Positions 1 through 64,000 are shown, numbered from the stretch's first letter. The stretch: 64,000 bases of DNA from Marsupella aquatica (GCA_973895155.1 OZ316891.1:9115875-9179874), one strand, 5' to 3'. The notes: a model not told the origin generated them from the letters alone. A program made the numbers and translations.

Positions 1-2617
1 GGAGATCTTCACTTGTGGTTTCTCAGTCAGATAATGGATCTGAGTTAGTACTCAACATTCAACATGGCAAGAAGGTGTGTTTAATCCATCTCTTTCTGTT
101 AAATATAGCCTGATGGTTCCATGGCCTGATTAGGTCCTGTGGACTTCATATACTGGTAGTGTGCGTCATTCATTTATTCCGTTTTTGAGCTTTCTAATGA
201 AAACCAGAGAGCTATGCATTTCTATTGAGAAGAATGAACTGGTCTTCAAGACCAATCATACTATCGTTTATTCATATTCTTCTTAACGCAGGAGCTTCTT
301 CCTGACGACCTTTTCATGAATTTCCTCCTATTCAAACTAAACAAAATCTGCTGGTGATGCACGAGCTTCCATTCCGGCCTGTGTATCTGTGCTTTCATGT
401 TCTTCCCTTTAGAGTACTCTCCCTTTCCACTATGCAAGATACTTGTCCACGGAAAAAAAAACTATTCATACAATCTCTCTTCCTGTATATCTAAGGTTTG
501 TCTAATCCCTAGCCTAGAGCGTCTTCCCTCTTTCGCAGATATGAGTCTTTGAAAAGAAGCCGTAGTGAGATACATAATAAGCCTGGCTCGTGTCGTGTTG
601 GTTGAGACAGATCAACTGGTTGAGTACCATGGATAGGAACAGTGGGAACCTAGCAGTTGCTGATACATCCAAAGTTTTGAGTGTTTATCACATCTTGTGA
701 GCTCTATTTGAGTTATTGCACAAGATTATGACTTGACATCATGTGCTATTCGTCCAGGTATGTCCAATCACGTGACCTGTCTCTTACTTTATACTTTTCA
801 CTTTACCAAGCAGTCTCTTGAGTCCAAATTAAAACGAGCTTTCTTGCCAATGGCTGTGGCAATTTTCAAGAAGTTTGGATTGCTGTTCGTATATCATGGG
901 TTGCAGATATTGATGCCATGTGCATCTTCGCTTGCAAAAAGCTAGTGGGCCTCAATTTAAGACACTGCTAATCCATAGAGGCTACCTTTCCTCTGAGGCT
1001 AATTTCAAATCCGCAAATCCAGCTCTCTTCCAGACAATATTGGGAGTGGTATCGGCATTCTGCAAGATTGTTATTCTGACCAAAGTCTGTTATGTCTTGA
1101 AGATGCACAGAATTTTTTTATCAGAAGAAATTGACTGAATGGTAGAGAACTTACTGTACAGATTGAAATGGTCGCAGTACATTAAAGCTTCCTCAGCAGA
1201 CAGCCTCTCTGAATCTCCTAGACCGCCAGAAGATGTACAGATTTGTGTCACTTCAATTCCATCGTAGTGAGATTCGTTCCACTGTTTACTATAACCTCCC
1301 TGGGTGATGGATGCCCACCTCGTTGAGAGGGTGAAATCAAAATGATTGTCCAGTGTTTTCGAAAGCTTTTCAGTGGATAAGTTTTGCTTTCGTGAAACTC
1401 GCAGGCTCACCATGTTTTATTCTATGATTGCTCGGGCACAAGAATATAAGTACTTTGATTTTTTATACTTTTTTATGAGTTACAACTTTGAACAGATTAT
1501 TTCTACATGTTATCACTTGACAAGCTTATAAATACCAAATTTAAAGAGAGCCAGTATTGTCTGTCCTCGTGCAACGAAACTTCTGACACTTCATCCGTGT
1601 TGATCAGGCTGGTGTATAACAGATCTAAGTTGAAGTGAATAGCGTAATCGTTTCAATAGTAGATGGGCCCCTTTCACAAACTTCCCAGAAGCACAGAAGT
1701 AAACCCGGAATAGAGTTGTATAACAGGTGAAAATGGGCACGCACAAGATCGAATAACTTTCCAAACTGTCAGCTTCAAACTAGTTCTATTGGCCCTCTGT
1801 TCTCTCTTGTCCCAAGTCTCATGCGCTGGGCTCTATGGGAGTTGGCAGTATATTTGCAATCCGCATTTCATCATATGTCTGCCTGACAAAGCCTAGTAAC
1901 GATTTCTCAGTGGGCCCATGTGATTTTCCTACCTTTCTCTATGCTTGTAATGTACAAGAGGCTGCTAGAACCCGACCAAACCATAGCTGTCTAAGGGTGT
2001 GGATGCTACAAGCACCACAGAAACGAGGGTTTCGCAGGAGAAATAATTTGTCTAGATTGCATATTTTAGCCTCCAAGACACTTACACGGAGACTAAATTA
2101 AACACTGTCACGAGGATTGAACAATTAAGCTTTGACAGTTTTGTAATCTAAGAATGATGCAACTACCTTCTCAATCCCTTCAAATTTCGAGGCTGAAATA
2201 ATTCAGAGGGCTAGGCTAGGATACTATAGTTAGGCGCTTCGCGCAGCGTGAGACAGAAAATTCACTCGGCGAACTCCACAGATTTTATTCCCATAGTCCC
2301 TCACTTGCGGTAACGAAGCTCATTCAATACTCGGTGGTCGCAAAGGGCACTAATGTGTTTAAGGGCCAAAGTCTCGACTGAGTTTAAGGTAAAGAAAATT
2401 GTAAGGAAAGGGAAAACAGCTCAAGACTATTGCAGATGTTCCGCAAAACTATCTCGTTTGCGAAAGTTACTACTCTGATTCCTAAATTTTCATTTTCACC
2501 GAAATTCTCTTGGCAGTTGTAAAGCTGAGATTCTACCCTCCTTGTCATACAGCCAGGCTAAATCTAATGATTTTGTTCTTGTCTCCAGCTGTTTTTATAT
2601 TCTGGAATCTCTTTTGT

Positions 2618-4420
2618 TCATGAGCCGGACGAAGATAAACTGACGACCCTATGGGGCGAGGAATCGATCTCATCCATGCAATCAGGTCGGGCTGAATGAT
2701 AGAAAAGATGTGATGTAATTGCCAAAAGCTCATCAGCTGGTTTCACACCTGCACTCATGACAATCACAAATTTACTTTCTTCTCCATTTCCTTGGTCTAG
2801 ATGTACATCTGTTCAGCTTACTAGGAAGCAAAACACACAACGTAGCAGTCTATGAACCAGTTATATTCAGGAAGACGATTAAAATGTACATACAAAGAAA
2901 AGACTTTAACCGCTGACATATTTATCGTAGGGTATCTCCCTGGTTCGAGGACCACAAATTGCACTGGAGCAACAAAGATTTGTATAGAATTACCATAAAG
3001 TCGATACACAAGCTTGCCACCATTGATGAACAGTAATGAAGGCAACATCTTGATTTGTAGAGCATCACCGACTGCAGGTTCGGAGCTGATATCCAATTTG
3101 ACAGCCTGATGCCACGTGCACAAATTCACAATACAAAGGATCATTAGATTCTTCATGATACAGGGAAGGTGCAGTCCTTACTATACGTGTACAGCAAATC
3201 CTATCCAAGCATGAACCTGCAGATGAACTCTAAACTTGTTCAGCTGTGCACTGAGGTCGAAGTCACATACACGAGGCAAATAAATAAACCTATCACGCCT
3301 TAAAAAATAGCCATCACGTCATTCGAACATCCATTTCGAAGACCGAATGACAGGAATGTACCCAAGCCGACCGTCAAAGATATTTGAAAAGAAACATACC
3401 CTTACAGGATACTTCCTGCTTTCTACTATTATCCTCACCACCTTCTCAAGCTCCTCCAGCACCTTCCAGCATTCTGGTCCACTGCACATTACACAGTGTC
3501 ATGCGCAGAACTCGGAATCTCAAAACAGGAACGACTGATTACACAATCTCAACTTTGTATCTCATCAGAAGGTAGGTGATCAAATAGGTTGAAAACTACT
3601 TTCTTATAGGATTGACAACTCATCGAGAAGCCTCGTTCCAAAAAGAACGAACTGGGGTGTCTTGAAGATCCTTCAAAATCATGAATTTAGACTAACGCTA
3701 ACTGCGCTCAGGCAGGTTAGACAGCAACACCCATCAAATTCTGTCATATAGACAGCCTGGTTCTGTAGTCCAAGCCCACATATATAGAAGATCCACAAAG
3801 ACTAAAATATGTCGTTCTTTTCAATGTAGCATGAGGTTAAGAACGGACCTAGGGCCATATCGTTCAAAAGCAAAGAATATTAGAGGAGTGGGGTCTTCAC
3901 GGGCAACCATCTCCCATTCCGCAGATGTTATTTCCTTCACGATCCACTGATATTGCTCGGCTTCCCAATTCAGATCAATCTCGTCTTCATCAACACTTCC
4001 ATCCTCGTTGGGCTCATTTACGATTTTTGGCTGAAAATTAAAAAAATTATCCACTGGAAATCCAACTCCCTCACCATTCGGATCGTCTTCCGGCCAGTTC
4101 GGGTCATCTTCCTCCATCCAAAGGGGGTAGTCCTCATCCTCGTCCCCAATCACAGTTTTATCCGTAGCTTCAACATCTATGGGGGCATTGAGATCTTCAT
4201 TCGCAGCACTTTTGCATTTGAATATCCGGACCCCATTCCTGTGAAGACGTAGAGGAGTCCATGGTCTACATGTGTTTGTCCTCCGGCTTAAGGTCAAAGA
4301 TATGGAGGCGAATGGGACATTTTGGCGTAGACAAGCCTTGAGAGGGTGGCATCTCCTTGAGTTTGGTTGATAGGGATAGCTGGTTGAGACAACACCAATC
4401 CTTCGAGGCTGCAACTCCAT
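2618..4420 (-). CDS. Plastid thioredoxin-like-fold protein of the MRL7/RCB (SVR4/ECB1) - MRL7L/NCP family; 4 exons approx. 4420-3849, 3482-3402, 3106-2993, 2748-2618
   Basis: Transit-peptide-like N-terminus and acidic region, then KEITSAEWEMVAREDPTPLIFFAFERYGPR. GT-AG joined exons give GPECWKVLEELEKVVRIIVESRKYPVR / AVKLDISSEPAVGDALQIKMLPSLLFINGGKLVYRLY / GVKPADELLAITSHLFYHSARPDC...*. This matches my recollection of the MRL7 C-terminal Trx fold, which lacks CxxC. Confidence 0.8.
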
Positions 4421-5557
4421 ACTCGCAATTCACGAACGCGTTTCAACCCACCAAATTGTAAATAACCTCACCTCGGAGAGTCCCAAACTATCAGTAGCCA
4501 GGGAATCAGCTCAGGAGTAGATAGGAGTCAAACATCCTTCCAATACTCTGCACCACACAAACCCCCGTAGCAAGCAATAAGAAACCCTACTGATCACAGC
4601 AAAGATTCAAAGAAGGAAATGAACTGCTGGATGGAACAGAATCTCAACAATCGATGAGATGGAAAAAGTCTGGACTAGGAACTTCTCCTCTGCTCGCTCT
4701 GGGCATGAAAACCACCGAGCCATACGGTTGAAACAAAAAACGGATTGCACATGACCCTCTTATGGCCCACGCACTTCATACTAGTCATGCAGCATTCGAG
4801 ACAGATTCAATTACCCCAATGTAAAAATAGAGGAATCCAACTGAATAACAAACTTACAGGGAGACAGCACAGCATGGATAGATAATCCTCCACAGACCAG
4901 ACGTTAAGAGGAGTATATATCCCAGAGAGATTCGAACCAAGTAGACAGAAACTGACATTACATTTTCTTTTGATTTCTCAAATTAAAGGCTGACCAGTGA
5001 GAGAACAGAAGCACAGATCAGCGGACTTGTTAGTTGAACATCTCGCGCAGAAGAGACACAATGTTCAATGCCCTTGCCTTCGTGAGTTATTCAGCTTGGG
5101 CAAATTTATCCTACAGATTCTTTGGGCTCCGCGTGGCTAACGGATGCCGCAAAGCACACCACTCTCTCTCTCCTGCACGACTTAGGAGATGCAGAGAAGT
5201 GAAGGGAAAGTTTTGAATTGAACAAGTGTGATTGAAGCATCGAAGAACTTACTTGGCGTCTGTGCGAGTGGATTGCTGAGGTGGGTCGAGAAGATAGAGA
5301 TCACAAGGTTGAGCCTGCGCTCGACAGCTCCTTGAAGAGTGGGAGATATGGCGAGGAGATGTGCTGAGGTAGGGTTTTGGGTTTAAGATGCTAAAGACCT
5401 GGGTTGGGTGGGTTAACATGCAAGGTGTGGGCCGGTATAGGGTTTTCCTTAGGAGCCTGACTGAAATGATAATAATTATAGTAGTTACTGGACCCCTTAT
5501 CTATAGTGTTCAGGGTTCATTGCATTAACAAATTAATGCATGCAAAATATCTGCATA

Positions 5558-5615
5558 CCAGAAAAGGCCTATAAGAGTATCTCCAACCAGAAAAGGCCTA
5601 TAAGAGTATCTCCAA
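5558..5615. repeat. 29-bp direct tandem duplication spanning the Harbinger left end
   Basis: CCAGAAAAGGCCTATAAGAGTATCTCCAA occurs twice back to back. Confidence 0.9.
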
Positions 5616-6196
5616 CAGGTGCGCCATTTGCTAACACTATACATTAAATACAGCGCACCTCTGCTGTTTTTTTTACATTGCACTAAAGCCTGTGCTGGGT
5701 TTGTCAAAGGGCAACCCCATCGGTTACGCCATTTTTTGTGCTGCGGCTGTCCAGCAAAGACATGGTCACTTGTATTGTGTTCGCCCCCTCTCTTCACGGA
5801 GGTCCACTCCGCAATGGCAATCAGCAATCTCAGAAAATGTTGGGGCTTTGGACATATGTTTGGTGATCTCTCGCACCCATAATTTTGAGCTTCCTGCTTC
5901 ATAGGTCCGCGCTCCTTTGTGAACTGGACTTGGCATGTTGCCATTGAAAGCACTCATCCATATAGGCTGAACTTGTTAAAGTCCAGCTGAAATTGCTCAA
6001 CGACATCAATGGCACATTGCACCACAATTTCACGTGGATTCCGATCGAGGGGCTGACATGAAGCTTCAAAGACACATAAGTGCTCTCCTGGGGTGCTCTC
6101 TTGCCATTTCAACATTCACATTGGCGCTTGAATTGTCAATTGATTCACATTTTAATATCCTCTGCTTCAAGAAGCATTTCTGTTCATGAGTGCGCT

Positions 6197-6729
6197 ATGG
6201 ATCTGCCTCAATTTCAACAGTGGGTAGCTGATCGCGTTGGGTCCGACGATGACATAAAGGATATTCTTGCTGATCTCATCAGTCCTCTTTTGGAGGAAGG
6301 AGACATGCTTGAAGAGATGGCAGAGAGACATGGTTGAAAACATGGAGGTTCGACAATTGGCCACTCCCCACATATTTTGCACGATCATGTCTCAGGGCAC
6401 GATAGGATTTGGGGAGACTACTTATCATCCTATGCAGCTTTTCCAGCCCATCTATTTAGGAGGAGGTTTTGGATGAGAAGGGATTTGTTCATCCGCATTC
6501 ACAAAAAAAAGTTCAGGAGGAGGAGTACTTTGTGCAGAAGCCTGATGCAATCATGAAAGCAGGCGTCAGCAACATTCAAAAAATGACTGCAACACTCAGG
6601 ATGATGTGCTACGATTTGGCAGGGGATGTTGCAGATGAGTATGTTTGGATTGGAGAGTCTATATACTGCAATTGCTGCATTCAAGCACGTTGTAGAAGCC
6701 ATTGTGAATTGCTTTGGCAAGGGCAATGA
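6197..6729 (+). pseudogene. Harbinger DDE nuclease N-terminal fragment, frameshifted and truncated
   Basis: YFVQKPDA..AGVSNIQKMTATLRMMCYDLAGDVADEYVWIGES is the typical plant PIF/Harbinger transposase helix region. Confidence 0.75.
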
Positions 6730-6734
6730 TTAGT

Positions 6735-7600
6735 CTCTCAACGTTTGCACAGATTTCAGTTGCTTCATTAGCTGCAACTCTGCCACCTCCCTCTTCATCT
6801 TAGAAACTTATGAGCTTGGTGGTATAGGTTATCCATATTCACATAGACTATCTGAATCTCATAAACCTCCTCCATAGCACGAGCCCCCTAATTCAAAGGG
6901 GCTGCAATCTCTGATGTGGATTCAGCCAATGAACTCTTGTTCTTTGCAACTTTCCTTTCTAGAGTAGCCAACTCCTTGGCTTTCTTGTTATCAATTGGGC
7001 GATCAATAACCATTTCAGGTGTAGCAATTTTGTTTCCAAGGCTTGATTCATCAGCCAGGTCAACAGTCTTGTTGTCTGCACCTATGCCACTATTGTTCCT
7101 CTTTTGCTTGGGAGCTCTCTCAAGGTACTTGTCGTTTAATTGTGCTGCAACATACCACTTTGGTGAATCCTTCAGGATTTGCTAGGCTCCATCCATCATA
7201 AACTCTCAAGGCCCTTCTTGTAGGTCTGCTGATAAAATGCTTTTGCCTTCTCCATCTGCTCTTCTTCATTAGTGCCGAACTCGTTGAGCTAAGTGATTGT
7301 CGACATCACTCGAGTGAACTTGGCACAATGAACTTGGCACAGTCGTGATTGATTTCACTCCATTTTGAGCCCAAGGAGCAAATAGACCTTGGGACATTCT
7401 TCACTACACCTGAGTGCTTCTTCCCAAAATCAGCCATGGCGTTGGTAAAATGTGACTCAATCTTGCTCCAATACACATCAGACTTTTGTTGAGCTCCTGC
7501 AAATCAGCAGTTGCTTCAAGTGAGCCAAGACCTTGCAATCTTGACATCTGAGAAATTTTCCTTCTTCTTTCCCTTTCCCTTGGCAGAGACATCCTAATGG
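6735..7600 (-). pseudogene. Harbinger Myb/SANT plus NAM-associated partner protein remnant
   Basis: The minus strand reads fragments such as QILKDSPKW and RPIDNKKAKEL, interrupted by stops and frameshifts. It is convergent with the nuclease. Confidence 0.6.
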
Positions 7601-8519
7601 AGGCATGGCAATGCACTGAGGGAGCTCAAAATTGATAGCAAGAGCATAGACCTAATAAATTTTCTATGTGATGCCAGTGCGCTCGCTTCAATATGTGCTT
7701 CAAGCCATGTTCAATGTGCAAGTGACCTTTTCTTGACTTGAAGCGGGAATCATTCACAGTTTGCATTTTCTTCTTCCTGCACTAAGCTTGAGCTCTTTAA
7801 GACCGTCCAATCTGAATCTGGGAGAACCCCATCAATGCCAAAGTTTACAAATTTCACAATCTGCTGCATCCCCGAACAGAAAACCCTTGCAACCCTCTTA
7901 ATGTTGTAAGCAATGCAAAACAAGACTGTTGAGGCTTCAAGACCATCCAATCTGCATCTGGGAGAACCCCATCAATGCCAAAGTTACCCCATTTATACAT
8001 CTCTCAGCCCGTGAGCCCAAACCCTGTTTGCTCAGTCTCCGTTCGCGTTAGCGTCAGCCCATTGGGGTTGTTTTTTTACGTTTAAGTGACTAGGTTCAAG
8101 CACAACCGTGTTAGCGTAACATATATAGCATAACCATTGGATATGCTTTAATGCTTGTGCACTATGTCTATCATGATAAGATTGAATAGATTATGCATTG
8201 ATTGCAAAGTCAGTATTATACAAAATCTCCAGTAATGTGATGTATTCACAAGGGCATATAATTTATTTGTTAATGCCAATTAAAATTCAAACTTTGTTGT
8301 AGTATGGTGAGTTAAATACTAGGTTATGGATACAATCAAAATTAAATTTACAATGATTTCCTAGTGAAATGTTTTTTATAAATCTACTAGAGATTAATAT
8401 GGAATGTATTTTATATGTTTTTCTGAGATTTGGGCACTCTTCCAAATAGGGCTCCAAATACAAATGGCCAGTTCACATTTAGAACCAAAAACCAAGATCA
8501 GAATGGGGTATTTATAAAT

Positions 8520-8810
8520 GACATGAAACAACAAACAATAACTAGAAACAGAAACTGATAACAGGAAAATGAGTGGTAATTTTTTTGATTTTTGATTTTT
8601 GAAAAAAAAGTTTGTTTTTTTGGCCGACAACATTTTTTGCTAGCGCCCAAAAGCTAGCCAAAAAATATTATAATTTTTAATTTTTTTTAAATGTGACTTT
8701 CTAGGAAATATTTTGACATTGTCATTTTTTCTGGTAACAGTAACTTTTTGCCGGTAAGAGGAAAATTTTTGCTGGTACCAGTAAACCTGTTTCCTGTTTA
8801 CTGTCATGCG
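8520..8810. mobile_element. Probable MITE related to the one at 50444-50729
   Basis: AAACAG/CTGTTT-rich inverted ends and an internal CTAGCGCC motif shared with the 50.4-kb element. Confidence 0.35.
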
Positions 8811-8860
8811 TGCCATACCCATTGGAATGAGGAAAACAACCAAAAACTAACCTCTATAAG

Positions 8861-10025
8861 TGTTGACCTTGGCTTGAGTTTGTAAGTAATAAAGCACTTG
8901 CACAACAGAGAAGGACCTGAGAATTCCATCAACCAGATCAATCCATAAACAGGTAAATACAGCTAGTCTCTTTGATCATCAACAATGTAGAGTAGGGTTT
9001 AGAGTAAGAGTAACTATTCTTCTCTTTAATAGCCTAGATTCGTTCCCGTTAAGAGCTTGTGAGACCTAAAAGATTGTGTTACGATACTTTGAGTACTTTT
9101 GAGTAATAAACTCAGGTTACAAGCCTTATTAACATGCTCAGGTTTATGGAAGGAATTCTATGATACTTCCATGAAAGGTATTAATGACGTTTGTATCGTC
9201 CATAGTGCAATCAAAAGGGGATAAAAAGTGTTAAACTAAACCAAAAGCCAATGGCATAAAATTGATAGAAGGCGAGTTATAGATGGAAATATACCCTATC
9301 ACTACCTAGCAACTCATGGCCAGCGGTAGTACATTAAGAATCATTGGGATAAGTACTCATGTGAAACTGATGCCTACATATCCTCTTCAAACCAGCCATC
9401 TTAAAAATTTATAAAAGATTAGCATAAGATAGCCCGTATTGATTTTCTGACCTATGTCAAAGCAAGGTGGTACTAATCACTCCGAACCAACTTATTCTTT
9501 TATATAATCCATCAGATTGCTCTTTTGGATCTATGCAATTTATGGAATTTTAGTGGTGAATTTGTATCAGCTCCTCATTGAATACAAGAGCTCTATAGTC
9601 AACACGAATCAATAGGTTTTTGCATGATCTCATGCATGCGTTTCCAGTCAACCTACGGGTCAACCAAGCATTACTAGTCACATCAAACAACTTTTTCCAA
9701 TAAAGGATAATCGTACACTAAGGTTGAATCACAAACCATAGATTACCAAAGATTACTAAAATAGACTTCTCATTGATTTATTACTTCAAAGAGAAGGAGA
9801 CTTAAAGTTGAAAGATAATTTCATGAAAGTCATATTAAGCCTCGGGGTCAAGGGTGAAACTCTCTCTCTTATATAGAAGAGAGATCCCTTGAGAAAACAC
9901 TTATGAAAAGACATGTCTTTTCATAATACAAAAGGTAAATAAATCTTATCAAACTAGACTGACTTATACTAGGTAAAGGTAAGAGTATCATATCTTCCTG
10001 TCATACAAAATTATTCAAAACTACA
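8861..10025 (-). mobile_element. Probable LTR (possibly the 3' LTR of the outer element carrying the split accessory ORF)
   Basis: TG...CA termini (TGTTGACC...AACTACA) and a minus-strand TATATAA followed by a GA run near 9870. No TSD or second copy was seen. Confidence 0.35.
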
Positions 10026-10089
10026 GTGGATATGAGTGATAAAAGCCTGATTTTGGTTCAACTGGCTACTAGCTAAAGAGGTTTCCGGT

Positions 10090-11372
10090 TCAACCAGCTA
10101 TTAGTTTAGCTGCGGCTTCAGTTCCTTCATAAATCTCAAGAACGACATTCGGGGGAGGAACTTGGCTTTGAAGAGGCTCCAGGACATAAGCTATACCTGA
10201 GGCAGTTGTCATTATGTTTCCAGGGAGGATCGGCTTTGAAGTAAACTGATTCACCAAAGAGGTCAAGTGGGAAGTCCGAGGAGTAGAATCCGGTAAAGTT
10301 CCTGTGGAAGAAGTAAAATTAGGAGCAGAAGTATTTAGGGTAATGGGAGGTTCAGATCGTGGAGATGGTGAGCTGTACTCTCTTGGCTCTTCATCATCCT
10401 TGAACCATACTTGTTGTAAAGCCTTTATCTGCTCTAAAATCTCCTTCATGGTAGCCAAATAATCTTCAAGCTTATCTCCATAGTCCTGAGAGATCTTAAT
10501 GACAGTGGCAAGGCAAGTAGGATTGGGTACTTTTACAAAGTACTCTCGAAAGAGTTCTGTCTGAACCAAATCTCTACCTCTGGTGTTCAGGAAAGGGTCT
10601 AAACAATCCACTAAATCTTCTAGACTCTCAATGGCTTCTTCCTCCTTACTCCTTTGTCTTCTCTCCTTCAGCTGGTCTTCACAATCTCTGAGTCTATCAG
10701 ACTTCTCCTTGAGGTCCTTTTCCATTCTCTCCACCTTAACCTTGTTGCCGGCTGATTCAATCACTTGCTCGAAATGGGATATCAGCTCTGAAACTGGCAC
10801 ACCTGCTATTCGGGTCATCTTGGACAGATTCTTCTCCATGATTCCCATCTTCACTTGCACTGCTTCTATCTCCCGTTGGATCAACAAAAAATGGCTCTGA
10901 GAAGACTTTGAATGCGAACCGGAAGTGGGAGTGGAAGTGCTGACCGGTTGAACCGGATTTCCTCCTAAAGTAAGCTTTTGGCGCTTCGCCGGTTCAACAA
11001 TTTGTATCACTGGCTCCTCCTCATCCTCCTCAGAGTCCTCCAACTTAATGGACTCCGGATCAGGCACTCCATAAAGAACATAGCTATTCTTGGTTCCCAA
11101 AAGATTCTTCTCCTGTTTGAACAAGACTCCCGCATGGGCGTAGAGATGGACCAAGTAGGAAGACAGAGGATTGGCAGACTTCCCAGACAAACTGGTTACT
11201 AGCTTCTGAAGAATCTCCATAAAGATAATAACCCAAGAAATGGCCTTGCCTTTGAAGAGAGAAGCGATGGCAGTACTTCCAATTCTCTGTGTGACACGTT
11301 TGGGCTTCTCAGGATGCAACAGGGGAACTAAGAAAGCAAGCACTCTTCGTAAGTCATCGTGTACACACTGGT
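10090..11372 (-). pseudogene. C-terminal part of a retroelement accessory ORF (HPEKPKRVT motif, coiled coil), interrupted by insertion
   Basis: 430-aa ORF containing LRRVLAFLVPLLHPEKPKRVT. It joins in frame to 14506-14891 (EGWTLNQC|VHDD) when 11373-14500 plus one TSD is removed. Confidence 0.7.
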
Positions 11373-14300
11373 TGTCAAACACTTGTCAAAGAGCTTAAGC
11401 GGCTTTTCTCCCCAAAAGACTACCTAATACCTGCTCCATATCATACCAAGGTCACAAAGGATTGACAAAACTTCTGAAATGTGTCTACAATGTCTAATCA
11501 CTCCATACATAAGTAGTTTTCAACTCTCCACTTCTAAAGAGGTAGTCCCCTTGACTACTTTTGTACTCACATCCTTCCCCTCTTCTCTACTCCAAGGATC
11601 AGCAAGGGGGATCTCCGCTCCAAGCTGTCACCTTAGAGTCTATTCTCACACAAACACCCAAGAACCCAAAGTACTTTCCTCTTCTAGCTTAAGTTTCCTC
11701 AAGACCCTCAAAGTAGTGTTACCCCTCAACCTTGCCCCCCTGGTCTTGGTTTGGGTCCACACATCCTCTTTGAGCTCTAGAGAAGGCGCCTCTATGTAAG
11801 GACTCTTCCTCTTGTTCTTACTTTTTGTTAACACCACACACCAAGCAAAGTACTTTCCACCCTCAAGCTATAATCCTCTCTAAGTCTCAAAGTAGTGCTA
11901 TACCTTAACCTTGCCTCCTTGGCCTTGGTTTTGTACTAGCACATCCCCTTCAAGCTTAGACCAAGATTACATCATAGCATGGACTCTTCTCTTGCTCTCA
12001 TATACTTCAAATGCACTCACACTTAATGGTCACAATGAAGATTGGCAAGTCTCCTTTTATTGCATCACCTTTACAACAAAAGTTCACTACACATTCTCCA
12101 CACTAAGCATGGACCACCTCTCCCTTCTCAAGCTTAGCCCTACCTTGACTAGGTAGAGATTCCACTTAAGAGATGAGACTCCCGGTTCCTAACAAAGGAA
12201 AACTTTCTCCTTATATACTATTCTCCTTCCACACCACACCAAGCTTGACCTGGGGTCCAACTACTCCTCCCCCAAGTCCTCCTAACACATAAAGTCCAAC
12301 TCTATAGTTTGTAGCTCACTCTACAACCTATTGCTTGACTCCTTCCAAGCCCTAGAATATGCCACACATGAGTTGCATGCTTTGACCTCCAAACCTGCTC
12401 TCACGTATGGTCCTCCTCAACAGCTTCCCAACCCACTTGAAATCTTGCAAAAAGAGTGAGTGAGTCTCAAGTTGTGTCATGTCAAAGTTGGCTCCTTATT
12501 TACTAGTTCTTACTTACTACCCCGACCTATCAACTTACTTTCCTTACCCTAACGGCCTTGCACCTTTACCCTGAGACTCTCTTCTCCATGTATCCTAACT
12601 TGGGTGACACGGGTGCAAGAAGTGTCGGCCTAAAAACCTGGTCTTACTTCCCCATGCCGACTCCCATTTGCAAGCTATGGGGACCCCCTCGTGGCCTCCA
12701 CTAAAAATATATTTGAGTGATTATTTTTCTGGGTTTCCACCTTCACCAAGGGGTGCCTTACCTTACCGTAACTCAGCACAAAAAAATTTGGGCCCCAACG
12801 GATACCCCTAGCCAAAGTTATGCCCATTCTCCCAAGGCCTATTTTTGGTGTAAAGCAGGTGTAAGCGGCGATCCGATTACACTTGAACCTTACACGCCCC
12901 TTATGGGGATTCCACGTGTCATGAGGGGAGAGTACTCTCATTATACTCACGTTTCTTCTGAAGAAGATTGATAAGGACACCAATTTTTGCAGCATTTTCC
13001 TCTCTCTTGAATTCAATCTGAAACGGCAGCATTCTCTATTGGATCGAATGACAGCAGGTCAATTGATAGCTCAGCCAGGTCTACAGCACCCTTCTCAGTC
13101 CACCTCCATAGCCATCCAGCCTTGCAAGTGATTCAAAATCGCAGCAGAATTTTGCAGCAGCCATAGCCCACCAATTCGCAGCTTTGCAGCACAGCAGCAG
13201 ATTCGAAGCATAGCAGCTGATTCGAAGCACAGCAGCAGCAGCCATAGCTTGATTCCTTCTCAACAACTAGCTCTATTCCAATCACTTAGCCAAGCAGGTC
13301 TCTCTTCTCAATTTCGTAGCTGCCCACCTCTGCAATTTCGCAGCTAGCAGCAGCATCCATCAAATTCAGCAGCATCAAGGCAACAGCCAGCCAATTCTCA
13401 TGAGCATCTCATGCCTGATTAATAGCAGCACCTCTAATCTATTGTGCCGCTGCCATAGCAACAAGCAACCTTCCCAATTCAAAGCCAACCTCCCTATTCC
13501 AATCAACAGCCATAACTCACAATTCAATTTCACAGTAGCAGTTGGGTCAAGTCCTTCTCAGCAGCAGCTAGCTCAATTCAATCCCGCACCTACCTATTCA
13601 GATCAAAAGTGGCTTATTTTGATGAGCACCAGCCCTTCAATTAGCCCACCTCGTGCATTCCTGCCCATGTCGTGCTTGCCTGACCTCGTGCTAGTCTGGT
13701 CGCAGCCACGTCGATGCATTTTGACAGAAAAATTTCGTTTTCCTCTTAGGAGAAACAATTATACTGGCCCCTCTTGAAGGCCATGCCATAATTCACTCAA
13801 ATGTCCAAACGTACTTCTGAGCACATTTCTGGAATCCTTGGACATAGGACTCACTCCTAAATTTATCAAACTCTCTAAACACTCCATAACGACTGTTCTA
13901 AAAATACATAAGTTTGACCATATCTATTAAAGCGCATTACTATTCCCAATCTTTGAGGTGTTCCCAAAAAGTAACAAAAGGTGACAAATTATTTCTGAGA
14001 CAATCCAGGGATATTATGGTCTATACTAAACTCAATTATAACCTCGAACCCACAAAATTTACCCATTGGCTATTTTCTCCGGGGCCCGCTAGTTGGTTAT
14101 TTTAATTTCTATCAAAATACTCACAACTCCTAGGTTGAGACCCCACTTGACTTCATACTTTTTCAGGGTTCCCTAGGGACCTCCCATCACCCATGGGAGA
14201 AATATCAGCCAAAAATAAGATGTCAGGTGTCGGGTCATTTTCCGGTCTCGATTTAGTCGCCTATCCTAACTAAGGGTTGAACGTTTGCTGCCTACCAAAA

Positions 14301-14500
14301 TCACATTACTTATCCCTTTACATTTGCTTAGAACAACACATTTTCTCCCTTCCATGATTTCCTACTAGCCTTCCCTAGTGACTTAGGGTTGCAAACCCTA
14401 AGTACTTTGCTAACACTACAACAACTTTCTTACTATTCCTTGTACAAACAACAAAAAAATTGACAAGTTCCTTACATACCCTATATTGAGCCGGTCCACA
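11373..14500. mobile_element. 3.1-kb non-coding TG...CA insertion (large solo LTR or non-autonomous LTR element)
   Basis: Begins TGTCAAAC and ends GTCCACA. It is flanked by the 5-bp TSD CTGGT (11368-11372 and 14501-14505), and removing it restores the host ORF. Confidence 0.85.
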
Positions 14501-14891
14501 CTGGTTGAGAGTCCAACCTTCCTTGGTATCCATCTTCCCAGCAAAATAATCAGAAGTGAGGTTCTCTCCTCTAGGGAGCAGACTAGTGCCATCGGTGCTC
14601 ACACCAAGAGCTTTGCCAACCACTTCCTTCGTCCACAACTTTGGTTGGGCTCTGATGGTATTGGTGAACTCGCTAGGAATCTCTCCAGTGAGTAGTTCAC
14701 AAAGCACGTCCTCGCTTTGCCATGCCCAAGTTAGGAGCGACAAATTTCTACATCCCATCTTCTCAAGATCGACTCTCAATTTCTCTTTCTCTTCTGGTCC
14801 GGTTGGGAGTTCAGGCCGTAGGGGCTTCAGAGCGATCGGCAAATCTTTCCTCTTGGATTTCCTCACTTTGCTCTTCACGGGGGTAGATCTC
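14501..14891 (-). pseudogene. Middle part of the same accessory ORF
   Basis: KSKVRKSKRK...EKMGCRNLSLLTWAWQSE...IRAQPKLWT...GKMDTKEGWTLNQ; in frame with both flanking pieces. Confidence 0.7.
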
Positions 14892-15337
14892 TGTTAAACA
14901 CTAATTCTTACCTACGATTAACTCAACTTAACCCTTCTCTATTCATTCACGTTTGTATTAACCGATTAATCGTCCAACAACAGGGTAATCTAGTAAATCA
15001 TTTTCATATTCTGAACATGTAATTTCTGCTGAATTTTCTTCAATGTCTACTTCTTCTTTCCACTTCCTGGGTAAAATCGTTAATACTAATCCTTCCCTGT
15101 ATACAATTTCTATAAATCCACACCACTCACGATAAGTGAAAATACAAATTGGAATACTCTCTTCCCTTAACCAACGAGTAATTAGGTGCGAACCAATCGA
15201 ACAGATGCACAGTTCAATTGGCCTGAGCCTAATTAGTGAGGAATTCTTCCTATCCTTGTCGCTAGTATTCATACTTCCAGTGATTGTGATCTGATTAGAT
15301 CCAATCATCTCATTGATACTCCCACCAGGAGTTCGAT

Positions 15338-17715
15338 GTTTTTCATCGTCGCCCAAATTAATCTTTTGAGTATGTTCCTCTTCAGTGGCACTCCAGCTGA
15401 TGACTTTTTTTGGAATATTTTTCAAAGTCGTAGAAGCTTCTTCTTCTACTAGAGCGCAATCTTGAATGCCTTGTGGGTTGATGTGATTCAATAAATCACT
15501 TCTCAAATCATGATCCATTTTCTCTCTGGTCATCCCTTGTATGTCGTCTAATTTAACCACTTCCACTTCACTAATTGGTATTAAGTCACGATGACATTTC
15601 ATATAAGTTTCTTCTTCCTCTTCATTCAACCCTTCAGCCCAATTAAGTGTACATACCCTAGCCATGGGCGGTGTGCTATCATTGATGGTACAAATCTTGA
15701 ATATTTCTCCACGATGTTCAATTTTAATATAATCTTTGTCTTCGCCCCAGTGTTGCTTAACCTTGGCCTGCCGTAGCCATGGCCATCCCAACAGCATCGG
15801 TTGCCCCATGGTAGAATTTGCGTCCCTCAGAACTACTATGCCCAGATTATACTTAATGTCGGAGATTAACATAGGTAAGTCTGGCACATAGCCTAGTGGG
15901 TGACAACTGCTCTGATCAGCCATTACTAAATTAAAAGGTGCTGGTAATAATTTCACTTTTCCCAACATTCTATACGTCCGTTCACTCATAAGATTTACTG
16001 CAGATCCTCCATCTAATAGAACATGCTTCAATTTGATTCCCTTTACACTTATTTGGACTACTGCTCCTTTATTGATTAAAGAAATTTTTCCTGCTTGATA
16101 TAAAGGTACTCCTGGCAATGTTGTTGGGGTTGTTTTACCCTCTAGCTTTCTTAACACTGCTTCCTTACATTGTGGTGCTAATTCAAATAGCTCTTCTATA
16201 GTAAGATCTACCCGTGTTTTTGATATAAGCTGCACTAGCTTGTCAGCCATCCTTTTGCTTGCTTCTTCGGGCGTTGCTGGTAGATTGTCATTATCACACG
16301 ATTGATCCGAGTGTAAATCGTGGATTGGTTCTTGTTCTTCCAAAATCTCGGTTTCAACCTCAGCGTAGGGTTCAAAACGTGTTAATCGTCCTGGTTGAGG
16401 TAATACCTCGTTTTGCTGTTCTCGACGAATCCTGTCAGCCACATTGTGTGTCGTCGTGTCCATACGCTGCCAATCAAAAATGGCCTCATTCCCGGTCGGA
16501 AGGTCTTCTGGCGCCGACTCTCTAAGCTGTCCTTGAGATCTAGTTACCACATAAGCCGCTACCTTTACTGTGTTTACCGGTGCTGGGGTTTTTGCTGCAA
16601 CTTCTTCCTTTTCCTTCATGTGTTTCATCCATAATTCGCAATCTGGGCCTCTTATGTGTCCTGTCAGTCGACAGTAAAAACAAATAGGGGGGTATTTGAC
16701 TCCCCCTTCTTTATATGGCCTCCGATTAGGATTTTTGTCAGGATTGTAGTAACCTTGGCTAGCCTCTATACGATCTCCCTCTTGTTTACTTGTTCCTACA
16801 TGATTGACTCCCACATTTGTTCTTTTCTTAAAAGGATTTTGGTTACATTCTTGAGTGGTATGCCTTGGCCTCATGTGAATTTTGCAAAATTTCTGGTTAC
16901 TATTCTCGTTCCGTTCTCTGTTTTCCTGTCGTTCCTTAATCTCTTTGCTTTCAATTTTAGCTGTTTTTGCCTTACGACTCACTTTTTCCTCATCTTTACT
17001 GCTTTCATTTTTCTCCTGATTCAACATTTGAGTGATGCCTTCTAATTGTATTAATCTCTTTTCATACTCATCCGCGTTAGAAGCAGGATTTTGTTCTACC
17101 ACGGTTACTAGACTTCCTTTTACTGCTTTCCTCATCCAACTAATCCTTTGACCATCTGAGGGTTTGTTTGTTAATCGTCTCATAGTTACTTTTAATCGTC
17201 CGATATAATTTTGCACCGGTTCACCCTTCTTTTGTGTCATGTTCTGTAGTATACTGTAAAGATCTGACTCTTCTTTTGCTCTCCTATAATGATCTAGAAA
17301 CTCTTTTGCAAAATCAGGCCAGGTTTTTAAGTGATCAGCGGGAAATTGTGTGTACCATAAATGCTTCCTTGTCCAAAGAACTCGGAAATAGCTCTAATCG
17401 TGTTGTATCGTTTTGTTCATGATTAGCTCTGAGCATCTCCTCAAACCGAGCCAAATGTGTATCTGCATCCTCATCCGATGCTCCTTTAAAAGTTGGTATT
17501 TTAACTTGCCGTGTTGCAGTTGGCACTATTCTCAAGTTACTTCCGCCTGTAGGTTGAATCTTAAGTCGCTCCATTGTATCTTCTATAACTTGCTCTTCTC
17601 TCTCTTGTGCTCTGGATGTTTCAATTTTGTCGTTGATTTCTACTCTTGGTCTACTTTCTTGAAAGGCTTCAAATTCACTCTCCATCTCTTCTTCTCTAAT
17701 TGGTGTTTTACCCAT
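15338..17715 (-). pseudogene. Gypsy gag-protease, frameshift near 17350, RT/RNaseH/integrase deleted
   Basis: KIPTFKGASDEDADTHLARFE (gag); knuckles CKIHMRPRHTTQEC and CFYCRLTGHIRGPDC; aspartic protease VLLDGGSAVNLM...MLLGWPWL. Confidence 0.9.
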
Positions 17716-18572
17716 CTATCAATTGTACTTAATCAAGATCAATCAACCATCATTCACAACTTCAAGGTAAAGTCATTTCCAAAAATTTGTTGCAATTGAA
17801 TAATAATCCGCGTTCTCAGTGCATACAAGATTGCTACCATCTCCTTTACTTAACTGCGACTATGTGCTCCATTGGAACAACATCTATTCGCTAATTGTGG
17901 GTGTATAATCCTCTGGAGTCATCAACTTCGTCTCGAAGCACATCGTTAGTAGCTGGGCTAACAAATAATACTCGAAACTATCCTCCTTGCACCATAACAT
18001 ACAACTTTTGCAAGCTCTTGTATTCTCTTTAAGCTTTATACTCAGCCGTCTAGTAATCCTACCAATTTGGAGTGCGATTGCTACTGGATACTCGTTGCGA
18101 TTCCATCGACACCATTCCAACACTCTCTTTAACTCAACTTTCTTCTTTGGAAGTCGACTTGGTATGCAACACCTCGGCAGATTGTTACTGGGCACCATTA
18201 TCACTGCTGTTGAAGGTCTTGTGTAGACTGAGCCAAGGATGTGTTTCGCGTCTACAAACTCCCCACACTCCGTTACGTGCTTCTCGTATCACCAGTTCGG
18301 TCTCAGCCGCGGTGGTATGCACAATCAGTATGACGTCTCCTCTTCTAGCATTGTTTTCTCCGCTTATCAAGTTCTTGTACTCTTCTTCATTCAGCGTCGT
18401 AATAATGGGCAGTTCCGCGTCTTCATTAAAATAGAATAATGTCCAAAATTATTTCCTCTCACTCATTTTTTTTCTTCCATTGAACTCACTTCTTGATCTG
18501 TTTCCAATCGTTTCTTGGTTTGGACTGCAAGTACTAGCAGCTTCCTTCTCTAGGAACCCTTCAAAGAGGCAT

Positions 18573-18590
18573 TCCCCAATATGGTCGCCA
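18573..18590 (-). promoter_or_regulatory. Primer-binding site, probably tRNA-Arg type
   Basis: TGGCGACCATATTGGGGA begins 3 nt inside the 5' LTR end. Confidence 0.65.
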
Positions 18591-19850
18591 AAATGTTAAA
18601 CACTAATTCTTACCTACGATTAACTCAACTTAACCCTTCTCTATTCATTTGCGTTTGTATTAACCGATTAATCGTCCAACAACAGGGTAATCTAGTAAAT
18701 CGTTTTCATATTTCAAACATGTAATTTCCGCTGAATGTTCTTCGATGTCTACTTCTTCTTTCCACTTCCTGGGTACAATCAACTCAGTTAATACTAATCC
18801 TTCCCTGTATACAATTTCTATAAATCCACACCACTCACGATATGTGAATATACAAATTGGAATACTCTTTTCCCTTAACCGACGAGTAATTAGGTGCGAA
18901 CCAATCGAACAGATCCACAGTTCAATTGGCCTGAGCCTAATTAGTGAGGAATTCTTCCTATCCTCGTTGCTAGTATTCATACTTCCAGTGATTGTGATCT
19001 GATTAGATCCAATCGTCTCATTGATACTCCCACCAGGAGTTTGATCAATTACTTATGCTACGAAGTAGATCAAGAAAGGCTATTTGTAAGTAGAATGTCA
19101 ATTCAACAATTACTCCGTTATGCTGCAGGTGTATGATAATTAGATTGTCATTCTCAAAACACACACACCTCAGCCAGACTCCACTGCTTATGAGTTGTCT
19201 GTTGGTTTGATTCCGTAAGGTGTTACTCCTCAACGTGTTCACTCTGAGTGAATTAATCCTCATTCATTCTTGCGGTTGGAATATGACCGTCTTAACATAC
19301 TTCTGTCTAATCCTCGGTTTATAACTTTAACAGATTCAACTCTCTTTATAATTCTGATTGTCTTACTCGATCTTCTCTTTAATTTTCCCTCTCCTCAATT
19401 CTGAATCCCTTCACTCTCAATTCTTAATCTCGTAGTCAATCACCATCTCTTTCTGTAGACCCTCTCAACAAGGTACTCATCCACGAATAATTCATTAGGT
19501 TGTGTCATAATGATTTCTTTACTTCTCAACATCGAAAATTCTACTCACATCTAAGTAGGGAACACTTAAACAGATCTACTGATCATCTTAAGGAAAGTCT
19601 GGCTTCGCCTTTCAATCAGATTACCTATTGCAAAAGTGACACCCTGTTCTACGCTCTTGCCTGTCTTAAATACTATCTTCCGGCAAAATTATCGGTCTTC
19701 AAACTGTCCGACTAACAAAAATAGTTATCTAACTTACTAATCGAACATAACTGCATAGCAGTTAATAAACTGCTATTTTCCGGTTACTAAACCGCAATCC
19801 GTAGTTTCCAGTTGGTATACTCTGTTCAACTAAGACTACTGCATCAAACA

Positions 19851-20300
19851 TCTCTGTAAGCGATTGGTGGTTGGAGTTGTGGTTTCTGAACTGCCAACTG
19901 TTAAGCTTCTCAATTCTTATGTCACATGATAAACATTCAATGGATCTTCCGGTTCACTAATGTTCCGAAAAACGATTACTCGTTCAACGGCGATTAGCCT
20001 CCAGCAGTGACATTGTCGTTGATCGAGTTCTCGTCCCAATGTCAGGTTCCACTTTGATGACATGACTCCCTTGCAAAATTCTTCAACAGCTTCTTGAGTA
20101 GTCAACTGTTGTTGGAAAGTTTCACCATTCATGCCGAAAAGCTGTTGCCCTACTTCATTCCATACTCGGCAGTCTCCCTCCCTAAGGCGGATCATAAATC
20201 AAAACATGGGCTTCCCCTCTCCTACGAGCTTGCAAAAATGAGTGCCTCGATCCCTACTGAAAATGTTCGATCGTTCTTCTCTCCTTTGCCTTCATTGTCT
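19851..20300 (-). pseudogene. N-terminal part of the split accessory ORF, with an RPA1 C-terminal OB-fold-like segment
   Basis: HFCKLVGEGKPMF*FMIRLREGDCRVWNEVGQQLFGMNGETFQ. It continues, across a stop at 19917, in frame into 14891 once the Gypsy element is removed. Confidence 0.5.
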
Positions 20301-23300
20301 TGCTTTCACCCCCAGAGCGCAATCTCTGTCGTCTCCTAGCTTGGTATCGCATCCTTCATAGCAAAACCCTAATCCGGTACCACTCCAAATAGCAAAAATT
20401 GTCGTGCCTTCTAATGTTAGTCTCCCATCCATCTTACTAAACTATTTCCACCTGCCACTGATCCCCTTAAATGCTTGATCTATTATCTTCCGCTTGACGT
20501 TTCTCCACTAATTCTACTTAATTATTTCCTTGGTTTACAATCTCTCCTTGGCTTTCTCCGCGGGTGGAGCTCTCAAATTCCTCATGACGGCTCAACCAGA
20601 TTCACACAATCAGTAGCCGGTTCAGGGCAGCGGCCGGTTCAAACGTCAATCCCTAACTGACAAGCTTCCTTTACCAAGAACGAAATCTAACTAATTCCCC
20701 AGCCTTCCCTCCACAAGTAGGAGTAGGCTTCCACCTCACACAAATCCGTCAAATCTCTCTTATACCTTGCACTCACAGATTACTAGAAGGGTCCTCTCCT
20801 CCGGACCAAAGATCCTCAACCAGACGGAAGAGATTCCTCACCCTAGCGTGTTAACTTGCTACCCACTCGGGAGCTCAAGACTTACTTCGTTCAGCCTTGA
20901 GAGTTGTGGAAAGAGAGAGACCAGTTCAACCACTTTTGGTCTTCGAGGTGGTTGTGAAGCGTTTCAGAACTTATGGTTTTACGGTTCAACCGTTCGCTGT
21001 AGCGCCATCCTTTGCCGGAAAGGACCGGGTCTGAATAATGTTGAAGCCAGCCTTATCAATCAGGGAGGTTCAACCGGATTTCCTCCTCTCAAACCGTCCA
21101 CTCTTTTCCATAGCAACTTTTAGTACCTTTAAGCACTCATAATGGATTAAATGGGTTTAAGGTATGGAAGGTTGTGCTTTAAGGGGCAAATTTTTTTTAA
21201 TTTCCCTTCATTTCTCCTCTTACCAAATAACCACCATCTCACAAACAATGAAGAGATGTTGTCAAACAACAAAATCTGACTCTCAACTAAAAGGAATGGA
21301 AGAGGAAATGGTGGCTCAATTATTTGATTTTGAGCTTCCACATGAGAACATCTCCAAGACTTGAGATTTTTGCATGAACTATTGTCATTACTTAGTCGTT
21401 TAGACAAAATCATTCAATATGTTCTTCCTAATCAAAATCTCTTCCCCCCCCCCCAAACTCAAATATTGATTACTTGTTTGTTGAGCCAATTTTTGCCAGC
21501 AATTTTACTTACAAATGTTGTTGGTCGTTGCCATTGTGATCAAGTTTCTTTCAAAGCTTTACATCCTCTTCTTTGTTGTGTCCAACTATGCTCGTTTTTC
21601 AAGTGACCCGAGCTCCACTTTGCTAAAAGAAACAAAGGCTCTCATAATAGACCTAGTTTTGATAGAGCTAGCATTGGACATCATTGTCAAAAGAATAGGT
21701 TTTGTAATCACAAATCTCAAAGTGGGAAAGAGTTCTAGTTCTTCCCCCAACTCGTCTGCAAATTTCACAATTTGCTACATATATCCCTGGATAGAAAACC
21801 CTTGCAACGCTCTAATGTTGTAAGCAATGCAAAACAAGATTGTTGAGGCTTCCCGTCTCCTGATAAAATGATCTATTAGGGAAATATTGCACAACACAAT
21901 GTCACAGTTCACCCCGTCTGGGCTACGTCCATGACAAAGAGAAGAAATCACAATGCACAACCCAGTACATCCACGACAACGTGGCAAGCTTGCAAGCTTC
22001 TCTATGAGTGTTCCTCTCCTCTCATCTCGCTCTCTAGTCTCCAACTCTTGAAGACTTGTCTCTAGTGTGAACACAATGAAGTGCTCCTCTTGGGTTATAT
22101 CCCCTCTCCACTAGTCTAACCTGAGCAAACTCAATTAGTTTGTGGACCACTATCTCTTTAATTTGTGTTTGTAGTTTTAGATGTTAAGATTGAAATGTAG
22201 TCGATATTGATGTTGGACAATGTGTGATGTTGAAGATGTATTTATTGGTAGTTGAATTTTTTAATACATTATAGTATTTGGTAATTTAAAAGTTGCTATT
22301 ACATGAAAAAGTTGTTTTATTGTTTTGTTCTATTGATTCACATGGCATTGAATTTGTGCTTGGATGTCGTGGCTTGAGTTGGCTTGTCTGTTTTGATTTT
22401 GGCAGGCCCATCGATTAGCAAACCCTGGTGTTGCTCCTCCTGAGTTTGTCGATTAGGGATAGAGATTGTTTTTGTGTTAGCTGCCCTACGAGCATATCAA
22501 GTGGCATCTTAAAGTCATGCCTTAATCTCGTGAGTTGCTCTACGCAAGCTCCTTTAGTGACTTGGATGTACTTGTGCATCCCATCTTTGTAAGTAAGTTG
22601 CTCCTCTTCGAGAGGAACTGCCATGTACCTGAGGATTTCCTTTATGACTCATGCATTGGTTTTCATCATGGAGTTAGTATTTAATCTGCGCATGAGATAG
22701 TTTGAGATGAAGTTGACTCTCAAGTTGACTTAATTAGTTAGTTTGGTTTTTTTGTGGTTTGTCTTGGTAGTGGTTGTAGAAGTCCACTTTGAATGATTTC
22801 CTCTCTTCAATCATTTGGAAAGTTCTCTCCGATTGATTTTGTTGACCATCTCAGTGGTCTCGATCCCAAGACCATTGCCATATACCCAGAACTTGCAACA
22901 AACACAAAATGCAAAGTTATTTTGATACGGACCCCATTATAAGTCATCATTAATGATGACGCGTGCTATGGAGTCTCAAATTTTGGAAGGGACCTCTAAT
23001 GGGGTCTTTAACCATGGTTAAGTTGCACCCGAGTTAACCTAATCAAGCGCACTACAGTTAAATACCAAGTGAACATGCTCTTGACATTTACAATGTACAA
23101 TCTCAAACATGGTTACTTGTTGCATGAGATTAATTGTACAACTTTCCCCAACCAGGTTGTATCAAAATTTATTTTCTATGATTTTTAAATGATTGAAGCA
23201 TTAAAAATATGGTTATAGCAAGTTAAATTTACCCCCACTTCTTTGTTTTTTGGCATGCAAAATTAAAAATTTCTCAAGTTTTTACCATCTTGCTTATAAT

Positions 23301-23467
23301 TACCATTCTTGGGTCTAACTACTTTTGCAGGCATCACGATATATGCTAATGCTCCAATATTCTGTTGGATATGTGGTGCATCCCTAGTCTCAACCAGTCG
23401 TAGCTCCAATGTCTCACTAATATTACAAGCCACCTAGAAACTCCCCACTGTCGAGTATGCACTGGAA

Positions 23468-23680
23468 TTGCCTCACTGTACCTATACTAATGGATTTCTA
23501 CATTTGAGGAATCGGTCCTATGTTGTGGCTAGGGGTCGGAACCCTTGTCCATACAAATGTTGGGAAGAAGCTTTGCAACAAATCTTTGGTTACAATGGCA
23601 ACAAACATATTAAACCTTTCACTTTTAGATTAGAAGCAAAGTACGTAGTGGTTAAGCTTCCATATTCAAGTTTAGGCTAG
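23468..23680 (+). pseudogene. RNase H1 N-terminal hybrid-binding / caulimovirus viroplasmin-like domain fragment
   Basis: SYVVARGRNPCPYKCWEEALQQIFGYNGNKHIKPFTFRLEA fits the YxVxxGRxPGxYxxWxExxxQxxGY...KxF...EA consensus. Confidence 0.6.
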
Positions 23681-26600
23681 AGAATGTAGGCTTGCATGGC
23701 CACAAGTTTACCCTAGGCACTTCCTATTTTGGAAAGAGAAGCATCCTAGCCATCTAGAAACAAATTTTGTGGGTTCAGCAATGAGTTTAGATTAAATAAA
23801 ATGAGGTTGCCGCAACACTTTTTCAAAATGTTAATGTGTTTAGCTTCACTATAGTTGTATGTGCAAGCCCAATTCAGGTTTGCCAAGGTCAATGAAACAA
23901 TTGTCTCACAAAGTTTGGCCCTACTTATTGTGTGACACACTAGCTAACAACTATATATATAATCCACTGTCACTGTCCGTTGGATTAATGAATTCTCCAC
24001 CATTTACTTGTGACAATTATATATCCCCAATCTCCTGTTCATTCTTCATCATCTGGCGTATAGGTCTCTTTCCTTTCAGCAACTATGTCAATCATGAACT
24101 CTTTGTCCTCCTCCTCACACACCAGATTTGACTTAACTTGTGACTATCCTCACCATGTGAGTTGCTATTGGACCTACATTCAATATGCGATGAAGCACCA
24201 ACAATAAGAAGCGTAGCTTTCTCCTCTATTAGGGGGTCTCAGTATTAATTGGTGATGAGACGTGTTTTGACAGGCATACATGTGGGTCCCTAAAATAGGT
24301 GACAACACTCAATGACGGGAAAAATTATTCTTTGGAATACAATTTTGAGATGACCCAAGATTGACGTTTGACGGGCTCAGCAGGTAACCAAGATAGCACT
24401 AAGCAACAAATTGTGAGCTTGTCGCTCACTTCCTACCGCCATAGTCTTTAGTCGCAATTCAAAATTCAGCAGCACCATGCTGGTTGTAGAGTTCCACTCT
24501 TGAGCTCATAGCTTGGACACCATGGAGGATGAAGTCATTAATTTTGGAATCCCATATTCAAAGCACCTGCAACAGATCTTTCAAAACATTGTGAGGAATA
24601 GTGGACCACAAAGAGATTTGTGCCCTCCACGGCCTGTAGGAGTTCAAGTTGCAATGGCAGGATTGAGTGGAAATGGAGGGATCCATGCTCAAGTAAGGCT
24701 TTAATCCTCCTTCAATGTTGTCGTGTGGAGGCAGGGAGAGCTCGAGTGGACAGGATCAAAGCTATATAAGGGCAGACGATTACTCCTTGATTATTTAGAG
24801 ATTCTTGAAAATTTCAATGTCTTTCATGGGGCTAGAAGAAAGACACAATTAGGAGGGAAGATACCAGACCAAGAATCCATTTTTCCATTTTCTTTAAGTA
24901 CTCTTGGCTGATTTTTTCTTTGGTTGATGCTCCAATTGCACTGCGTTGTCCTTCTCCTTGGAGCAAGTAGTTGCAAACACATTTAAGATTCAATTCCTAT
25001 TTTGAAGCTGTAAATTTGGCTGCTTAGTTTCCTCAATCTTCCTCCACCAATTGATTGTGGTCCTTATCAAATGTAATGTCCGCTAGCTCACCCATCAATA
25101 TTGTAGCGATCTTCTTATTTTTTGTACAATTGAGTACCTCCTCTTCACACATACGCACCAGTCTACATTTCTCTATATGAGGTTCATCTTCCTCCTCATA
25201 GTACATCAACTTGACTGTATATGGTTTCAACTGCCTCCTTTGGTGGATCTTTCACATAATGAACAATTGTAAACTCTTTGGTTTTATCGTTGGGTCTCCA
25301 CCTTTGCTTCATAGCAACCAACTTTATATTCAACGCATATTGAGGAATATTCTAGCATTTGGATATAAAATGTTCATTGATGTATAATTGTTTGTACATT
25401 GTTTTAAAGAACAATTTACATTTAGATTTATTATTTATGGCATTACGCTATAATTTGAAAATTTTATATTATAATTATAATAGGATATATTGGTTTGATT
25501 CCTAGCAAGATATCAAATTGTAAATATTTTCTACAATTCAAGGTGTAATGGTTTTTGTTGACCTTCTATCAAACACAAATGAACTGGTTTATTTGCTATC
25601 ACAAACATAGATGTTCTTATAGACTATCACATAAAACAATGACGTGACCACACATGGTGTTAGGAAATTTGGAAGAGACTTCCCATAGAGGCACGTAGTA
25701 TTGAAATTTGAAAAAGAAAAAAATTAATGAAAGATTTTTTATATCAGAAGTGTGATTTAATGGAAGATTTTTTATATCACACGCATTTGGGGTAACTCAA
25801 AAGATCTCTACTTTCTTAAGTTCACCAAAAATATTTTGCATAATATTTTGTATACATAAAAAAAATCACACCTAATTTATTCATGTTACAAAACTCTCAT
25901 AATCAACTATATAGTGTCTTCCACTCTATGAAGTTCAAAAATTGTTTTCATTATTCATTTTTTTCCATAAAGGACATTTGATAATCTACAATAACCATAC
26001 TAAAATCATGAGAATTTAACTTATAAATAAGATTTTGTTGGATGCTAACAAATGTAATTATTCATAACTATGAACAAAAATCAGGTGTGTGTTCTTGTGA
26101 AAGAAAAATAATAAGATGATAAGATGATTTAAGGTATATATGTGGTTTAAGATGACACTCAATATTTTGTAAAAAATCATAAATTAAACAAAAAACAAAT
26201 AATTAATAAATAAAAACAAATATATTTATTTTTAAAGATATGGTTTAGTGATCTTTTAACTTTATCTCTATATCTTGAAAAAATAGCAATTACATTATTT
26301 AAGATGTTATTATTCAAAGATAACATTGCCATAATTGTTCATTAAATTTTGTTATTTTTCAATTAAAATGTTATTTTTATTTTTAAGGAGAAATCTGCAA
26401 AACCCCATAAAATGGGGACGGTTAGTCACAACATTTGAACACAAGATCTATCAGTCTTCACTCAAGTGAGCTACCACTCAGCTGTGCCTCTTTGGGAAAA
26501 TGTCACTTATTTTTAAATATATTGATTTATCTTACATGCAATACTTATCTTGCAAGATAGATCATCATTCATGTAAAATCAAAAATTGACAATATATATT

Positions 26601-27349
26601 AAAGTTTGAATTAGGCACCAACCAACAAATAATCCAATATGAATCAAAATTATAGTTTTGATGAGTTTTACTTTGGATGACAATTGCACATCAATTGTCA
26701 TACAAGAAGGAGGGCTAGACTTCTTAGTACAATAAAACAAATTTCAAGGTCTAAAATGTTTTTTTGCAAATCTTGTCACATGCACAAGGGATAAACTCCA
26801 AAGAATTTATTTGCAATGACTATCTATTTTGACTCAAATGAGACTGAAAACTATATATATAAAGTATTGAATGACATAGAAAAAATTCACTTTACAACTC
26901 CTAAAACTAAACTAAATAGTCAAAATAGGATGTCTTGGATATCTTTGGCTAAGGACATCAAATACGTCAAAGACATTTTATTTTGGAGCTCATTTTGCAT
27001 TGGTAATTTTAATAATTACTCTTTGGCTCAAAATAGTACAGTTTACATTTTTGGTGAGGGGTTAACTTAAGCAAGTTAAGAGACCTTAAATAAAGTGTAA
27101 GGTCCTTCTCTTTTGCTACTACCATTGTTTGCTAACATCGCATACTCTTTTTTGTTCAATGTGATAATGATTGGTAACTTTAAATTCTTCTCAAAATAGA
27201 TCAAATTAAGAGCATATATAATTCCTTCTTCAAACTCATGTTCTCTTCCTATTATTCTAGTTCATGATTTTTCTCTAACAATTTCTTGGTTTGGGCTGTT
27301 GGTCTTAGGAGCTTTTCTTGTTGCGGAATCTTTTAATAAGGCAATCTAA

Positions 27350-27374
27350 AGTATGGTCGCCAAAAATGTTAAAC
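27350..27374 (-). mobile_element. PBS plus LTR end remnant related to the 14.9-19.9 kb Gypsy family
   Basis: TATGGTCGCCAAAAATGTTAAAC closely matches 18580-18601. Confidence 0.5.
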
Positions 27375-29315
27375 GTCAACTTTGCTTAGCTGTCATCACA
27401 AACACAAACATAAAGAAAACCCGTACATTTGAACTTGGGCAATAATAATCCATTTTTTTTTGTAAATATATTTGTAAATATATGTTAGGATTGAAATGAA
27501 TATTGATATGTGCATGAAACAAAATATTATTAAAAAATATTTAAATTTTACTTCTTGATCAAATTTTGGTTTATTATAATTGAATAAGATACTTGGTTTC
27601 AATGTCTAAAGTAATGAATATTAAATGCTATAAAATAAATATTATAAAAAAATCAATCCTTGGATCTATAGACACATTTAAATATTATAAATCCATGAGA
27701 GATGCCTTGCAAAATTCTTGGCTCCGTTGCGCGCCAGATGAAGTGGTGCACTACAAACACGACTATTCTAATTTGGCAACCCAAAATAATTGTCATGACA
27801 TTCTTTTTAGTGCCATTTTTTTAGTAAAGTTTTTTTTTGCGAATGTTCTAATATACTAACACGTAACTTATAATTTGCACTAAGTAGAATTGAAAGATGA
27901 CTATGTTTAACTAAGTTGAGTTGATTACAATATATAATGTGATGTATGTTGATTATCTGAGCATTGTTATTATTGTTGTAGACAAATAATCTATATGACT
28001 TTAACTATCTTTAAAGTAACAAAAAATATTGCATAAGACATAATCACTTTATATTTCTTGAAGGTACAAAATGTTTTCCTACTTTTTTATGTATTATTTC
28101 TTTACTATTTGAAATATTTCCATGAAATTATTCTGAACTACAAGTTTTGGATATAAGCCTTTTAGTTGGTGTAGTTTTGATTCATTGTCTTTGTGTTCTA
28201 TTCTATGAATTCTTCTCAATTTTATTTTCAAGTTATATGATCTCTCATGATATATTTGACCATAATCCAGATAATTGAAGTTTGTTTGAGAAGATTTTCA
28301 CGAGCCAAGAGTGACCGTAAGAAGGCCCAATCACGATAACATACATTTAATCATGACTGATAATTAATGCACATCTTTAATGTTTCATCTTAAATTTCCA
28401 TAAAGAATCTTAGATTTATGATGCACTTTCTTCTAGCAAGGCTCTTTGCATTACTACATGAGCTCCAAGGTCACTCACCATCCTAATTTTAAAATATTTC
28501 ATGTTATAACCCAGGTTAAACATATAAGACAACCTAAGTTAAGTCTTCTCTACCCAAGTTAACGCTAACTGCCTAACTACCTTACATCTTGAAACAAATA
28601 TGTATTCCTTCATGGATGAATGAATTGATTATCATTGTGTGTAGTTTTCAAGATTCAACACGTTATCAGCACTACTTGCTCAAGACATTTTTTTTAGAAG
28701 AGATACAAACACTGAGGCAAAAGTCACACTACTTACGGATGAGGGGATATAGGAGTTAATGGACCGAGATATAGAGATTGGCTTAACAAATGTTGCAATG
28801 TTTTTTACACGGACCTCATTGAAAAAAGGCGAGAGAGGGAGAATAATTGCGGACAAGAATAGAGTTCCTGCGGACGTGGTGATAGCACAACTGGCCGATA
28901 CAAGCACCCCAATCAAAATCCCTAATTGGGAGAGATAAGTATTATCAAATTTGCAGACGCATGAATGATTTAAACCCTTGGGAGAAATTAAGAACCAAAA
29001 CACACTTGTCCAAATCAACAAAATGCCCTTCATACTTCACGGTCACAAAAAAATTAAGGAACAAAATGATAGAGCCAATTGGTTTGCTGGATGCATTTCA
29101 TCACCAATCCCTCGCACATGTTTGACAAAAAATGCCCCATCTCTCTTCTTCAAGTTGAAAATACTACACTTTACTTCAGAAGATACTCACATAATTGCTG
29201 ACAAACAATTATGGCACATCCCAAAACCTCCCCTCTTCCAAGCACATGTCAACACAAGTAGCCCAGATTTGCACAAGCCTTAACCCCGTAGCCTTAGCTT
29301 ATGCAATTACAACTA

Positions 29316-30215
29316 TGAACTCGATTGAAAAACTTAATTTTCAAGCATTGACCATTGATGGATCCAATTACTTATCATGGTCCTTGGATGTCGAAGCGCA
29401 CTTGGCTTCCAAGGACCTACAAGATACTATAATGATAGATACCAGCCCTACGCGACAGCAAAAGGCTAAAGCACTGATATTGATAAGACACCGCCTAGCA
29501 GATTCCCTAAAGTGCTAGTATATGAATGAGTATAACCCTCAGATTCTCTGGGAAGAACTACATTCCAGATTTGATCACACACGAACAATTTTCCTGCCAG
29601 CAGCAAGACATGATTGGATTAACCTACGAATTCAAGACCACAAAACCATTTTTGATTATAACAGCAAACTCTTTAGGATTGTCGCACAACTAGCAATCTG
29701 TGGACAACCCGTAAGTGATGAGGAGCAAATAGAGAAAACCTTGTCCACCGTACACTCTACTAACTTAATCTTATCCACACAGTACAAGAATATGCACTTC
29801 ACAAAATACTCTGAATTGATTGCGCACATGCTGTTGGCTAAAAAGCACCAACTCCTATTATTACAAAACACTCAAGAGAGACCTTCTGGCACGCTCCCAC
29901 CACAACCAAATCCAGAAACCCATTACAATCACAATTGGACTTCATCTCGGGGCAGAGGTAGTAGCCGAGAGAGAGGGGTTCATACAGGGGCCAGAACATA
30001 ACTACCAACGCGGTGGAAGAAGCAATGCATGTCAAGGAAAGGGTCGAGGAAGATATCAAAACAACGAGTGACGGTCATGCCATGAATACCTAGAAGAGAG
30101 ACAACGACAACCATCATCGAACAAGGAACCAATATAGGAGCAACTCAACAACATCAAAAGATGAATTTGATAACCCCCCAATTTGCTTCAAATGTGGAAC
30201 CAAGGGACACCTAAC
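29316..30215 (+). pseudogene. Ty1/Copia gag remnant (Bianca-like)
   Basis: MNSIEKLNFQALTIDGSNYLSWSLDVEAHL...KAKALILIRHRL...WINLRIQD...EKTLST, an RG-rich linker and the knuckle CFKCGTKGH; internal stops. Confidence 0.85.
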
Positions 30216-31246
30216 TTGATGAAATTTGAATTTTTCTAGAACCCATCTTCATGTTCAAATCACGAGACTTACTCTTTCCTTGGTCTCTAGATCCTAGACT
30301 AATACTTGTTCTCCCTAGCATGAAGGATCCACAAAGGTTTTCAAGATCGACCACCTATTGCAATGGAGAGCAAGTCATGAATTCACCAATCTCTTGGACT
30401 GGGCTCCAAAATCAATGGAAACCAAAATCACAAATTTATGAGTTCTCTAGAGAGGGTGAAAGTTGTGTGATACCAGTCAGATATCACTAGGCCATTCAAG
30501 GGTTTTACATTATTATATACATAGGTTATTGGATTAAAAAAAAAAAAAACTTACACAAGTCAGGATAGCCATGGAACCTTGGATGATGCTAAGATTTAGG
30601 GTATATCAATGGTTGGGTAAACTCTCCACTACCAACATTATTTGTGCTCAAAAGTAAATAGTGGGCATCGACCATCAGTTGTTCAAGGTATGAACAGTGC
30701 AAGCCAACTGCTGGTTGCTTAGGATTGTGTGCATTAGAGGGGATCAAACGATGAGTGTGGACCTCAACACCTAACACCATTAACCAAGCGGCTTACTTTT
30801 GAGGATGCCTCTTTGAGGAGGCTAGTAAGTTCATACCCACTTACAAAGATGAGGAGCTAGCTAGCCCAAATGAGCAGCAAGGGAGCAACAAGAACTAGTG
30901 TGCACAATTGTGGGGAGTTTATTGTGTTGCATTCATTGGAGATTTATTATTTATAAGCTCAAATCTATTCTTGGTTTTAAGTCTTATCTAGTTTCACTAA
31001 ACTAATCCATTTTTAATTTCATGTTCATTTTTGTGCTTTGTTTTTCACTCTCTCTTTCATTCAATTCACTTTACTACCCATTTCCTAAAGATTGTTCCTA
31101 TCCTAGGGTTCCACTCATTAAATGCAACCAAAACACTAGTTCATTTATTTCATTTGGATTTTTGAATGCCATACACAACCAAGAAATATAAATCCAAACC
31201 TCTGACTGTAAACTTTTGATGACCTCCATATTTCCTTATATTTCTC

Positions 31247-31543
31247 CTTGGGGGTTTCACTTCCACAAAAATGGCATATCACGTGCGACGAAGGATAGGG
31301 TCATTTTATTGGTTCTAAGGGAAAACTTAAGAAGTTTTGTAGAAGAACAATAGGGTCTTTTAAATTCAATTTTGAGACTTATAAGAACATTAGGGTCTTT
31401 TTAATCCAATTTTTAGAATATTCCAAGAATATTCCAACTTTATAGGGGTTAAAAAATTAAAAAAAATTCTTACATTTTAGGGGGTCCGAGGCCAAAAAAC
31501 CCCGCAGGCGATGGGGAGGTCCCCATATAGTGAGACCCCCGAG
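31247..31543 (-). mobile_element. hAT-type MITE, copy 1 (~297 bp)
   Basis: TIRs CTTGGGGGTTTCACT / AGTGAGACCCCCGAG; 8-bp TSD TATTTCTC on both sides. Confidence 0.9.
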
Positions 31544-33199
31544 TATTTCTCCCTTTAAATGATAAGTTATTTTTGTCAAAAAGGTTTCTAGCAAAAGCAA
31601 ACCATTCCCATCCACCAATATTCCCAAGAGTAGCAAGAGTTTTCCATTCCAAAATTCACTTTTGGTCAATCAAATGATTTTTATTCTTTTTGTGATTGTT
31701 TAGATGAAAAGGCTTATTCAAGAGACACGATTGTTCATTAATTAAAGTAATCTCCATGTGAATACTATAAATATAGGTTTGATTAAAGATTATCAAAAAA
31801 TCTCTACTTGTTTCTCTTGCTTTTGATAACTCTTACTTTGTAGCTTTGATAGTCTCTTGAACTCTTTCTGTCCATTTGTTGGTTGTTCCAAGTTTCCAAC
31901 CCACTTTGACAATTCTTTCTTTAAATTGATTCTTTACATTTCCCCTATCCATCTATTCCTAAAGCTTGAAGACAATGAAGATGAATCCCAAACCAGTCAA
32001 ATGCACCTGCTGATCCAACAACGAGGGAGCCAGGTTGCAATTGCATGTACATGTTTCTCCGTGTAGAACAATAGCAATCCGTCTATCGATTCATCAAACA
32101 TTAAGCCAAGAATTGTTGTTGTGGCAGAGGAGAACAAAATTGTCTCTCAGCAAAAACTCTTCGGGCTATGTGCCCCAACCAAATTTTGCTATGTGCCCAA
32201 TTGTAAATAATTGATTATTCATTCAATTGAAATTTGTGTAAATCTATAAATAAACAACATATTAATCATTTAATTAAAATTTTATGTCTATTTCACTTCA
32301 ATCTAAAAATAAATTATTTACCATAAAATATCCACAATGAGGGCCTTTTTTCACAACCACTACTAATTAATACCTTATCCTGCCAAAATTTGTCCTTTGT
32401 CCATTTACAACTAAAAAAAAAGTGGACATGAATCTTAGCCCTTCATGAAAATTTATTTTTCTGATACCATTAGATCCATCCATACCCCTTTCAATCTCAA
32501 TTGCCTTTGCCCAAGCTGCTAGTGCTTGAGCTAGATGAAAAATTAATTTAAATTAATCCCTGGATCCCCTTGTTGATCCAAGGAATGAGTGTCTTTAGAA
32601 TCAAGTAAAGTTGCTTTTTTTGGAGCAAAGAAGTGAATTTTTTATTAATGCAAAATTGTTTTTTGATACATGAAATTGGAATCCTGATCTACCTAACAAT
32701 GCCTAAGTCCCCTCTAGGTGGCATTGTACTTGCGCTTTGTTGTACAACGAGCTTGTTGGTATACACAAAGTATTCTCACGTGTATGATTGTGGAGAGCTA
32801 GTTAAATCAATATGCAGAAAATTGAGGGTTTTAATAAACTATTTTTGAACAACAATACTATATAAAAGGAGGTATTCTATTGTGCGAGCAAACAGGAGTT
32901 TTGCTAGCGAGGACAGCAGGCTAGCGAGGCAAGTTTGCGCGTAATTTGAGGGTAGTTAAGGCGCATTCCCAAGTAAGATTGTCGATATATATTGTGAAAG
33001 AGTTAAGGAAAACGAAAATGCAGATACTTAAATATTCACAAACTCAAAAATCGAGATCTTCACTACACTGAACTGAATGAAAAGGCATCATCACTGTCAA
33101 CAAAACCAGGTGAAAAAACCTTTCACAATCCATCTTTAATAAAACTTTGGTATGACAAATATCTTCTGGAATGAGATTGCATCTGAAATTGACCATGAG

Positions 33200-36100
33200 T
33201 CATTGAGAATCCTCTGATTCCAAATCATCTGAGGAATTACTAGGATCGCTACTGGACTCCCTATCAGTCTCCTCAGCCGAACCGTCAACATACTGTGCTA
33301 CAGTCCCAGCCTCATCATCTATGAACTGAGGGCAGTAAAGGGCTTTCCGAACACCCCTCACTGACCGCAGACCTTTCCCCTCCCAAGTCAAAACGACGGG
33401 CGCTTCATCAACCTCCTTTGCAGTCTTTTCAGCATAGCATGGAAGCGCAAATCCCTTCTCAGGGGTCACAAGAAAATGATCCTCGATTTCTTTCCGAAGA
33501 TGGAATCTCTCCTCCGAAAACCAATCCGAACGCCTATCACTGAAGAAATCACCAGAATCGGATCAATACTAAACATCCGAAAATTCTACAAACAAAAGAA
33601 AAACACCAAATAGGGAGTTCTACATCAAAGGCTAAGTGCTTTACTCCATCCCGTAATGTTGGCCAATTGTACGGAGCCATTGGAGAACTTCATGGTTACT
33701 CTAAAGGGTCCTAACCAGTGAGTGTAAAGCTTCCCTGGAAACCTACTATACCTACTGTCATAAAGTAACACAAGGTCGAATTCATCCTTCTCGTCTGAAG
33801 GTCTTCCCTGATCATCTCCTAGGATGGTGAACTCATCATCCGACCCTTCATCATTGGGATCATCATTTTTTGGGTCTGCGGCCCCTTTCAACTTCTGGGC
33901 ATGTCTATCCAACACATTTGCCAAAGTTCTTTGCGCACACAGATGAAGAATGTCTCGATCTTCAACACCCACAACAAATCTCCCAGCGTATTCCCCAGCG
34001 GAAAAAGCACTTCCATCTCCAACAGTCCAGTCAATGACAATGTCCTTTCGCAAAGTAAGGATCTCCATTACGGCTTGCATGAACCCAACTGACAATCTAT
34101 TGGAACCTGTGAAAGCCGCCCTGGGACTGGGATCAGTTTTTGGGTAGCAAACACTCAACATCGATTTATGGCGGGCATCCTCCGAGGAAGTCATTGGAAC
34201 ATATCCTGTATGTTTCGGGACTTTTGCCGAGAATTCCACCTTGCAGAAGACATCCATAATGAGAGTAACCACCTGAATTGAAAATGAGAATATGTAAGAA
34301 ATGGGCACTTTTGGTTAGCAAGCTCGCTAGCAAAAATTGCACAAAAATATGGAGGATATCTTACCTCGATGTCCATATCTGCCTGATACAAAGGAGATGA
34401 AAGCAAAACCGAATACTGCCGAACATGTTTAAATTTGTTCTTTTGCTCGACGGCAGAAAAAATTTGCCTCATATGGTTATAGTCAGAGTTGTGAAGAACT
34501 GTGACATAACCATCATCGGCAAGCATCGGACGCATGACTCCAAAGAAATAATATGGTAATTTCTCACTCCAAACATTCCACTTCGGGACCTCCCGGTCTG
34601 TGACGCTTGTTCGATGACCCGTGGGAAGGAATATGAAACCCAAGTGAGCACCAATTCCAGCGTAATTTTTCCATTCATCATCACGGCGTTTGGGTGTTCG
34701 CTCGATTTGCTCATTCCAGACAACCACTGATCCGCATCGCCCATCTAGGGAGGTCTTACTTTCCTCTGGCTAATTGAGTTTGCAGTTTCCGTGAGATTGC
34801 TCTTTGCCAAGAAATGCCTCTCACCGTCCTTCTTAAGACCACACATTCGTGCTACTCCTTGCGCGACGCATGCTTCCTCCTCATCCGAGTCGGAGAGAAT
34901 TTGGACATTGTGCTTCCTCTTTAAACGCTTGATTGAACCCAGGTCCACAACAGATTTTGTTGTGACCTCAACATCAGGAGACTTGGGTTCTTCTCCATCA
35001 TCCGCCCCACTCTTCAAACTGCCAGAGGCTGCAGCCTTTCTCTTCTCTGAAAAACATGTTAATGTCAGACAGGTGACTGAGACAAAATTACTCCGAATGA
35101 GGTATGAAAAAAAGAAGAGAAAAAGACTTACTTTGCTTCCCAGACAAGACTGATCCATCTTTGGACGTGTCCTTCACCGGCACCTTCCGAGGTCTCCTCG
35201 ATCTACTCCGGTCGACAATGGCAGCTACACCAAGAACAGCTTTCTCCATTGCCTCACATCCGCCAGCCTCGGCTTCTGCAGGAGCTAATTTGGACTCTGT
35301 AATGTACGACTCTGGTATCAAGCCTCGATTTATCATATGAAATGCTGCCTTCTCTGCTGTGTCAAATGTCACTGCCCATTTGTCTGATTCTAAATACCAT
35401 GGACAGTGAAGGACTTCCCACTCACTCATCTTCCTTGGAGCCTCCACTCCCTCACATGGGTACATCGAGTACTCTCCATATTTAACGGAGGTTGGATCCT
35501 CTTTTACTCCTGCTATCCAAGGCGAGAAGCAAGCAGGATAGGACCACCAATATGTTTTGTCAGCAACTTCTCTATCCACAAAAAAACGATACGTATATCT
35601 CTTCGCCCTCCTCCGAAAAAGTGAGATGTCAATCTTCTCACCCGACTTTGGTGGCCAAATCTGTTTGAAAAAACAAGATTTCACTCTCGTTTGGAAATCT
35701 TCAAAGTCCTCCTCTATGTCAAGGATCAGCGATGGCTTTGTCTTCTCAGACGAAGTAAGGATCCTTGCATTTGGAACAGTTGGGATCAACTCTGAAATAA
35801 TCTCAGACATGAGCGAAGAACAAATTGACTCAACCTGCTCCCATACAGCCCATCGGTGAAGCAAAAGTTTTGTTTCGCTGTCCGAGAATTGACCAGGGTG
35901 GAAGTACTTCTTGCGAAGCTCAGGTCTGCATTGTGCCTCGAGGAGTACACATCTGAGCTGGGGAGTCAACGATGAGACACCCGTAAATAGCCTCGCACGA
36001 TCGAGACCACATGACACATTACCCCTTTCTTTATCGTCTGTTCGTTGGGCCTCCTTCCTCTCATGTTCGCAGTAGTTGTGCATCTCAACACACTTCTGGA

Positions 36101-37288
36101 AAAAGTCACCAAACTCAGGATTCAGGAGAGGTCCAATCTTTGGCACCTTCACATTCCAATCTGCCAGTTGCTCCTTCATCATGTCTTTGACTGCCATGTC
36201 TTGCGCAGCTTTTGAAAGAGGTTCTCCTTGCGCTTCTTTCAACTGAAACTTCTTCTTCAAATCTTCCGTCTGCGCTGCAATATTAGCAGCAGACAGAATG
36301 TACGTGCAGGCATCGAGTGTCATGTTCTTCGAATACCAAGCCGGTTTCCTGATATTTGCCATCTTCTGCTGGAAAAGTTTGTAGTTGTCTGCATCGATGA
36401 TATCTTTGTATACAGAAAGGTCATTACTGAGAACCTTGTGGACTCTCTCTGCTTCAAGGACCCAAGAATTCTCAACGTGACATTGAGTCAACCTGAACAA
36501 AAGAAACAGGTCAGCGAGATCGCTAAGAAGAGGAAATGAAAGAATTTTATATACAATTCACAGCTTGAAGGAAAAGAAACAAACCTATTCAGCACATGCA
36601 TTGCCGACTCAATCTGCACGAATGAGTTCTTGTCACCCTTGAAAATTCGGCAAACAACTCGAGGATGATATTTGACATCATGGGGATTCTCGTCCGCAAG
36701 TTGCATCCATGAGTACAGACGATGATTTCCATCAAAAACATAGAACATTTTGTCTTTCAAAATTTTGAAAGCTTCGTGAGAATCACATTCCCTCTCGAAT
36801 TCTTCATTCTGAAGAATCCACATGTCATCCCACGACTCCCGAATCACATCCTCGCACATCTGGACAAGGCCATCTTCGCCGATCATTTGGACGTAAAATC
36901 AAGGCGCATCTTCGATGTATCCCAGCGTCCGGAATTCATTCTTGAGTGTCTCGATCGCAGTCGAGTTTGTTTGCAAGGACCGAACGATCTGCATGTTTCG
37001 CATTCTGCAAAGGGGAATCCTCGGAGGAGCGAGCGGGAATCCAAATTTGTCATTTCCAAAAGGGAAAAGATGGCGATTGATGACAACAGAATAGGGTTCT
37101 GAAGCTCCAGGTTGAAACGTAGGATTCACAACATCTACTTGGTTCACCATCTTGGGCCTCCTCGGTGTTTTCAATCCCGCCTGGAGCGCCTTCTTGTTCA
37201 CTGTAGACCTGGTCTCCCTTCGGCTTGACTCGACTGACTTGAACGATCCTATTGATGACAAGCTCTCGGGTGAAGACAATGGCTCCAT
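33200..37288 (-). pseudogene. MULE cargo gene: ParB/Srx-like N-terminal domain + linker + degenerate beta-class N4C/N6A DNA-methyltransferase-like domain + acidic tail
   Basis: GT-AG introns at 36584-36493, 35131-35047 and 34364-34273 splice in frame. N-terminus: IPLCRM..VR...GY...FYV...FYVFDGNHRL. C-terminus: HLGFIFLPTG..VPKWN..MLADDGYVTVLH..FMQAVMEILTLRKDIVIDWTVGDGSAFSAGEYAGRFVVGVE. There is a premature TGA at 36899 and a frameshift near 34770. Confidence 0.7.
33640..33778 (-). mobile_element. Gypsy integrase C-terminal (GPY/F) fragment inside the MULE
   Basis: DLVLLYDSRYSRFPGKLYTHWLGPFRVTMKFSNGSVQLA. Confidence 0.8.
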
Positions 37289-37926
37289 CAGGGGGTCCGT
37301 GAAGTGATAAGGGTATGAACAGGTCAAGGTCGAGGGTGACACGCTTTACAAACATAAAAAACCCAAGAATCGATCTTCCAATCAAAGACAGAATCATACC
37401 CTCGTCTGTTGCTTTCACCTGAATGCTGCGCCCGGTCGTGAAAAGAGATACAAATATTCTGTACGACTCTTCTCGCAATCATTTTTCAGACACCGTCAGG
37501 TATACATGTACTTTCAGAAATACGAACCACCGAACTCACGACTGAAAGAAAAGTATCTAATGACAAAGAGACAGGTGTCCGGTACTGTACCGTACCGTTG
37601 ACATATAGGTACCCGTTGACCAATTCCAACGGATATAAACGGTCACAATGGTCTCTTATGAGGAATACTAAATACATGAACTCATGAAGGGTGTTTTGTA
37701 AGGATTTGAAACAATTTTACTTGGTTCATTGAGCTAGCGAGATCGCTAGCTTGATCATTCCGCAAATAGTGTCATATAAGACAAAATAACGGTCAGATAA
37801 CGGGAATAAGAGGCATTTATTAAATAAATACGTTGAGTCCAACACCTACACAAGCACGTTTCCTCATATGTATTTGGAGAAAGAAGAGAGCGAAGTATCT
37901 CACATTGGGGATTTCTGTAGACTGTA

Positions 37927-40900
37927 ATGTCCAAAACTTCTAGCATGTCTTCATTGGGATCGAAGGTTGTGATCGAGAGAAAGACTATGGGTGATGTTGT
38001 TGTTCTGAATGTTCCGAAGAATACTATTATCTCTGTCAAGGAGTCTTTTCTCTCATCGAGGTTTGGGCTTTTGAAAGATGATTTCATCTGGAAGTTGTTC
38101 GTTCTTTACTCTCGGGATGGATCCAGAAGTCACGAGGTGTTGGATAATGGTTCAGGAATATTGCCAGAAAGAGCTTGGGACCTGAAGTGTGGTTCAGATG
38201 TAGAGCTAGTCTCATGTAAGGATGACATTGCACATATCAATGTTTCCGATCCAGAATCCCCGACACGCCCGTCACCTGCAGTACCAGAAATTATTGACAT
38301 ATCCCCTGAGAGTGTGGGTAGGGATCTCTCTTCTGTGTCGACAAAGTCTTCTGAGAAATCCATTTTTGAAGCAGTGAGTCAAAACGAGTTTCAATCTCAG
38401 CCAGTTCTTTATCGAGTTAGTGCATATGATGCCTTTCTCAATATTACTGGGTCAAGCGAGTTGGCAAATTTCCGCAGGGGAAACGATTGGAAGGAGATTC
38501 AAGTGCAGACTTTGCCCACTTCATACAACGGAAACTGCGTTTTTGAGCTTCCTCCGGTCGAAGGTCAATTTCGTCGAGGATATGGTCTTCAGGACATGGA
38601 TAGGGATAATGACGGCTATCCATGGACGAGACTTCTCACAACTTCAGCTAATCTCAAACCTCGCAATCACTGGTCTGTGTCAAAAGTCAGATGTGCCGGT
38701 GTACTTGAATGCCAAAATCTAGTCTGTAGAAAGTTGAAGCACACCGGTTCAAAAAATGACTCTTCTTTCCGAGGAAAGGGACAATTTACTGAGCCGTTTC
38801 ATCTTGGTGAGCTTGTGGAGGAAGGAGGGTTGGTGTGCGGATTCTGTGAAGAGAGGCCTCTCTGCATCCGTGAATGTCCGGCTAAGCTTTTGTACGTCTA
38901 TCCTAAGCCGTCTCTTGAGTCAAATGTTGCGAAACATATGTCTCGATTGGCTGTTCACATGGGTTTCCATGACCACGTTGTTTGGAAGGGGAAATCTTGA
39001 TTGGCAAAAAAACAGGCGGAGGAGATAGTTTCTGGTGTTCATAAAGCGAATCCCGTGTGTACGCCAGGGCGTGTTCTTAACAAGTGTATAGGAAACCTGG
39101 TTTCTCTTTTGCATCCAGAGTCTTCTTCAGAACTATCAAAAGAAGAAGAGAGAGAAATTTGGGAATCGATGAAGGTTGTGTCCACTGTTGAGAAATTCCA
39201 GGCCATATTCCGGAGCGTGAAAATGGATAACCCAAAAAAAGGTGAGTTGGATTCTCTTCGTGAGATGCAAGCACGGAATAATTTTCCTTACGTTCAGAGG
39301 TACCTTTTCCCTGGGCAGGGGAGCAAGACCGATAGGGCTCATGTCTTCAAAATGAGTACAAATGGGCCCGGTTCTGGTGTCGATATTCTCAGGCAGATGA
39401 AGAGTGGAGGTGAGCTGGAAGGAGCATGGGTCAGTTCTGATGTAATGCGGAGAATAAGCACTGGGTGGCTGACTTTTAGCGCCCATGTGTACGACCATAA
39501 TTACAGGTCCCTTTGTACCATCTTCACTTGTGAGCTCCGTGCGGAGGACTCCTTATCTCTTGAAACCGCATGGAGATATATGATTGAAGTTGCCTCTGAT
39601 CATGATGTGCATGACCCACTCATTGGAGGATTTATTGTCGATAATGCCGAGGCTGGATGGATCGCCATTCGAAATGTTTTTTTTGGAGGTGTCCGTCACC
39701 CACAGAAGGAGCACAGTGATGCCTTTCACTTTGCTCAATCTCTTCGTCGTCACACATTGGAGGGTATTTGGGAAGATTGCCATCGAGAGCACTATAAACT
39801 GTGGGAAAGGCTGAGAACAGCACCAACATATGTTCAGGCCTACCGTGTTGCTGACGAAATCCATCCTTGGTGGAAGGAAGGAAACTGCTATGCTGGGAAA
39901 TTGAAGTCTCTCCAAGGATGGTTATCTTGGTGGGTCATGAGGTGGAGGCAGTGGGGGAACTTCATCCGCGTTGTAAGTGTCCAATTTCATTTCTCTTTGA
40001 CGTCATTGTTTTTGCTAGCGACCTCGCTAGCATATCAGGTCTGACTGGGGACTACTATTTCGCAGACGCAAACCGCAATGGAGTCAGCCTTGATGCCAAA
40101 TTGTACTGGAGCGGAATCAGTCCATGCATCTATGAGATCCTGCCAAATGAAGAAACTAGTGGGATTGATTGAAGCATGTGAGGTGGACCAGAATCGTGCT
40201 GCGGGGCAAATTGCTGCTTTTACTGCCTACAGTGAAGGTGTTCACAGAGGCCAGGGGCCGACCATTTTTGAATCAGCATATAGGAACGCCGATGCTATGG
40301 GATCCATGGATGCTTACGAAAAGGCAACAAATCTTTTGCTTGAGTCTTCAGCTAAGTATGAATTCTATAGAACAGTTCCATTACATGGCGATCTCCGAAC
40401 AACATCCACGAAGAGGAAAGGGAAAGCTTCAGCTGTAATCCACGAGAATGACTCCCACAGACATGACAAGGTGTCACGCACAACAGCTTCTCCTTCAGGA
40501 CTAAAAAGGCGTAATCTCTATCCTGAATTTTGCTTTGTCAATGTTTTGGAGACTTCTGCGGACCCAGAAGTAGCAAATAATACAACTTTGGCAACACCTG
40601 TCGGAGGTTGTTCTGCTGGAGTTATCCATATTTCAGATGATGATGGTGATGATGCAAGTCGTAATGTCAATGATACCGTGAAGATGGGGACTCAACCTTC
40701 GTGTGATGTCGGGGATGACCATCGGGATGCTCCCCAAAGGATCCCTTCCATCCGAGAGGTTGATGTTCCTTGTGGGACCTGGCATCTCAGGCGGAGCGGT
40801 AGAGGTGTTGGACCTGTTTGCAACGGGTCGGTTGACCGAAGCGTTTTTGGAAGAGATGAATGTAGAAATATCATCAAGGAGACTGGATGTAAGTCCGCGC

Positions 40901-41640
40901 AAGGGGGAATTGTTGGAGTCGCCATTCACGGGTTGTGATTATCGTCTCCACATCGCCAGTTGTTGTACTTCTATCCTAATAATAAGTGTCACAAGAGCCG
41001 AGGACGCAGAACTCTAGCTCAACTACCCCCCCCACCCGAGTCGCTCAAGGTTCAGCGTGGGACTTGCCTCTCCCATCCCGAGATAGAGTTTCTGCTGGGA
41101 TTAGGATTCCAGATCAGTGGACTCTCCTATGTGGATGCAAATCAAGTTGGAGAGTTCCCGTCCCCCAATCGGGTCAACCTACGAATTGATGTTAACTCAT
41201 TCCCCGAACGAATTGATCTAACTAATGTGGACCGTCGGTTGAAAACCCAAAATGGTAAGGGTGCACGACAGCGTTTAAGCAATACTCCAGAGTTGCTCAA
41301 GCGCATCGTTTCCGCTACACAAGAATACATGAGAGTTGTCGGAAATGAGAAGGTAACTACCGGAAATGGATGGGGTTGGAGATACTTGATCGCCACTCAC
41401 GAGACTGATTCACAAGTTCTGCACACATATTGGGTGCAAATCTGTTGTTTCCCTTCGTGTTCTTGTGAAGACTTTTATAAGAGGCATACACGAGGGAAAC
41501 CATACATGTCTTGTAAACATCTGCTGTGGGTGTATTTAAACAAGTTTTCACTCAACCTAGAGAAGGATGACCTTGTCAAACAGCCAATTCTGACTGTTGG
41601 GGAAGTGAAGAGTTTAATTCCGTTACAGATAGGGGACTAG
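37927..41640 (+). pseudogene. MULE transposase with N-terminal Cys/His zinc region, DDE core and C-terminal SWIM finger; intron 39973-40065; in-frame TGA stops ending at 39000 and 40938
   Basis: CAGVLECQNLVC..CGFC..C..HMGFHDH; WVSSDVMRR; FIVDNAEAGWIAIRNVF; AFHFAQSL; GAESVHAS; SWIM CSCEDF..SCKHLLWV. All four ORF pieces are in one frame after splicing. Confidence 0.85.
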
Positions 41641-42262
41641 TTGTTTATTGGAGATGCTAATTATAGGGTGGTGGGATGGATTACTCGAGTTCGTGGTTTC
41701 ACAAATATCAATCTGTTTTCACCGAGTAAATCATAATGTTAGCAAGGTCCATAATTGTAACTTTTATGGTGTTTGAGTTTGTTGTTTAAGGTTAGCGATC
41801 TCTCTAGTCTTAGGAAGTCAGCTGCATCCTGACAGAAACATCCTACTTTCAGACGTGTTAACCTATCGACAAGTTTCTATAGAGTTCACGGTTTGATCAT
41901 TAAAATGACGCCAGTTTTTGGCTAGCGAGATCGCTAGTCTGATCAACGGAATTTAGGACAGGATGTGACATGATGTTTAGGGTTTAGGGAGGGAAGTTTT
42001 CCCTGAAGTTGTTGTGGTAATACTCGATCGAATTGATTATCGAAGATGAACACAGTTCTATACTAGCGATATCGCTAGTCTGGGAAGGGTCCAACTGTGA
42101 CTTCAAAATAAAAGTACTATGTACAAAATGGCATCCAGAGAAACACATAGAAATGAAAGGACCACCCAAACTTTACTTCTCATACATATTGAAAGTACAT
42201 GAGGACATGTGGTTTGCTTGTAACTGCAAAAATTTCAGTAAATCCACAACTTGACTCTACCC

Positions 42263-42691
42263 TCAGGGGCTGGACGCCTTCCATGCATCGGAGTCAGTGT
42301 CTGACTCAGAATCGTAATCCGAAGAGGCGAGGCGTTCCTTGGTCCAGTAGTCATAGATCTCCCTCTCAATCCAATACTGCTCCTCTTCTGCGAGCCTCTT
42401 CCTCTTCGATACAACCTCACGCTGTGTGGTATCCACCTTTGGCTTCGGTGGAGACTTCGCTGCTGGAATTAACTTTGGAGGAGTAGGTGTTCTCCTCAAT
42501 GATGAGGATGATCCAACAGATTGACCGAGTTCGGTTGGGACACTGCTGCCTGCGGAGACCTTCACAGTCTCTGCATCGGGTTTCTGCTTCGGAGGAGAGT
42601 CATCTTCAAGCGGGCCGTCTGTCGCCGGGTTGTAACGACGGATCTCAAGTCGCCATTTCCCCTGAGGAGGATTGCTTGGAACACCAGACAT
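42263..42691 (-). CDS. Third MULE gene, 142-aa unknown protein (S/P-rich, basic KRKR, acidic tail)
   Basis: Open ORF with ATG inside the element, convergent with the transposase; no recognised domain. Confidence 0.5.
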   Translation of the reverse strand: MSGVPSNPPQGKWRLEIRRYNPATDGPLEDDSPPKQKPDAETVKVSAGSSVPTELGQSVGSSSSLRRTPTPPKLIPAAKSPPKPKVDTTQREVVSKRKRLAEEEQYWIEREIYDYWTKERLASSDYDSESDTDSDAWKASSP

Positions 42692-44909
42692 TTCTCTGCA
42701 CTTACGAAACCCAAACAGTGATTAAAGAGAACGAGATTCAACAAATGGAAACACTATTCACGATGAAATACGATGAATATCATGCCTTGTCGGAGAGTTC
42801 TTCCCTTAAAACAGCTCAGAGCATAGACCCGTGCTTACTTGAACTAGATCTGGAGAGTGTTGAGAACTTGGAACACTGATAGCAGTTCCGAATGAAGGAG
42901 ATCAAGTCGGACGCGGTGGAAGTGATCGGGAGAATGATTTGGAAGACTGGTGCTTTTTGGGCTAGCGGATTTGTTTAAGTGGACGGTTCGACGCCTTGGA
43001 TTCGCGTCTGGTTCGAACGGTAAGTGTCCCATTCACTTGAAAGTGACTTAATTAGTGTCCAAACGGCCTTAATCCTCCTTTCCTCGGCAGTAATGACACG
43101 TTGATTCTTTTCACGCGGGAATCGCGCAGTACTTTTTTGTTATTACTCTTCCTCGGGTGGGAATTTTCACATGTGGAAGCCTGTACGTGGAGACCGTACC
43201 TCGTATGAGTGGCTCAATGTGTTGGCATCATTAGACTAGCGATTTCGCTGGCCTGAAGATATGTCATTTTGATCTATTGCGTTCACGGGACTAGAATCGT
43301 CCATGGGTAGCCGTATATATTTATTGATCGAACAGGGTCTCCATGCTAGCGAGGAATATTCCAGACCTTTTTTGGGCCCCAATACAAGGTGACATCTTGC
43401 CCGTGCGAGCAAAAATTCTACTGTTTGCTCGCACGTTACAATTACCCATATAAAAGTATTCATGGTACCAATAGGCTTTCATAGCGCTGCGTCAATTTTT
43501 GTGAGCTCCCCATTAAGCAGACAATAACAATGATTGTGTTGGGTGTAATCTACTTATTATCTTGCTCGATACAAAAGCTATACCCACCTTTGGATGATGT
43601 TGGACTGGTTTAAATTTGAGGGATTGAGCTTCAGGTTGTTTGAGAGCCTATGACAGGTCTTTCTCTTCTTGATCAGGGAGAAGCTCCTTGAATGTTTCCA
43701 CCAACGTAGCAGCCTTGTAGGTAAAGAAACCCAACAACATGAGGGTGAGAAATTTTTCAATGTATGAACTTTGGCTACTCTTTGCTACAATGCAATAGAC
43801 TCTATCAAGTGCAACGCAATTATGCAATGATGAGTGATCATCAAACTTATTTTACTCATGCAATTTTGGCAAAGCAGTTCTCCAGTCTCACCTTGAGTTT
43901 TTTGTTGGGACGATTTGCTATCGAAAGTCATGGTGGAAAGCCCAAATTGGCATCGTTGCTGATAAACCCTTCACCAGAGTTTGTGAACACCAAAAGACTG
44001 TCTATTCTAATTCCGTGAGACCTACAGAGAGTGCACGTACACAAAGTAGCAAAAGAAATGATTGTCAATTGCTGGTTGATTGAGTTGATAATTCCAAGAT
44101 GGTGTCAGGTTGACCAAGATCACCCCAGTGCTCAACTCGCCAGACACTCACAAAATGATTAAGACCTTAAAAAAGGTTAATCATCAAAGAAATGGAGGGG
44201 GGCTGCCAAATAGGTTCTCCTTGCTAGCAAGGTCTCACCACCCTTAAAACCGAGCCTTAAAACATTGGACGGTATGTTTTTTATCATAGGTCGTACATGG
44301 TTCCAAATTTTAATTGACTCAAATTAAATCAAGTAAACATCTCAACAACAACAAGCATATGACCGTACGTAGTTGGGATGCAAAGAAAAGTTCATCATCA
44401 CAGATATGCAACAAGACGGTGGTCGTCACTATAGAGGAAGAGCTCAGCCACCTGTAACAAATAGGACCTTGAAACTGAGAAGAGCAATGGATTAAACTTC
44501 ACATATGAAAGCAACATCCATTGCTTTGGAAGCACCAAGTCACCGGCAGTTTTGCTAGAGCAATGAAACAACCAAATTGCAACAACTTGCACCATGAGAT
44601 TACTTTGAGTTCACAACTCACTGCCCCATAACCTCAATGAAAGTTTCATGAGTGAGTAAGACTGTGTGAGAATTCAGTTCTCATTTTTTCACAATTAAAG
44701 AGTTGTGATGATCAACTTTCATTCCACCTTGGTTTCTCATGTTAGTTTGGCCTCTCAAGAAGAAGGTAATTATAACTGGCTCTCCTCAGCAAAATGTGAC
44801 GGATTCCCAAATTCTCAACAATTGGACCTTGTAGAAAGTGCATGCCATCACACCGAATGAAACCTTGTAGCCAAGTTGTCCCAGTCCAAGTTCTACCACC
44901 ATTCACAGA

Positions 44910-45206
44910 CTCGGGGGTCTCACTATATGGGGACCTCCCCATCGCCTGCGACGTTTTTAGGCCTCGGACCCCCTAAAATGTAAGAAAAATAAATTATTTT
45001 TTAACCCCTATAAAGTTGGAATATTCTTGGAATATTCTAAAAATTGGATTAAAAAGACCCTAATGTTCTTATAAGTCTCAAAATTGGATTTAAAAGACCC
45101 TATTGTTCTTCTACAAAAATTCTTAAGTCTTCCCTTAGAACCAATAAAATGACCATATCCTTCGTCGCACGTGATATGCCATTTTTGTGGAAGTGAGACC
45201 CCCGAG
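44910..45206 (+). mobile_element. hAT-type MITE, copy 2 (inverted relative to copy 1)
   Basis: Perfect TIR CTCGGGGGTCTCACT / AGTGAGACCCCCGAG and 8-bp TSD TTCACAGA. It is nearly the reverse complement of 31247-31543. Confidence 0.9.
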
Positions 45207-46704
45207 TTCACAGAGACATCAACACGCTTTATGTCACACCCTCCTCCACTCAATGGATAGGCACTAATCTTAACCTGAAAGACCATCAACCCATAGCTCC
45301 CTTATCAGTACAATGATTTAATTTATATCATTAATCTAGCATTGCAAGACCTATTTGAATGTAGAAACATTGCATTTCTATCCCACTTCCTTCTACTTTT
45401 CTCACACGCTTTTGTCATAATTATCCCAGTTTCTATGACTATTGTCGCTATTAATGCTCTTAGGTCTCTCTCTATCTATCGCAAACGTTTATGGCAACCT
45501 ATATCCCCATTGCGACTTATGGATTAGAGAGAGTTTAAGTTGTTCATTCATTTATCCATTGAATGATTCTTTCAAGGTGGGAGGAGGGACCGAGGTATTG
45601 TTGTCACAAAAATCTTCAAGGTTGCATAATAGTTGGGGTTAATATACTCGGCCTTCAAAGAAACCTTATTGGTTCTTTCATTTATCCATCATCAAATTTG
45701 TCCACCCTCATACTTTAGGGCACCAAACAGTACGTAGATCTACGAGCTTTGTACACTGTGTCCCTTGAATGTTAAATACTGTTCTTAATTTCCTCACCCT
45801 ATATTCAATCCCAACTACCAATTTCTTCCTTGTCACACATGATGCTACTTCCAAAGATAGTCACATCACTAGTACTATTGTTGGTGCTCATATGGGATTC
45901 AACTGTGTGCACAACTAAGGCCTAGATTGTTCATCGTGTCCACACTCAATTGAAAATGGGTCACATATGCTTTTGATCCAGAGGCGCCATGCATCACCAT
46001 GCCCTAGCATTCCAATGTTGGAAATATGATTCAAGGGGTATTGTGAAAAATTTTCTGGTCAAATTCCAACATTAATTAATTAAATCAGCCTTTATTATTT
46101 TTGCTTCTGGTATTGCTATTGGATTAGCCATAGATCAAGAAAGCTAATCCGAGAGACATACCAGTTCATTCAATCATCTTTGAAATTGTGAACACCACCA
46201 CCTGCAAGGGCCCTTCCCCTCTCCATGGTTGATAGTGTGCTTCTTTGTGGCTAAACCCCTATCTCAGCAATACCGTCCACGTTGACTCCTCCACAACCTC
46301 TACGTTTAAGGAGTCTTGGAAGAGTTGCCCTGACTATTAAGAACACAATGATGCAATACTCTCCCTCTCTTAAGCTCCTTTGCTTTGAAAATCTGACCAC
46401 TCCGCAACCTCCCTTCCTTCCGTTCACTAGGGCCGGTACAGAACTTGAGGAAAAATGGAAAAAACAAATTTGTTCCTGATTGACTTCTCTGAGTAGTATA
46501 TATAAACGATAGTCATTCTATCATTCTTGGGAAAATATTTTTTATAAAATTGAAATAGGACCGCAAAAACCCCACGGCCAAGGGGAAGCAAATAGCCCCA
46601 TAAATAAATAGGACAACTTCCTCCGGGAGGTTGGAAGGAAAAGGCCAAAGCCAAAAGCCCAAAAAAGGACAACTAGACCAAAGGACATAGAATAGGGGTG
46701 ACAA

Positions 46705-48760
46705 CACTAGTAGAAACCGGGGTGTTTTATGACTAAGTTTTACGACTGCCCATGACTGCTTGTGACTAAAGTTTGGGGGATATCAAGCCAGTCGTAATTT
46801 AGACATGGCGTCTTATTTAAAGTGACTGAAATTGAGTGGTCAGCTCTGTGACTTGGGTTTAAGACGCGTTTTGTGACTAATAATGACCATAGCCATACTA
46901 AGGCATTTTTGGTTTACACCGAGCTATAGTCTTAAAAATGACTACAAAGTAGTCATTTTCCTGACTCAAGACGAGGTATGAATTAGTCACAACTAGTCAG
47001 CAAGGAAGAGTACTAGCCTGTTGCATATATGACTATTGCTATGGTTCAATATCGGAACACAGGCGACTGATTACGACTAGTTAGTCTTAAAAGTGGAGAG
47101 TATATGGCCACATTTGTGACCAATGATGACTATAGACAGTTGATGACTTTAGAAATCTTAAGATTGGGCTAGACTGGTCAATCTTATTGGGGACCATGAT
47201 GTAATATATCATAATCGTAACTTAATGACCCAAAATGACTCATTAGTCTAGTTCACGACCATATTCTTTGGCCAAGTGGTCAAAATTTTGACTCGACCCA
47301 AGGCGAATGGGGTCTGCTCATATGACTAAAACCATGACTATACAAGCACAAGCATACAAGTCTTACATGAAAACAGGAAAGACCAGATAATTCTAAGTAT
47401 TTGAATCTTAGAACTCATATTAACTATTGAACACACATGCATAATTTCATACAAACAAAAATGTCACAATATGGGATGATCAAGGGAATCTCAATTGAAT
47501 TCTGCATTATGAAATATTTTGGTAACATTGGCACTAATCATGCATCTGTACTCAAGTATCAGAAACTACAAACCACACATTTCAGGTGTCCCTATGTAAT
47601 CTGTTGGCCACAACACAAAAGAGTTCAATGCATCTGCAATAGTTGTCTGTGGCGGGTCATCATTCAAATTAGGAACTGGTAGAGGGGTCTTTGGCTTCAC
47701 AAGCTTTGTCAACAACACTACGGAATACCCTGTTGGCACTTCTTTGCAATGGAATGTAATTTGCTCAGAGCGCAATTTTCCAAACCCTACACACAACTCA
47801 TCTTGCTTTGGTGAGAACAGTGCATACTCAGGCTGTGCCTGAGTTTTCAATTCCGCATCAGCTTTACGCTTCTTTGCCGCTGTCACTTTACCACTTGCTC
47901 TGGCCCAACTCTTCACCTTCCGAATAGGTCTCCCAACTGCTGAAAGTTCTACTTCTGCTCCAGCGTCCATGGTCACATCCTGCATGTCACCTACCTGTGA
48001 TGGAATTTGTGTCTCCACCTGGCCCTCTGTTTTGCATCCATTGTCACCACCTTTGGCAACTTCTATAACCTCTTCATATGGATCCAAACTGGGGGTATTT
48101 AGTACATTGGTAACCTCTGCAATAACAAAATAGCAAGTGAACAGCCTTATCTCCAATCATGCAAACATACAAAAAAACACATTGCTTGCATCATCTCCAA
48201 TCATGGAAACATATGAGAAACCTCACCTTCCATTGTTGGGGCCATGTTACCCTCCACATCCCTTTCTGTGGGCTCCACCTCCATTTGCTGTTCAATGTTA
48301 CCCTCTAGATTCATCAAATTGGAGTAATGTGGCAGGTCTCTAGAACCTCCATTCCATATTGGATTCATTGTACATTTGTATTGGTCTTCTTGCACACGAA
48401 TAAGCTTTTGAACATCTTCCTTTAATGCAGTCAACTCACTTGCCATTTCACTCAATTTCATGGTCACATCATTCTCATGAGACTCCATACATTTCAGACG
48501 ATCTGATAAATTGCTGAGAGAACATGATCCACCTCCCTGCAAACACATACAATAGAGTCAATCCATTTTGTCTGGAAAGTAATATATGGTCCCATTGTCT
48601 ATGCAAACTACGGAATGTGGACCTCAAAAGACACTAGCTGGTATGAATACTCACTTGGTTTGAAAGATCACTCTCGCCACATTTTTGCGACTGTTTTCTT
48701 GCTTCAGCTCTCACCTCTTCTTTAGTAGGGGACCAATACATCATTCCCTCTTGTAGAACT
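46705..48760 (-). mobile_element. CACTA/En-Spm element end with TnpA-like gene remnant
   Basis: Terminus CACTAGTAGAAA followed by ~650 bp of short TGACTA/TAGTCA subterminal repeats. The spliced ORF ends FHCKEVPTGYSVVLLTKLVKPKTPLPVPNLNDDPPQTTIADALNSFVLWP, a Tnp1/En-Spm-like C-terminus. Confidence 0.8.
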
Positions 48761-48899
48761 TTAGAACCCTTCTAGCAAGGTAACCCATTCATCCTATTCC
48801 TATAGCTAGCTCTACTAGACTTGTAACGCACTGCAATGCAGCCATAGAGGTGACACTGCCAGTACTCCTAGAAAACCAGTGTTGTCTAAAGCAATGAGA

Positions 48900-50420
48900 T
48901 CCCTAGCCTAAGTAGCTAGGCTGATGTAGCGCCCACCAATGGGGAGGCTTCAACCTGCAGTACGCAGGTTAGTCTCTATTTCCAAGAGGACCAGCCCAAA
49001 ATCAAAGACTCTAATCAGCTTTTTCTCAAAAATTTGCTCGTTCCTTCCCATCCATAGAGCCCACAACATTTGATAAAGCAAGAAAAGGCAAGCAGAGTGA
49101 GTGTGCGTTCTGGAATCAACAACAACAAGGAATTCCAAGCTTCCCCATCCCCTGTCAAACAATTGTCCCAAGGAACTGGACTCCTCGATTCCCCAATAGA
49201 GCCTAGTGTGAGCACATCCAAAGAAGAGGTGCAAGATGCTTTCAATCCTTCCAGGGCAAAATGGCAAATCCTTGAGTCTACACCAATCTTAGCAGCCCAT
49301 GATCCCGTGAAGAGACCACCAACAATCAAGCACCATATGAATGTTTTTGCCTTGGAAGTCAAGTTGGATCTCCAAATTCTAGTCCATACTGTATGCCATT
49401 TTGCTTTCGATCTCCTGCATCCCCAAGTTCTATTCCATCTCTCAAAGTCAGTGATTTTGTCCCTCAAAAGTTCATAAGCTTGCTAGTTATTAATTTGAAA
49501 GGACTTGGATAACTTAGCCCGAGTGTCCACCCAACGCCAATGTCTGGCACCCGGTTCCAGGTCTAGCCAGCAGGATTGACCACAATGAATGGCGTCCAGC
49601 ACGAGTGCACAATGTGACTTACATTCAAAAACACCTCTAAGATATGCCAGCGACAAGAAAGGTCAATCCATACTCTTGAGATCTCAAATCAACAATTAGC
49701 TATATTCCTGATTCCTAGTCTCCCTAATGTCCTTGTGACCTCCTCCAAACAGGCCCCCTGCCAAACATGATCTAACAGAGTCATGAATGCTCCATCTTCC
49801 TAGGATACCGTTCGCACTGGGCACAAAAAAGAGACCATGCATTAAGGCCTCCCAGACCTTCCACAAGCCCCAGGTGTGAGGCATTCCCCCACTAGCCCAT
49901 GGCAAGCACATCAATAACTTATCTTGGAATGTGTAATATTATTGTTCCGACATATCACCTTGTAAAGCCTCCATCCCGTGAGATCAAGGTTAGCTTGTAG
50001 CAAGAGCGACCATTCTTCAGTGGGGCAATCCAGGGCCTTCATGAACCATTGAGTGAGTAGAACCTTAGAGTGAGTGTGGAAGTCTTTGAAGCCAAGCCTG
50101 CCTTCCATTTTAGCTGTGCCATCTTTGTCCAGGCCACCAAAGGTATTTTCTTGTTCCCCTCTTGATTATAGCCCCACATAAATTCCCTGCAAAGCACCAT
50201 CAATTTCTTTGCCATCCCACCAGATGATCTCAAGTGCATAACATGGTAGATAGGGATCGCCAACAAAACCTGTTTAATCAACAGAGTCCTGCCCATGAAT
50301 GAGATTAGTTTGTTAACTCAGGAAGCCAATCTCTTAGCAATTTTGTCTAAACAAAATTTGTGAATTTGATCCGCCCCAAGCTCCAGTCCAAATGGCGCCC
50401 CAAAATAGTTCTCCAGCTCT
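48900..50420 (-). mobile_element. L1-type LINE 3' fragment (post-RT region and zf-RVT), frameshifted
   Basis: GRTLLIKQVLLAIPIYHV..CREFMWG..IPLVAW; VWTRIWRSNLTSKAKTFIW..C..C...ESILHLFFGC. Confidence 0.85.
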
Positions 50421-50443
50421 CCTGCTTTGTTGATGAGGCTTTA

Positions 50444-50729
50444 CATCGTGCCAGGAAACAGGAAAATGATTTCCTGTTATGAGCAAAATTTTACTGTTAC
50501 AAGCAAAAATGAATATAAAAATTTTCTCATTAAATCTCAAAATTTTCAAAATATTTTTAAAAACAATCATTTTTGGCTAGCGCCAGACGCTACTATTACT
50601 AGCTTGGGGCGCTAGTAAAAAATGTCAAAAATACCAACAAAAATTAAAAAATTTCAAAAAAATTCTCATCCATTTGCTGTTTACTATTTTCTTTTTACTG
50701 TTTTCTTTTTACTGTTTCCTGGCACGGTG
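50444..50729. mobile_element. MITE with 18-bp TIRs
   Basis: CATCGTGCCAGGAAACAG ... CTGTTTCCTGGCACGGTG (1 mismatch) with an AT-rich interior; no TSD recognised. Confidence 0.7.
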
Positions 50730-51599
50730 GTTATACCCTTTGTTGATCATGCATTCAGTTTTGCTTAGCCATTCCGGTGTCCGGATGACCGTATTTTCTG
50801 ATAAGAGTATGTTGGCTCTTATGAAGTTAACCTTGCATGCCTATAAATTCTACACTAAAACCAAAATAATAATTCTAGTAACAAGGGTAGTGGGTATTAA
50901 GAAAGGTTCAAGTGAAACTAATATGCTATTAAACCCTATTTCACCATACTTGCGGACCAACACATCACAAAAATTAGTTTTCTTACGACATATGATCCTA
51001 ATATGTCCAAGAGAAAATAAAACAGGAATATCATCTGGACTCTAATTGAGACCCATGATTTCAATAAAGGACAAAGATAATGCATTCCCACTCCCCTTGG
51101 TGCGACACTACTAGATATACTATTGGCTTGTTAGAATCTATAACAGCAGCTGCAAACTGAGCTCCAAAATGATAGGTTAAATTTTGTTGTCTGCTCCCAA
51201 GGGAATGTGTGGTAGGATTGATTCCGTGAACGACAAGGAGTAGAGGACGATGGCATTAAGGAGCTCTCAGCTGAAGGAATGAAAAAGAATTGGGGAATGT
51301 GGAAGGGATCGGCTGATGAAGAGTGAAGGATGTTGGGGATCATTTTGCTTAAGAGGGAATTTGAAGAAGAATCAAAGTTCGTGGTAAGAGCAATGGAGAA
51401 GAGAACCAATTGAGGGGAAAAATGGCTGAATGCAATGGCATTCTGGGTCTTAGCCTTTGAACGATTGAGCTTTGGTGCAATAGAGGGAGAATAAGTGCTG
51501 GAAGAGCAAAGAACATTGAATCATTGAGAAAGAATCAAGGAAGGATCGGAGTTTCATAAATGATCGGGAGTTGTTGGGAATACATCGTGAAAGGTGATC

Positions 51600-52000
51600 C
51601 AAGAAATCTGAGAGGTGTGTTTAAAGGAGACTAAAGCTTGAGCAATGGAGATCGTAGAAGCTGAGATCGGGCATCAAAAGACGTAGAAGTAGAATTTGGT
51701 GTGGGCCTTCTGTAGAGGCAATCGTTGTTATTGGGGAAGCATTTTGAGAAAGCAAAAATGGTCATCGGGATGTTGATGTGTTATGGGGAGAAATTTTGGC
51801 TTGTGGAGTTTAATGTGCAAACTGAGGATATGATCTGATTGAAGTTGGGTATTCCGGAGATGTGTAGTGTTGATGAGGAAAGGAGAAGCGCAATTCACAA
51901 TGGCTGAACAGGAGATTTATTTTACTTGGTGGATCGAGTGCTTAAGGGCAGAATGATTTGAATGAGCATTGGATGATAGTTTTTCCCTTGTTTTGGAAAA
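51600..52000 (+). mobile_element. Highly decayed LINE endonuclease remnant
   Basis: Fragments YDLIEVGYSG and FTW. Confidence 0.35.
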
Positions 52001-52069
52001 TCTGTGGTATCCTGTCATGAAATAAAATAGAGCTCCGTGCAATTATACAGCTGACAAACATTTACTGCC

Positions 52070-53270
52070 ACTTCCTTCAAGCTCCATTCCATAGTAGTAT
52101 TAATAGAGGTTGTCTTCCCAATTCTCCTTTGAGTTATCTGCAATCCCTTTTAATATTCTAACACATTCTTCTATAACTTCTTTGGTCTCCAGATGGTCCA
52201 TCATAGTTTCATCATGAGGTCTATCATTCCCATAGTTCTTGCCACTGTTGGAGCTCATGTGACCCCTATACATGTTTTCCCTTTGGTGCTCAATTTGTGC
52301 TGTCCCCTCTTGAGTTCCATAGTTGAATTCATTCTCATCGTGCCCATCATCTTTTGCCATTCTCGGTTTCTCCCATTCTTCTTGTGCAGATTGAAAAGCA
52401 ATGGATTCCTTCCTCACTTGCGCAGACATCCAAGCTCCCGTCTTGTTGTGTGCCAAATCAAAAGGACGTTGCAGCGTCACCCCACCTGTGCTGAGTATTG
52501 CTGGTTCATGAGGAATTTCTGAGGGTTCCTATTACAACGATCTGGTATTATCCCTCGGCTTCCAGCAATACGCCCTCCTAGCGATCTTCCACCACTTCTT
52601 CCGGTCAAAGCTCTGCCTGTAGAGACCCCATCAAAAAAGGGAAACCAAGGATCTCGTGTGTGATCCATCCCCAAAATACCCTAGTATAAAAAGAATGTCC
52701 TTATGCGCTTAGCAAATCTCTTAATAGAATTGACACCTTGTAGCTAGTCTTCTTACCTGTTTTGGGATTCAGTGTGCCTAGAATCTAATTGCGGCGGCAT
52801 TCCCATTGTAGCTTCTCTCTGCAATAGTCAAACGCAAGTGCACATGAGGCGTTATCTCTTCCAAAAGAGGCAGCAGACAGCTCCACTGGCGCCCCTCGCA
52901 ATGCAAAACCTGACATGTTAAGTGAGATCTCCACTCTTTGTGGCATTTCAGAGAACCAACTATCGAGAAGGAGGGAGCCACTAGCACTAAAGTTCCATCG
53001 ATTGAAAATGCCAGGTTAGTCCTTGTCTGCTTTCATCCGGTCTTTTGATCTTGCTAGCCTTGCTCAATTTGGCTTCCGATGCTATCAGAAGAACCCCCTT
53101 GCTCCCCCGATCATGTTGCACTAAGAATTCCTGAATGTGGACCCTTATCGCCAAAGTTGCGATCAAGTAGGTCTCCTGTTTCCTAGTCCAAGTTCCACCT
53201 CAGTTCCCCCTCAGTTCTGCCTCAGTTCAGTTCGAGAAGTCCAACATAGTCTCTATCATTGTCTTTGTCA
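52070..53270 (-). pseudogene. Decayed Myb/SANT-like (Harbinger-type) DNA-binding gene
   Basis: WTRKQETYLIATL; DPWFPFFDGVSTGRALTG; IEECVRILKGI. Confidence 0.4.
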
Positions 53271-54549
53271 TCAAGAATATTCATGGTTTGTGTTTTGAAA
53301 GAAAGATTTGGTGGCTCAGACAAATTACAGAAAAAGACACATGAGATGCACAAATAAAGTGCATGGAAATTTGAATTCATATATCTTGAAACTCATAAGG
53401 ATCCCGCATGATTGTTTGATCCCTCACCTGCTTGCTTTTGAGAAGCGGCCACACTGTTCTGGAACCTGATATTTGAGTTGTCTGGAAAAGTGTCACAGAG
53501 AACGGCGTAATAGTTTGCAAGATTGATTCCATTTCTGAAATTGAATGAAGTGACTGAAAAGTATGCGTCCAGTAGCAGCTTTTGGAAAGCTAGAGCTGTC
53601 ACCAGAACAAATGAATTGAACAAATGAAATGAAAGAAGATTTTCAGCTAGACCCTTGAATTTGAAAAAATTCACCAAACTGAAACGAGCTAAGATGATGA
53701 GATTGTTTACAAAGATTTGTGAGCTCGATCTGTCCAAAGCGAGTGAAGTGAAATTGTGACATTTTTCTTCAAACAAACTGGCCTTGCTTTAGTGGATCTA
53801 CAATTTATATATGTGCTTAGAATGAATGCCAACAGTTCTAAAAACTCGAGGTAGTTAAGAAAAGACAAATTATGTCCTGAGAACGCACAAAAGAAGTCGG
53901 GTACGATGCACCCGTTGCAGAAATGATTTGCAGGCTTGCCAAAGATTTCACGCTAAGCACCGGATCATTGACTCCACAAACTTCTGTTGTCTGCCCAAAC
54001 ATACATATAACACTTTGATCAACTAACACGCAGAATCTACAAGCACGAAGGAGTTTTGATTATTCTACATTTTCTCCTAGTAGAAGAGATAAAGTTCAAC
54101 TTTAAGGACATCAAAATTACGAATTGGTTACTCTTTTGGCAACCTTTTAATTTTATTTTTTGTTGCCAAAATACATAATCTATCTTATATTTTTAATAAA
54201 AGGAAAAGATAACTAAATGGGTACTGTTCAAAAAAACTGAAATCTTCTTGTGTGTTTTATTTACTTTTATTTCACTTTTATGTGTAGCAATTACTGCATG
54301 GCGCCCTATTTGTTCCAGAAAACTCGCCACAAACAGGATTTCAAATTTTATTTTTTTTGCAAATCAGTTTTGTCATCGTTGTTGACATCTTTGTTGATGT
54401 GGCACGTCCTCGTGCCAGGGAATTTGCAGGAGACTCCTCATGGGGGTCCGTAATTAGTTTATTAAAACTGAAATTTAAAGAATTGTATATTAGGTTTTTT
54501 TTTTGAAAATTTGAAAATGAATAAAATGCTTATTTCTTTTAAAATTAAA

Positions 54550-56350
54550 AATTAATCTATTAAATCAGGCTTACGGTTGCAAGTTCTTCCTTCATTAAGT
54601 TTGTTTCCCATGCACTTCTCCATTCATCATTCTTCTTTTGAGGATTTGCAGCACTCCAGTTTCTGAAGTTCAAAGCAAGTTTCATCTCTTTTCCAGTAAC
54701 AAGCTTCATTAAATGACACCATAATTCACTTCCTTTCAAATATTCCTTCCCTTGTCAAGCAACTCATAAGCTCTTAATTTCTGTCTCTCCATTCCGCGCA
54801 CAACATTCGTGGGTGAAAGTCCAAGATTTTTCCCATTAGCTTCACTACTTACTTCTTTAATTCATCTTATAACGTATCTACTACTTTGCCTGTCAGTTAC
54901 AATGAGTTTTCTTCATAAATCTTGGCATTGATGTCCAGCTTTTCCTCATTTCAATCACTTACAACAAGTAGAAAGCAACTGCATTTTTAACGTTCTCTGA
55001 GTTGTCCCCAAAACCTCTATGTGTTCACACCCCTTTTCCCACCATGCACACCATAATCTCTTTGATCTTCACACTTCCGTGGCATAGCGGAGCTTGTTAT
55101 TTTTTCCAGCCAGGCTCTCTTAACTTCCTCTTTCAAGCACGGCTCACCTCCGGTCCATGACGCATGTTGTATTCATCTCTCAAGCTTCTACAAAGTGATT
55201 CCTCTCTTCTGCATTCATCACCAAAACAACTTCAGGGCAGCCTTTGCTTGATCTTGTCCGTTAAATCAGCACCAATCATGGTCTTACATTGTGGCCTGAA
55301 TACAACAAGCCCCTTCTACTCACCTCCCTTTCCACAGTGCACCATGATCATCTGTCACAAAGAAATCATTCCGAGTACACTAAATGCCTTGCCAAAAAAT
55401 ATGAAAACTCCCAAACCTACAATGTTTAACTGCACACGCATCAATCAATTCTCCACGTATTCAACACATAAACCTGCCTAAACAAACCAAACTTCCATTT
55501 TCTTTCCCTCTACCTAAACAAACCAAACTTCTTTCTTTGATTCTAACTTCATCCCTCTTCAAGCTTTGTCTCAACTCACCGCATTTGCCTTTTCTTTTTC
55601 CTCGGGGCAGTAGAGATGTCATTCTTACACAAACCTTTGATTAATACTCTCCAAATTCTCCTGAACAAGTTCCCTCTTCATTAGCATCATCCAAAGACTC
55701 ATCAATTTCAATCCAAAGCTATTTGCTGTTTTGTCTCCATATCCTAAAGCTGGTTTCCTTTCAACACACAATCGTACATCCCTCTTCAAGAAGTTGGATT
55801 GATTGCCTCTCTCACAAGCTAGCGCACTTGTTCCTTTAAGATTTCCTTCCTGATTTCAAATTCCAATCTTACTGAAAACAAAAATTTACCTCTTCTCAAC
55901 GCATCCACTTCCACAAGCTCATTGTTAATAACTCCAAATTGCTCACTGCCAAGGTCAAGACTTTCAGGGTCAATTTTGCACACTCATTCTCTGATTCATT
56001 CCTAGAATGAGTTCTCACACTGTAGCCTGTTTTCCTTTGCTTTCCTTTCAGTCATGAATTCCTTTGCATCAACACTCCATTGCACACTAAAAACACCACA
56101 TGCCCATAAAACTCCAAAGCTCTCCTTCTAACCACCACACGTGCCCTTACCATTGAAACTACCATTATGGATTTGAATCCTCACAGATCACCATGTGTGA
56201 AGTCCAAAAAAATCCACCAAAAAACTCATTTGACCCTTCATATATTTTTATTCCCATCCTCTTTTGTCTTTTCATCATTCAACTCCTTTTCCATGTACTA
56301 AAAGTTGCTCCAAACTCCATGCCAAGTTAACCAACTACAATTAAATATCT
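54550..56350 (-). mobile_element. Highly decayed LINE remnant
   Basis: Purine-rich minus strand and an SDH-like endonuclease fragment (TDDHGAL) near 55340; no long ORF. Confidence 0.35.
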
Positions 56351-56745
56351 TTATAATTTCTCTCCAACCTCATTTCCTGACAACATTGGCTCCTGGGCGG
56401 CCAAGAGCAACACCACAATCATTATGGAAGGACAAATGAATTGACGGCAGCAGTGGTGTCCGAGGAAGTATTTGCATTGCCAATAAGAAATAAGATGCAG
56501 GTTGATGCCAGGAAGTCACTTCTGGATGACTAGTTTAGGTCATCTTCATGTTAGGTTATGCCTCCAATATCACCTATATACTTTCATAGTACTAGCTAGA
56601 TTTTGATAGACTAGAATAACACTAGTTTGAGTTCCAGGTTCCCATAGACCATGGGAGGGGGTATACCCAAGGGGAACACAAACTTGTGCTCACACTTGAA
56701 GGTTCACTCTAGAGGAGAGAGTGAGAGGAGGAACTCTAGCACGTT

Positions 56746-56901
56746 GGCTATGGCAAGTGTAATCATTTCGCTGTACTGGGTTTCTCTCACGCCTGTGGAC
56801 ATCGCCCAGGCGTGGTGAGCCACGGCTATGGCAGGTGTAATCATTTCGCTGTACTGGGTTTCTCTCACGCCCGTGGACATCGCCCAGGCGTGGTGAGCCA
56901 C
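56746..56901. repeat. 78-bp tandem duplication, 2 copies
   Basis: GGCTATGGCA.GTGTAATCATTTCGCTGTACTGGG...GGCGTGGTGAGCCAC at 56746 and 56824. Confidence 0.9.
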
Positions 56902-57923
56902 GTCCTTTTGTTGGAGTCTTAAAGGGAGTTTTATCCTTTATTCATCCAGACTTAAAGTACATTTTATCCTCTATGTACTCCTTTTGGTTCTATTGCATCG
57001 TGCTTTGTTTGGCCCGTTTTAGAAAATTGATCATTTGATTCAATTTCATATGCTCCATTTGTGTTAATTTCCTTAGTTTCTTTTGTGTCAGTTAATATAT
57101 CATTTTACTCACTTTTAGCATATTCCATTTGTGTTAATATCACTACTTCCTTTTGTAAGTGAAACTTGCCCCATTCAGAGGAGCACCCGTGCTGCTTGAG
57201 AGAATTTCCTGAGGCGAGGAACAAAGAAATATTCCAAACTGGAAAATAGGTCTCATTTAACCAGGTAGAAATTTTGGGAGCTTAGAGTCCCCAAATCGAA
57301 AAAATCGACCGTCTTGATGCTAATACATGTACAGCTCCTGAATTCAGTTCATACGATAATTCCTACTCCTGTATCGAAGTGACCCTGTCTACAGGCCATC
57401 GTCCAGTGAAAACTTGAATCCAATCATCATCAATTTGCACAGATGGGCTCTAGGTGCAATTGCACCTCAAAATGCTCTTAACGACTTCTCAGTACTTCTG
57501 AACTTCTAAGAGCTCGATGTAGTCGTCCCTTTGCTAATATTCTATAATGTCTCCATCTACCAAACGCATGTACTCGCAAAACGATGTTATTCGCAGATCC
57601 CACAAGGCTGTAAGCTGTTCAACAGAATGTGGCAGAGTATATGCTGCTGACATTCAATCAATAGCTCACTCCAGCCACCAGTAGATACTCAGACCGTCTG
57701 TGCAACAACATGGTATAAATGCTTAACCTTGCCCAGGCCCACCTTGTAAATAAGTGGAATGGGATGCTGGCGGCTACAAAACACGGCCTATTATATTAGA
57801 TTGCTGTGCAGATGTACACAGGGAATACGTCAGAGCAGTTCGGTTCGCTCCTACGGCACATCAGTCCGGTCAACTCAAGGTTAACTGTCACTCGGACAAC
57901 GCCACGCTTGAAGGCAGAGAAAA

Positions 57924-60644
57924 CTATCCACCTGAATGAGATTCTGCATGGGTGGATGGGTCATAGAAAGAACGAAACTGCAATCCAGAGCCAATGTGGC
58001 CATTCTCTGTTGGGCAGAGCCAATATATTGCGGATGGTCCCAAAATCTGCACACGAAAGAACTTCTCAGCTATCTGAGAAACATATATCTGTCCCAAGTA
58101 CTGAACAAGAGCGAGCTGTGCTGACTTACATCGTGAGGCCCATGAAGCACAAACTTAGAATAGTCATTGATGCTTTCGACCTACTGGCAACGTGGGAGTG
58201 CCGAATTCTTCAGCTGTTGAATATGAATTTGTCAAAGCTCTTCCTAGAACGTAGTGAGAATGCACGTGAGCACTAGGACCATATCTCTGCGGAAATTTTC
58301 TAGAAGCGATAAGGATTTCAATAAGTGATTTCATTGCAGGACTAGCTTCTCAGAATGTTCCTTGAGTAGATATTCCAAGTCTCCTCAGGTGTTGCATCCC
58401 ATGTGCTGACCCTCAGCACTATAGAATGGTCTTTCAAAGCCCACATCATAGGGGAAAAATAAAGTTATTGGAGGTTGAGAACGCACCGTCACCGTATTTG
58501 TAAATATGCCAAGATCGTATGGATGTTTGTAATTGTGGCCTGCTTTTTCAGCAAGCCATCTAGCTCGAACACCTTCATGATACTGCAGGCAAATATCACA
58601 CAACCCTTGTAAGAAGAAATGGACTTTCTTCCATGGCAGCTGTTCACTCTAATACAAAAGACTCTACTGTACCTTCGGGAAGGATCCCTCTAAACACCCT
58701 GATGATGCTGCATTCAATCATCTCAATATGAAAAAAATTCTAAACTTTCATCTGCTTCACTGTGTCTCACGCAGCAGAGGACATGCCAATGTATGCTTTC
58801 ATAAACAGGAGGTTCCTAGAAGACCAAGGTACGACGTAGGTGAAGATGGGCGCACCTCAATGGTGGTCTTATTATGCAACAGAAGATAGATGTGCCATGC
58901 CAAGAGAACAGCTACAGTACCTAGGAGAAGGATTATCAATACTGCACAAAAGACCTGCAAACACCACCACCACTGCTTCCGAATGATAATACTGGCCAGC
59001 CATCATCAGATGAACTCTTGAGCCTGAAACTTCTACTATTGGCATTCTTAACTTTTTCTTTCCAGAATTCGAAACATGCAAGATTTCAAGATGGTAAAAT
59101 TTCCCCCGTGGATCATCATTTTGCACATTTGTCAAATCACGAAAGCACCACATGGCGCTCAGAACACAGTACCTTAGGCTAAAATGATTATTGGAGAAAA
59201 CTACAGACAGTCCAATCATGGAAAATAAGACCTCTTACTGGCACGTGCACACAAGAAATTCGGAAATTTAATCATATAGCAACATACCTTAACGAGAACC
59301 GAACCCGCAATAGACGAACTAGCAGGCAAGGACCTTGGGAGGATATCCGAGTTTCTCTCATTACTACCAAATTCTTGAAGTGCATGGACACCAAGCAACA
59401 GCTGCATTTCACAAAAAACATTCAAATTTAGAAACATCGTGCTTAGAACAAAACACCCTACTGGTGAACTGCACAACATGGAGGTGTTGGAAGAGTTTTC
59501 AATTACAGGATTGAGGAGCTAAGTCTTATGGTGCCAAAAGTGGTACGACATGCTTACCACTGCATGAGTACAGGCAGTAACAACGTATAAGATGAAGAGG
59601 AAGAATGCCTTGTAGTTGTTATGACCCACACAATTGTTTATCCACACGCAATGATGGTCCTGCAGTGTAGCCAGCAATCTATCAATTTACATCCTCTCAC
59701 CCAGGATGTACAACAGCGAACTCACTGATGGCTGTTAGCTGCAGAAATCATAAAGCCATACACTAGGAACAAAGAATTCGAAGCCGCTACTCAGTCAGAT
59801 TCGCCGATCAGAGGTGTGATAAAACTTCGTTGAGAGACCATGAAACATGCCCAGCAAACAAGTGAGAGAAACAATCTAGGTTACAGCTAGAATACCATGC
59901 GGAGGACACAACGTTTGCAGACACGACAATGGTGAGCTCTCGGTGGCTTGTAGTGTCCGCATTTTTGACAGTATCTCAAATCTCCACCCTGCACACGTTT
60001 CAACGATCAGTCTTCGGCTCATCGCATTACTGTGAACACATACTGCAACTCAGAACAGGTTATAGAAAAGAATCAAACTAGGTGTTCTTGAATGGAGGTC
60101 GTTCGCCCGTGTCTTTTGAAGCAGAATCGCCCGTACTTCCGAGTGAAACGGGCCGCGCAATTGAGAGTTGTAATTTCCAGCGCGAAAGATCTTCACTAAC
60201 TTATACTTCAACTAATCAGAAGGGAACGGGATGCAATATGCCAGGGAACTCAGAGAACATGAGGAAGCGAAGGTTTCGAAATTGGGACTCCCGTGAGATT
60301 ACTAAGTTTGCAAAGAATATGACGCTAACAGTACTTCCTCATGTAATCATGATAAGGAGGTGTACCTTACGCTTTACTTCGTGGAGAGCATTTTGACTGT
60401 CTTCAAGGTCAGGCATGTACGATGAGGGCACCCGGCCAGGGTCCCTCAGAACTGCTAGGATATAACAGAAGAGGGACATGGAAGCCAAACAAGTGAAGAT
60501 GACTGCATTCAGCAGGCCAGGGCCAGTGATCAAACTCATCCAAGGTTCTATCACGAGAAAAACCACCGTGTAGTATATGAAACAAATTGCGACGAGCACC
60601 ACCACAACGGGAAGCGACGCAAATCTGTTTAGAGTACCAGCCAT
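57924..60644 (-). CDS. DHHC protein S-acyltransferase (PAT15/PAT16-like); 7 exons approx. 60644-60366, 59988-59896, 59659-59558, 59402-59288, 58954-58856, 58582-58488, 58046-57924
   Basis: DPGRVP; [27 protein letters not shown]|[19 protein letters not shown]; HNKTTIE|YHEGVRA..HPYDLG; GT-AG boundaries. Confidence 0.95.
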
Positions 60645-61189
60645 TGTTTCCGCTTACTAAACCTGTCCCAAGTTGTCTATTCTACGTTCAAATTATCCTT
60701 AGGGAAAATCGACATAATGTCAGCTCCGAGATCACGAACGCCTCGGAATAAGACCTGTATGTACAGCAGCTTGACGTGCACCAGCGTACCCAATAATGAG
60801 ACTGCAAGTGCCAATTGCTGGGACGTGAAGACTTCCTCAGAACATTTGACCTCCGCTCTTTACACCAATTGATCTCTGCCACCTCTAGTCCAGACGGAGG
60901 CTGATATCAGAAAATGATTTGATTTAAACTCTCCCACAACCACAGTTGTTCAGGCATTGTGCATTATGGTGGTGACACAATCAGCAGCTCCTACTAGATG
61001 CTCAGCTGGCTTTGCCCTGCCTCATCTACCAGCACATTTGGGAACCATTTTTTTCTGAAGCCGGCAATGTGATTGTGGCCTGTGGTGCAATGCCTCCGAT
61101 CCCGCGCGGCCGCCCGTCCCAGTGCCAATGTTGTTCATGTGAGCCTGCCGGATTGCTTCACTGACCTTGACGCGGATGCATTCTCACTG

Positions 61190-61735
61190 AGAAAAGCACA
61201 GAAAGAGGAGCCAAAAAGGGAAAAAGAGATTATTACGATACCTTCCGAGGTCATAATGGAAGCAGTTTTACTGAGGAAAATACAGAAAAACGCGCCAACA
61301 AGGAAGACGGACTTATTGTTCAGATACCTACCGAGCTCAAAACGGAAGCAATTTTCAGATACATGAAGATGCGCGGAAAACACAGAAAGACACGCCAACA
61401 AGGAAGAAGGGATTACTAATTCAATACTTTCCGAGCTCGAAGCGGAACCAATTTTCATTGCGAAAAACACAGAAAGACACGCCAACAAGGAAGAAGGGAT
61501 TACTAATTCAATACCTTCCGAGCTCGCAGCGGAAAGCAATTTTCATTGCAAAAAACACAGAAAGATCCGTGAAAACCACAGAAAGACGCTCCAACGAGGA
61601 AGAAGGAATTATTGTTTCGATACCTTCCGAGCTCAAAGCGGAAGCGCTTTTCATTGAAAAAAACACAGAAAGATGCGCCCTAAAGGAAGAAAGGAATTAT
61701 TGATACAATACCTTCCGAGGTCAAAAGGGAAGGAA
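61190..61735. repeat. Degenerate ~87-bp tandem array, ~6 units
   Basis: Recurring ACAGAAAGAC.CGCCAACAAGGAAGAAGG.ATTA...ATACCTTCCGAG.TC at about 61198, 61282, 61382, 61469, 61578 and 61665. Confidence 0.85.
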
Positions 61736-61928
61736 TTGCCTGCTGCATGGGCCCCATGCACTCACTCACTCAATCGTGGATTGGATCACACATTGTAATC
61801 ATTGCCTTCTTAATGATGACGGGGTACTACAGTAGACAATACTATGGCATAAACAGTTTTTTTTTATAAATTTAATAATTTTGATTTTTATTGGCGAAAT
61901 TTGTGAGACCCCACATCAAGAAGATTGA

Positions 61929-62018
61929 GTCACAATAGTTAACCCAAGATCTATCCAATCTTTATATTCAAGTGTCACAATAGTTAACCCAAGATCTATC
62001 CAATCTTTATATTCAAGT
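61929..62018. repeat. 45-bp perfect tandem duplication
   Basis: GTCACAATAGTTAACCCAAGATCTATCCAATCTTTATATTCAAGT occurs twice. Confidence 0.9.
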
Positions 62019-62669
62019 GAACTATCACAAAGTCATGTCTCTAATGGGCTTGGCCTACACAGATTTACAAGTAGTGAGAGTGTAATCATTTGGATGAGGA
62101 GACCAACGTGAAATCTTTGGTCTTTGGACAATTCCACATAAAGGACGGCACCACTATTAGACTTTTCCTTGGGTGTCTGCTTTCTTACTCAAGTCAGAAA
62201 AAGTTGGTGTCAACCTAAATCAGTGACTCCTCCTAACATATACTAAAATGTACTTCAAGGATGCAAGGAGCTTCATTCATGTTGCTAAAGGTGGTTCTGA
62301 GCAAGGAATTTATTACATAGCATGTTCATCCTGGTACATGCCTTTTTGTTTGTTTGTTTGTCTTGTAGTGATATATAATTCATTTGATGACAAAAGAAGT
62401 AAGTACTTGTAAAGTATATGCCAAAAAATTAATATCTATTAATTAAAAATTAGTGACATAACACATAAAACCATAAAGTAAACCTGTAAAGAAAAGTACA
62501 TTATGACCAAACAAATAGAAAGGTACTAAAGAGTTGTGCACATATAGTACTTGCTTCTAGGTAATGATAATCAACTTAATTAAAACATACATTTTGTAAA
62601 GAAAACTAGATGTGCACTTCAAATTCATTTATCTCACTTTCATGAAAAAAGAGTGAGAAAAAAAGAAGA

Positions 62670-62945
62670 ATTCACTAAAGAGTGATTTAAAATAAATAAA
62701 TAAATATTTATGAGGGGAGCCAAATACATTCAAAATAAAAAAAAATTCACTAAAGAGGGATTCAAAATGAAAAATTTAACATTTATGAGGGGAGTCAAAT
62801 ATATTCAAAATACTTTAAGTTCACTAAAAGTAAAAGGGGTCCAATAGTTAATTCAAAATAAACTTAATACCCAATGATTCACCTTGTTAAGACACATTAA
62901 AATAACTTAATACCTAATGATTCACGACACATTAAAATAAAAATA
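62670..62945. repeat. AT-rich short tandem repeats
   Basis: Repeated TTCACTAAAGAG...TTTATGAGGGGAG and AATAACTTAATACC.AATGATTCAC. Confidence 0.6.
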
Positions 62946-64000
62946 CTGTACACAAAATCTGAATAAGACAAAATATTAAAGGTGAATTCCCCATATATTG
63001 GAGCTTCATATTGTTCACCACATCGCAGCTTGATTCATGTTGCTAAAGATGGTTCTGAGCAAGCAGTTGACGAAAACCTAAGTGAGAAAACAAAAGATCC
63101 TTCCATAGACTCAGTTTTGGATGGCAAGGACATACAACACTTGCTTTGCACAACTTGGCGTCACTAGGACGAAAAAGGCCTAGTCAACCATCCAGGGGCA
63201 TTAACAACACTGATAATGGCACTGACAAAATATTGGAACCCGTTGTGCAACAACCCGCAGCATTTGCTGTAGGCAACTTGGCTTGCGAAGATGCCAGTAG
63301 AAAGATGACGGAGAAAAGTATCAACCATCCAGTGCTGTTAGTGGACCTAACACTGGCATTGACAGAAGATAAGAATCCTGTTTTACAGCAATTGGCACCT
63401 TTCGCCTGGAGCAACTTGGCAAATGGTGATAGATAGATGATTGCTAAAATCATAGACCATTTCGGTGCACTGGAGGCACTACTGGATTCTCTAACCAAGT
63501 CGACCAACCCTGCTTCATAGAAAGAAGCAATGACATTGGGCATCCTTGCCTCTCGCTAAAATAAGGCGAAGTCCAATATTCTAGTCATCGGGTGACACTT
63601 GAGGGGCTAGTGCTTCCTTCACTCAATCATGACAAGATCGGTATGAGACTTGACTTGGATTGGACCTCGTGGAGCTCAGAAAAATAATGGAGACGGGGAG
63701 ATGCTGACGAGGGGTTTCCTCTCAGAATTGCAAGGAATGAAATGGTAGCAGACGTTATTGCTACTACCTGCAGCAGACTCGTGAGAAGCTTTGCTCTGTG
63801 AACAGCTTGTAAAGTTTGCCAGTGTTTGGTCCTTCCTCGATACTCTTCTGACTGCTTGGTACTGCAATCCATTCATTGGATAGACTCAATCAGTCAGTCA
63901 CACATTGGGCTTAGGATCTAGGGATTCGGTCTATGTTAGTAGTGCTTATATTAGACTACAAAACCATGTCAATGCTCACCAAGGTCTGTCCTCCCGGTCG

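Follow-up and report, generated by a model that had tools for sequence, protein, structure and literature searches.

Eight short palindromes lie dispersed through the non-coding DNA of a Mutator-like transposon in Marsupella aquatica. We propose that they are parS-like loading sites, at which a dimer of the protein encoded by the element's cargo gene would load, spread and counter silencing in the manner of VirB at virS, with a logic like that of VANC. In our judgement this reading has a probability of about 0.45. The narrower claim that the cargo protein binds the palindromes is probable, and the cargo is a strong candidate for the binder because its relatives have a predicted ParB-fold domain. 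By the window we mean the whole 64,000-nucleotide stretch of DNA analysed; the transposon and its ends are placed in it as follows.

32869..43447: Mutator-like DNA transposon, 10,579 bp (~10.6 kb), one decayed member of a multi-copy family
32860..32868: 9-bp target-site duplication ATATAAAAG, left copy
43448..43456: its right copy, ATATAAAAG
32869..32895, plus strand: left terminal inverted repeat (TIR), 27 bp, degenerate, with core GTGCGAGCAAACAG at 32882
43421..43447, minus strand: right TIR, 27 bp, degenerate; the core recurs in inverted orientation further in, at 43403-43413

TIRs of Mutator-like elements (MULEs) begin with G and are long, except in non-TIR MULEs, where they are short and degenerate. 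The element ends in such inverted repeats, 27 bp long and degenerate, and the duplication at 32860 and 43448 lies within the 9-11 bp that define a MULE. Summed contig depth in X1 runs from hundreds to ~1,000 across most of the element against ~30 in the right flank, which suggests many family copies, although the figure is not a copy number. No tandem array was found within 32869-43447.

The palindromes and related sites are listed below.

34314..34331: palindrome 1, in cargo intron 3
36510..36527: palindrome 2, in cargo intron 1
37733..37750: palindrome 3, in the divergent promoter, perfect
40014..40031: palindrome 4, in the transposase intron, perfect
41791..41808: palindrome 5, in the spacer between transposase and ORF3
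41921..41938: palindrome 6, in the same spacer
42062..42079: palindrome 7, in the same spacer, perfect 18-mer
43235..43252: palindrome 8, upstream of ORF3, near the right end
32903..32910, plus strand: lone half-site GCTAGCGA, in the slot that holds the inverted TIR core at the right end
32920..32927, plus strand: lone half-site GCTAGCGA
43345..43352, plus strand: lone half-site GCTAGCGA near the right end
37662..37667: position of a ninth site in the promoter, where other family copies seem, from contig joints, to carry a palindrome-like insert that is absent here

A sequence-only reading had listed eight copies of a 16-bp motif with 7-bp arms around a 2-bp centre, and every copy was recovered with its position and letters, including the perfect 18-mer at 42063. 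The core of that description stands but its length does not, as the site is 18 bp, RCTAGCGA-NN-TCGCTAGY, with an outer R...Y pair. This pair is broken once, at 36527, by a change private to the window copy (G>C at full depth, X1-X3). The arms were said to be conserved and the centre free, and indeed arm positions 3, 4 and 7 are invariant in 16/16 arms around a centre fixed at 2 bp. The arms of the 37734 copy do extend to 20 bp (9+2+9), but those of the 40015 copy extend likewise.

Scanning the window at up to 3 mismatches gave 10 matches against 0.80 expected, a number reached by 0/100 shuffles. Eight of the ten fall inside the element. The other two, at 14661 and 15250 in a Gypsy-type ORF region, have 3 mismatches each and are half-site-like. 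The half-site RCTAGCGA occurs 14 times (1.10 expected), 13 of them within the element. All eight palindromes are in the element's non-coding DNA, which has a chance P of ~1.5-3.4e-5 because non-coding DNA makes up just 25-28% of the element. As proposed, three of the four introns hold one palindrome each, the introns measuring 92, 85, 92 and 93 bp as inferred from splice signals and homologs. The flanks are mostly unrelated, as had been stated (best z 2.4 among 28 pairs), except that the three 3' copies share GTCT. Since these copies share GTCT, and since 41922 and 42063 are 78% alike across 40 nt, motif included, an old local duplication among the 3' palindromes is possible. The exact 18-mer also turned up in viral contigs, at 14 loci with one exact copy each; a second copy with 2 mismatches is present in just 2 of them, and this looks like chance.

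We compared the motif with neighbouring bases among family copies. None of the 25 variable positions lies in the motif, which supplies 54 of the 321 bases compared (p 0.008; 2 studies), but the comparison is skewed in the motif's favour: contigs break at palindromes, differences near contig ends are unlisted, and extra depth dilutes shares. In X2, summed depth climbs from about 1,000 to 12,000-17,800 over two palindromes, with loose ends just outside. These peaks and loose ends indicate that distant contigs match solely around the motif.

A distant relative, L001, has a transposase 64% identical to that of the window. Its orthologous transposase intron contains three copies of a symmetric variant, CTAG(C/T)GC-NN-GCGCTAG, which differs from the window motif by a mirror-image change at both inner positions. 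The C-variant arm also occurs in two elements of the window (3 of 4 window matches, against 0.67 expected):

50435..50737: MITE B, a related non-autonomous element, 303 bp, with a 10-bp target-site duplication and MULE-like end architecture; its two variant sites, at 50576 and 50609-50616, have a CTAGCGC arm
8519..8806: MITE A, a decayed relative of MITE B; variant site at 8639

This cross-family covariation is based on one contig and two MITEs. The fixed but free centre, invariant arms, non-coding placement, conservation among copies and symmetric change in L001 agree with the suggestion that the palindrome is the site of a dimeric protein and not a simple duplication.

The element's genes are as follows.

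36585..37288, minus strand: cargo exon 1, predicted ParB/Srx-fold domain that contains DGNHR (36733-36719); the reading frame ends prematurely at ~36899
35132..36492, minus strand: cargo exon 2, a conserved helical region and a further domain of unknown fold
34365..35046, minus strand: cargo exon 3, a linker and the first half of a beta-class amino-methyltransferase fold, with FLPT as motif IV and the frame broken near 34760
33775..34272, minus strand: cargo exon 4, second methyltransferase half, which contains DWTVGDGS as SAM-binding motif I; uncertain at its 3' end
33203..33562, minus strand: short downstream ORF or last exon, which also ends some Riccia gene models
37927..41640, plus strand: transposase with a Cys/His-rich N part, a DDE-type core and a C-terminal SWIM-like CxC...CxH; single intron at 39973-40065
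42263..42691, minus strand: ORF3 last exon, low complexity
about 42837-43130: putative ORF3 first exon

The transposase frame is interrupted by stops at about 38998 and 40936, the latter private to the window copy when compared with other family copies. Conserved features are D147, DNA, DAFH, a downstream E and the CxC...CxH finger, which may correspond to the motifs named (C/D)xxH and SWIM. A Pfam search of the transposase matched neither MULE nor SWIM, and one of the readable ORF3 exon matched no family. Scanning metagenomes for the locus succeeded in 0/157 candidate stretches with a single transposase query and in 1/88 with an alignment.

The named relatives of the cargo are liverwort hypothetical proteins only, Riccia and Calypogeia among them, in which a predicted N-terminal ParB/KorB/Noc-like domain is fused to an N6/N4-methyltransferase fold. 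The ParB fold was predicted on a Riccia relative, which shares 33% identity with cargo exon 1 of the window. An AF2 model of relative P0147 is confident over about residues 10-580; its top Foldseek ranks were ParB-CDP, Noc-NBS and ParB, with no match reaching E 0.001. VIA superposes 92-96 residues on ParB N-domains at 2.6 A rmsd and Z 7.0-7.3, above the Z 3.7-5.0 that it gives for sulfiredoxin. An unbiased structural search of 48,161 chains placed KorB, PadC, an archaeal ParB and Srx at ranks 1-4, all of the ParB/Srx fold. All of these Z values are below 8, a level that the tool rates as common, and those of the four top ranks are a middling 5-7. Region 183-398 of the model matches the SopB DNA-binding domain (Z 4.1, rmsd 4.8, 112 aligned) and Spo0J 117-201 (Z 3.9, rmsd 3.0, 85 aligned) at background level; this weak, noise-level helix-turn-helix (HTH) match does lie in ParB domain order. 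Canonical ParB box II is GxxRxxA, and a variant box II-like DGNHR is present in the window cargo and in most relatives covering that region. Cargo exon 2 folded poorly as a single sequence (pLDDT 37), and it gave no match to longer proteins, no Pfam family and no usable Atlas match.

The methyltransferase part is permuted, with motif IV preceding SAM-binding motif I as in beta-class enzymes. PF01555 matches 13/22 aligned family members, with scores for the full-length protein under the Pfam gathering cut-off, and PDB beta-class methyltransferases match this part at E 0.003; single exons and the A2 profile, searched against PDB sequences, produced no meaningful match. The catalytic motif IV consensus of beta-class N4/N6 methyltransferases is (D/N/S)PP(Y/F/W). 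In the cargo family, motif IV reads D[LMI][PS][STI] in 27/27 matches and DPPY in 0/27, with an aromatic residue in none; Riccia relatives conserve Asp-x-Pro. The most likely role of the domain is that of a non-catalytic module, binding DNA or shielding bases, that the clamp would carry.

ParB spreads after binding 16-bp palindromes, and VirB antisilences by this means, acting at a distance through loading and sliding (PMC10770331). By analogy, a cargo dimer would clamp at each palindrome through its predicted ParB-fold domain, slide along the element in an NTP-dependent manner and thereby counter host silencing. With palindromes every 1-2.5 kb in introns and spacers, even limited spreading would cover three genes and both ends while leaving codons unconstrained. 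Caution comes from a survey of ParB-fold fusions, which are often not clamps: 17/28 purified proteins bound no NTP, and the nucleotide bound was not predictable from the box II variant (10.1101/2025.10.10.680097).

The main rival, a doubtful one, holds that the transposase uses the palindromes as secondary sites, which arose from the TIR core and would serve synapsis, autoregulation or activation by the transposase. The half-site matches the TIR core at 8/11 positions, in MULE and MITE family alike, and when the two ends are aligned the half-site at 32903 on the left falls on the inner inverted TIR core of the right end. Because of this resemblance and this position, the transposase is a possible binder. 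Lone half-sites are clustered at the element ends, the gene-less 303-bp MITE B retains sites, and in AtMu1 the transposase needs no partner to bind its own ends and lower their methylation, yet it peaks at TIRs and not in introns (10.64898/2026.08.24.746577). Two columns split the palindrome arms from the TIR cores, with A in 16/16 arms against C/G in 5/5 cores and G in 15/16 arms against A in 5/5 cores. Between families, the TIR core changed at columns where the arms stayed and vice versa, and the two kinds of halves have opposite polarity. A transposase binder would also leave a deeply conserved cargo with a predicted ParB fold without a site. It is unlikely that the cargo binds without an antisilencing slide, either setting a local 4mC/6mA mark through an atypical active site or acting as a static, KorB-like repressor or autoregulator. 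The PF01555 and PDB beta-class matches, the retained SAM motif and the Asp-x-Pro of Riccia would suit a local mark, and liverworts possess true 4mC enzymes (10.1101/2021.02.12.428880); the palindrome between divergent promoters would suit a repressor. Against methylation stand the consistent lack of DPPY, the FLPT of the window copy and the sub-threshold Pfam scores.

Binding by ORF3 or a host transcription factor appears improbable. VANDAL elements use a third gene in such a role (PMC5735166), and ORF3 is the third gene here, but its readable exon is of low complexity and lacks a family match. A host factor is disfavoured because one genome holds two site variants, each apparently tied to an element family. 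That the palindromes form RNA hairpins with a role in splicing or in the processing of transcripts is very improbable. The motif-bearing introns do fold better than shuffles (z -1.7, -2.2 and -2.7, against +0.7 for the motif-free intron), and one L001 copy is the centre of a hairpin with 29-bp arms. The deviating arms of palindromes 1 and 2 contain the sole CTRAY branch-point consensus of cargo introns 3 (-43) and 1 (-19), and the -19 offset recurs in motif-free intron 2. However, any palindrome folds, a hairpin requires neither a set arm sequence nor a fixed 2-bp centre, 5/8 palindromes and all lone half-sites lie outside introns, and 1/4 introns is empty. We give very little credence to a functionless by-product of insertion footprints, template switching or gene conversion. 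Such an origin would fit the weak flank likeness among the 3' copies and the promoter insert at 37662-37667, which in other family members appears from contig joints to resemble the 40015 copy over about 25 bp. It fits poorly with a motif that the same intron has retained while the protein diverged by 36%, with its symmetric change, with 14/16 intact motif CpGs (two per copy) and with the conservation islands that the motif forms.

The proposed clamp system can be set beside several known ones. As in VANDAL elements with VANC, a Mutator-type element has an accessory gene and a short motif, specific to the family, that occupies introns as well as intergenic and terminal non-coding DNA and varies between related families (PMC5735166). 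VANC motifs are 8-9 nt and tandem-amplified, whereas single dispersed 16-18-bp palindromes occur here; the word 'palindrom' is absent from the main text of that paper. The accessory protein here has predicted ParB and methyltransferase folds and, in the searches made, no match to a known plant family. With ParB/parS, Noc/NBS, KorB/OB and VirB/virS it shares a ParB/Srx-fold N-domain, predicted here, followed by a helical region, and 16-bp palindromic sites, several of them dispersed over a mobile element (PMC10770331, PMC11790492). It differs in its eukaryotic nuclear transposon and chromatin substrate, no ParA ATPase ORF being found in the element, and in its DGNHR-type box II, large insertions and fused degenerate methyltransferase; an HTH and a C-terminal dimerisation domain are putative here.

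Phages commonly encode ParB-N6N4-methyltransferase fusions (10.1101/2025.10.10.680097). Phage and prophage fusions resemble the cargo in domain order and mobile DNA (10.1101/2025.10.10.680097, PMC4738411) and are its likely ultimate source, whereas the cargo has about 500 extra residues between domains, a degenerate motif IV, introns and a plant MULE as carrier. Pattern scans for the locus found no prokaryotic or viral relative, with 0/43 candidate stretches in viral contigs and, using a ParB-part alignment, 0/57 in GTDB. It is a tentative extension that liverwort Mutator elements captured a phage-type ParB-methyltransferase gene, with an NTP-gated clamp in a eukaryotic nucleus and co-evolution of site and protein between families. 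Spm/CACTA TnpA and the AtMu1 transposase are likewise element-encoded, with family-specific motifs and lower methylation of cognate copies, the last being only proposed here; their sites are dense at termini and the factor is transposase-derived, whereas our sites are mostly internal and single (10.64898/2026.08.24.746577). Marchantia MpDN4MT1 also places a prokaryote-type amino-methyltransferase fold in a liverwort nucleus, but by its description it is a host enzyme with TSPPY (10.1101/2021.02.12.428880), while the cargo lacks such a motif, is ParB-fused and is transposon-borne.

We found no report of such a ParB-methyltransferase Mutator system in the literature searched, with subscription papers, Repbase-type libraries and bioRxiv supplements outside the scope. 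The eukaryotic cases in PMC4738411 are haptophytes, chlorophytes, chytrids and Trichomonas. 'Marchantia' is absent from one supplement of that paper, and no plant or liverwort taxon term occurs in 6 supplements of PMC12704722, long files being possibly incomplete. Even with the transposase as binder, our searches turned up no description of the ParB-methyltransferase cargo that the relatives in Riccia and Calypogeia share.

The VANDAL paper singles out as most enigmatic in VANC the way in which an element-encoded factor, bound at a few short motifs, acts on an entire element of several kilobases (PMC5735166). If our reading is right, this question would have a concrete physical answer in a ParB-type clamp that loads and slides, and the idea is directly testable because ParB assays are standard. 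ParB clamp biology would then extend to the eukaryotic nucleus. The ParB-fold example from eukaryotes in the available text of 10.1101/2025.10.10.680097 is sulfiredoxin, a non-clamp enzyme. Liverworts would have a second use of a prokaryote-type amino-methyltransferase fold beside MpDN4MT1, and family-specific site-protein pairs could serve as orthogonal tools for keeping transgenes active.

Base composition was considered as a sign of past hypomethylation. Over the whole element, observed/expected CpG and CHG are 0.74 and 1.03, against CpG of 0.34-0.54 nearby. We set this signal aside because the like-for-like coding CpG value, 0.63-0.69, equals the 0.66 of the Gypsy ORF. The KorB operator, TTTTAGC-G-GCTAAAA (PMC11790492), shares a TAGC arm and T/A tracts with the palindrome, which we treat as coincidence because the spacing differs.

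Allowing up to 3 mismatches, a pattern scan of the whole window for CTAGCGA-NN-TCGCTAG returned 10 matches where 0.80 were expected, and none of 100 shuffles reached 10. These matches include all eight copies listed by the sequence-only reading (sites 1-8, at 34315, 36511, 37734, 40015, 41792, 41922, 42063 and 43236); the other two are weak and lie inside the Gypsy-type region. The half-site RCTAGCGA occurs 14 times (1.10 expected in the window), 13 of them within a Mutator-like element, and three lone half-sites lie close to the element ends. Such an element is called a MULE (Mutator-like DNA transposon). The features of the window are:

3821-4429, minus strand: probable host gene exon, its start transit-peptide-like and its end thioredoxin-like by eye
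about 8519-8806: decayed sister of the 303-bp element at 50435-50737
10090-17393, minus strand: Gypsy-type retroelement remains, with a gag/protease-like ORF and two more ORFs downstream
29519-30490, plus strand: Copia-type gag/pol fragments
32869-43447: the MULE, placed by a 9-bp duplication, ATATAAAAG, and degenerate 27-bp inverted repeats
47566-48156, minus strand: ORF (PLPVP...TIADA...FVLWP) with strong CpG depletion, which we take to resemble the accessory domain found in plant DNA transposons
50435-50737: related element of 303 bp, with a 10-bp TSD and the end layout of the MULE

All eight full sites are non-coding, as had been claimed (P about 1.5-3.4e-5, given a non-coding share of 25-28% of the element), and three of the four introns (92, 85, 92 and 93 bp) do hold one site each. 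The 7-2-7 core stands, but the fuller version RCTAGCGA-NN-TCGCTAGY fits better, and a T-tract frequently borders it on the outer side. The flanks, described as unrelated, are largely so (best z 2.4 over 28 pairs), except that the 3' copies keep a residual likeness.

The expectation that the motif is better conserved than its neighbours finds support in four runs from 2 studies. Across 41775-42095, 29 variant rows fall on 25 variable positions and none on the 54 motif bases (p = 0.008), in a test biased toward the motif because contigs break at the palindromes, near-contig-end differences are omitted and shares are diluted by extra depth. Separate evidence comes from the contigs of run X2, where depth jumps about tenfold at two of the three sites in this interval, with loose ends immediately outside, indicating that more distant sequences match around the motif only. 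We regard the palindromic site as real and constrained.

The two most deviant intron copies differ in a way that supplies each intron's sole match to CTRAY, the branch-point consensus, at -19 in cargo intron 1 (the offset also seen in intron 2, which lacks the motif) and at -43 in intron 3; these copies probably do double duty. Introns that carry the motif fold better than their shuffled versions, which is expected of any palindrome. The fixed sequence, the fixed spacing and the copies outside introns argue against a role in RNA only.

In contigs from four runs, depth over the element is far higher than over adjacent DNA, suggesting many copies, although depth is not a copy count. The window copy is decayed by stops and a frame break; the stop at 40936 and a change at 36527, which disrupts one outer R...Y pair, are private to it. 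In other copies, contig joints connect 37662-37667 to sequence resembling the 40015 site, pointing to a ninth, polymorphic promoter site. A 125-bp insertion at 33648-33772, whose translation resembles an LTR-retroelement fragment, has no counterpart in the other copies of three of the four runs. A pair of plant telomere repeats (TTTAGGG) lies at 41976-41989, between palindromes 6 and 7, and one contig of run X1 departs from the element at 41959 and runs into CCCTAAA repeats.

Related elements carry a second form of the site. For the transposase core, 19 relatives were found, 4 of them named, from Calypogeia fissa. A transposase on metagenome contig L001, 64% identical to that of the window, retains the orthologous intron, which there measures 317 bp and holds TATTG-CTAG(C/T)GC-NN-GCGCTAG-CAATA three times; the arms differ at both inner positions, and symmetrically so, around an unchanged 2-bp centre. 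The middle copy centres a perfect hairpin with 29-bp arms (L001 1172-1231), suggesting template switching at the site. The CTAGCGC arm recurs in the elements at 50435-50737 and 8519-8806, where the sites are looser and more widely spaced, and three of the four RCTAGCGC matches (0.67 expected across the window) lie inside these two elements. Thus, two site codes share one genome, each linked to an element family, and their coexistence suggests that the reader would be element-encoded. A C-variant copy with 2 mismatches, CTAGTGC-TT-GAGCTAG (32519-32534), lies in another repeated stretch 350 bp left of the element and may be chance or a remnant.

The cargo protein is a predicted ParB-fold/pseudo-methyltransferase fusion. 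A search with its exon 2 yielded 120 relatives at E of 0.001 or below; of 28 checked, 14 have no organism given, and the rest belong to Riccia sorocarpa (12) and Calypogeia fissa (2). In one Riccia gene model, parts of the transposase and of the cargo are joined, indicating that the two are linked there as well. For the relative P0147, a structure prediction from an 88-row alignment was confident for about residues 10-580, and Foldseek ranked ParB, Noc and ParB at the top, with nothing at E 0.001. In a VIA alignment, residues 26-182 match ParB N-domains at Z 7.0-7.3 (rmsd 2.6 Å), and an unbiased search of 48,161 chains placed KorB first, followed in order by PadC, an archaeal ParB and sulfiredoxin. 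These Z values are middling, yet they agree with one another and with the conserved DGNHR motif. The helical region that follows matched ParB-family DNA-binding domains at background level only.

The full-length Riccia relative P0145 (1207 aa; 33% identity with window cargo exon 1) ends in a match to the N6/N4-methyltransferase family PF01555 (E 5e-5, under the gathering score), seen in 13 of 22 aligned members; window exons 3-4 align to this region. Motif I is retained. Motif IV, catalytic as DPPY, reads D[LMI][PS][STI] in all 27 matches, and the window copy has FLPT, making catalysis doubtful; the protein is not a canonical amino-methyltransferase. Many Riccia copies of this part (P0143-P0183) are auto-annotated 'Trimethylguanosine synthase', apparently in error.

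We put the probability that the cargo binds the palindromes at roughly 60%, by analogy with ParB-family dimers, which recognise 16-bp palindromes and then spread outward, and with ParB-like VirB, whose spreading counters silencing at a distance (both PMC10770331). A cargo dimer would load at the palindromes, slide or spread along the element and counter its silencing; this full model is more tentative, at slightly under even odds. ParB-fold fusions are frequently non-clamps, and their nucleotide preference is unpredictable (10.1101/2025.10.10.680097). The transposase is the competing candidate; transposases alone can bind and activate their own ends (10.64898/2026.08.24.746577). Read inward, the TIR core (TTT[GC]CT[CG]GCAC) agrees with the half-site in 8 of 11 columns, and the left end has a half-site in the slot that at the right end holds the inner inverted TIR core. 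Yet at column 7 all 16 arms have A and none of the 5 TIR cores does, at column 10 the base is G in 15 of 16 arms but A in every one of the 5 TIR cores, family-specific changes affect different columns in TIRs and sites, and the halves have opposite polarity.

Binding by the cargo would resemble VANDAL/VANC logic, with family-specific motifs in non-coding DNA (PMC5735166), and that of Spm TnpA (10.64898/2026.08.24.746577). Unlike VANDAL/VANC, this element lacks the tandem-repeat feature, and its accessory protein is of a different kind. Phage ParB-methyltransferase fusions share the cargo's domain order (10.1101/2025.10.10.680097 and PMC4738411); pattern scans found no prokaryotic or viral cargo relative. 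A ParABS system was rejected, as the element has no ParA.

The family is apparently an undescribed liverwort-type Mutator: no report of such an element was found in the literature searched, with subscription literature and TE databases beyond that search, or by term search in the supplements of PMC12704722 and PMC4738411, as far as accessible. Two opposite-orientation copies of a 298-bp repeat (31247-31544 and 44909-45206; 95% alike, very high depth) have GGGGGT...CCCCC-type ends and are a separate MITE family, not MULE ends.
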